From assembly GCA_045837725.1 (NCBI GenBank), contig JBEWZL010000126.1, forward strand, positions 248,001 through 312,000: a stretch of DNA of 64,000 bases. Reading direction: 5' to 3'. Of the stretch, positions 1 to 64,000 are shown one piece after another. Under the pieces are notes generated by a model, which saw nothing but the letters and a program-made list of their open reading frames with translations, was not told the origin of the DNA and did no database searches. Source of the DNA: Vermamoeba vermiformis. Taxonomy: Eukaryota. The translations under genes were made by a program, and so were the position numbers. How positions within the stretch are numbered: the stretch's first letter is position 1; every line of letters begins with the position of its first letter.

Positions 1-1008
1 CCGCGACAAAAAATAAAACGAGAAACAAAAATGTCGCAAATTGAATATTAATAGGGAACCTAATAAAGAAAAAATGGTCAGCAGCTGGATCCACTCCACG
101 ACAAAACTTTAAATTCGTATTTAGAAGCTGTAATATAAATATTTTGCAATGCTATTCCTCGAGCAATAAAATATGAGGCGCTTCAGCGAAGCATAAAAAT
201 AGGAAAATTGGAAAAATAATTGGATCTGCTTAAAAAACGATCCACTGCGGTTACTACTGCCATACTATTGTTAATTATATTAGTATAATACGTACCAATA
301 CAAGGCAATGCCCATTTGAAGCTCCATATTCCAAAATTGATAGAAAAAGAAATAGACCGTCCTTAGAAGGCATTCTAATAAACACATAAACATGAATCCG
401 AATTGGAATGAAAATATCTTATGCCTATAATACAAATTATAATTAGTAAAGTCGACGGAGAAACCTTAACGGATCTGATTAATTTTTCGCTAGATTCGGT
501 TTAATTTGGGAAGATAGTTCTTTGGAAATTTAATTGTTGCGATAATTTGACTTCATAACATTCAATATAGCTATTAAATGTAATGCCAATAACGTCGGAT
601 AAATTTAAGCGCTTGTGGTCCAGATTGGATCTAATCCACCGGTTAAAATCAAGACCACGCAAATTTGTATTTGCATAATTTTGCTATTAATTAATTCACT
701 ATAATTAATTATCTTTACGCTTCCAATTCGCTAACAAGCATTTAAAAATTAAAATTAAATTTGTGATAGAATTGCTATTTCGTGTAGTACGATCCGTATC
801 AGCGTTTTGGCATTACTTCGCATACAAGCGAATATATTACTCCATAATTATTATGAATTAATGCGTGAAACAGTAAAATAACATACCTGAAGCAGATCAG
901 GCGCAAGATTTGCACTCCAATCACCACGGAGAGCACAAAATAACAAATGGATAATCCAAATGTAAAGCTCTCCACGGATATAGACTCCAATAGCCTAGTT
1001 GTGGTCAT
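1..1008 (-). CDS. GPR137/TM7SF1-like multi-pass membrane protein, 5' part; continues beyond the left edge
   Basis: Exons (~886-1008, ~296-423, <1-59) splice to MTTTRLLESISVESFTFGLSICYFVLSVVIGVQILRLICFR/HKIFSFQFGFMFMCLLECLLRTVYFFFYQFWNMELQMGIALYW/FPINIQFATFLFLVLFFVA. This matches the GPR137 pattern RHK..S.Q..F...CL....LRTV.F.FY...LY.FP...QF.T. The start codon is uncertain and an upstream exon is possible. Confidence 0.7.
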
Positions 1009-1359
1009 CGACGCATCTGCAACATTACAAAAAAGAGACAATTTTAGCCTACCATTTTAATCGTAAAATTCTACCGAAAATACCAACTGATACATATTTA
1101 CTCAGTACCTTAGGTACAGCTACACTACAAAGACTCAAGATGATTGTTCGTGAAACCTGGCAAATCCACCTGTGGACCGAGAAGCTTTACTTTCTGGCTG
1201 CTTTGGATTAGATAGGCTAATAATTTATTGATTAAATTATTTGCAATTGTGCTCTTTTCACTTAGGGTGAGCTCTCCGAGATCTGTGCACGAAAATTCCA
1301 TGGGACGCGTCATTGGTACCAATGACTGGTTCCAATGGCCCGCACCGACGAATAATTAA

Positions 1360-4300
1360 TTGATTAGCTTCTTGGATGGAACGTTCAGCCACTATTGCTT
1401 ACATACTTTAAGTGACGGTATTATTTACGCGGACCCTAAAGCTTCCAGTAATGACATCCCGAAGAAAATTGTTGTGGATCGGTAAGAAAAATAAATTTAA
1501 AGTATTACTCGGAAAAATATTGACAAAATTATTTTAGGGTTGGTTGTCTTATTTAGCGGGTGTTACTCTCAGCTTCTTTCAGCACCACGCTTTGCAACAG
1601 AATTTGGCTCAAAACGACTTCTGAACAGCTACGCAACCATAAATCAACACTTAGAAATTGTTGAATATAATGCGGATTTATCAATTAGCTTCACACACCA
1701 GATTCAAGACGAACAAAGTGGTTGGTGGGATGTGGCGTCGTGTGATCACTATTATTTAACATTATCAAGCACACAAGATAACTTCATGACGTTAAATATA
1801 TTCACACTGCATAACAGCTCTGCCGAAGAGCTCAATCAAACAACAATCCCACTCAACGTTACAAGATCTGCACTGTAAGAGACAATAATTTACTTATTAA
1901 ATTCTAGTAATTTATTAATAGCGTATAATAATTATTTTAGGCTGCACATTGCAGTATCGCCCTCTGGAAGAAATTTTGTATTTTTGAATGGTTCGCACTT
2001 GCTCGTGTTCGAAGTTGACCTTCAGACCTTTAATTGGACCATAACTGCAGTAATATATTAATTTTAGAATATTATTCACACTACTTACACATTGTTCAGG
2101 AGGAGTCGGTCGTCAACTACCTCCAAACAATGAGAGTTGTCCCAATAATGTCCGACACGAAAATCAGCTTTGTGTTCAACTACACAAATCAATTCATTTA
2201 TAACTACAAAACTCATACTGCGACATCGCGAAGTCTGCCGTCTGATTGGGGGATTACCGCAATTGACACATACAACGACTACTGGGTCTACGCATCGAAC
2301 AAAAACATTCTTCTCGAAGATCCTGCTGGCAACTTACACACTTTTAATTATACCAGCATTATAGTACGTACGAAACTTGTTTATTCTTACAATACCCAGT
2401 GCTAACAATTAAAAGATAGTCGAGCACGTGTCCATACTTCCACCTCAACTTTGCACTTCTCCAGGCAGCATTGATGTGGCATTAACTTATGGCACTGTGA
2501 CACTTGGCACGCTCAATGCCACAACTCACCGTCTTGAAGTGTACAACAGCGTGCCAAGCAAATCATTAGGACTTGAATACAAAACACATATTAAAGATGG
2601 GAGTAACGAAGATGCACTAGGTGAAGGTACATTGGTCAATATTTCCACTTTGAGCGGTACTTGTCTCATTTTTGTTTGTCATTAGTGTTGTCGAACTTCA
2701 TGGTGGGACACAATGTCGTTTTGTTCCAAATATTTGATGCACAAAGAACAGTAGCACTTGCAGCTCCCTCAGCTCCTGGCAATCACTCTTGCAGCATGCA
2801 CCGTGGTGAAACACTAACTACTTTTTGGTGTAGCAATGGAGGCACAACTCCAACCAACTTCTGTCCACCAGGCACTTACCAGCCATCAAGTGGCTTCACT
2901 TCATGCTTGCTGTGTCCTGAAGGCACTTATCAACCACATGAAGGCTCCATTGACTGCTTGCCATGCAAAGACAAAGAGTACTGTCCACTGGGAACAGTTG
3001 CACCCAAAGTAATTTCAGAAGACTCTTTGAGCCAAGCAAAGTGGACTTTTCCAATCTCAGAAACAGCAACATCTTTTGAAGAGATTCTTCTCATGCTGAT
3101 GTTTGCATCTTCATTGGCTGCATCAAAATCCCCTCTTTTGTGGGGCTGGGTTGCCATCACTTCTGGTAAGTTTCTGGTACTCATTCTCAATACACTTTAA
3201 TAACCTCTTGTTTGTCAGCTTTGTTGCTTTCATTGCTTGTTCAGTACTTTGCTGGCATCAATCTTCATCAATGGCTTGCAAAGATTGACATCCACAAGAA
3301 AACAAGATACAAATCAAGACCCAAACCAAATGGAGGCTCCAAAATTGAAGCAGTGAAAGTTGAGTCGGTGTTTGGAGGCTATTTGACCCTTGTTGCAGCA
3401 TTCATCTTGTTGGTTGGATTGATCACAACAATCAGTTATGTGAGTGACTATCATCCACTTTTAGTTGGCCAAGACAACAATGCAACAGAACCATCAGAAA
3501 ACTCAGTTCGAACAGCATCAGTTCAAGACTACAATACACAATCAGAGGCATCAGAACTGGCCAATATTATCAAAGATAACTTGACTATGAACATCACCAT
3601 TGTCATGTACAACTTCCAATCATTTGTGTTTCCTGATGAAGGCCCATTGGGCCACCTTCCAACCATAACAAACTGCTATGATCAATATGGTGATGGCTGT
3701 ACCTTCCAAATTTCAGATCACCACAACAAAAGAGCTGCCACAGCTGATATAAAGATGCAAATGGATGGACCAATACGTTTCACTGAAGCAGATGTTACAA
3801 TAATAACTGCATGGGACAGCTATTTCACTTTTGCAACAGTTGAAGTGTCAGCATCATTCAGTGGTGATAAAAATGCTTCAACAAGGTTTGAACCATCAAA
3901 AGCAAAATATCTTGTTTTGCCAGGCAAGAACAAAGCACTGACAGGTAATGTCAATCAACATTACTTTAATTCTCACTAAATTTCTTTTTTTGAAGGACCA
4001 TTGCTGATTCCCATCACAATGACAGTGGTTGTGAGAGAGACAGAACTTGCTGATGAAGAGTTCAATCGCCATGGTTACATGTCATTTGTCAGTGATGAAG
4101 CCAAGCTTCACAACATGGGTCACTCAAGTGAAACATTTGCCAAAACAAATGAACCCCTTTCGTTTCAGTTCATGCTTCAATTGGACAACAACTGGCGATT
4201 GGAATCTGAACAACGAAGAGTAAAGGATTAACGATGATCTTCATTGCTTTTGTTTGTGACTAATACTTGTTTGTGTTAGTTTGGAGGAGTTGGAGCATTC

Positions 4301-4460
4301 TTTGCAGCACTTTTGGCGATTCTTGGTTTGTATGAAGTGACACTACTGGCGTCAGAACTTGCTCATCGTGTTTTCCACTCGATTGAGAAACGACACAAGA
4401 AACGAAGCAAGTATCAAAATATTGAAGATCCAACTAGTCTGTTGATCGTTAACGAAAAGG
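1360..4460 (+). repeat. ~3 kb segment duplicated in inverted orientation at ~18140-21270
   Basis: Long runs of identical sequence in exons and introns. Upstream motifs aacgttcagccac and aagtgacggtatt are also shared. Confidence 0.9.
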
Positions 4461-4468
4461 CAGAATAG
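1451..4468 (+). CDS. Multi-exon membrane protein with signal peptide and ephrin-receptor-like (GCC2/GCC3) Cys repeats, copy A
   Basis: ATG at 1451 (MTSRRKLLWI|GLVVLFSG..), Cys repeat CPPGTYQPSSGFTSCLLCPEGTYQPHEGSIDCLPC..CPLG, three or more hydrophobic segments, TAG at 4466-4468. A close paralog lies at 18134-21189. Confidence 0.75.
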
Positions 4469-4610
4469 TTCGATTTGAAAGATCAGTACGAACAAATAAA
4501 ATCATTTCAGTCCCAAAATATCAGTTGTGGTCCCGATATGTCAACAACGTGATCGAACCAGGCTGTATTTTTTCGAAATTAATTTCATTGCCAAGGACAT
4601 AGACACGACA

Positions 4611-5299
4611 ATGCATAAACTAATTATTTTCATTATTATCGGATTTGTTTTAACGGCAGATGCGGTCCCAAAACTTGCCAATCAGTTCACAGCCACACTT
4701 GTTTCGCCTGATTTCGGAAAAATCGACGTATATTATGACGGAATATGGGAAATGTAAGCGAACGATTGATAACATAACCCTAAAACACGTTTGTTTAGAG
4801 AACGAGCGGATTTGTTCGTAGCAGGCCGCAACTACGTTACCAGCGTTATTGTTAACGAAGAAAGGGTAAAATTTTAAAACATTTTCTATGAGGTTCCTGA
4901 CTAACGACTACAAGGGCTGGATGGAAACTTGGGATAACAGAACGGATTCTCAATGTTTGGTCGGAACTCCTCGCTACGTCGATATTCAAGAATTATTGTT
5001 GAGCAACGCGATTTATCAAGGTCCTAATTATCTACCTAATGGTCAAGTTTGTCAAGCTTGGCTTTCTCAACAATCTCGCTGGCCGAGTAAGTGTTCGAAA
5101 CAAGATCCAGCGTAGATCAATCCTAATCTCATGTTCTATAGTTGTGGGCTCTTATATTTCATGTTATATTGGCAACATACCAAGCATGATTACTTACATT
5201 CCTGGATCTGGACTGCAAAATTCTACGTTTTACGTTACGTCATTCGTGCCCAGTGTTCAATCCAGCGAATTTGATCATCCTAAAAAATGCTTGAAATGA
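4611..5299 (+). CDS. Small secreted ependymin-related (EPDR-like) protein, 4 exons
   Basis: Four exons splice in frame. Features: signal peptide, PKLANQFTA, YYD..ERAD, Cys, AIYQG...VCQAW, and a C-terminal FDHPKKC typical of EPDR proteins. Confidence 0.6.
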
Positions 5300-5412
5300 C
5301 ATTGGCCATCTATATAAGTAATAAAGCGTTAATAGTAAAAGATTTGCTATTTATCTACGAGTTCCAGGGTTGGATCCGATCCCGACCCTGAAACTTTTCG
5401 AGCCATTCGAAA

Positions 5413-8400
5413 TTAATGAATGGCTTGTGTTACGCTTTCAACGCGCTTAATCAACTCTTCAACAGGCAAGTTAAGCTCTCGGGCAATTTCTTCCATTTTT
5501 TCTTTGGACAGATCCAAAAATCCTTCGATCAAATCTCCGTCAATGAAATTTCGTGCCGTGGAAGTCTTATGCTCGTTAGAGAATGATCGCCATTGCTCGT
5601 GTGAGAAGCCTCCGACGCCCTTAATGACCTTATTCATCTTCTCTTGCAACACGCTGAAAAATTGGTATTTGTCTTCAGGCAACGAAGCAATCACACCGAC
5701 AACGCCGTTCACTGTGCCGAACAACATTGTGGGCAAATTAGCATTTTCACTGTCTGGCAACTTCATCACAAGCGATCCTATAATTGGGCATCAATATTTT
5801 GTCAATTAAAAATTTTTTGCAACTGTGGATCTCGACAACTATTTCTCATTACTATAAAAGGAAAGTGATGCTTACCGTGTCTGAATCTGTTCACGAACTC
5901 GCCGAGATGGAATTCACCGACAACTTCTAATCGGCCTCGATCTTCTTCAGTAGCAGCGTCGCTGTTCTTGCGCACGGTGAACAAATTGAACGAGTTTTCG
6001 CCTCCAATGTAAGTGTCATCATCAATCATCTAAATACATATCATTAGTTATATGCATATTAAACATTAGTGCCCGACACCTACTTCTACAGCAGTCATCC
6101 AGTTGGGGTTATAATCACGTGCCAGTTCTTCAATGACACCGTCAACAGGCTTGTACACCAACAATGAAATTGACTTCATCAAATCTCCCACGACAATAAA
6201 ATCACCACGGCTAGCCAAATAGAGAGCCAAAATGTGTCCAGGGTGATCGCACTCCAAAGCAAGTTCTTTCATGCCATCTTCAGTCGTGCTCCATTTGTGC
6301 AATTGAACCTTCGAATTGACACCTGCCAACAACTTGCCGTTGAAAGCAGACAACGAGTAAATAGCGCCCTTAGCCTCGGCCTCAGTAACAAGCACCAATT
6401 TCTAAATAAACACGGGTCAGCGTAGGTTTCATTAACAAGATCCAAAAGCGACTTAAGCCTCACCTGCTCGGACACACGGAACACCAAGAATCGTCCCTTT
6501 GAAGGCTCGTTTTCGTTGGGATAAGCGAAGGCTGTTCCGACGACAAAGTAGTGCTCAGTATCGTTGCTAAATTGCATGTTGATCAACGAACAAGCGTTCT
6601 CGTAAGTATCCAACTTGTATCGGTCCAAAACTGATACAATGTGTTAATACTAATCCATAATTACGTTTGCAAATGGCGCTAATTACCTTCAAACGTTTGA
6701 TCATCCAAAATCTTAACGTAGTTGGTTTCAACTTCTTCGCCGTTCTCGTCAACAGCGTACTTAATGGTAACTAAGCCAAAAGTTCTGGTGCTCTCTTGAT
6801 GCGCAATTCGGCGCGGCATTTCGCCGAGAGGAACAGTGCGAATATGAAGCTTTTGGATCTCGTCGATAGTGCCAATAGTCAACGAGTTTTCGGTGGCCAA
6901 AGCCAAACTGTCTGGGAAACTATCGCAGTTAAATTCTGCCATGTAGTTAACTTCCTATAATTAGAAGTACATTAGAATATGATATTTAACAGTTTTTCCA
7001 TATTAGGACGTACCTTCAAGTTAACGTTGCTGTACAAAAGTTTCTTGTTGTGGCTGTAAATGACGGTCGGTCTATCTGAGCAAGCGAAGACGTGGCTTTG
7101 GCCCTTAGATACAAATGTTCGCAGAATAACAGGCTGCGTGCCCAATGAAACCTTCTTTCTGTTGCTCAGTGCGCCCGAGTTCTTAAATAATCAGCATTAA
7201 TTACGGCTTCCACAGAGGTCATCACAACTTACCAAGTCAAGCGTGAAATTGAATAAATGACCGTCACCAAGTGCTACCAACAAGTAGTTGACTCCTTCAA
7301 ATGAAGCAAAAAGAACTGAACGAGGAATGATTTCTCCGCCCAACAACTCTTTGCTGATCTCTTGCAAGTTCGGGACTCTCAAGACACGAACACTGATGTC
7401 AGTCCACAAGCCAACAGCGCACAATGTAGCGGTCTCGTTGCCTTCGCCAGCAGGGTCGATATTCACGCACGAAATTTCGTGAGGCATTTCAGCTTGGCTG
7501 ACAGCTTTGATCTTGTTGCCATCGATCTCCAAGTAGTGCAACTTCTTGCCACCAACGGCTAAGAGAATCTGCTTCGAGTTGCACGCGCACACGTTGATAG
7601 TTTGGTCGCCAGGAGGGGTCCACTTGTCAACCAATTTCTGTTGTGTGGCATCGACAAGGAAGACTGACTTGCCAGTGACTTGAATAAACTGGTTGTTGAT
7701 GACGTTACCAGCGTAAATGGTTTGTTGAGTGTGTTCAAATCCACCAATCTCAGTCTCGTCCAGTTCTTCACCAGCCATACCCAAGACACGGCTTTCACCA
7801 ACGAACGCGACGATCAAGTACTTCTCGTATTGAGCGCCAGGGTGCAGGATTAACGGACCAAATGCCTTTGATACCATCGAGCTCGATAGCAGCGTGTTCA
7901 TTAATACCAATGCCATTACGAACGACGCGAAGAGATCCGTCCTTGAATGCGCCAGAGCACGTGACGACTTGTCCCTTTTGAGAGCGTTAGTGACTTGCCC
8001 GCGTGCTTCAGGGTCTGTCCTAGAAAGTACTTACTTGTCCTTGTCGTTCCAAATCAACAACGGTAAAGTCGACAATAGGACCCAAGTTCGGGAATGTGTC
8101 AACGAGGTCGATGTATTGTCCTAATAAAGTGTGAGAACGGCGATTACTATATTAGGAAAGTGCAATACATACCAGTTTCTTTGTCTTTATCAGAACGCAA
8201 TTTAATGACTTGAGAGTCACCGAACGTCGAACCAACGAATGCAAATCCGTTGTCCAAGTAGTTCAATGTTGAAGGACACGAGCACTATAAGAGCGATAAT
8301 AAGTGCCTGCTATGTAAAAATATTCAAAGTACGTACCTCGCCGATAACTTCCAACTTCAGATCTGACACTCTTTGACCATCGTTGGTCAGCACAAGGACG

Positions 8401-9849
8401 TAAATTCGTCCCAAGTGATCGCCAAGCAAGTAACGAGATCCGTTGGGATCGATACGACCTGCAGCCTTCATAATTGTAGTCTTGATGGCAGTCGATTTGA
8501 AGTGCGTGCCACTGTGATACGTGATAGTCTGTTCACCAACAATAATAGCACCACCTTAAGACTAGTGAGTACTATCGTATATATATAATGATAGGCGCAG
8601 TACTTACCAAGAGGCTTTGGCACAGCGATCAACATTGAAGATCCGCCCTCGACATTGGACAAACTCCAGGGTCCGTCGACAAACTCCTTATCCTTCAAAT
8701 TCACTTCGTATGTTTTAACGTGTCTAGTCTCCTTCGTATCTTGATACAATAATGCTATGGTAGGACGAGCACAGCCGTGCAAGAATTTCATGTCAATTAC
8801 CTAAAGACCATTGTTAATATACTATCATATACAATATTTCACGCAATGATAATACTAGTTAGAATAAATAAATTGAGGCAATAAAAGACGTACTGTTAAT
8901 TCTTCTAATCGCATGTTGTAAGCTTCGTGCAATTGTCCCTTCTCGTCAATAGGAATGACTTTGAACAATCCGTCGTACATGTGCAAACCAATTAATCGAC
9001 ACTCGGGGTCAATGATGCTAATTGGACCACTATCAGAGGGTCGTCCAATACGGTCTTGCACGTCACCATTGGCTCTAAGTAGTCGTGTCAGAGTATTCGA
9101 AAAATTTTCTAATTTGCTTTCGAGAGTCAAAAGAATAATTTTTAATAATTAACAAATTATGCATTTAAAAATAGCCCTCAAATGCTCTAGAATAAGGGGC
9201 AAGCACCCGAAATAAAATTATCGATCCAAAAAAAAATTGAGTCTAATTACTCAAATACTTCGTAAATATGCTCTTTAAACGTACCTTGTAATAATCTCTC
9301 CCCTTTCTGCGTCATAAGCCAAAATACAGAATTTATATCGTTCAGTCAAAATAAACAAAAGATCTTGCTTCTCGCCCTAAATTAAGCTGCATAAATAAAC
9401 TGCATATTGGTTTATATTAAATTTTAATTTGATTATAAAATTATTTTAATATTTGTGGAGACGGCAGGTAATTTTTTGTGTAGATCCGCCCGCGCTCACG
9501 AGACATATTTAATGATTCATAAATAACATACCTTTGGTCTGAACAATTCCATATTTGCTATTCTACCATAAATTCCCACATCTAACATTGGCTGTAAGCC
9601 TTCTGGGGTCATCATGTGAATCTCGATCCTTGTACATTTGCTGTATGGTTTTAAATAATATTAATAATTACCCCAACGTGCACACAATATAATGGCGTAA
9701 TAATATAGCATTAAATTATTTTTCTGCAATATATTTCGAAATTCTGAATACCTAATAATCAGATTGAGATCTGTAGGGCTCGTGAAATTACCAACAAGCG
9801 AGTGAGATACCGCCGTTGGCTTGTTTGCTGTAACTACGTAATTCCACAT
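5413..9849 (-). CDS. DDB1: DNA damage-binding protein 1 (CUL4 adaptor), canonical, about 14-15 introns
   Basis: Motifs [70 protein letters not shown] and [14 protein letters not shown] are near-identical to DDB1. One apparent +1 frameshift lies at ~7840. Confidence 0.96.
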
Positions 9850-10086
9850 CACTCTAAAAATTGAAGTCTCTGATCCTGTGTGATGACTGAAAATAAGAAA
9901 AATTTTTCGTGCAGCATCAATTTTACCTCTTGAGCGCCGAGAATATGACATAAGGTGATATACGAAACTGCAACAAACGCAATGTTCCTCATAGATGTGC
10001 GAAGTCTGTGTACAGATCTGAGCTTGAGCTACTGTATTGTGGCGGCTAATTCTATTTACTGTAACACTACATTTCATATTTACAAA

Positions 10087-11455
10087 TTACTTGGTTTTAC
10101 TCAACAACCCCAATCTTTGAATGGCTTGGTATTGCTCAGGAATCTCCATCAACGCGGCTGTCGCAAACGCAAGAGGGTCGTTGTCGTACCTCGTCAAGAT
10201 CTGATGGTAATTGACAAATTGGAACTATAGCACAATATTAGTAAATTGTATATAAGACGTTGTGGATAACAATGGAACTTACGTTATCAAACTTTCGTTG
10301 AGGCAATTCATCGTCGAACTAATATAATATCTATGGTTAGTTACTATTACCTTAAAAGGAAATATTAAGGATCAAATCTACCTCTTCCATTCGCTCCCAA
10401 GGGCCATCACCAACACCAACGGTAATAATCGATAAAGGATAGTTGCTGGCTTCGACAATGGCTCGTCGAGTTGCTTCTTCGTCCGTCACTGAAGAATGAA
10501 GGTTATAAAACTAATTTTATCACCTAATTAGGAAAGTTTGTTACCTTGTCCATCGGCAATAATAACGAGGATATGATACTGAAATAGAGTAGAGTTAGAT
10601 AGTGTCAAAATGTCTATACTAGTGCCTTCAACTTACTGATCGAGTCTCACGAACGATGCTAATGGCTTCGTAGATAATGGGCGCGAAAGAAGTCGGTCCT
10701 GAAAGTTGGATGTGGGGCACGATTTCGCCGTAGCGTTGCAAGATCTCTGTTTGGAAGCGATAATTAGTACATATCGGTTTGACTGATGCAAATTACTGCA
10801 ATTACCATTCAATCCATTGCACGGTCTATTAGGATAGAAGGGGAACACTCGTTTGTCGGTTGTCGTGACGTCACCAAATCCATAGACAGGGATCTGCTCC
10901 CAAATAGTTATAACGAGCTCAGTATCGTATGATTGGCGATGGTCTATACCTGTTTATCTTCATCGAAAGGCTCTAAGCTCTTCGAAATGACCTGAATAAC
11001 GCTTTGGTACGGATTCAACTTGTTCGGCAGCAATGCATGCATGCTCATCGGTCCAAAAGTTTTCGCCCCACTCCATTCGTTTGATTTTGTAAAATCAATA
11101 CCTAAACATAGCTGTTAAACTACAGTCGCGTTGAGAAATTTGGCTCGTACCAATGATCAGATTCGAACTTTCCAAACCAGCTTTTCTTAATCCAGCCGTA
11201 AGCTCATCAAAATTTTTGTATTGATTTTCTATAACGTTATTCGTTAGTTAGCACGTCGCACGAAGTGTTTCGATGGAATTCTCGAATTTCAATAATTCAA
11301 TTTAAAAAAAGCACTCCTTATTTCGGCTGCTGCATTCAAACCGTTAAATTGGGTATGATCTTACCAATTTTCTTAAATGTGGGCGACTTCTTTTTCTTGC
11401 TGGAGAAGATCAGCAACAAAATTACGCCAATAAATATTATAGTGAACCACGACAT
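10087..11455 (-). CDS. Copine/RGLG-type vWA-domain protein with N-terminal membrane anchor
   Basis: Spliced product: [115 protein letters not shown]. No C2 or RING domain is seen. Confidence 0.88.
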
Positions 11456-13123
11456 TGAAACTCTCGATTAATATTTCTATTGATATGCAATGTGCTACGA
11501 TGCACGGTTTGAAACACAAAAACGGCAATAAATCGCTATTTAAGCGAAATTTTTTCGGTGACGTGTCTCAGCAGAAAAAAAGGCCACGTAGGCAATGAAA
11601 GTTTGCAAGAATTCTAATCAAGGTTTGATTGTAAGCGAGATATTCTCGGGAAAGAATTTACGGATGCACACGGACGAGAATAAGAACAAGTTAGTTTCTA
11701 GCCGGTAATACCAAATACGGACACGGCAACTGCATAAGATTCCTATAAAAATAACGTGCACAGTATTATATTCGGGAATAATAGGGTCAGAAATCACTTA
11801 GAGGCGGGTCGTTCGATCGAGATCCAAGTTTCTTTAGATAGAACAATTAAGCTGAAGCTCTTCGGACGAGGCACCAAATCATTAGTGATTGGACAATTAA
11901 AATTTGTTATCTCGGCCACATAAGTTGTGCCTATACGTCCCTATTAAATTTTGGCGCCGGGAAGATCAGGTTTGAAAGAAAGGCTTCGAGGCTTCGGGGA
12001 CATTCTAGTGAACCTCATTACGTAAAGCTGTAATACCATGTATCTTAATTGCCTTAAGATGGCTTTTAAGCAATACTATAGATGAAAGAGTTTCGTACGG
12101 TTTTTCTGCAGATGCAAAGTCCGAACTTGGATCGCAACACAAAACACTCGCGACAGCTAAAGAAGGAAATTTAAGTGACTCACTTGCCTGTTGAGCGAGT
12201 ACACTAGCAAATATAAGTATACTTACGAGCAAACATGAGCTATTGGAGAAATAAGAATTGATCCTGTGGCTGACAAACGGCAAGGAATAGCGTCCACGTC
12301 TGTTGACACTAGGAATACAAGTATTTAGCAGAAATTACAATGAAAAGACGAGGAAGATGTAGCTTAAGCCCGTTTTGGACTGTCTCATGTCCAGGCCCTG
12401 AGATCTCTCGTGTTTGTCAGAGCAAATAAAGAGAAATTAAAAATTGCCAAAACTGTTCTGCAGCGGTCTTAAATTCATTATAAAATTGTTACGCAACATA
12501 ATGCAACAAGTAGTCACTACAGCAATCTCTATTCAAAACCAAAAGACATCCAAAAGGTACGTCAAATAATATTTGGCCGCTTATAGAAGTATTTGCAGAC
12601 TCTAGGCATCGTCACATCATTTTTAGCGAGTTTATAATTCATACAATATATTATTAAATATAATAATGCATAAAGAATCAAAATAAGACCGTTACCTTGG
12701 ATTCGGAAAATAATTCTGATCAGCCCAACTAAATCCTTTCGAGTAAACTCGCGGAAACAAAGCTCCTCCGCGTTTGCCGAGAACGGAGGCTATTCTAATA
12801 ATCGTATTCTTTGGTTTTTCCCGTTTGGCCGCAGTTTTGCCAGTCAAAAAACTTTCAGATTCAAATTTTGACGAGCAAAAATCTGTGGCTGGAAACGACG
12901 CGAAAACAAAATTTACTCTTTTCGAGTCTGCAAACAAACTCTTTACCACTATTAGTTTTTATTATGCACCTTTCACCAACCAGTTCTATTTCAGTCGCCG
13001 GAAATACAGCCTATTACATCATTCCCGCCAGTTTTTCATTCTGTATCTGTCACCAACAACAACAAGATCTCGACCTCAACGACAATAGCTATTAATTGCA
13101 CCAGCACGCAATACAAAGACAAT

Positions 13124-14334
13124 ATGCCCATTTATACTTCCAGCAGCGTCATCATCGTGCAACAACCACATAATTCAAGATCGACCGTTACACGCATTTA
13201 CGGCAGTTCTCCCAAGGACCGAAGTACCAACCAATTCCTCTACTCCACGTCGCCTGTCGAAGACGGGTTCTTCAACGACGACAGTGATAGCGACATGTCC
13301 TCTACCGAGGATTGCAGCGAGGATGAATTCGAACTCGCTGCCGCTGACTATGAATCAGACGATAACGAAGACTTCAACTTTAAAGATGACAGTGAAAGTG
13401 ACGCTGAAACTGTAAATAATGAATACCAGCCCCCAGCCACTTTCATTGAAGATATCGAATTTGCTGAGATCCCTTTCTGGTTCAACAATGAGGAAGAAGG
13501 TAAGCAAAAATCCTTATATTTTATTTGCTTTATCAACGATCCAAATTTATTAAATATTTTCTTGTTTTTATCGGTCTAACGGATTTTACTTTTTTTGTAG
13601 ATCAAATCAAGACCATTCTCCAGCAGTATGATTCAAAGTGTGGCTTACAAGAACGACGTAAAAATATTATTCGAGCACCGCCACCATTCGTTGGGCGGGT
13701 TACTAGAACCCAAGTTCGTAACCCTGAATTCGCAACGCTGGATAAGGTAGAAATTTACCTGCTGGACGTTTTACCGCAATGGAGTCCTCTCAACTGCACC
13801 GAAAAGCAATATTTCCTCACTACTTGGGACAAAGAGAGCGGCTTGCCCGCTTATTCTACTCCATTGACGGACAAGGACAAGATTAGATTTTGGCGCGATA
13901 GATCCAGCACCGACTCAGTCTCCTATCTATATTCTAATCCAGGTAAGATTTAGATACGTTCAAATATCATATACAGCGAGCTTTTAAGAGACAATATCTT
14001 GGGCGAATCAATTCACAAACGGTTGGTTAGCTTAAAATCGTACTTTTTTGGGGAGGCACGCCCTTTTATTATTTTTGATTCTTTTTAAGTTAATTATTAA
14101 CGCTCGCGTCTTCGTATCAAATTGGCAATTAACTACTGTGTTGAGCATGTTCTAATCGTATTCTTTGTAGTGTATCAATCAGCTGGTGACTTCCGCTACC
14201 ACGTCTCTAGCCAAAAGGAGGACGTCACGTTCTCTACCATGCCCTTCATCTTTAGCAAGTACGTGCCGACCTCACCGCGAAAGAAAGTCGCAGAAGACGG
14301 GGCTGACCTTCTGGACGACCCATTGAACGACTAG
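13124..14334 (+). CDS. Hypothetical protein with acidic N-terminal half, 3 exons
   Basis: Introns 13500-13600 and 13943-14170 are GT-AG and keep the frame. The frame is open upstream to ~12956, so the true start may be ~12964. No family recognised. Confidence 0.55.
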
Positions 14335-14601
14335 TCGTTCCGTGGGTGACTTTGCGAGTTATTTATTATTTATTCAAGTGCCAGATATGGGCCACGAATT
14401 AGAAGTAGCTGCTGGGCGAATGGATTTATGTCTGCGACCCTTAGATCACATTGTAAATATTTTTTGTGGTGGTCAAGGGTTCCGGCAAGATCCCGTCCGG
14501 CGCCGTTTTTGGACGGCAGAAAATTGATCAATTTTTATTTTTGAAAGAAAATAAAGTTGTTGTATTTTTAGTGTAGTAATCAACGCGTCTCTTATTTAAA
14601 A

Positions 14602-15141
14602 ATGAAGAACTTAAAGAGGAAAGCGTCTAATCTGCTGCCGAAACAAAAGAAAGCAAAGTTTGGCCTCATGGCTGGTCTCCTTCTTGCATTGCTGATAGAC
14701 TTTATTGGAATGAGTACTTACGCATTACCTGTCATTGGCGAAGCATTTGATACCGTGTGGGCTCCTATCAGGTAATTTCAATTTCGGATCTGGCTTTCAC
14801 AAAATTCCAAAAAATCAGTAATCACAGTGTGCAATTGTGGTTCAATTTAGTATCAAGATAAATACGTTAGATTGGAATTTAACTTTTTTGAATATTCAAT
14901 CAATTTAGTATCGGCAATCACTGACGACATTAATAGTGCGTATTTGATCTATTGGCTGTACGGTAGCCCTATTTTTGCTGTATTGGGAGGAATAGAAGAA
15001 ATACTGCCGATGACGGACATAATCCCAACTGCCACAATGGGTAAGCGACCTACTGCTGCCTGTCACTTGAACCCTTTGATATAATTACTAATATGACGTT
15101 ATTTAGCGTTTTTGACGCAGGCTTTCTTTAATCGAAGGTGA
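14602..15141 (+). CDS. Small conserved hypothetical membrane protein, 3 exons
   Basis: Spliced product: MKNLKRKASNLLPKQKKAKFGLMAGLLLALLIDFIGMSTYALPVIGEAFDTVWAPIS/AYLIYWLYGSPIFAVLGGIEEILPMTDIIPTATM/AFLTQAFFNRR. Confidence 0.75.
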
Positions 15142-15370
15142 AGGGTGCGCGGAGATTCTATAATAATTTTATTTCCTATCTGCACGACCAGAGAAGAGGG
15201 TTTTTTTTGGGGTTTTCCAGAGAAGAGCTTTCACTCGAAGAAGCATTATTATTTTTGTAGTTTACATTAGAACAATAGTAAAGGTAACTATCTTCTGGCT
15301 TTCTCGCGTAGATCGTGTCACTTTAAATACCTTTACTCAACCTTCAGACAGAAAATCAAATAATAGAAAT

Positions 15371-16747
15371 ATGGATAACAATTACAATACGAAGTAAGTA
15401 GGGATCAATTTAAAGCAAAAATAAATATTGATTTAGCTAAATTAAAAGGATCAATCTTGCCCAAGTCGTGCTGGGCGACGAAAAGGAAATTGAACGATTG
15501 TTACAATTATTATCTGTTCGTGGTTGGTGCTTTGTTGAGTTTGAAGAGGAATTCAACAAAAAGTACGAAAGCTTATTCAATGCCGCGAGTTCGTTCTTGT
15601 CAGGCCCAGAGCAGCATCGACAACGCTTTATCTACCAAAGAAACTTTGGTACGAATGGTATTAAAATTCATATCGCGGGCGCTAATATTATTTAAAGGCT
15701 ATATAACAACACCAGCGAAGCAGCATGGCTTTCGTGTCCTGACGGGTAAACGTCTTGAAGAGCTCCCGATCCCTCCGATGATATTCGTTCAATTACGCAT
15801 GCTAGCTGTAGCAATCGACACCTACTCCAAGAAGGTTAGTACGAAAAGTCAATATGACATTTGTTAACTCGTCTATAGTTGTATGAAGTCGCGGCTCCGA
15901 AGCTATTTGCACAGAATCAAACGTACAAACAAGAAGTGCTAAAGAAGATACCACTCATGGAACCACTCGTATATGGCGGACCTAGGACGGAATATGGTAT
16001 GCTTGATATCATGCAGTATTTCGTGCCTTCAGCAGTGAACGGAGAAGAGGCCTCGAATACATCGGTAGCTGAACACGGGGACCCGGGATTATTCTCATTT
16101 AGTTTCAAGTCTGATCAACCTGGATTGAGCATGCTGGACCCTGTTTCGAATACTTGGGTGCCAGTCCCTCCAGAGGTAAGTTGCGTGCGATTGGATCTCG
16201 ACCGATTCCAAGCATCGTCTTATGCTAACTTATTACCAAAGAGCTCGGTTATGTGGTGCGGATCTGCAGCAGAAGAAATATCAAAGGGTTTATTGAAAGT
16301 TGGCTGGCATCGTGTCGAGAAAACATTCACTAAACCTCGTCTAACGATGTGGTATGAAGTTTGTACTTACGAACAAGTGCCCGAGAAGTTTCTTCAAAAT
16401 GACATTAAACCTAGTGCAGAAGTAAGTTTTGAGATGATTTTCTTGATTTCCGATTCGAGTTCGTTAATACATTCGCCGATCAGGAAGTCGTTCATCAAAC
16501 GGTTGAAAGGTATCCTGTGGTAAAAGTGAAGACATTGACTGGCAAATTGCTCGAATTCAATTCAGTTCTACATTCGAACAGCACGATAGAGGATCTGCAG
16601 GTGCTAATCCAAGACAAGGAAGGAATTCCTCCGAGCAAACAACGTTTAATGTCCATGGGAAGAACTCTCGTTAGTGACCGTACATTTGGATTCTATGGTT
16701 ATGAATCAGGCCAAGCGATTTATCTCGTATTGTCTCTTCGAGGATGA
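15371..16747 (+). CDS. IPNS-like 2OG-Fe(II) dioxygenase fused to a C-terminal ubiquitin-like domain
   Basis: Motifs RGWCFV, HGDPGLFS (HxD), WHRV (distal His) and RLTM. The last intron (~16422-16483) joins in frame to VKVKTLTGK...IQDKEGIPPSKQRL...YLVLSLRG*. Confidence 0.82.
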
Positions 16748-16980
16748 TCTGGTACATTTTGAACATAAATTATTATTATGAATGCAAGCCCTGACTTGTT
16801 GAGCCTAGGCTTTTTTGTTTATATTGGTTACCCAAAATATACCAGCGGAAGGAAATTACGGACCCTGGGAAATCGTACACACGGAGAAAAATTAATCGCC
16901 TGAGGTAATCCGACGGAGTTTTTTAAACGAGGCACAACGAAATCTTTCAGAATGAGTTAAAAGTTATAATTAAGAGCACA

Positions 16981-17757
16981 ATGAAGAAGATACAATCGGC
17001 AGCGGAGCGAGAATAACACACTATTCAGCTCTTGACGGATGCTTTCAAAACAGATCCAGTGACATGCTATATGTCTACTTCAGATACCTCACGAAGTGCA
17101 TTTTTCAATATCACTGTAAAGCATTTGGCAGAATTTACGTATCTATTGGACGGCAAAGCCGCCGCAATCTGGTATAAAAGCGGTGAAGCTAACAAGAGGA
17201 GCTTTTGGCAGTATCTTAAATCACCCATTAGTTTTGGTCAAATGTTATACCACGCTTCAATGGTCAAATTAAAAGAATTAACACAAGTAAGTGATAATTT
17301 TTTTTACCCGACCACGAGAAATATTATTTATAATTAGCCGCAGAGGTTCTACGTCATGAAAGCGGCTAAAATATGTTTTTACAGGTTATGGATAACGTAG
17401 AAAAAATTAACAAGAAAAAACTCGAAGGAGTAGCCCGCTATTATTACATCTACTTTCTCGGCGTCGATCCGAATCATCAAGGTAAAAATTAATGACATAA
17501 ATGCTTCGATTGGAGTTTTTGCTCATACGTGTAACTAATTTTACGATTTAGGCCAGAAACTAGGGTCTAGAATGCTCGAAGAAATCACTACAAAAGCGGA
17601 TCAAGAAAATTTACCAGTGCTAATTGAGGCTTCATCCGAGCGAAGCCGTAAACTATACCTATCATTCGGCTTCGAAGAATTTAATTGCATCGCCATGAAA
17701 GGAGACCCAAGTGTCAAAGTGTGGTTGATGCTTCGACCTGCACAAGGAGCCAAGTAA
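16981..17757 (+). pseudogene. GNAT N-acetyltransferase paralog with an early in-frame TAA (or a consensus error)
   Basis: Translation MKKIQSAAERE*HTIQLLTDAF..YYYIYFLGVDPNHQG|QKLGSRML..LPVLIEASSERSRKLYLSFGF, with TAA at 17014-17016. Collinear with the intact paralog at 26479. Confidence 0.7.
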
Positions 17758-18133
17758 AAATATTTTACGGAGAGCTATACTAATATGATTAACAGCTTAG
17801 TTTAAATCGCAAAATTGCATATATTCAATGAAAACATTCTCGCTGTATTCCACAGAATGCGAGCATTGGCTTTGTCGTAGGCGTATTCAGCGAACTTGGC
17901 AATGAAAAATATGAACTTGCCACGTGCACAGATTGATGATCTATCCAGACCGCGAGTAGGAGAGTGTCCAGGAGGTCGCCCGAAGACATCGTCCGGCCCT
18001 CGCTCACTGTCACTGGATTGTGCACCCTTTCTACGCTATCAAAATGAATACACAAGCTCTAATGAAGCAAGAGCTTTGGTGGTCTCGGTCATTCCAGTTA
18101 ACCAAAATGATTTTATTTACTTCAACTTACGAG

Positions 18134-21100
18134 TTACTCAAATTTTTCGTTCACCATCAATGGTGGATCTTCAATAGGTTTGATACTTGCTTCGTTTCTT
18201 GTGTCGTTTCTCAATTGAGTGGAAAACATGATGAGCGAGTTCTGACACCAACAGCGTCACCTCATACAAACCAAGAATCGCCAAAAGTGCTGCAAAGAAT
18301 GCTCCAACTCCTCCAAACTAACATGAACAAGTATTAATCACAAACAAAAGCAATGAAGATCAGTCGTTAATCCTTACTCTTCGTTGTTCAGATTCCAATC
18401 GCCAGTTGTTGTCCAGTTGAAGCATGAACTGAAATGAAAGGGGTTCATTTGTTTTGGCAAATGTTTCACTTGAATGACCCATGTTGTGGAGTTTGGCTTC
18501 ATCACTGACAAATGACATGTAGCCATGACGATTGAACTCTTCATTTGCAAGTTCTGTCTCTCTCACAACCACTGTCATTGTGATGGGAATCAGCAATAGT
18601 CCTTGACAAGAAATGTTAGCAAGAGTTAAAGTTAAGTTGATTGACATTACCTGTCAGTGCTTTGTTCTTGCCTGGCAACACAAGATATTTTGCTTTTGAT
18701 GGTTCAAAATTTGTTGAAGCATTGTTTTCACCACTGAATGATGTTGACACTTCAACTGTTGCAAAAGTGAAATAGCTGTCCAATGAAGTTGGTATTGTAA
18801 CGCCTGCTTCAGTGAAGCGTATTGGTCCATTCATTTGCATCTGTATATTGGCTGTGGCAGTGCTTTTGTTAAAGTGATCTGAAACTTAGGAAGGTACAGC
18901 CATCACCATACTGGTCATAGCAGTTTGTTATGGTTGGAGGGTCATCTAATGGGTATCTATTTGGAAACACAAATGACTGGAAGTTGTACATGACAACAGT
19001 GATGTTCACAGATAAATTGTCTTTGATAATGTTGGCCAGCTCTGATGCCTCTGATTGTGTATTGTAATCTTGAACTGATGCTGTTCGAGCTGAGTTTGCT
19101 GATGGTTCTGTTGCATTGTTGTCTTGACCAACTAAAAGTGGATGATAGTCACTCACATAACTGATTGTTGTGATCAATCCAACCAACAAGATGAATGCTG
19201 CAACAAGCATCAAATAGCCTCCAAACACTGACTCAACTTTCACTGCTTCAATTTTGGATCCTCCATTTGGTTTGGGCTTGACTTTGTATCTTGTTTTCTT
19301 GTGGATGTCAATCTTTGCAAGCCATTGATGAAGATTGATGCCAGCAAAGTACTGAACAAGCAATGAAAGCAACAAAGCTGACAAACAAGAGGTTATTAAA
19401 TTGTATTGAGAATGAGTAACAGAAACTTACCAGAAGTGATGGCAACCCAACCCCACAAAAGAGGAGATTTTGATGCAGCCAATGAAGATGCAAACATCAA
19501 CATGAGGAGAATCTCTTCAAAAGATGTTGATGTTGCTGAGATTGGAAAAGTCCACTTTGCTGGGCTCAGAGAGTCTTCTGAAATTACTTCTGGTGCAAAT
19601 GTTCCCAATGGACAGTATTCTTTGTCTTTGCATGGCAAGCAGTCAATGGAGCCTTCATGTGGTTGATAAGTGCCTTCAGGACACAGCAAGCATGAAGCAA
19701 AGCCATGTGATGGCTGGTAAGTGCCTGGTGGACAGTAGTTGGTTGGATCTCTGCCTCTATTGCCACACCAGAAGGTAATAAGTCTTTCACCACGGTGCAT
19801 GCTGCAAGAGTGATTGCCAGGAGCTGATGGAGCTGCAAGTGCTACTGTTCTTTGGGCATCATATATTTGGAACAAAAGGACATTGTGTCCCACTACAAAG
19901 TTCAACAATGCTAATGACAGACAAATGAGACAAGGCATCATTTAAAGTAGAGCATTGACTAACGTACCTTCAGTTCGCCCTTCTGTGATCTCTGGTTTGT
20001 ATTCAAGTCCTAATGACTTGCTTGGCACTGTGTTGTACACTTCAAGACGTTGAGTTGTGGCATTGAGTGTGCCAAGTATTACAACACCAGAAATTAATGC
20101 CACATCAATGCTGCCTGGAGAAGTGCAAAGTTGAGGTGGGAGTATGGACACGCGTTCAAGTATCTTTTAATCGTTAGCACTGGGTATTGTAAGGACACTG
20201 ATCATATAAACAAGTTTCATACGTACTATAAAGTCAGTAAAATTAAATACATGCAAGTTGCCAGCAGGATCTTCGAGAAGAATGTCTTTGTTCGATGCGT
20301 AGACCCAGTAGTCGTTGTACGTGTCAACTGCGGTAATCGCCCAAGCAGATGGCAGACTTCGCAATGTTGCAGTATGAGTTTTGTAGTTATAAATGAATTG
20401 ATTTGTGTAGTTGAACAAAAAGCTGATTTTCGTATCGGACATTGTCAGACCAACTCCCATTGTCTGGAGGTAGTTGGACGACCGACTCCTCCTGAAATAA
20501 AAAATGTATAAATCGCGTGAATAGTAGACTGTGATATATTATTCAAATTAATTAATATATTACCGCAGTTATGGTCCAATTGAAGGTCTGAAGGTCAACT
20601 TCGAACACGAGCAAGTGCGAACCATTAAAAAATACAAAATTTCTTCCAGAGGGTGATACTGCGATGTCCTGCCTAAAATAAATATTACGCTATTAATAAA
20701 ATTAATTTATTCCTGTAAATTAATAAAGCTTAATAAGTTAACTATTGTCTCTTACACGGCAGATCTTGTAACGTTGAGCGGAATTGTTATTTGATTGAGC
20801 TCTTCGGCAGAGCTGTTATGCAATGTGAATATGTTTATCGTCATGAAGTTATCTTGTGTGCTTGATAATGTTAAATAATAGTGATCACATGACACCACAT
20901 CCCACCAACCACTTTGTTCGTCTTGAATCTGATGTGTGAAGCTAATTGATAAATCCGCATTATATTCAACAATTTCTAAGTGTTGATTTATGCTTGCGTA
21001 GCTGTTCAGAAGTCGTTTTGAGCCAAATTCTGTTGCAGAGCGAGGTGCTGAAAGAAGCTGAGAGTAACACCCACTAAATAAGACAATCAGGCCTAAAATA

Positions 21101-21189
21101 CAGTTGTTATTTTGTGAATATTTTTCCGAGTTGTACTTTAAATATTTAGTTATCTTACCGATACACAACAACTTTAATCCGGATGGCAT
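18134..21189 (-). CDS. GCC2/GCC3 Cys-repeat membrane protein, copy B (inverted paralog of 1451-4468; apparent frameshifts)
   Basis: Exon-by-exon near identity with copy A, with shared introns. Frameshifts at ~18870-18890 and ~18180. Confidence 0.72.
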
Positions 21190-21657
21190 TACCGGCAAGC
21201 ATGCAAATAAATACCGTCACTTAATAAGTACAATGGTGGCTGAACGTTTCATTAGGAATAATTTTTTTTAATTAATTATTCGTTCAGGTAATGCGAGACT
21301 TCGGAGGCAAAGATCTGCCCGAAAAGAAAAGTGGCGTTTTCTGACCGAAGAAAAACCATATTTATCCGCCTTCGAATAGAAAAGCGCAACACAATTCCTC
21401 CAAGCTGGCAAACTTACTTTATTTTTTCGACCTTCAACCACCTGGTTGAAGTTACGATCAGGTAAGCAATCTGGTACGCTTCTATTCTCAGATTATTTTT
21501 TTATTTGCAGCGTTGATCTATATTTTTTTTGCGCCAATAGCCCCCCCCCCATTTTGATTTTTTTTAAATTCTTAATTTTTATTATTTAACTTGGTGCACC
21601 GTTTTAAGGCTACTGCAGCGTTTACTTGATATTAACGGTATTAATTTGTAGAATTAA

Positions 21658-24653
21658 ATGGAACGAAATATTCCTTGGCCGCCAGAAAAGATTCGAGCAG
21701 TCATTTCTCGATTACTACTCACAACAAGGGTGTTTGCTACTCTCATCGCTAGTTCCTGAAATTAATAGAGTTCACTTCGTTAGCACTTCAGGTCAATTCG
21801 CATCAGTAGTATTGCCCGCTTACGAGCTACATCCAGATCTCGGATCCGTTGTCGCAATTCAAAAATGCATTCACGTCAGTGGTGAATGCAACGAACTAAG
21901 GCAAATAGGTAAATTAACATATTTACACGATAAAAGAATAACGGATGAATTTTCTCTCGCCAAGCATTGACGGATCTGTCAGGAAATGACACGTTTCATC
22001 ATTCGTTCTTTGAAATGCTCAGCGTCTATTCAATGGGCCATAAATCGCTCGAACAAGAGATTGAGCGGACTTGGAAGTTATTGACTGAAGTTTATGGCCT
22101 TGAGAAAGATCGAATTTTTGTGACCCATTATGACAGCGATGAAGACGTGGATTTACTACCGAACACAGAGCCTCAAAAGATATGGAAACAATATTTGACC
22201 TGAAGATAGGGTCTTGGCGTAAGTAACTCAAACTTTATTTACGTTATACATTGAGAAATAGGTGACGTTCCGTCTACGGATCTGAAAGTTTTCGTTAGTT
22301 TAGGAAAGTACGATCATTTTTGGCGCACAAAGGCGATACGAACGTTAGTGGTCCTCGTATTGAAATTTATTACGATAGAAGTTGGCAGACGGAGGTGCGG
22401 ATAAAAATGAACAGCTCAAGATCTGCACTATAATTACGCTTCTACAACGTAGAAAGGCAAATGATAGTCTCGATTATGTTCCGACAATTTATACCGGAAC
22501 GTTTATTGGGTTAGAACGTTTGGCTGCTATTCTACAAAACAAAGGATCGAACTACGAAACAGATCTGTTCGATTTTATTATCCAGAAAATTCAAGAAGTA
22601 ACCAGCGCAGAGCCGTACAGAGGAAGACTGTTAAAAGAAGATATCGGATATAAAGACAAAGCGTATCGAATTATCGCGGATCACATCCGAACATTGGCTA
22701 TTGCAATCTCAAATGGAGTTACTCCGGGACCTATAAACGAAGGCTATATCTTAAGAAGGTTAATAAGACGCGCTATTTATTTTGGAAAAGATAAATTGAA
22801 CGCTCCAGACAACTTTATGGATCAACTCGTGGATGTGGTTGTGGATCTACTTGGAGCAGCGTTTCCGGAGCTCAAAACGAACCAATATGTTTGTGCACGA
22901 AAAAATTAATGCGGAGGAGAAAGCTTTTCAACGATGCTACAGCAAAGGAATTACCAAGTTTAGGCAGATCGTGCAAGACTTGAATCCAGGCGATGAAGTT
23001 CCAGTCAACGGAGTAGTCCAAATGTACCATACTTATGGCTTTGATGTTGAACTACAAGATGCTATGGCAGAAGAATTGAGATTGTACATTGACCCGAGGA
23101 AATTCATGCAATGCTTTAATTCTCCGGGCCCTGTCATTTTAAGACCTGAAGACGAACTAGCTTTGCCATTATTCGCTGAAGATATCAACATATTAATACA
23201 ACAAGGTGTTCCAAGAACAGACGATTCGTTCAAATATCAACTCGATGAAACAGCACAAGTCTGCGGCATTTGGACGAATCGATTTCTTTCGGAGAAATTT
23301 GACAGCCAAAACAAGCGATGCGGAATACTATTAGACCGCACAAATTTTTATTCAGGATCTGGCGGCCAGTTATATGATACAGGAACTATTAGTACCAAGT
23401 CGTTCAAATTTATCGTGGACGAAGTTCAATCGTACAATGATTATTTGCTTCATTTGGGCACTTTAGTATCAGGCCAAATCAACGTTGGTGATACTGTACA
23501 TTTGCACGTTGACAGCGATAGAAGATTGTCGATAATGAGCCATCAGACTTGCTCGCACTTACTCAGCTTTGCATTGCGTAAAGTCATGGGTGACCAATGT
23601 GAACTAAAAAGCGTGCAAATCTTGCCAAACAAATTTCGATTGGATTTCAACTCTGACAGGCCATTAACTGAACACGAATTGAACAAATTAGAAGAATTTG
23701 TGAACAAGATGATAGTAGAAGAATTGCCGATTGACGTAAAGTTTGTACCTCTGGACGTGGCCAAATCGATCAATGGAATTTGCGTCAAATTTGCAGGAAG
23801 ATTAACGAATGGTGTAGCACGAGTAGTGTCCTTTGGTGCGCAAATTGATCAAGTTTTGAAATCTCCTTTGGAGCCAAGGTGGCAAGATTTCGCAATTACA
23901 ATTGGCAACGGAACGAATTTTACAAACATGCGTCAAATTGAACATTTTGTGATTGTAGAAGAAGCTGGCATTGCAAGAGGCGAACGAAGAATTATTGGGC
24001 TTGCCGGCGAAGAGACTCACATCGGCTATTTCAATGGCAGAAAAACTCGAGGAACGATGCTGCGGTCTCGAGAAGATGGTCAAAGACAATTTGTTCGGAC
24101 AACTGAAACGGCAATTAGTGGAATTTATTGAAGAGCTGGAGAGTGCCGTAATATCTTACTATCGAAAAGTAGCGCTAAGATATAGAGCTTCAGTGCTTCA
24201 AAAGCTCACTCAAGGCGAGTATATTGAAAATCTCGAAGAGCAAAAACTGCGTGGTCAACGTTTGGTCAACGCGATCCAAAAGCGTTTCGAGAATTCTTCT
24301 GAGGAGTTCTTAGTAGTCATCGAACGACTTGACGAATGTATTCAAAAAGTTGCATGTGATACAGCGACCACTATAGTCAACGAGACTAAGCCCGATGACA
24401 AACCAAAAGCCGCGATGATTTTCACGGGAATGTGGCGAAGCCAAACAAACCTTCGATTATGATCTGTTGTGTCGTCAATTCATTAAGCATCGATAAGGGT
24501 TTATCAGCGAAGCAATGGGCTGCTGCAGTTGTTGCCGTTCTCGGTGGAAAAAGTGGCGGCAAGCCTGGCATGGCTCAAGGTCGCGTACACTTGCTCGACA
24601 AGCTTGATGAAGCGATGAAATTGGCTTTAGAATACGCCATGAAATATCTGTAG
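21658..24653 (+). pseudogene. Degenerate eukaryotic-type alanyl-tRNA synthetase paralog with multiple frameshifts and lost catalytic motifs
   Basis: Motifs WPPEKIR/QSFLDYY, QKCI, HHSFFEML, GLERLAAILQNKGSNYETDLF, AYRIIADHIRTL, GYILRRLIRRA, LDRTNFYSGSGGQLYDTG, EEAGIARGERRI and GGKSGGKPGMAQG. About 7 frameshifts. Confidence 0.85.
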
Positions 24654-24814
24654 GTGGTTGTAAATACATTGTAATTTAGAGGAGTCGTTCGATAAATATT
24701 TTCATTTTGGATACTCGCTCGTCTTCGTCTCTCCCATCGGTGATCTCATTTTTTTTCAACGTGGATTACTGGGAGAGTATCTAGATACGAATTTTATATT
24801 ACAGCATTGCATTA

Positions 24815-26131
24815 TTACAATTCGAGTTTGAATTTGATCTCGGTAACGCTCCAATTATAAAATTTGACGAAGTATCCGACCGATGACATTTTTTCGATAT
24901 ATTTTCGTAGTTGATTTGATTGCAGGTTCCAATCAATTCTAAGAAATTCTTTGCTATTAAACCACCTAATTTGATCTTCTATCGTTGCATTGGCTCGATC
25001 ATGCGGCGTTTTTGTTTCGCTGATCTCTTTCGCGGGCTTTTTTTTATACCAAAATTCATATCTAATGGAGTAAATAATTAATATTGATAATAATATAATC
25101 ATTAATATTACTAAGTACCCTAATGTCGAAAAGTCTTTGATAATTTGCTCGCTGAAAAATCCTTTTTTCTTTTTAGTCCAATACCAACTGCCGATAAATT
25201 CACAGAACGCGCTGTTCATTAACGAATTTTCAACTGACGCCCAATAAGGATTCTTATTCGTATGTGTCGATGAAATCAATTCTTTGGCCTTTGTAATAAT
25301 TTCATCATCGTTATCGTCCTTTGAAAATTTGGCTTTTCTGTCAATCTTTTTGATGATTTTTTTCGCTTCATCGACTAATTTATTGCCAATATTAATAAAT
25401 TAAGCCATAATTATATTTATTTTAACGTACCGTCTAATTTATCTTCGGTGTCAATCCACTTGTTGATTATTTTTCGTTTAGACGAATAAATAAATATTCC
25501 CATAGGGCAACATAATACGTCGAAAAGTAATCGTCCATTAATATTCGATAAATAGCCTAAAAGGAAAAATTACTTAGAGCCGCATCCAATTTCAAAAGTG
25601 AATTAGCTAATTTACCTGTATTAGCAACATGATCTTGCACCACGCCTATCATATCCTCATTTGATATTAAATTCGGGTAATTTTGAGGCCATCCATTGTC
25701 ATCACATTCGACTGGATGCGTATGATAAGTGAACGGAACGTCATCATTAACATAACAAACGGTGTATCCATTCTTAGGCACTTTATCATGCGATATAACT
25801 GATTCTGATTGAGCCTTAGTGTTATTATCGACAAATAACGCAACTGTTTTGTGCTTTTCAGAAGTGACGATCGTTTTCGTGCAGAAAATCCCGCCTAATT
25901 TTTTAAATTAATATTAATAAATCAAATAGTGATATTATTGAATATAAAATGTTTATACTTATTAGAATATTAATTAAGTAATTTTTGGCGTTTTAACTAA
26001 CCGATTTCTTGTTGGATCTTCATTGATTCGGACCAAATGTCACGCAAGTCTTTGATTGTTTGAGCTGGTATTACAAATTGCGCATTTTCTAACATATCTA
26101 GAACATCATCTTTGCTAACTGTGGTGTTCAT
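24815..26131 (-). CDS. JAB/MPN+ (JAMM)-like metalloprotease domain protein, multi-exon
   Basis: Spliced product MNTTVSKDDVLDMLENAQFVIPAQTIKDLRDIWSESMKIQQEI|GGIFC...FTYHTHPVECDDNGWPQNYPNLISNEDMIGV gives E-x-G...HxH...SxxD. The C-terminal region is not recognised. Confidence 0.6.
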
Positions 26132-26215
26132 TTGCGACGCTGAGTTAAATTAAATTGTAGCCCAGTTTTTCTCCTCACTTTGACTTAAATTCATTATGCT
26201 AATATAGTTGTTTAG

Positions 26216-26419
26216 GTGAGGGTTTAGGCTCTCGCATGCTTAGTGAGATTATTTCTAAGGCAGATCGAGACAACTTACCAGCAACCCGTCTTGCTTGAAG
26301 CTTCCAGCGAAAGAAACAAAAAGTTATACAATCGATTTGGATTTCAAGAATTAGGAGCTGTAAGTGCACTCGATCCAACAGTCAAATTTACCTTGATGCT
26401 GCGACCCGTGCCAAAATAA
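26216..26419 (+). pseudogene. Orphan last exon of a GNAT acetyltransferase
   Basis: A splice acceptor is followed by EGLGSRMLSEIISKADRDNLP[7-nt insertion]VLLEASSERNKKLYNRFGFQELG..LMLRPVPK*. No upstream exons are present before the divergent gene at 26131. Confidence 0.8.
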
Positions 26420-26478
26420 ATGTGACAAAATCGAAGTAAATTTCTTCTTCGTGTGGATCTCATTATTTTATTACCACA

Positions 26479-27273
26479 ATGCGTAAGATACAAACATCGG
26501 AGGATAGGAAAAAGGCCGTTAATATTTTAACAGCTGCGTTTACTGGGGATTCGATTACGGAGTACATCCTTCCCAGCGAATCCGGCAAAAGAGCTTTCTT
26601 TTCTATCATCACCAATTTTTTCACGAAGCATACATATTTATATGAAGACAAAGCAGCTGCAGTTTGGTTTAAAAAAGGAGAAGCGAATAAATCGAGCATT
26701 TGGCAATATTTCAGGTCACCAATCAGCACGCTGAAAATGTTTTATGAATCTGGACGAAGAGGCAAAAATTTTGGAGAGGTTAGTATCAATAAAAGATTAT
26801 TATTGTAATTACGGATTATTTTGGGAGCACATTAAGTAGTCGGCCGTAATCATTGCTTTTTGGCTAATTATGGTCATTAATGGTTACATTAATAGGCTCT
26901 CGAACGTGTAGAACAATCTCAGCAAAGAAAATTATCTGGCATATCTCAATTTTACTACATCTACTTTTTAGCGGTCGATCCCCGCTACCAAGGTACGATT
27001 TCGGCATTTAACGCCTTATTAAGTTAATAATCTGACTAAGTATACTAATGAAATTAAATAGGACAAAGTTTGGGCTCAAGAATGTTAAATGAAATCACTT
27101 CAAAAGCGGATCGCGAAAATTTACCGGTCCTTCTGGAAGCTTCAAACGAAGGAAGCCGCAATTTATATTTGAAACATGGTTTTGAAGAATTCGATCGGGT
27201 TTATATGCCCGACAATCAAGATGTAAAGTTCATGATGATGATCCGAAATCCAAAAGCAACAACCAAAAACTAA
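26479..27273 (+). CDS. GNAT family N-acetyltransferase, 3 exons
   Basis: Motif A YIYFLAVDPRYQG|QSLGSRML and motif LPVLLEASNEGSRNLYLKHGFEE. Confidence 0.88.
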
Positions 27274-27637
27274 TAAACTAGGTAATTGAACGATAGATAC
27301 GGTTAAAATATATTATCTAAAGCATACCAAACGTGCCATATTAACTAATCTAATTAGAAATAAGATTTCAAAAACTGCTCTTTTTGCGGTGTCGATTTGG
27401 TGCACTTGTAGCAGCGCAACATAGCAAGTAAGCGGTCTGCCAAGCTACAAGAACAGCTACAACGGCGGCTACTTTCTATAGGTCGAGTGTTGCCTGGAGG
27501 AACGTTCGTCGTGCTGAGATTTGGGGTGCGTATCTGTTGTTTCAACCGGGTTCCTTTCGATCCTATTTTGTTCGCTCGTAACTCGGTCTGATTATTGTGA
27601 CTAAATCTACGAATCATTGAACAATATGATAATGCTT

Positions 27638-28869
27638 TTATTCCTCAATTTCTATCATATCGACAGAGGCTTTTTCGTTCAGTTTGTCGTAACTGTAGCT
27701 GGGAACAGACGGTTTTGCGCACTTGTATCGGAACAACAAAATGAATAGCAGCACTAACGGAGCTACGATTGCAATGGCAATGGCAACGTACAGCCACGGA
27801 CTCATTTTGAAGCCATCTGGAGTATTTTCATTGTCACTTTGTTGATGCGGAATGTTGGATGCGAAGGGTCCTTGTTCATTACTGCTTGGTTGACGCGGAA
27901 CGTTGTATGTTATGGGTTCCTTTTCATTGCCACTTGGTTGACTAGGAACATCGGATGCGATAGGTTCTTGTTCATTGCCACTTGGTTGACGCGGAGCATC
28001 GGGTCCGAACGGTCCATGTGTATTATCACTTGGCGGACTAGGAATGTCGGGTGTGACGGGTTCTTGGGTCGTAAAACAAGGCCGGCAGTCCGTACTGTTC
28101 GTGTACATTGAAGTCATCTCTTGACACTTGGCATCATCGAAGCAAAATAGGCAACAATCGTAGCAAAAAGGTTTGACGTAGGGTACTGGTGCATTCGGAT
28201 CTGCTAGGGTGACATTGCAATCTCCGTGGGTTTTGCAAGGGGCGAGAGCGACACAAGGTTGGGTGAGCGGAAGGTATGGAAAATAGAACCCAGTTCCATC
28301 ACAAAATTGCGATACATTGACGTTTTGCTTAGGGCACATACCTTGCCAAGCGCTGTACATACCAGGTTGGCAATAGAGTGAAGAAGAGACGTTCGAGGCA
28401 ACATTGAATATCGCACAAACCTTTTTCGGAAAGTTTGCTCTGTGCCCTTCGCAAAATTCATCGTCTATTTCAAGCATGGCACAAGCACCTTCGCGTACTG
28501 TTTGAGCAAGGCATGTGGCAGTGAATAATAGAAGAGCTATAGCAATTAAAGCCACCGTTCGGGTTGCACGATCTGAAACAGGTTGGTTATTACATTGGAG
28601 ATACTAGGTAAGTACTGAATTAATAATTTTATTCGAATACCACTACCTATTAATTAATCATAATAATATTATTTTCGGGTACACCCGTAATTTTAATTAA
28701 TTTAGAATGCTCATTAATGCATTTATTAATTTTAGCAAGCATGATTAAACGACAAAAAGGATATCTCTAGTGAAATACTTTAGTAATAATCATTTACAGT
28801 GTTTTTGCGATCCTCGTTTGGGATTCAGTCGTCTCGTTTGAGAAAACAAATATCAGACGTACCTGGCAT
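27638..28869 (-). CDS. Type I membrane protein: Cys-rich ectodomain, 16-aa repeat stalk, TM segment, YDKL tail
   Basis: Micro-exon ATG CCA G at 28863-28869 splices to DRATRTVALIAIALLL. Many Cys residues, TM segment WLYVAIAIAIVAPLVLLFILLF, tail YSYDKL. Confidence 0.72.
27827..28066 (-). repeat. Coding tandem repeat, 5 x 48 bp (16 aa)
   Basis: QEPVTPDIPSPPSDNT/HGPFGPDAPRQPSGNE/QEPIASDVPSQPSGNE/KEPITYNVPRQPSSNE/QGPFASNIPHQQSDNE. Confidence 0.85.
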
Positions 28870-29174
28870 TAAATTATTTAAAAAGGAGAAGTAATGCAAG
28901 TGTTGTGGTGATGGGAGCGTATTCTTTCGTAAAAATTCCAGGTTCAAAGCGTTGCGCCAAGTCCAGTGCTGTCATTCGTCGTCACTTTCAACGCGGAAAA
29001 ACTTGGCGGTTCATAAACATTTATCACAAAGCAAAAAATTGATTCCTAATCATTCCATGCTTTCCAGAATAAATTATTTAAACTACGTGTCTTTAATTAC
29101 AAGCTAACAAATAAATAAGATTTTTACAAATTGGATTGGTGTGTTTAGTGTATTCGTCTATTCGCGATGAATAT

Positions 29175-31471
29175 TTACAGCACGAACGGCAACAAAACCA
29201 TTGCAATTGCAGCGGCAACGGCCACGCTAGTGGATTGGCCTTCAGCACCATTAAAGCTTCGGTTGATGGTCGGAGTGTCGTAGATCGGGGAAACAGGGAC
29301 TGGATCCGGAATAGGAGCTGCGATAGGAGTATCGTATGACGTTGGTGCTCTTGGCGGGACTTGAGGAGGCGCAGTAAATCCTAAAATGGAAATTTAATAA
29401 AATTGATAAAATTTTTCAAACGCAGATCCAGCGTTGAATACTTACTGCAAGTAAGTTCACCATCGCAAACGCTAGAGACGAGTGATTGACAGCATTCTAA
29501 TTTAGTATAAGCAATACCACAAGACTCTAAGTAGATCGCGTTCTTGAAGTTCGTGGGAATGCAGCCGTAGATGTCCTTGTTGTTACCGACCATACTAAGC
29601 GATTATAATATTAGTACTCAATCATAAAGAGATCATAGTTATTAAGTGTCGAGTAGAATTGGTTTGGTTGGTTTTTCAGACGTGGATTTGAAACCTCGAG
29701 ACTTACAATACGGTGAGCGAAGTAGCAGGCAAAGCGTTGAAAAATGCTTCAGGAATACCACCAGTCAATTGATTGCTGGAGACGTCGAATTGAGTCATGC
29801 TGCCGAACGTAGTCCAAGTGACGGGGATGGTGCCAGTCAATTGGTTGTTGGCGCCGTTGAGGATGCGAAGAGTAGTGGCGACTTTCAATGACTCGGGCAA
29901 TTCACCGCTAATTTTGTTTCCGAAGAAAATGCTGATGAAAATAATTAAATTAATATTTTTCAATTTCCGGAGAACACATCCGTTTGACTCGATGTTAAAA
30001 GAAGAGACTTATCGTGTAATTATATCGGCCTTAGTATTACTTACAATTCTTGCAAGGCAGGAGTGCTCCATTGTTGAGGCAAAGAGCCTGTAAGAGCGTT
30101 CTTTGACAAGTAAATGAACTCAGCCGTAGGAACGGTAGCAATAATGTCGGGAATGGTGCCGCTGAACGTGTTATCGTGGAGGTCCCTAATAACATCGTGT
30201 AATTAGTATTTGGTTCGAAAAGATTGATTTGTACAGCTCGGATGTACTTACATAATAACGAGATTTCGGCTAGTGAACCAAGTAGAGTTGATTGAGCCAC
30301 TAAATTTGTTCTCACGCAAGGAGAGGACTTGCAAATTGTTGAGATTGGCGCCAAAATTATCGGGCAAAGACTCGAATTGATTGGTACCAATAATGCTGAA
30401 ATATTAAAAATATTAGAGCGGCTCGATTACGACTAAAATAGACCAGAAATATTATAGAAGGTACACTATATAGTATAATATAGATATTTGAGCGAATTTT
30501 TGGTCACTTACAATGAGCGGAGGTTGTTCAAGTTGTTCACTGAAGTAGGAATGGTTCCAGTAAACTTATTCAAGCGCAATACGAGCTCTTGCAATAGAGG
30601 CAATGCACCAATACTGTCGGGCACGGTACCAGTCATTTGGTTGTTTTCGACATTGAAGACCAAAAGCTTGTTGCAAGATCCGATCGTGTCTGGAATGGTT
30701 CCGTCCAATTTATTAGCTCGCAAGTTACTATAAAACCAATACGTTAGCACATTCAATCGATTCAGAGATTTGATAGTCCACAAGCACGATCCGCAACGGG
30801 ATCCGAAACAACCGATGGAAATTTCGCCGAAAAGAATTCTTAAAAGTGATTTGAGAATCTTCGTGCCGCTTTGGTTGATCCCAAATATGATATTATGCTC
30901 GTAGAATGTTTACTTACAGGTTCTTCAAGGTATAGACAGCAGAGATTTCGGTTGGGATCCCGCCAGTAAAAGCATTCTCGTCAGCGATGCTATTATTCCG
31001 AAAAAAATCAGTAAATTGCTACAATAGGAATAGAATTATATTCTCGTTGCGTGGAGACTTACAAATCTTCAAGGAAAAACATTCCACCAATAGTAGTAGG
31101 GATCGTACCAGCAATGCCAAACTTGGACAGCTTCCTTTATTGAGAAATTCCTTAACGTTAGTACTAATGCTATAAAAAATACTATTAAAGTAAGATTATA
31201 CGCGTCGAGTTACGCTGGTTATCAAGGTCGAAGTTTCGAGCAAATGAATCAAATTAAAGCGAACTTACAAAGCTACGATGTGATCATTGTTGCAATCCAA
31301 GCCAGCCCAGCTAGTACAAGCTGTATCGACAGTAGTAGAGGTCCAATTCTGGGGTATGTTGCTGAGCTTGAGAAGATCTTTCAAGAAGTCCTTCTCGGAT
31401 TCGAGCAGAGCAGTAGAAACAGCGAAGTAAGCTGCGAATATAAGTAAAGTTGAAAGGGTAGATCTCTTCAT
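29175..31471 (-). CDS. Secreted, probably GPI-anchored plant-type LRR protein (LRR-RLP/PGIP-like)
   Basis: Signal peptide, LRRNT cap NW....ACTSWAGLDC, repeats LxxNxLxGxIPxxIG, a Pro-rich stalk and the C-terminal hydrophobic tail STSVAVAAAIAMVLLPFVL*. Confidence 0.85.
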
Positions 31472-31737
31472 GGTTTAGAGTTGATTGGAATCGCAACAGC
31501 AGAGAATTGTAGTTGGATTTAGTCTCGCGTGGATGTGTTCGATTCTACGAGTAATTTGAAAATAACGTATGTGCAAGACCTAAAACCAGTTTTAAAGCCA
31601 AGAGTTTTTCGTTATTTTGCTTTTTTGAAAAGATCATCGAACTAATTAGAGTGATTTTTCGTGTGGTTAAGTTATGGATTTCGAAAATAATTCGTTTTGC
31701 TAACTTCAAACGATCTAAAAATTGCCCAGCAATTCAG

Positions 31738-32010
31738 TTAATTTGAGGACAGCAAATTGGGGTGGAATAAATATCTTCTAGCTTTGTAAATGCGTGATAA
31801 TTAATTTTTAAATCCGTTATAAACTTCGTATTATTCAACCAGCGTTTGCACGTGCTTGAAACCCTATCATAATATTAATAAATATTATTGCACGTTATGA
31901 GAAAATGTTTCGTACCTCAGATCCATTCGTCAGGCTCACAGAAGGTTCAAGATAAGCAGATTCAGCTCTGTTGGCAGTTGCTCGAACAAGAAGCGTGGTG
32001 ATTCTTCCAT
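31738..32010 (-). pseudogene. Truncated F-box gene remnant, paralog of the 5' end of 32437-33683
   Basis: Translation MEESPRFLFEQLPTELNLLILNL*..EWI.|VSSTCKRWLNNTKFITDLK, with the same intron position as the neighbouring gene. No LRR region follows. Confidence 0.7.
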
Positions 32011-32436
32011 TGCTAAGTAATGATACAACGTTATAGACTTGTCTTTCAAATTGCTTTCATTGTTTTGTGTGGCCACAAACAAAAACACGAAACAAAATTT
32101 TTTTTTTTTTTTTACAGCTTATTTACAGTACCACAAGACGTAACCAGACGCACTAATTCTTCTTTTTATAGCCGTAGCTTCTGGAGGTTTTCTGATCGAT
32201 TGATGGAAGAAATTTATTCGTCAGCATCTCACACGGAGACAACGAGCAGATCTTGCATCAAATGAAGATTTGCAAACGCTGATAATGAACTAGATCTATC
32301 ATATCTTACAGCTTTAGAGCATTGTTATGTGGTAAAAGGCCTCCTTCTTTTACGACAAGCACGGCTTGCGTCGTTAACCTGGATTGCCTCTTGTCACGTA
32401 ACGATGCTGCTAGACCCAAGGTTAATTACCGCTCGT

Positions 32437-33683
32437 TCAGTTATATGAATTTGTTATAACTGATAGTGTATTAATTCCGTTCAATTTTTGTTGCTGCAAT
32501 CGCAATTCCGCACTGGCATCGATTTTTAACGTTTTGAGGCTTGTAAAATATCGTTGAATAAGATCTGCCAAGTCTATTTGTGTCTTATTTGATGCACCAT
32601 AAAGGACTTGTACATATGAAATATCCAAATAGGTCATTTTTGAAAGTTTTGTCAGATGTCGCAAACCGTTCAACGGATCTTGGTTTCCAACCACCATTTC
32701 GCCCTCATCTGAGTCTTCCATCGTCATTTCATCTTCTGGAATTATTTTTTGTAATCCATTTAGTGCCAATACCTCTAAATTTGTCAAATCCGCGAAGTGT
32801 TTGAATTCATCGTCTGTTATGTAAGCGTGTGGCATCTCTAATTTCGTTAATTGTGTCATTCTGCCAATATATTTAAATTTGATATAGGTGTTGGTAGCGT
32901 AATCTATTTGTAAAGACTTCAACTTGACCAACGCCGAATAAAAAATTTTGCTCGGGATCTTTTTCCAAGTAGCGTGTGCAACGGTAAACTCTAATCTTTC
33001 TAAATTAACCAATCGTTTTAAAAGCTCTGCGAATGGTTTGCCATCCTCAGGCGAATCGTTCAAACGTAACGATTTAAGTTGCGTAAGAGATCCATAACTC
33101 TGGTATAGATGAGATGCATTAATGTATTCTAGAGACCTAAGGCTAGTACACTTCTCAAGGAAGTCTATAATAAGCATAAATAGGTTAGAATCGCTTTGGA
33201 AATTGGTGAGCTGATCCAGATACGAAAATTAAGGTTTGCCACCAATAATTTGATAGTACATTGCTTATAATTATGGCACTTATAACTTACCGTTAATTAA
33301 TGCGCAAGATTGAGGCAGATCTGGTGTTAGTTCCAAGGATCGAAGACTTTCAGGGTTGAATCTTTTCAAATACGCGGCGATGCCAGTTAGATTCAACGGA
33401 GCAGGTTTAAAGCTACGCTTATTGGCCCTGGGATTGTAATCAGCAACTAACAATGGCCTTCGTGTAAATTCTAATTTTAAATCCGTAATAAATTTGGTGG
33501 TATTCAACCAACGCTTGCAAGTTCGTGAGACCCTAAAATTTTTATTAATTGTTATTCATTTTCCTAATTTTCTACGTTGGCTTACTTGATCCATTGGTCC
33601 GGGTCAGGAATCAAGCCGAAAATAATTGAATTTATTTCGGCTGGTAGTTGCTCGAACAAAAAATAATCCGATTTAGTATCCAT
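32437..33683 (-). CDS. F-box/leucine-rich repeat protein
   Basis: F-box MDTKSDYFLFEQLPAEINSIIFGL..WIK|VSRTCKRW followed by LxxLxxLxL repeats. Confidence 0.8.
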
Positions 33684-33948
33684 GATAATAGTAGTGTTGT
33701 ATTTAGCGCAGTTGAAAAAACACTCATTGAGTAACGGTCCAAACCTCGTGCCTGATAAATATTATTTTAATTTTACACCAAATGAAACAACCTCACTTGA
33801 CCAACCAACATATCATCAAATGGTAATAGTGTAGTTTCAGACGTCGATGGAACCCGATCGCGCCAGCTGTCAAACATCACTCAGCAGTGGTTATTAATTA
33901 CGCGGCCGTTGGTACCACTTTTCAATGCTTATTTTTTAACATCATACC

Positions 33949-35689
33949 ATGCAACAGTATATTGTGATATTTCTTTGCTTGTTTGGCCTTCACAGAGCAG
34001 CCTCGTCGTTTGAGCCAATCTGGGTTTCTCCGCCAAACCCCAACATTGACGAAAGCGGTAAGTAAAACGATAAGTTTACTTGTGTGGATAATTTTATTGG
34101 TATTTTACAATCGTTGGTTGATTTAAGTGTTGGCAGACAAGCACAAATCTGCCGAAAACAAAAAATAATGTTATTATTTCACAATAATGTTATTAATTAT
34201 TTGATTCTCAGTCGCAATTATGGAGAGCTACATCGTAGAGAGAGGTACTTGGGCTACTCTAGAGGTCGGAGTCGGTTCTCGTGGGAATGGACCTCTAGCG
34301 GCAATGGATTCGAAGGGCATTTTGTGGCTCATGTTTGGCTCTGCATATCGCAATGGCACTATGAATCTATTCAACGTATGGAATTACAACCCCAAAGCGG
34401 ATCAGTATCGTTACGTTTGGGGAAACAATGAAACTGCCAGATCAGATCCACGCGACCCTGGTGCACTTCGAGTACCTTCTTCATCAAATCATCCTGGTGG
34501 GATAGACTATGGAGGCATAACTATCGACAAGAACGATAATATTTGGATCACTTCGTCGAACTACGAAGGAGAATTGTGGATGTTCAACACCACATCCATG
34601 ACGTTTGTCCGAATGCACGGGCTCGATTCCGAGACGTCACAGCCTAGTGTTGGCGCTACACCTGGTCAGCCCGGAGAGGACGTGTGGCCTGGATATATTG
34701 AAGGTCAATGCATGGTCACTGACACGAAGAACAACCTCTGGATCTTGTCCGGTTACATCGTCAATGAATTCACGAGCGGCGTTTGGCACTTCAACACGAC
34801 ATCGTTTTTATGGACATTCGTTCATGGAAACATTGAAAACCCTGGCCTAGGCAACAATGCAACGTACTTTGGTGGCACGTGGATGTCGGGCTGCTTCATC
34901 GATGCGAACGACAAAGTCTGGCTGTACGGTGGATGGGGACCTAATGAGTCCGCTTACGACGACTATGGCAGCATTTGGACGTTTGATACACGCACCAAGA
35001 GAGTGTGGGAGCTCGAGTGGGGTCCTGATACTTACATGGCTCGTCCTCGATCCGTGTCATCCGACTATCATCCTGACAATCATCCTGGTGCTGGTGAAGG
35101 CATGGTGTTTGTTGATCGATTGGACGGCACTCTGATGCTTGCTGCTACTGCCTCCTACGACACCAGTGGGGACTGGGGCCGAAGTGACCAAGTGTGGCTG
35201 TACAACAAGAGCTTGAAGCAGTGGAAGCTCGTGCACGGTGACATTAACGCTGTTGAGGCCAGTCTTACAAACGAGTTTGTGAACTATCGTCAACCCGGCT
35301 CTCGCTATCCTGGTTCGGTTTATCCTGCTCGGTCAAATGGCATTAACTTCAACGGTGATATTTATGTCATTGGTGGTGGACCTAATTACTTCCTTCCAAA
35401 ACCTAATGCTCGTAATGACATCTGGCTCATTCCCAACGATCAGTGCTCTTCACCAACTGCCAACAAGTGCGATGCCAACGCTGATTGCATCGAAGCGATG
35501 ATTGGGTACTCGTGTGTGTGCAAACAAGGCTATATTGGTGATGGATTCATGTGCGATGTTCGTGCTACGCCAATAGCTCCAAGAACACCAGCGGCAACGC
35601 CTATTAAGAAATCAGTCAGCAGCGGTGCATCCACCGTTATTCCTTCAGTTTTTTTTATTTTGCTCGTTGTTGCCAATATTTGTATATAA
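33949..35689 (+). CDS. Secreted Kelch-like beta-propeller protein with EGF domain and GPI-type tail, copy 1
   Basis: Signal-peptide exon, repeated D..N.LW..GG..W.FNT...W units, EGF CDANADC..MIGYSCVCKQGYIGDGFMC, hydrophobic C-terminus. Confidence 0.85.
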
Positions 35690-35810
35690 TATTGCTAGTA
35701 AGTGTATATAAATAGCCTTTTTTAGTCTTGGCATAATCTAAGTTCAACCGAAAAACGGGTTTCAACAACGGTTAAAAATTAAATTACTTTATAAATTCAA
35801 AGCATCGACC

Positions 35811-37555
35811 ATGCAAAATTACATTTTAACAGGTCTTTGCTTGCTGGCGACGATTGGACTTTATGGAACCGCTTCTGCGGTAGAACCGATCTGGATTTCT
35901 CCCTTGACCGTTAACCCCGGAGGCAAGTTTGACCTTTTTGTAATTAAGCAAAGTCAAAATATATCTATTTACCTACGCAAGATATTGCAGATACCAACAT
36001 TATTTAATTTAGATTTAATTTTCAAGACAAAATAAATAAAGCCTTTTTGGTAGATTTAAACTAATAAATTGTAGCGGATATCCCCGAAAGCTACGACGCC
36101 AGCAAGAACGTGTGGGCAAACATTTCCACAGGTGCCGGTTCTCGCGGAGTAATGCCGATCGTGGCTATGGATTCGAAGGGCATTCTTTGGATCCTCGGTG
36201 GTACTGTTAATCGTGACAACACCGGTGATAGTCTGTTCAACGTATGGAACTATAATCCTAAAACTGATCAATACCGTTATGTTTGGGGAAGTAGCGACAC
36301 CGCTCGATCTGATCCGATAAACGTTGGTGAGCTGAGAGTGCCCAATGAACTCAATCATCCTGGTAAAATATACTACTCATTAAGCACTATCGATAAGAAC
36401 GATAATATATGGTTTGCTTCTTCCGAGCACGACGGCGAGTTGTGGATGTTCAACACCACATCCATGTTGTTCACGAGAATGCAAGGAACATATCCGGACA
36501 CTGGTTTGGTAAGTATTGGGGCTGAACCAGGTCAACCTGCCCAGGACGTATGGCCTGGCTTTGTAGAAGCAGCGTGCATGATCACTGACTCGATGAACAA
36601 CCTCTGGATCTTGGCCGGTGCCAACAGCAACGGCTACACTAACACTGTTTGGCACTTCAACACGACATCATACTTGTGGACCTTCATCGCTGGAGACCCA
36701 ACGCAAGAACTTGCTCTAAATCACAACGCAACATTCTATGGTGGTACTTGGGCTCCTGGTTGTTTCGTCGATGAGAACGACAAAGTGTGGTTGTTCGGTG
36801 GCTACGGCAGAACACGTGACTCTTATGCCAATTATGGTAGTCTGTGGACATTTGATACACGTGGCAGTAGACAGTGGGTACTTGAATGGGGCGTTGACAC
36901 AGCGCAAAGCCTTCCGTTGTCCGTGTCATCTAACTACGACCCTGACAATCGTCCTGGCTCTGGTCAAGGCCAAATCCTCGTTGACCGGTTGGATGGCACG
37001 CTCATGATGGTGCCCAACGGTGGTAATAACGATGCAGGTGACTTGGGCCTGTTGAACCAATTGTGGCTGTACAACAAGACCTTGAAGCAGTGGAAGCTCG
37101 TGCACGGTGACACGAGCTCACTCGATGCTGCTGCTGACTATGTGAGCTATCGTCAGACTGGCAATAGTTATCCTGGCTCATTTTACCCTGGTCGTGGTAT
37201 CGACATGAACGGTGATGTGTACATTGTTGGTGGTGGCGTTGGTCCTTTTACCGCTGTCCCTAATCGCAATGACATCTGGCTCATTCCCAACGATCAGTGT
37301 TCTTCTCCAACTGCCAACAAATGTGATGCCAACGCTGATTGTATCGAGGAGATGTTCGGTTACTCGTGTGCCTGCAAACAAGGCTACACAGGTGATGGAT
37401 TCACGTGCACACCTGCTCCTGTTGCTCCAATTGCCGTTCCCGTTGGTGCTCCTGGGCCTGTCACGCCTGTCGCTGCCACCCCAAAGAAACAAACGAGCAG
37501 TGCTTCAGTCATTGGCTCTGCCGTCGCTTTAATGGCACTCGTTATAGCTTTGTAG
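35811..37555 (+). CDS. Secreted Kelch-like beta-propeller protein with EGF domain and GPI-type tail, copy 2 (tandem paralog)
   Basis: Collinear with copy 1. The single intron 35923-36074 (GC-AG) keeps the frame. Confidence 0.85.
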
Positions 37556-37819
37556 ACAGTTCTTTTTGCGTTGAACAATTTAACCATGAATCAACTTCAT
37601 TATTAAAATAGGTATTCAATCATTTTGACTCCAGCTCGAAAAAAGTTGTCGCAATAACGTAAAAATAGCTATCGCCAGGTATATTTAATTCAAATGTATC
37701 GATTTGGAATCGTTATTTATTATGTTTGTAGGTCAAGTAAGATAGAATCTCGGGTATGATTAAAGAACTGTGCTAATCTATACTCTGAAGAGAAGTCAGT
37801 GTTACTGATTGATCTTCCG

Positions 37820-39274
37820 TTATTCCGAGTCGTCGATATCGCTGCCGATTGATTCCTGATCGAAAGACGTCTTGGGCAGGTGCTCAGGTTTTGTGGTTGC
37901 ATCAGTGACAATGATCGCAGCGTTGAAGTAAATGTTGTCAATGGCCTCTTCCAAGGACTCGTTACCCGTGTGCATAGCGCCTTCTTGGTGATGCTTATAG
38001 ACTTCCAAGCCCTTCTTGTTCCAAAAGAAGACTGTCGTTGGCTTCTCCTTGTCGGACACTTTCTCTCCACGCATCATTCGCTCCATATCTTCATTCAAGA
38101 AGCGATAGACTTTGCCGTGAATATAGTAAGTCACAGGATATTCATCATTTTTTGAATTGTCGCTGTAATGTTGACTGACAACAACGGGAAGAAGTTCAAT
38201 GGAGAATGCAGGATCTTTTGACAACTCTTCGTACAACGCTCTGTCGCTGCCTTTGAGGCTCTTCAACGAGATGCCTTTTTGAGTGTAATCGAACTCGGTC
38301 AATATGCCAACCTTCTTGTGCGGAGAGTTCTTGATGGCACCAATGAGCGATGCAATGTTGTGATCCATTTTGACCGGTTTGGTGCGTTTGAAAGTGACAG
38401 CAAGAGGGGTCTTCGGAACGGACTCGTTGTCTTTGCAGATGTTGTACGTCAATGCCACACGAGTGCCTTTGATGACTGGCATAATTTCATGCTCGCGGTC
38501 ACAGAAGAACGCGGTCACTGAATGGTTTTCAGTGAACGTTTCATCGTTGTGACGGATGACCAACTCTCCACCCTTGTTAGCTGGTTGAAGTCGGATAACC
38601 ATCGTGCCGACCATATTAGGGTAACGAGGAGTATCTTTGTGAGCCTTGAAGTGACCCCCTTGTTCGTACATGTTCAATTTGTACGGCTCCAAGTACAACG
38701 TGTCGTCTTGAAACTCGTCTTGAACTTTCTCTAACAGCTTCTCCAATGCGACTCTATGAGGCGAGAAATCTTTGGTTTTTCCTTTTATTGCTTCCACGTA
38801 GAAGCCTAATCTTTCGTAGTCGATGGTCAGTCCAGATCGCACATCTGGATCAACTTTTGTAGTCATCGAGGCCAAGTCACCGAACGGAGCAGGAGCGCAT
38901 TGTTGCTTAATTGCATCGATTTTAAGGCTCCATTGGTTTCCGCATTCAACGAACGAGCCGTCAGAAGCCTTGATCTGCAAATTAAATTGTCCAAGAGCGG
39001 TCTGACCAAGATTAAAGGCAAAGCTGAGAGATTTATACGCGTTTTTAACTGCATCTCGTAGCTTTTTATCAGAATCTGCTGGCTGTTGGTCGCCTTCTTC
39101 TGCTTCATCGTCTTCCGAATCCGAATCCGAATCTTCGCCACGGACCTTACCACTCTCTTCGGCCAATCTTCCGATGGGAGTGCCATTTTTTTTGATGTTG
39201 TTGATAAGTTTGTAGAAAGTGTGGTACTTGAGGATCTGTTCCGTGACGACTTGAGTTTGATCCGCGATTTCCAT
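37820..39274 (-). CDS. 2OG-Fe(II) oxygenase (prolyl-4-hydroxylase-like fold), intronless
   Basis: 484-aa ORF with YKLNMYEQGGHFKAHKDTP, GTMVIRL, GGELVIRH and HEIMPVIKGTRVALTYNI. Confidence 0.88.
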   Translation of the reverse strand: MEIADQTQVVTEQILKYHTFYKLINNIKKNGTPIGRLAEESGKVRGEDSDSDSEDDEAEEGDQQPADSDKKLRDAVKNAYKSLSFAFNLGQTALGQFNLQIKASDGSFVECGNQWSLKIDAIKQQCAPAPFGDLASMTTKVDPDVRSGLTIDYERLGFYVEAIKGKTKDFSPHRVALEKLLEKVQDEFQDDTLYLEPYKLNMYEQGGHFKAHKDTPRYPNMVGTMVIRLQPANKGGELVIRHNDETFTENHSVTAFFCDREHEIMPVIKGTRVALTYNICKDNESVPKTPLAVTFKRTKPVKMDHNIASLIGAIKNSPHKKVGILTEFDYTQKGISLKSLKGSDRALYEELSKDPAFSIELLPVVVSQHYSDNSKNDEYPVTYYIHGKVYRFLNEDMERMMRGEKVSDKEKPTTVFFWNKKGLEVYKHHQEGAMHTGNESLEEAIDNIYFNAAIIVTDATTKPEHLPKTSFDQESIGSDIDDSE

Positions 39275-39638
39275 TTGCAGGAAGTAGTAGTAGTAGTAAT
39301 TTGATTGATTAGTTGTTGACTCCTTCTTTTACGTGGAAAACAAATGACCCAAAAAAATCTTCAGCAGTTGTCACAACAAAAAAAGTTGCTTTTGCTGCAA
39401 ATTGCCGGGCATTGTAATCTCGAGCTCTTTTCTCAGAAAGCACGTGCGTTAAGTCTTCTGCGTGCAAACAAGGCTATATTCGCGCACTCAGTCTTAGTGC
39501 TGCCGTCACGCCTGCCGCAACCGTTCTGCTGTTGCTTTGATGGGACCGGATCTCTCGGAACACTCTAAGAAATAAAGATTAGTCTTCGTGTCTGCGTTTA
39601 ATAATAGATTGCGTAACTGACTCACGTATACGTAATAT

Positions 39639-40401
39639 TTAATTCTTTTGTGCCCATTTTTCGCGCCTAATTTTGTTGAACACGAGCTCGCTGTCTTTAC
39701 CAACACCAAGATCACCCAATCTAGCATTGTCATCCGATAGCCTGGTGTTACCGTGTTGTAGGACGTATGTACGCCATATATACTTCCTATATATTCCGGA
39801 TATAAGACGTTTGAAGATATTTGTAAGCAGATTTGGTTGCCCAGGTACGTACCAGCTTATTTTTCTGGGTTCCATGGCGTCTTTCTTCTTGTTTTGAAAT
39901 TACCCGCTTTAATCCTTGCTTGACATCGTGCACTGTTGATTCGCTCGAGACTACTAATGCTAAACCAACGAAAATAAAATTGTCAAATCCAGATGTACGA
40001 TTTAAAACGATTTTCGGATAATCTTTTATAGTTTTATAGTTTAAATATTGTCTTTAATATTAGTGATATTATTCGCCACTTAAATAATTGATTCAAAGTC
40101 GCAGGTGAATAACAAAAATAATTTATGGTAACTTACGTATCTTCTCGCCAGTAAATTTCACTACGTAAATATTGAACGCACTGCCCGTCTCTATTTTAAT
40201 TAAATTTTCGATATAATCGCTGTCTATTTCTGCAGGCAAATCTGTCAAAAGCTCATCAGCCTTCAATGACGCCAATAGCATTTGTTGCTCTTCTAGTGAT
40301 AATTTTTCAACCTTGTTAAACAACCCTGCATATTCTCGAGCTAATTTTCCTCGCTTTTCAACAGGAGGACGATTATCTTCGCCAATCTGATCGACATCCA
40401 T
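39639..40401 (-). CDS. SNRNP25: U11/U12 snRNP 25 kDa protein (minor spliceosome, ubiquitin-like fold), 3 exons
   Basis: Motifs DELLTDLP..IETGSAFNIYVVK, VVSSESTVHDVK and KISW|KYIWRTYVL.HGNTRLSDDNARLGDLGVGKDSELVF match SNRNP25 (ISWSYVWRTY.L...KL..D...L.D.GI). One +1 indel at ~39868. Confidence 0.82.
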
Positions 40402-40619
40402 CCAAAAAAATGTTTGCGACCTTCTTACTCGTTCTCAAAATATTTACAGAAATATAGTGCAGTAGTATAGTGTTAGTACACGTCACGAAACGATAAATAA
40501 TTTGCTCGAAACCTTTCATTGTATTTTCGCACAATTAAAAAACTCAGTTCGCGCGCTCAAAAAATCTCGTTGCGGGCAAGATTATCTTTATTTTCAATAC
40601 CTTAGAAACGGAATAAGGC

Positions 40620-43600
40620 ATGTCTACTCAAGATACGCCTAAAAAGCCAAAACAAAAGCCTAATCCGCCAACACCAAAAGGCGGTGCAGCTAAAAGTTCG
40701 CCAGCAAAATCTCCAGCAAAGCAAGGAGCTGGATCTGCGCCAAAAAGTAGCCCGCAAAAGTCACCTGCGGTACGAACAGGCAAAATAAGTCCATTTAAAC
40801 CGAGGCAAGTCTTTGAAAATCCTGGATGTATCTTTCTGGTCGTATTGTGACCAGAAACAACTTTGATTTCATTTTTAAACTAACATTTATTGTGTATCAT
40901 ATCAAATTTAACGTTTTACGAATGAATTGGAGTTCATGTTTAATTACAAAAATTTTTTCTTTGTAACGCGGTAAAATTAACGTTTGATTTAATTTCAGAG
41001 ATCGAGCCCCTTCACCGAATAAAGGTATGAATATTATTATATCCTAATTTAACAGTATTTCACAAAAAGTTTTGCATAAAGCAAATTTGATCGTGATCTA
41101 ACAAACTGATGATTGATTTTAGGCAAGAAAAAGGCTAGTAAGCACAATATAGTATTCAACAAAGGATATTTCGCTTCTTGCGTCGAAAAATTACCCAACA
41201 ACAACTACGAAATTCATTGCTACGATGTTGGCTTGACGGATGTGGATGTCAAGAACTTTTTCAGCTACCTCGAGAAGTTCTTCTTTGGCGATGGTACCGA
41301 TGAAGAAGTTAAAGTAGAGAGCAACGATGATAATACTAATAGCGTACAGGCTGACGCTAATAAGGAGATCTTTAGTCCTGCCAAAGGTAAATCCATTTTC
41401 AGCTCGAATTGCCTAAATTTGTTTCATATTCTCCTAAAATTATATTAAATATATAACATTAATATGCAGCTATTAACTCTTATTCTTATATAGCCGCAAC
41501 TCTCCCTGTAACAGGATCAAATCTGGATCCGTTGCCGATCAAGCCACGAGTGACGATCAAGAACTTGAATTTGTTCAATAACAAGATTGGAGATGTTGGA
41601 GTTGAAACGATATTGAAGTTCTGCTTAGACAATTATGTCTATGTTCAAAACTTCAAGTTTTTTGGCAATCAGATCGGCGATGGTGGCGTGAACAGCTTTG
41701 TCAAATTCTTAGAAAAAACGAATTATCCACCTTACGAAATACATCTTAGTCATAATAGACTAAGTACAGCGAGTGCGGAGAGTTTGTTAATGTCGTTACA
41801 TCATAGCACGAAATATCCGTTGCCTTTTATGGGCAAGAAAGGTACGCTACGTTTTATCAATTTTATTTTTTATTTGCGACATACACCCGCAAATGAAAAA
41901 TCGAAGAATTTTAAAAAATCGCTAATTCACATACTAAAATTTTGAATTTGCAGTGCCGCTGTGGCTAAGATTGGAGCATAATTTTATCTCAAGCGAAGAT
42001 TGTTTGCATTATTTGAACAAAGAAAGCTGTTCATATTGCCTAATTGAGAATAAGGATGGCCTTTGCACGAATCGATCGTGCAGAAGAGAAGCAAAGATTC
42101 ATTTGGTGTACTTGAACTTCCAATACTATCACCCTATATTATCAAAGATTAGAAGAGACATGTTAAGCACAACACCTGCAAATATCGATGCAAATAACAC
42201 GAACGATTTGACGAGCAAATTGTCTTCGTTATCAATCAACACTCCAAATAAGGCAAATCAGCCTCAAGCCAAGAAACAAAGTCCATTGATGATATTCTTA
42301 GACACCAATGTTATAATTAGAATGCTCAAATCAACCAATGGATTCTCATTTCAAAATATCTTGCTGCGACACCAGCAGAAAAAACTCGTTTGCAATCCCG
42401 GAAATTTCAAGGATTCAGTGTACTTCGTCATCACCGATACTGTCGTCAGCGAGCTCGATGGACTCACTAAGAGTGGTGTTGTGCAGCCTGGTGCTTTAGA
42501 CTCGGTTATCAGTCGCGGATCTCACGCAGGTAAAAAAACAAATTTTTTTCATCCTCGAAATTTCGATCATTTTTACACGATCTAAACCTTAAAAAGACCT
42601 TGTTTTATTAATGCTGATGTTGTTTTAGGATTGATTATCTTGTTGGGAGCTTTCCAAGGTGAAAAACTTTTGGAATGGTTTGGCACACGAACAGTGTCGA
42701 ATTCGAACATCAGATCCAACAGCCAAAATGACCGCGTGATCATTGACATTGCGCTGAATTGGAGCCAAGCTATTGGCGAGCCAGGCAGTGTAGTGCTACT
42801 GACCGACGATAAGAACGCTCGTATGGTACGGATCCATATTACATTGTACTTAATAGGAAGTAGACGTCTAATCGTACTTTAGGTTGCGTTAGCGGAAAAA
42901 CTACCTGCAATAGGCTGGATGGATCTTCACAGCAAGATTTCTAACTTGCCTGGAGTAAGTTCAAAAATATTTGACACGTGTCACTTTTGACATCTTAGGG
43001 TGATTAGGGTAGCTAATGTTTTTCATGATAGGATGCTAAATGGAACTCGAGCTACCTCCGTAAAATCGTTGCTGAGGTCGGTGGGCCAATGCTGTCAAAT
43101 CTAATGAACGAAACGAGCGCTGGATTAGGCCTTGGCGTGTCACCAATGAAAAAACACCGTGTAAGCCAGATAGCATTTGTTTTCGGTCAGATTGAAATCA
43201 ATATTTACCATATTTGGAAATAGGTTTTGGCGGATGAATTAGCGAGACTTGAAGAGTTGGTGAAAGGCTTGGAAACTGAGCAAAAGAAAGAAAAAGACGA
43301 AGCGTTGACTTTGATTAAATCTATCAAAGGATTCTTCGAAAATAGATTTGAAAAGTCAATTCCGCAGCAATTGAAACAAGCCATGTTGCCGGACAGTATT
43401 GAAGAAGAAATTCCTGCGGCAGAAGTGACCGAAGAAATTACAATTGAATCTACCACGACGACCGTAACCACCGAGATTATAACGCCTATTGATCCTGTGA
43501 ATATTCCTACTAGTGCAGAGAAGAAAAAGAAAAAGAAGAAAAAGAAAGCTAAGAAACCGAAACAGATCGAGAAAAACGAATCCGAATCTGAAGAACAAAA

Positions 43601-43781
43601 ACAACAAAACAAGAAAACTTCTGCCGTTGCCGCTAATTATACTGAAGATAATCCAGTTGCTGCACCAGTAACGGAGGCCAAATTGGAAGAAACAATCATG
43701 AAGGCGGAAGTAAAAATTGAAGTCATCCCACCCGTTAAACAAGAGGTGAACGAGGAGCAAAAACAAGCAGAAAAAAATTAA
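40620..43781 (+). CDS. Protein with RNI-like LRRs, a SWT1/SMG6-type PIN RNase domain and a charged coiled-coil tail
   Basis: LRRs LNLFNNKIGDVGV, FKFFGNQIGDGGV, IHLSHNRLS and LRLEHNFIS. PIN motifs IFLDTNVI, VITDTVVSELDGLTK, NDRVIIDIA and VVLLTDDKNAR. Confidence 0.8.
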
Positions 43782-43952
43782 TACAATAAATAGCGATTTT
43801 AACAATACCTGATTAATTAGTAAAAAATTGACTTTGTTGTAAAGTGTTTTCAATTATTGATCCGGATCCGAAGATCACTTTCTTTCGTTACACTATAATC
43901 TGTAGGTGGTTCAATAATTTTACACGTTTTATTTGTAATTATAACGTAATTA

Positions 43953-46848
43953 TTAATCTTCTTGCGATTCAACAATTTTTCTTCGTGAAAGAGTGCTAGA
44001 TCCTCTATTGCTATTGTATCCTTGGTCTTCTTTCACCAATCTCTCAGTCACGTACTTTGCAGCGTCGTCAATCGAATCGTAAACGGTGTCTCCGCCTGTA
44101 GGCTCGATAATTCCTGAACGCACAAAATTGATTTTCAAACTGCCCTTCAACTTCACAAAGCACACAAAAACATTGCGCTGTCTGTAATTGTCCATCATTT
44201 CATGAAGCACTTGCAACGCACTATAGGTAATGAAATATTAATAACAGCACATACAATATGTATATTGTATGGCTAAATTATTAATATTAAGTCAGTTTTA
44301 AACCTTGCTTAAAATTCAACAAAATTTTGTTTCAGATCCATCCCAAGGACAGAACATCATTCTTAATATAGTAAGTAATATGTTGATATTAATACTTACC
44401 TTGCGTCCATAGAAGCAATATAACCAGCGTGAATGATAATAGCTCGCAACTTTGGCACGTCTCGCTTTTCGGCAGGATGAACGGATCTGGATCCCAACCG
44501 TTCAATTCGTGCAAAAAGTTCTTTGACTTGAGTCACATTAGCGAAGTATAGAGCTTCTTCTATTCTAACGATCAATACACCAGGCGTCAAGTGCGCGTCA
44601 GGATGAGTTGACACGTCTTTGTATTTGTTCGTGTCACCGACTCGGCCCAAGACAGTCACGTGGGGCACTGTCGTGTGTTTGATCACCAAAAACACGCTGA
44701 TGCCGATCGAGATGAAGATGCCTTGATCGATGCCCAAGAAGATGGTCAACAGGAAGGTCAAAAAGAACAAAAAGATGTCACGGTAAGCGCGCACTTTGGT
44801 CATGAACACAATGTCTTCGAGTTCAATCAGACCAGTGGCAGCGACCATAATAATAGCAGCCATGACGACCTTGGGCAAGTAATAAAACAACGGGCCAGCG
44901 AAGAGCATTGTGACCAAGACTACAGCCGATGTAACTAAGCCGTAGACTTGTGATGTCGCGCCCATCATGTCTGCCAAACTCGTGCGCGTCAAACTGCCAA
45001 ATGCGGGATAACTGCCAAAGAAACTTCCAATCTGTGAAATACAAAAACATTAGATCCAGTGCAAAGTCACACATGTCAAATATTTTCGTCAAGTTTAAAA
45101 TTCTACGACATTATTTGGTCATTTTAATGAATCCATATTAGGCAAGTGATATGAAAGTTACGGAAAAAATGTTGTACTTAGTTAGAGGCATTCGGTTTTG
45201 ATGGAAAAAAATCAAGGCAGAAATAGGGACTTACGATGTTAGCCAAGCCAGTGGCCACGAGTTCTCTGTTCGGACTGACTTGATAATTGTGCCTAAGTGC
45301 GTACAACTTGGCCACGATAATCGACTCGACGAATCCAACAATCGCCACTGAAATTGCTGGGAAAATTGCGACTTGAAGTGTTGGCACGTCGAGTGCTGGG
45401 AATGACGGCGTTGGAAAAGACGAGTTGAAATCACCTAAGACTCTAACATTGTACTTGTCCAATCGGAGCGTAGCGCTGATAATTATTCCGGCAATGACTA
45501 CGACCAAACTCTCGGGCAAAAACCGCAAGAAATATAATCGCGGGGAGTCTTTGAAGACTTTCTTACTGACGCGGAATAATACCAAGAAAAATATGGCAAT
45601 TACTCCGATCATGAACGTGAGCCATTGTGCTTGGTAAAAATGTTCGATGACATAGACCAGTTTGTGCCATGAATGCTCGGAGTTAGCGGGCAATCCAAAC
45701 AACGTGTCCCATTGTTCGATGATGATAGTGATGGCTACTGCATTGACAAAGCCCGATAACAAAGGTCTGCTAATGACATTGTCCAAAAATCCGACGCGAA
45801 CCATGCCGAGCACGAACAAAAATAATCCTCCGACAAACGCCAAAACTCTTGCTAGATCCATGGCGTTCACTGAAGTAGGGTCATCTGGATCTACATTTTG
45901 AGCAACAATTAATGCCACCATTAAAGAGCCTACAGCATCGGGTCCCATGGCGAGTTGTCTGGATGTACCCATCAAACCGTAGACTAAAACCGGCATAAAG
46001 GCTGAATATAAGCCCATAGCTGGTGGCAAATTGGCCAAGATGGCATACGCAAGCACCTATTAAAATAGCGATTAATATCGTTACTGAGTTTCTTGAATTT
46101 TTGCGAGTACGCATCCGGTTGCAACCCGGGTTGCAAAAATGGCTTGGTTAACGAAAAGTAAACCAATAGATAGATCACAACAATAAATAGAGGTCATTTT
46201 CTATTGAATTTTTCGTGTGTACGATTAAATATTAAACATTTTTCTAACGAAAATTCGAAAATGCGGCAGAATCTTCGTACATACCAAAATATCAATAATT
46301 AAAATTTTCAATAAGGATCATATCGTAGGGAAACGGTTATAAGAACAAACAACTAGATCTGATTTTTTGGAAAAAAAAAAATCAATTAAATTTACCTGTG
46401 GAATCAGGAGGGATGAAACGGCAAGACCAGCAACCACATCTTTGAATAGTGATTTTTTAACATTGTAATTTGGCAGCCAACCAGCTACTGGAACGTAGTA
46501 TGGAAATCTGATCTTAACCTTCTGCCAAAAGGTTTGTTCGTCGCTGTCCTTTGACTTAGGATATGAATCGTCTCCATCTGGAATGCTTTTTGCTAACTTT
46601 GCAAAGCTGAGACCTTTCCTGACACTTCCAATCCGATCTTCGTTAATGACGATCTCTGCATCCGCTCTAAACGAATAATCATCGTTGTTCATTCTTCGCA
46701 TCGGCTCATAATCGTCTTCGTCGGCAATATAATGCTGAGATGGAGATGGTGAAGGCGAGGACGGGTTCTGATAGTTTGTGTTGTTGGATTCGCCCAGAAG
46801 CGGCCTCTTTTCGTTATTATTCGGTGAAATAGGCCTTGGATCTGACAT
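43953..46848 (-). CDS. SulP/SLC26 anion transporter with STAS domain
   Basis: Motifs DVVAGLAVSSLLIPQ, LAYAILANLPPAMGLY, GTSRQLAMGPDA, NRELVATGLANI and STAS PGVLIVRIEEALYFAN. Confidence 0.93.
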
Positions 46849-47123
46849 GTTGTTGACTACATATGATAATTAAATAAATATGTGGTGGTTATAATACAGC
46901 TTTAAAACAAAAATAAAAAAAATCGAAAGTTACAAACAGAACACCTATGCCTTTTCCGTAACGCGATTCACAATACGGCAGCGAAAATTCTTCATAAATT
47001 TACTGTCATTAATGCTGTCGTTTGACTTATTTAGTAAATGTTTGCCTGGAAGTTCGAAACTAACGTTGAAACAGACGGATGTAGCGAGAGATCGAGATCT
47101 CGCGTAGGAAGCAATGCAATGCT

Positions 47124-48856
<1,733 letters not shown>

Positions 48857-49018
48857 TATAATTGTTTTGTGGTGAATTAGATGGTCTGATGTAGATTATT
48901 GAATGAAAAGTTTTCGGATCAAAAACACAGGCTGGAATTTCGCAGGACTTTCGAAACAAATGCAAAGTACGTCATCTAAAGCTACATTTATTTACAAACT
49001 AAAGATCATTGATCCAAC

Positions 49019-51302
49019 TTAATAAGACTGAGGGCTAAACTTGCCTTTCTTCGCAACAGGCTTGGTCGATTTTTTCAAGCTTTGTTGTTGCTGCTGCTGT
49101 TGTTGCATGACGGGCGCACCTTTACCAAGACCTTTGCCAGCGCTTTTTCCTTGCACAATAGCCGTGGCAACGCCCAGGCCCTTGCCTCCTTTTCCGCGAG
49201 AGTTCGAAATCTGATCGTACTTTCTTTTTCGGTCAGTCAATGGCGAATCGTTGGCATTCATGTCCTCGTCTACATCATCCTGGTCTGATTCGAAATCATC
49301 ATCATTTTCTTCATCATCTTCATCGTTGAAGTCGCACATCTCTTTTGCCTTTGCAACCATATTCTTCTTCGCTTCATTTTGATAAGATTTGCCGCCCTTG
49401 CCTGCTCCTCGTTGTCTTTTATGAGCAGATGCTATAATCAACCATTAGTGCTCGTTCTTAACTTAGATCTTGTTACTTACCGATCCAAGCAACTTCTTTC
49501 GCCCCAACATTATTCCAAGTTTGTTCACTCTTCAAGGAATCTAAGATTTGTTGCAAGTCCGCGACGAGGTCTTGACATAGTGCATCTTTGCTCGAAACAG
49601 ATGCGTTAATGACGTTCATCGTGTCACGCAACAATTGGCGGGCTTTTTCCAAGTTTCCGTTTGACGCTTCATTTTTAGCGGACTCCATGCACTCAGCAGC
49701 AAGCAAACGGTTGATTTGCTTATCTACTTGAAGGTCTCGAACTTGTTCTTCGGCGGAGACATCGTCTTTGCGCTGCACAGTGCACGAGATCGAAGCCTCG
49801 CAAGCCACGTTGTTGGATCGAGGATTGAAGTACGTCAATTTGAATCTTTGCGAGTTCGAAGGCATCCACAGCGGTCTCGGTAGCTGGAACATACAGTTTT
49901 AATACGACGTCTCGTCCCTGCAAGTTAAGTTAGTGTTGAATTCTAATATAAAGGAAGCGCATCCGGGTCTTACTTCTTCGCTGTAAAGGTCTCCAATATC
50001 GAGTGTAACAGGATCTGTAGAGCCTACGATTTCTTCGACAGCCGGCTTAGCTTCTTTCTTAATCTTTGGCGCTTTTTTGGCCTTGTTGCCGCGAGTTTTC
50101 TTCTGCTTGTTTTCGTCGAGATCGAGCACCGTTTTTTCGTCGTCAGCCATATCTGTGTTTGCTTCATCACCATCCTCCTGATCGAGATCGCGGTCCTCTT
50201 CTGCATTTTTACTCTTTTTGGGTGGTGCAATGACGCCAAGCGTTTTTTGGATGCGTACTCCATTAACGGGCTAAAATTAGAAAATTAACCAATTTGAACT
50301 TCAAAACCAACGGTGAAGCACTTACGGTGATGGTCATCTTAATTTCTTGAGCAACAACACTAAGAAGGCCTCCAAGAGCATCGGCAAAAGCGGTGGAAAT
50401 CGCTTCTTCGTCTTTAACAAAATAGTACATTCCGCTGCCTTGATCCGAGATTTGCCTGTAAGACACGACTTAGTACTCGGTACGAAGTAAATGGTACCAA
50501 AGATGCGGAGAAAGTTTTGGCACTTACGTCAAGAACCCTTCGTCGTGATCCGCGCCAAATCCAAAGGTAAAGATACTGCACGGGTTGCTCATCTTCTTTA
50601 ATCTTTCCTGTACGACCTTAGCAAGCTCTTTGCCGGAAGTAATACCAGCATTAGCTTGACCGTCAGTAAGCAAAAAGACAGATGAGACCGGGCTCTTTGA
50701 AGAACTGATCAAAAGTGTTAGAACAACGTAAAATTGGCTATTTAGTCAAGCGATCGCTATCACACACGTACCTATTATCGTTAATGAGCTGATCTAAGCC
50801 AGTCAGCAAACCACCGCTGAGATTCGTTGAGGATCCTTCGTGAATGGCGTTAATGGTCTTAGCAGAGGTTTTCTAATGCATAATTAGGTTAACATACAAC
50901 AAAATATGCTTTAATGAACGTCAATTTCTCGTACTTTATGCGCAGGAGTCATGTTCGTCAAGCCAAACTCGATATTCACATTAGTGTCATAGGACACGAC
51001 GGAGAATCGATCAGAGCTGGTTAGTTGCTTCAAAATGAAGTTGCACGTCTTCTTAACGAGAGCTATTTTCTCGCCTGCCATGCTACCACTGAAAAAGAGT
51101 ATCAGTAAGAAAGCTGATCGACACGCATCTGAGAGTCTTACCTCTTATCGATAACAGCGACCAGGTCGATAGGAGCGCGATCACGAATGTCTGCTTGAAT
51201 TACAGGCGCTTTGATGCTTGCCATCATGTGGAAGTCTCGTTGGGAAGCCAAAGAGATGGCAGGAAACTCGGATGTTGCAAAAAGGTTGAGTTGGTCGGCC
51301 AT
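49019..51302 (-). CDS. vWA-domain protein (vWA + Ig-like + Vwaint type) with acidic/basic tail containing histone H4-like motifs
   Basis: MIDAS RAPIDLVAVIDK|SGSMAGEK, plus GSSTNLSGGL, VFLLTDGQAN, IFTFGFGADHD, AFADALGGLLSVVAQ and IGDLYSEE.RD. The tail contains SRGKGGKGLG and GKGLGKG. Confidence 0.87.
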
Positions 51303-51735
51303 TTGATGTTGCTTTGTTGTAATTGTGAAGATAATAATTTTCACGATATTAATTTCATTTTTATAGCGCAAATGAACTTCTTTTCAGAAAGGTTGGTGCG
51401 GAAGATGAGCTTCAATTTTTGATTTGACGTTCAAAAAATTAAAAAAACGAAATTGAGTAATCCTGATTCGATGTTCAAAATGATTATAATAAATATACCT
51501 TAGGAAATCCTCATTACGAGCAAAAGAAGTCTGCGACGTTGAGAGCTATGAGGTACTACTGTCAGACTTTATCCCAGATGGCCAACAAACCGTGGTTTGA
51601 CATGTATCTATTATATCTGGTTTCCATAAATCAAACTTGGTGTCGAGTGTTTTCCATGTTGTATTCTCATAAGTTTGTTTTTTTCATAATCAAATTTGCG
51701 CGGGCAATTGTTTTTTTGGTAACAACGATAGGACC

Positions 51736-54700
51736 ATGGAAGAGAATCAAGAAAATGGGTTTACTACTTATGGTTATACTTATACTGCCTTAAAGCCCTC
51801 AATCGTCACGTAAGCAGCCGAAATTTTTCCTTTCTCGATCTAATTTTCTTTATTGTTAGTCATAACACTGCTGGAGCATTTTTAGGAGTAGGAGAAACTA
51901 ATTTAATAGTAAGCACGATTGGATTTTCGATCAATTCAGTGCAGTATTCATAAATAAGTACTTTTGCTAATTAAAATATTGCTAGGTCGCAAAAAATGCT
52001 TTATTAGAAGTATTTACGCTGGAAGAAAATCAACTTCATTTACAAAACGAAATAGCGACTTATTTATGCGTCAGAAAATTAATGCCAATCAAGACGATGT
52101 TCCCGATCGATTTATTGTTTATTGTGCTTGATATGTACTTCGTCATAGCCTCATTTGGTACGTAGAGTGTCGGATCCACGATTTAAGCCCGCATCCAGTG
52201 GATTTTTAATTGGAGGAATTTTCAAAACTCTAATTTTCGTCATTTTCTATCGATGGAAATATTAATAATGATGTATGTATGCGCAGATTTTGAGACCAAA
52301 GAATTGCGACCTTTGTACAGCAAGAAGATGCTTACACGGGATGAAATCGATCGACAGGATCTGCTTTTTGGTTTGGCATACACCTCTGCGGAACCCTCAA
52401 AACGATTTGATGTTGCCTTTGGTGTCGATGGTGTGATGACCCTACTGCAGTTCGAAGCAGATTTAGTGTTCACTGATGGGCACGGATTAACTGGTACAAT
52501 TTCTGAAAAATCCCATGACTTTACGATAGAAGCTGGTTGTGATATTATAGGTAGGACGTTAAATCGATTTATAAGCATTAAAATTTATTAAATTCCGAGA
52601 AATTGCTAATCGTATTAACATTAGATATGGTCCTTATGGACGGCGGAAACTCAGTAGCGTTTATTACGAAGGACGCAGGAGGATCGCGATCCGTTGCCGT
52701 CAAGACTTATGAAATTGATATAGAACATTCAACTTTACTACCAGGAGCTATTTCAGTAAGTTGAATGGACTATAATATTTGAGATCGATCGTAATAAATA
52801 ACCCAATAAATTTACAGGGAACAACTAACGATACATCTACGTGCACTTTTGTACCTGTTCCGGTGCAAGGAGGCGTAATCACAATTGGTGTCAAAGAAAT
52901 TAATTACTTCAAGTAAGTTTAACCTGAAATTGACCTTCGCGATTATTAAAGATTTACTTATTTGGTAATTTCCACTTTTCAGACCAACCGGAAAAAAGAT
53001 GATTTCATTTAGTTCATCGGATGTGCTCGACGAAGGGGATGACCAGCACTGTTTGATTACAGGATGCTCAATTTTGGACACCAATTTATTTTTGTACAGC
53101 GATGCCGCAGCCAGGTAATTTATTTCAGTCGAAATTTCGAATATTTTTTCTCACGGTCGCGCGTTCATTAATTGCGGCGCTACCATTAGATAGACAGTAT
53201 GCTTGGCTATATATTAACGATTTAATTTATTGCAGGTGGTTTTTAATCCAATTAGAACGAGACAAAGGCGGAGAGGTTTCAAAAATGAACCGTATAGAAT
53301 TGGGGACGCACGGAGAGCTCAATTGCTGCACTAAAATTGCGGTAAGAAAATAACAAAATTACGCGCTCATTGACAAGTATCTAATAATCACAATGTTATC
53401 TCAACGCAGAAAATTCAACACGACCATTCACTTGCTGCTTATATTGTGTTTACGGGCCTCAGCAAAACAGATGCGCAATTGGCAACAATTATTCCGACCA
53501 ATCCTAGCGATCAGACGAGTCGAGATCGGAGTCTAAATATAACTCGTTCTACGCAACTAACGTTGTTTTGAACGAATCAGATCCGCAGAACACAACGGTA
53601 AGTAGAATGAAAAATACTTGTTTGGTCCTAACGAAAATTTTTCAATAGATTGTTGGATGCAGCGACAAAAATAATTATTTGAATATTTTAAAAACTGGAG
53701 CGAGCATTACAGAATACGCGTCATTTGAACAAAGCAACGTCAAAGCTGTGTGGGGCGTCAAAAGGCATGCACAAGATGAGTACCATTCATTCCTAGTATT
53801 TTCATTCGTCGGTCATACGAGAATACTACGGGCGCAAAAAGACGTCACAGAGGTGCGACTTTTGAATATTTTAAATTGTCAGATCCGATCCGCTAACGTT
53901 AAGTTAATTAGGTTACTATTGATTCTATTGACCCTAATACCGAGACTATATACATTGGCAATGCTGCTCATGATTATATTTTGCACGTGACAGACCATGG
54001 CGTACGTTGAAAATTTCCATTTTTGGAAGTTTAGTAAATTCTAACGTATCACGCATAGGCCGCTTTATTGAATAGCGAATTCAAGTTGGTCAGCGAATGG
54101 AAAGTTCCGAGCGGAGTAATTACAGCAGCGGGAGCTACTCCGTCACAACTGACCGTTGCGCAAGGAACAAAGCTTTACCAATTTAACATTGAAGAACAAG
54201 GCCTCAGTTTGCAAGCCACGTCAACGCAGCCAGATGATATTGCGATCTATTATCTATGATAAAGACGAACATAGCGTCGGAAAAGCGATTCTCGTGGCTT
54301 TGTGGCGGTCAAATGCAGTTCAAGTAAGTTCGTCAAATTACCTTATTTGGCAAGTGAAACTCAAGTTAAAGGATTTTAGTGCCTTGCCGTACCTTCGTTG
54401 CAAAATTTATCAACGGTCCAAGTGAACGAGCCTGGGGCGCTGATTCGTTGCCTTGAGTTGAAAAATTCCGATTTGATGATTGGACTTGGTGATGGTCGTG
54501 TATTGCATTATCATTACAATGCTAATACCTACGCCATGAATAGGCAAAAATCTTTTCAAATTGGTATGCGTATAAGATCCTATTCGTGGCTTTTTGTTAA
54601 CTTGAATTTTTTACGCAGGCACTACTCAAGCACGGTGCAGCTCAATTGATATGGAGGGCAATAACTATTTTTTCGTGTGCACGGATCGACCTTCGCTCAT

Positions 54701-56496
54701 CATCTCCGATGATTATGGACTCAAGTAAGCAAAGATCTCACGACGCCAACTAATCGGATAATGACTGATCCAAACGAAGCTTGCTTAAATCGTACTAATT
54801 TTAATTTAATTTACTTTTAATTTGCAGGGTTATCCCTGTCAATTCGGCATCGCCTATTTCGTTCGTTTGTCCATTCAAGTTTGAGTACTTGGGTGACTGG
54901 GGAATAGTAGCTTGCAGCAGTACTGAGGTCAAAATAATTTCGATTGATAATACGCAGAAGTTACACGCCACAAAAGTAAGCAAGACCATAGATCTGGATC
55001 TGGATCTGATGAATTTTTTTTGCAGTTTGACATGAAAGATTACACGCCTTGTGACATAGACAGATACGCTCCAGATGATGTTTACGCCGTGATCAGTTCA
55101 AAAAACAATGGCGCGTTCATTCATTTGATCAATATCGACTTGCCTATTGATCACCCGCAAAATCAAGTAAGACGATAATTTTCACTTAATACATCCGCTG
55201 ATAAGATATTTATAGTACGTGTTTACAATCGACAATGATGCAGAGCCATTGTGTATTTGTCGCTTAAAAATGAAAAATCCAACGACGGGTCAAGTTTCAG
55301 ACTTCTTAGGCGCCATTATTTATTCACAACAGAATAGCAGTATGTAACTTGGAGGTTATGTGCGGTAGGTTATAACAATGACACTAATTATACCGAAACA
55401 GCAATGGCACTGTACAAAGTTCAAAAAAATAACGAAGGCATCAATACCATTACAGAAGTCCAATCGATTCAGTTTGAGGTTCGTAACTATTATAGATAAT
55501 ACAAAGTATATAATATTAATGATTATTGTAGAATCGAGTCCTAAAAATGAAGTACTATAAACACATGGCCATCTTGTGTTGTGTTGAATCGGTACGTGAA
55601 ATATTTCGCGAGATTTTAATTTCTGATTTTATTTTATCATTTGTTACTGATTAATATTAATTTCAAGATGATTCTCGTGAATTTCAATGCCAACGGAGAT
55701 CTAGATTTTGCTGCAGAGTACGACGGACTATTTTTCCACAATATTACCGTCGATGACCCAAGCGGCTTAATTGTTGCGCTGTCCCTGTCAACGGAAATAG
55801 AATTCTTTCAAGTTATTGAGCAAGACAAGTAATGGCTATAAATAATTTTAAATTCGAATTAATGTGAATTTTTTTTAGCCACACCGAGATAAAGCAACTC
55901 GATATGGACCTAGCCGTTGGTTACAAGTGCATCGATATGCCTCTCAAAGTTGCGGTTTTGAACGGCGAGTATAGACAAGTCGTTGCAGGTACAATGCACG
56001 GACGACTGGAATTCTTTTTTGGACCGCCTAACAAAAGAAGTTACAAAATTGATTTCAATCTCTCTGACGCAATCACTTCAATGACGTAAGTGACCACTAT
56101 ATACATACTATAGTTACGTTAGTATACTAACCATTGTTGTACAGTACTACGAAGAATAATACTGTAATTTACACGACCAAATCTGGCGCAGTTGGAGTGT
56201 GCAAATTGATTTCGAAAAAAGAGCACGAAGTTCTGCTAGCTATTCAAATGGCACTTAGCCAGCAGCTGCACACGCTACTTCCGCTCTCGCACGATGAAAT
56301 AAGGTTCAATTATTCCGCTATTGAAGACGAAGAGTACATGTCCAGACCTGCGCTGACTACAAACCTAATCGATGGAGATTTCGTTATGAAATATTTTAGT
56401 TTACGAAAAGAGGAGAAAGAACAGATTGAAAAGGCGGTGGATGTCAACATTACTGAGTTCATTCAGAGATTTCACGAGGGATTGCTGTTTACGTAA
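51736..56496 (+). CDS. Highly divergent DDB1-like (DDB1/CPSF160/SF3B3 family) protein, tandem copy 1, very intron-rich
   Basis: N-terminus YTYTALKPSIVT/HNTAGAFLGVGETNLI/VAKNALLEVFTL; middle SFLVFSFVGHTRIL, ALWRS, LMIGLGDGRVLHY and FVCTDRPSLI; C-terminus GAVGV..NLIDGDFV..EFIQR. All are collinear with DDB1. Confidence 0.82.
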
Positions 56497-56780
56497 CGAA
56501 GATTGTGATTAGTATCATAGGTAAAGTCAATTCGGCTTCCGGCACAAAAACGGCGTCGCCACCGGATATTTTCCGATAAATAACCTAAATTAGGAAGTTT
56601 ACTGACAAATCTTCGATTAAGGTTCGGTGAAGAGCGTCACGATTGGTATCTGGCGCGTGCAAAGCATTCTTGCGAAGTCCAGTCGAAAACTTATTGCAGA
56701 TTATTTTTAATCTTCGGGCATTTAGTTCCGGACAATTCATACCGTATAATAAATTGCCCGGTATCTATTCACGAACAGAT

Positions 56781-59700
56781 ATGATAGATTATCAAGATGG
56801 TTCGCCATCCAATTATGGCTTCGTGCATACTGCATTGAGCTCATCTATAGTCAGGTAAATCCTATTAGGAGAGATTGAGTTAGATCTCATCCGAATACTT
56901 TACAAGTTTGACTAATAATTTTAATTAATAGTCATTCCACGACGGGAGCATTTCTTGGAGCTGGGCAAGTGAACTTGATAGTAAGTGAACACTTATTTAA
57001 ATTACCAAAAATAACCAACTAGAATTTGGGATGTATAATTCTGGGACTGGCCAATCTGTGTCTAACGTGCATCCACGATAATAGGTCTCTAAGAATGCGT
57101 CCTTGGAGGTTTACACTTTCAAAGATAATCAGCTAGAGCTGCAATGCCAAATTCCAACGTACATCCAAGTCCGAAAATTGCTGACCGTCAAGACAATATT
57201 TCCGACGGATTTAGTCTTCTTAGTGCTAGACATGTTCTTAGTAGTCGCTGCATTTGGTAAGCGGTCGTTTATTTTACGACAAAAGTTTCTTTCCTAATCT
57301 GATCAAAAAGTTTTTCTTCTCAACGCGCCAAGAATATTGAATCTGATCGCATCTATAATTAACTAACCCTTATAATCAGATTTTGAGACTAAAAATCTTC
57401 AACCTCTTTATGGAGAAAAGATCTTGACGCGTGACCAAACTGATCATGCAGATCTCCTATTTACTGCTTATCTTCCGACTGAGCCGTTGCCTAAACAATT
57501 CATAGCTGCCTATAGCGGCGATGGCGTGTTTATGCACTTCAATTTTACGATGGATCTGTCTTTCTCTGAAGATCGCGGTTTGGCGGGAACTGTAACGATG
57601 ATATCAAACGACTTTATCATGGACGTTGGATGCGATATAGTTGGTAAGTAGGAATTAAATGATAATATAGTTTGAAGCCAGTTTTTGGCAAATGCAGAAA
57701 CTTTTTCTGTGTTTTGGACCGACGCAACTTTTGAAAAGGCGTTCCAGATTGTCTAATATCGCGTTATATTTTAGGTTCGATCTTTTTAAAGGGTGGATAT
57801 ACTGTTGGATTGATAATCAGAAATACGGAGACGCGTGCAATATCTGTCCGATCTTACGAAATAAAACCGGGCCAAGCGAAGTTGGTTCCTGGCGCTATTT
57901 TAGTACGTAATAATCTTATTTATTAATCTTCACTAAAAATATAATATCTTTCTTTCCTTATTTATACATAAATTTCAGGGAACAACGGATGACGTAACAA
58001 CTTGCGTTTTTGCGCCCTCTCTCACTCACGATGGCCTAGTAACCATTGGCTCAAAAGAAATCAATTATTTTACGTAAGTTTTAAGCGAAAAAACCTCCTG
58101 TCATGAGCATGACCCTGATCCTTCTTTTTTTTTTGTACAAAAGGCCAACGGGCAACATTTCGGCATCTTTTCCGAATGCGGAGCTCTCCGACGGACGAAA
58201 TGGTCATACAATCAAAACAATCAAGGCGTGCATAGCTCTAGAAAATAATCTGTTTTTATATGGAGACGTCTTCGCCAGGTATACTAAATATCTCCGGATC
58301 GGGTACAGGACTAATTTTTTGCTTTAAACCAGATGGTTTTTGATCTGCATCGAAACAGGCAATGCCGGACAAGTTCCTAAACTTAGCAGGATTGAGCTAG
58401 GAGCTTATGGCGAATTCGAGTGTTGCTCAAAACTTTCCGTACGTCTTTTCAGATCAGATCAAATGAACTAAATATTTCTCAGAAAATTCAACACGATCAT
58501 TGTTTGCTTGCCTACGACGTTTACATGGGCATGACGAAAACGGACTCACAATTAGTATCAATTATTCCGACTAATCCCGTCGGTCAACAAGTCAAAAGTC
58601 ACTCCAAATATAGTTCATTCTACGCGACGAGCGTCGCTGTAGCTGTAAATGCAACCGATTCGACGGTAAATAACGAAAAAAAATAATATAGCCAAATTTA
58701 ACTATTTAGTTTAGATTGTTGGTTGTAGCGAACAAAATAACTCGCTGAGCATTCTTAAGAACAGAATTGATGTCGTAGAGTACGCCCGATTTGAACAAAA
58801 TAACGTGAGAGCCATGTGGGGATTGAAACAGCGACTAGACGATGAATATCACTCGCTGTTAGTGTTTTCCTTCTTTGGTCAAACACGAGTCATGCGGGCT
58901 GGAAAAGAGGTCACGGAGGTACTTCCGAAGCAAAAATTCACTTTTTATTAGAATAATCTAACGTTGCACAAACAACTACAGGACCTGTCTATTAAAGCTA
59001 TTAGGCCCGACGTTGAAACATTGTTTATTGGAAACGCCCGCCATGGGTTTATAGTACACGTGACTACGCAAGGGGTACGTTAGAGACACATAAGGGCGTT
59101 TAAGTCATTTTCTCATATAATCTAACGCAGATAGCGCTATTGGACATCAATTTCAAGATCGTTCATGAATGGAAAGTTCCGAACGGAGTTTTATCCGCTG
59201 CTACTGCGTGCATGTCACAAGTGACGGTTTCGCAAGGCAACAGACTTTACAACTTTCAGAATAGAGCAGCTTGGGCTTATTCTACAGTCATCGGTCGGTC
59301 CAATCTGATGACGTGGCGTTCATTATCTACGAAATGGACCAAAAAAATCAAATCGGAAAAACTGCTTTTGTTGCATTATGGCGCTCAAATACTGTTCAGG
59401 TAACAATCTACGCAAATCGAAAAATAATATTATGCCCTAATGCAAATCAAATATATAACGTACTGATAGATGAATCCACTTCCCAAGTAAATATTTATAT
59501 TTATACAATACTAATAATCTCTTAAACAGTGCCTCTCGTTGCCGTCGCTGGAAAAATTATCTACGATTCAATTGCACGAACAATCAGACGCCGTGATTCG
59601 CTGTCTAGCACTGCACAACACAGACTTGATGATCGGACTGGGCGATGGTCGTGTGCTACATTACGTGTACAATACTACGACCCACGCTTTGACTGGTGGC

Positions 59701-61862
59701 AAAACTTTTCAAGTTGGTACGAATCCTTCAGAGTATTGTTGTGCCTATTGAAATTCATACGATCCATTTTTGCACCATAATTATGATATCGGGAATTTCC
59801 CCCCATCGTCCTTCCCATACGGTATACTTGAACCCCAGCCTTGGGATCGAATATTGCCTAATAAGGAAATTCCACGTGGCTGTGGGGTCGACTATTATCG
59901 TTAGGAGCGAAAAAAGGGACTCTATGAATGAATTATGAATGCGCACAACAAAATTGCAGCAATATTAACACAGATTATTTCTAGGAACTACTCAAGCCCG
60001 CTGTGCCTCCGTTAACATTCCGGGAATCGGCCGGAGTTATTTTTTTGTTTGCACTGATCGACCCTCGCTCATTATTACCGATGAATATGGCATGAGGTAC
60101 CTTTAAAACCAACTTTATTAGTTGTAACTAAATCTTAATTTTGATAGGGTTGTTTCAGTGAATTTGAAAGTTCCGATCTGGTACGTTTGCCCATTCAAAT
60201 TTGAATTCAGCAATGATTGGGCACTTGTTGCGTGTAGCGACTCAGAAGTCAAAGTGATCGCGTTAGACAATATCAATAAGATACTACCAACAAAAGTACG
60301 TACTGAAAACTTCCATATCTAGTAATTAACGATATCTTTTAAAGTTTGATCTGAAAGAATTTACGCCGTGCAATATTGACCGATTTTCACCGCATAATCT
60401 TTATTCGGTGATTTGTGCTAAGAACAATGGCGCCTATATTCGACTGATTGACATTGAACAGTCAATTAACCATGCCCAAAATCAAGTACGCTTATTATTC
60501 CATATTTATACTATTTTAGTACTGATGTTTGTGACAGTACTTTTTTACGATCGATAATGACGCTGAGCCCTTGTGCATTAGTCACCTCAATATGAAAAGT
60601 CCTCGTAGCGGAAAATTAACGGATTATCTCGGCGCTGTGACATTTACAGCCGAAACCAGCAGTAAGTTAATTTAATTTTAGATCAATTAGGAGTCTACTT
60701 GCTTATCTGTTTTTTTGCGTAGCTTTGTCTTTGTACCAAATCGAAAAGACCGCCGAAGGAATTTTCATCGTGATGGAACGTCAGTCCGTTCAATTCGAGG
60801 TAAACACTTTTTGACACTTTTGCCGACCGCAAAATTTTGTTCGGTTTCAGCCAAACGGCACAGGTAAATGCTTTACTAAGAGAGTACTAATTGCTGAGAT
60901 AGGCTCGAGTCATCAACATGCGGTGCTTCAAAGATATGATCATATTGTGCTGCCCTGAATCTGTAAGTCGAAAACAAATTTTGACACTTTTTTGACACGT
61001 GTCACTGAAAAATTTTTACAGCTAATTTTGGTGAACTTCAATTCGGACGGTGATTTAGACTTTGTCACGAACCACGATGGCTTTTACTATCATAATGTAG
61101 CATCGGATCCACGAAGCGGTTTAATTGTTCCGCTTTCATTGTCAACCGAAATAGAAATCTTCGAAGTCGAGAAGAACGGGTACGTTCAAATACTAAAATT
61201 TTAAATATATACCACTCTCTAATATTTATGGCTAGTAGTACGAAGATTCAGGAGGTAAAGATGGAACGGAGTAGCGGCGACAAAAGTATGATGGATATGC
61301 CACTGAAAGTAGCAATTTTGAACGGCGAGCACAAACAAGTTGTTGCAGGCACAATGCAAGGACGACTTCAATTCTTTTTTGGACCGTCAAATAATTCACT
61401 GAAAAGTCATACCATCGAATATCACCTCTTCGATACAGTCTCCTCAATGAAGTACGTTTTGTCAACTGATTTTGATTTATTCAATTTGTTATATAACCTA
61501 TTGAAATTAGCGGTACCAAAGATGGGAATGTAATTTATACGACGCAATCTGGCGCAGTTGGAGTGTGCAAATTGATCTCAAAAGAAGATTACAAAGTTTT
61601 GTCTGAAGTGCAAAGACAAATGAGCGAGCGATTGAAAATGCTCGTTCCAATCTCCCACGACGAGATTCGATTCAATTATTCCGCTGTTGAAGACGACGAG
61701 TACCTGTCCAAAGCGTCACTGAACACCAATCTGATCGATGGAGATTTCGTTATGAAATTTCTGACGCTACGAAAAGAACAGCAAGAACAAATAGAGAAAG
61801 AATTGAATATGAACGTCACTGAGTTCATTCAGAGATTTCACAAGGGACTGCTATTTGCATAG
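56781..61862 (+). CDS. Highly divergent DDB1-like protein, tandem copy 2
   Basis: Paralog of copy 1 with the same exon layout: YGFVHTALSSSIVS/HSTTGAFLGAGQVNLI/VSKNASLEVY, EYHSLLVFSFFGQTRVMR, LMIGLGDGRVLHY, NLIDGDFVMKFLTL. Indels at ~59250-59300. Confidence 0.82.
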
Positions 61863-61938
61863 TCATACTTTTCCGAGAATTTCTACGCAAGATCTACAAT
61901 AAAACATATTTTATTTTCAACACAATGGCTAATAAATT

Positions 61939-64000
<2,062 letters not shown>

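Follow-up and report, generated by a model that had tools for sequence, protein, structure and literature searches.

Two neighbouring genes of the amoeba Vermamoeba vermiformis (Tubulinea), called A and B here, appear to belong to a lineage-restricted and fast-evolving family that would descend from DDB1. The reading toward which we lean, tentatively and short of real confidence, is that they are Rik1-like second adaptors, with a new receptor pocket and putative CUL4 docking through the middle propeller, BPB. Their fold would be that of a three-propeller protein. BPB would still bind the one canonical CUL4 at its N-terminal helices, and the cleft between BPA and BPC would no longer accept H-box (DCAF-type) helices, having become fixed in a new shape that may serve receptors or substrates of its own.

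The genes lie in assembly GCA_045837725.1, contig JBEWZL010000126.1. The window, meaning the whole stretch of DNA that was analysed, covers 64,000 nucleotides (positions 248,001 to 312,000 of the forward strand) and holds four genes of interest here:

51736..56496, plus strand: gene A, DDB1-like, 22 exons, 1108 amino acids when read through frame breaks (numeric splice-site model)
56781..61862, plus strand: gene B, DDB1-like, 22 exons, 1114 amino acids when read through frame breaks (spliced transcript seen)
5413..9849, minus strand: canonical DDB1, 15 exons, 1089 amino acids, one +1 break near 7846
61942..64000, minus strand: neighbouring PI3-kinase gene (PF00454), convergent with B, which we take from its motifs to be Vps34-like

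The interval singled out by the first-pass annotation runs exactly from the ATG of A (51736) to the stop codon of B (61862). Its description of two collinear, intron-dense genes alignable to DDB1, in the same window as a conserved DDB1, was borne out by a profile alignment of 994 columns with a probability of 100, and the motifs it quoted are all present, SFVGHTRIL in variant form in B. All 21 introns of each gene are GT-AG, and 20 of the 21 fall at the identical aligned codon and phase in A and B, the remaining one being offset by a single column. The exon DNA of the two genes is 65% identical, whereas the intron DNA does not rise above background (39%, with mismatched pairs giving 38%). The proteins are 56% identical (dN 0.305, dS about 2.9; identity by codon position 0.67/0.80/0.45) and, read through the breaks, contain no internal stops. 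A and B are under purifying selection (that they are selected had been proposed from their divergence within a shared exon structure), and since synonymous sites are saturated, the tandem duplication is old. The PI3-kinase neighbour also occurs in L029 and L031, where coding-strand stretches are 73-96% identical, indicating a conserved neighbourhood.

By sequence, A and B qualify as members of the DDB1/SF3B3/CPSF160 superfamily. PF23726 and then PF03178 (CPSF_A) exceed their cut-offs, in that order, in single exons of both genes (for A, exon 10 at 43.8 bits and exon 22 at 39 bits). PF10433, for the first propeller, has no match in A or B; the BPA region still aligns to DDB1 by profile. Atlas searches returned the superfamily only. 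Scores of A and B reach 85-176 bits against 19 DDB1s, compared with 33 and 18 against the genome's own SF3B3 and 20 and 15 against its own CPSF160. A profile of the A and B family scores 279 against the genome's DDB1 and gives no alignment with SF3B3 or CPSF160. When a family profile of exons 10-12 is searched against the PDB, DDB1 chains score 49-54 bits and SF3B3 scores 35 bits, with CPSF160 not among the matches listed. SF3B3/Rse1 and CPSF160 have in common with A and B the same three Pfam propeller families and a comparable distance from DDB1 (A and B 168 and 146 bits, SF3B3 194, CPSF160 119), but they are longer (about 1190 and about 1520 amino acids) and their orthologs are found on other contigs, G000:C102 and C96. 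Because canonical DDB1, SF3B3 and CPSF160 are all present separately, A and B are extra genes. Neither serves as an ortholog of SF3B3 or CPSF160, nor of DDB1: per-domain identity to DDB1 is 19-34%, as opposed to 48-69% among true DDB1s, and the DDB1 ortholog is the minus-strand gene at 9849-5413.

Two AlphaFold models of the C-terminal 422 amino acids of a relative (inputs: a family-only alignment and a DDB1-padded one) are both poor, with pLDDT of 44.6 and 40.5, highest in the C-terminal helices, so the fold of A and B rests on alignment. With the better of the two models, Foldseek ranked DDB1 first, CPSF160 twelfth and SF3B3 twenty-first, but all at a TM of about 0.2 and an rmsd of about 19, and it was rejected as evidence; a Foldseek search of a viral library gave generic propellers and was likewise set aside.

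In DDB1, BPB is the cullin-binding propeller, and Trp561 presumably sits at the CUL4 interface. The corresponding features of A and B are as follows:

53649..54975, plus strand: BPB propeller of A, exons 10-15 (alignments to DDB1)
58715..60295, plus strand: BPB propeller of B, exons 10-15 (domain match and alignment)
54303..54305, plus strand: codon in A for the Trp matching Trp561 of human DDB1 (alignment)
59379..59381, plus strand: codon in B for the Trp matching Trp561 of human DDB1 (alignment)

BPB had been called the most recognisable domain. It is the best kept, but only modestly so: identity of A and B to the genome's DDB1 is 25 and 22% in BPB, 23 and 22% in BPA, 19 and 20% in BPC, and 22 and 34% in the C-terminal domain. 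Of the columns invariant among DDB1s, both genes keep 35 of 86 in BPB; A keeps 25 and B 23 of 75 in BPA, and A 23 and B 27 of 101 in BPC, where the alignment is unreliable. BPC appears to be the propeller furthest from DDB1 yet constant between A and B, with the lowest dN of the three propellers (0.263). In the part of PMC12184330 that describes it, the H-box pocket of DDB1 is formed by Leu328, Pro358, Ala381 and Phe382; none of the four is kept in A or B, all being replaced or deleted (two alignments agree on this for A, and one shows it for B), and the equivalents of Tyr316 and Asp318 are lost as well. A and B resemble DDB1 in the BPA-BPB-BPC-C-terminal layout, in length, in having it as their best match and in the equivalents of Ala400, Trp561 and Arg589. 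They differ in being only about 22% identical to it, in the pocket, in their introns (none of their 21 coincides with any of the 14 of canonical DDB1) and in evolving far faster.

How much this says about CUL4 depends on what else keeps such columns. SF3B3 is not a cullin adaptor and retains 37 of the same 86 BPB columns, more than A or B, so retention in BPB is weaker evidence and may reflect the fold only. It is somewhat unlikely, but a reading to be taken seriously, that A and B have left CRL4 altogether and that their triple propeller is a cullin-independent platform within a different complex, as in SF3B3 and CPSF160. Such a scaffold would suit the loss of the receptor pocket and a distance from DDB1 as great as that of these two non-ligase paralogs. 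It would also suit the change of Ile402 to Phe and Leu404 to Gln in both genes, at positions that we take to be part of a second CUL4 contact (the list of contact residues is our working assumption). However, the Trp561 equivalent has survived in both A and B, as the first-pass annotation had read from GLWTD and ALWRS, despite saturated synonymous sites, and the alignment shows it to be absent from SF3B3 and CPSF160. Ile587 is replaced conservatively, by Leu or Val. In addition, A and B keep more invariant columns in BPB than in BPC (41% versus 23-27%), unlike SF3B3 (43% in both) and CPSF160 (30 and 45%). Of the earlier proposal, a new receptor pocket combined with a kept cullin side, the loss of the H-box pocket and the kept Trp are supported, and the argument from BPB retention is weakened.

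A second adaptor of the kind we favour has a precedent in Rik1, which coexists with canonical Ddb1 and is tied to heterochromatin. A review, in the portion dealing with CLRC, presents Rik1 of Schizosaccharomyces pombe as a remote homolog of DDB1, working together with Cul4 and with a receptor of its own (PMC11763709). A and B are likened to it by description, not by sequence, and for the adaptor role only; they are present as two tandem copies and, judging by lineage, would be of independent origin.

The first-pass annotation overlooked that neither gene is open as assembled. There are three +1 breaks in A (about 53515, 53531 and 54248) and two in B, and the literal frames end at amino acid 395 in A and 613 in B without read-through:

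53510..53535 (approximate), plus strand: pair of apparent +1 bases within exon 9 of A, probably introduced by assembly (A compared with B DNA)
54240..54252, plus strand: single apparent +1 base within exon 12 of A, probably introduced by assembly
59251..59296, plus strand: pair of +1 bases within exon 12 of B, at 59251 and 59296, absent from independent contigs

The five breaks look like assembly errors, because canonical DDB1 also has a break and independent contigs lack the two of B; for the exon 9 pair of A, this comes from the comparison of A with B DNA. An X1 contig leaves out exactly one base of A over 54089-54736, placed only to within that span, and an X1 contig over the breaks of B has neither extra base. 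A transcript piece from X6 that covers 59130-59399 is shorter by 8 bases, and the frame is thereby restored. Relative P0022 is in frame across the exon 12 break of A, as P0023 and P0144, 95-97% identical to canonical DDB1, are over the break of that gene. Programmed frameshifting is ruled out, since the extra bases of B are missing from independent DNA and relatives read through.

Expression bears on whether A alone could be a recent pseudogene beside a working B, which would be compatible with any of the other readings. At least 10 of the 21 introns of B are seen as splice joints in the public run X6, with a depth of 4-14 over B. An unexpressed pseudogene is thus contradicted for B, but over A the depth in X6 is zero except in the last bin, and run X12 has few reads there. 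The RNA of X10 and X12 belongs to a strain that has diverged (of the aligned reads, 168 of 174 in X10 and 283 of 284 in X12 are less than 95% alike), so near-zero depth on A and B in these runs is uninformative about expression. The three breaks and the silence in X6 would fit a decayed A. Against this, A has no stops in 1108 codons, the two breaks of B are missing from X1, and all 8 breaks in the window are +1, including those of canonical DDB1 (one) and an alanyl-tRNA-synthetase-like gene (two). Decay of A is therefore judged unlikely.

Extra CUL4 paralogs, a question raised by the first-pass annotation, do exist. A tandem pair of CUL4-derived cullins, C306a and C306b, is located on a separate contig (G000:C306). 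Both are sister to CUL4 (support 97/96 and 99/96, other placements being rejected with p of 0.023, 0.014 and 0.006), at 26-27% identity to CUL4 and 40% to each other, and C306a has no relative in viral contigs (0 of 7). They suggest a parallel route, in which A and B pair with these cullins through a rebuilt interface, giving a second CRL4-like ligase made from duplicated parts, beyond the reach of H-box hijackers and beside an intact CRL4. The divergence of the cullins from CUL4 resembles that of A and B from DDB1, and they retain a Lys aligned with what we take to be the neddylation site. There is also a model in budding yeast: the relevant passages of PMC11763709 and PMC2785787 describe Mms1 of Saccharomyces cerevisiae as a divergent DDB1-like adaptor working with the divergent cullin Rtt101/Cul8, the former adding that budding yeast has no sequence-conserved CUL4. 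The likeness is again one of description, and the amoeba differs in retaining canonical CUL4 and DDB1. Moreover, C306a and C306b begin at about helix 3, without helices 2 and 5, and it is through these two helices that CUL4A binds BPB, according to the section of PMC3938054 on this contact. Upstream of the two start codons there are just 152 and 69 bases. A frame break falls at the first intron of C306b, the pair is on another contig than A and B, and a single RBX1 is found among the four top matches; DET1 was looked for and not found, which is uninformative. Taken together, such a ligase is distinctly unlikely.

The canonical DDB1 family is the likely parent of A and B. The opposite view, that they represent an ancient fourth member of the DDB1/SF3B3/CPSF160 family or stem from SF3B3 or CPSF160, draws on the trees, of 23 and 14 rows, in which SF3B3 and CPSF160 have just one row each (18 and 9 of the rows are among the 120 listed matches or their cluster members). 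One tree leaves the A and B clade unplaced, and an LG+G4 tree groups it with the two outgroups at a support of 99. No placement is rejected by AU tests, whether with SF3B3 (p 0.53), with CPSF160 (p 0.66) or within the Tubulinea DDB1s (p 0.21), so the claim of DDB1-like genes distinct from SF3B3 and CPSF160 orthologs holds as to orthology and is not settled by the trees. The lack of common introns would fit a separate origin too, and since DDB1 evolves slowly, every family member appears closest to it. Nevertheless, in columns where the three proteins all differ, A matches DDB1, SF3B3 and CPSF160 at 18, 10 and 10 of 92 and B at 26, 12 and 8 of 91. An old family should also be widespread, but there are only 8 family matches among 1.84 billion representatives, each of them a short fragment whose name gives no clue. 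The relatives found are environmental fragments only, 44-71% identical and with introns in common; none of 1639 candidates (proteins of 554-2000 amino acids, query P0001) is a full-length relative, and exact look-ups of two open reading frames from the window gave no match. An origin outside DDB1 is very improbable.

A viral or phage origin was rejected, with no match for the family in phage records and none in viral contigs, where 0 of 22 pattern stretches gave a hit. A decoy or sponge is very improbable, even with its CUL4-titrating variant counted in. On this view A and B would bind up the pathogen factors by which DDB1 is hijacked, or would titrate CUL4 while recruiting no substrates. In its favour, evolution is fast (a relative whose family member is about 62% identical has a canonical DDB1 93-97% identical, if both are from one genome), and the stretch has water and aquifer metagenomes listed for it, in small shares. 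Against it, viral contigs hold no relative, and a decoy for H-box hijackers would be expected to retain the cleft and give up the cullin site; the reverse is seen, since it is the H-box pocket, the target of known hijackers, that is gone.

Few parts of the ubiquitin system change as slowly as DDB1. Free-living amoebae, for their part, are home to viruses and bacteria able to manipulate ubiquitin ligases, which makes an adaptor without the usual hijack site a host counter-measure that can be put to the test. In the sections of reviews on this subject, the second adaptors of divergent sequence that are named are the fungal Rik1 and Mms1 (PMC11763709, PMC2785787). If the favoured reading is true, A and B would be an independent amoeba case, offering a natural experiment in the acquisition of new receptors by a cullin-RING adaptor, and would show how little of BPB suffices to hold CUL4. 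The helix-less CUL4 copies raise a separate question, that of the binding partners of such cullins. For the amoeba itself, A and B may run a second, lineage-specific targeting route beside ordinary DDB1.

The two DDB1-like genes, A and B, were described in the first-pass annotation as a tandem, intron-dense pair collinear with DDB1, and gene models from the intron-rich assembly (43.3 Mb, 309 contigs) confirm this:

51736-56496, plus strand: gene A, 22 exons, 21 GT-AG introns, median intron 59 bases
56781-61862, plus strand: gene B, 22 exons, 21 GT-AG introns, median intron 61 bases

Read through their frame breaks, they encode 1108 (A) and 1114 (B) residues with no stops, and both align end to end with the DDB1 profile (994 columns, probability 100, 23% identity). 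A genome search with two of their exons matched only A, B and, for the last exon, canonical DDB1. The claim that the copies have diverged yet kept their exon structure also held: intron positions and phases correspond, while identity over 1098 codons is 56% (dN 0.305), and the dN/dS of about 0.11 is rough because dS, at about 2.9, is saturated. Identity by codon position is 0.67/0.80/0.45, intron similarity is at background, and the domains range from 51% (BPA) through 58% (BPC) and 59% (BPB) to 63% (C-terminal domain). The small family tree gives no date for the split.

Relatives of the pair are few. A search of 1.84 billion representatives returned 8 matches, every one a fragment, and metagenome contigs yielded 3 family loci out of 487 pattern matches. 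Members from different lineages or paralogs are 44-71% identical, and one relative's locus, L030, has six introns in the same place and phase as in A and B. At two others, L029 and L031, the PI3-kinase neighbour is retained; its coding stretches are 73-96% identical, compared to 57-68% for the DDB1-like gene's final exon. Contigs of 605,993 and 492,851 bases turn up in clusters of the family as well as in that of canonical DDB1, which suggests that linkage of the family to canonical DDB1 is conserved. On them, DDB1 is 93-95% identical to the window's and the longer family fragment 52-71%.

Evidence for splicing of B comes from X6, a public run assembled as contigs, labelled with a different organism, presumed to be RNA and chosen because it covers this stretch. 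At least 10 of B's 21 predicted introns coincide with X6 joints among those listed (14 further rows exist), 7 of these 10 carrying a GT..AG label; five more introns are marked by loose ends or inserted letters, and exons 13 to 22 are joined in a single 1545-base contig. At intron 20 of B (61180-61238), two acceptors lie in tandem with a spacing of 3 bases, and the X6 transcript is spliced at the downstream one. Depth over B (56915-61966) is 4-14, against next to none over the adjoining PI3-kinase and VWA genes; as X6 was chosen because it covers this stretch, the contrast no more than hints at condition-specific expression. The strain of two other runs, X10 and X12, is too diverged to judge expression. 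Spliced products from relatives are P0001, P0010, P0011 and P0012 (JGI, Logan data).

Absent from the first-pass annotation were apparent extra bases, three in A and two in B. All eight breaks seen in the window are +1, including:

7846, minus strand: +1 break in canonical DDB1
about 22880 and about 24000-24040: two +1 breaks in an alanyl-tRNA-synthetase-like gene

The DDB1 break is read through in relatives P0023 and P0144, and the exon-12 breaks in P0022. Both of B's extra bases are missing from contigs of the DNA run X1, and the X6 transcript piece over B's broken exon is 8 bases shorter, with the frame restored. For A, an X1 contig over 54089-54736 leaves out exactly one base, somewhere within that span. 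A's two exon-9 breaks lie outside the 12 of 133 indel rows listed, so A is less certain than B. The breaks of both genes are probably consensus errors. Single-base insertions introduced in error are apparently present in the window's contig, so a frameshift there should be taken for a pseudogene only when reads bear it out. Depth over A in X6 is 0 in all but the last bin (0.85). That A is a decaying gene, a question separate from mechanism, is unlikely.

Other window genes were noted as well. The alanyl-tRNA-synthetase-like gene (PF01411, 22379-24460), whose open stretches are long and whose C-terminal part is unusual, may be a divergent paralog. Canonical DDB1 lies between the two arms of an inverted duplication (1348-4458 and 18144-21283; 88% identity across 3.2 kb); the duplicated gene has cysteine-rich repeats that are ephrin-receptor-like. 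Kelch-propeller and EGF genes form a tandem pair at 34205-37555 (70% identity), and at 15879-16747 a ubiquitin-like frame is overlapped by a 2OG-Fe(II) oxygenase frame, possibly as one spliced gene.

The window's canonical DDB1 clusters with two sequences from the environment and the DDB1 of Amoeba proteus (support 100), so the organism probably belongs to the Tubulinea. SF3B3 (C102) and CPSF160 (C96) are separate genes in its genome. A and B score 85-176 bits against 19 DDB1s and 15-33 bits against the genome's own SF3B3 and CPSF160; a family-only BPB profile against the PDB favours DDB1 (54 bits) over SF3B3 (35 bits). However, DDB1 itself scores 194 bits against SF3B3 and 119 against CPSF160: it is the slow central member of its superfamily, which counts against reading DDB1-best scores as descent. 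In a mixture-model tree A+B, on a stem of 5.2 changes per site, are left without placement, under a simpler model they fall with the outgroups, AU tests (p 0.53, 0.66, 0.21) reject no placement, and no intron is common to canonical DDB1 and A or B. Since the trees do not place the pair, we infer descent from DDB1 from how narrowly the family is distributed and from its scores, its length and its motifs; a non-DDB1 origin is very improbable.

We take Ala400, Ile402, Leu404, Trp561, Ile587 and Arg589 (human DDB1, by counting along its sequence) to be the residues touching CUL4, a list for which a literature search found no supporting text. In A and B, the Ala400, Trp561 and Arg589 equivalents are retained, Ile587 is conservatively changed, and Ile402 and Leu404 are substituted. 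The first-pass case for a conserved BPB is weaker for overall retention than for the tryptophan, with 35 of 86 invariant BPB columns kept compared to 37 in SF3B3; the case therefore rests on the tryptophan and the BPB-over-BPC pattern, not the total count. That A and B form a cullin-free scaffold is doubtful, though a reading to be taken seriously. Structure prediction for the family gave no usable model. According to passages in PMC3938054 and PMC11763709, BPB holds CUL4 via CUL4 helices 2 and 5, and the BPA-BPC cleft is the site for receptors or viral H-box helices. None of the four pocket residues named in a passage of PMC12184330 (Leu328, Pro358, Ala381, Phe382) is retained in A or B, in line with the remodelled cleft first proposed. 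As conservation and the H-box pocket both fail, the genes should not be classed as DDB1 proper.

The genome's cullins were surveyed for extra CUL4 paralogs, and a tandem pair was found:

C102, C123, C244: CUL1-type genes
C292: CUL3
C78: canonical CUL4, one copy
C75: APC2
C260, about 542300-542700, minus strand: presumably CACUL1-like, a short gene whose sole cullin part is the N-terminal repeat
C306:241933-239471 and 239402-236882, minus strand: tandem CUL4-derived cullins, about 630 aa

Besides the CUL1-type, CUL3, CUL4, APC2 and CACUL1-like genes there are three odd ones. The C306 pair groups as sister to CUL4; support is strong, and the alternatives are rejected. Both keep the C-terminal domain, with a lysine we take to be the neddylation position, and in the second the reading frame is broken at intron 1. 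Judged by sequence, they cannot dock in the standard way, because they start near helix 3, without helices 2 and 5 (helix 1 is also missing). Either they are unrelated to A and B or they are part of a rebuilt ligase; a parallel ligase of the two pairs is improbable. At C3:69000-76000 (minus strand), an ab initio model predicts a fusion of a dual-specificity-phosphatase-like domain to a divergent cullin's C-terminal half. The domain reaches just 17.5 bits for PF00782, lies in one exon and has His-Asp where His-Cys is usual.

The first-pass observation is confirmed and its reading survives in part: extra DDB1-like genes, the tryptophan kept, the pocket lost and CUL4-derived extras. Its decoy option has only a slim chance. 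The likeliest reading, by analogy with Rik1, is that A and B are second adaptors that would work on canonical CUL4 with receptors of their own, at somewhat less than even odds. Among the papers listed by literature searches, no title or abstract opening mentions an amoebal DDB1 paralog of this divergent sort; such genes may be listed in subscription journals or in the supplements to genome papers. Divergent DDB1-like adaptors are already known from fungi, according to passages in PMC11763709 and PMC2785787. A and B would be of the same kind, an undescribed variant that is probably independent of the fungal ones.
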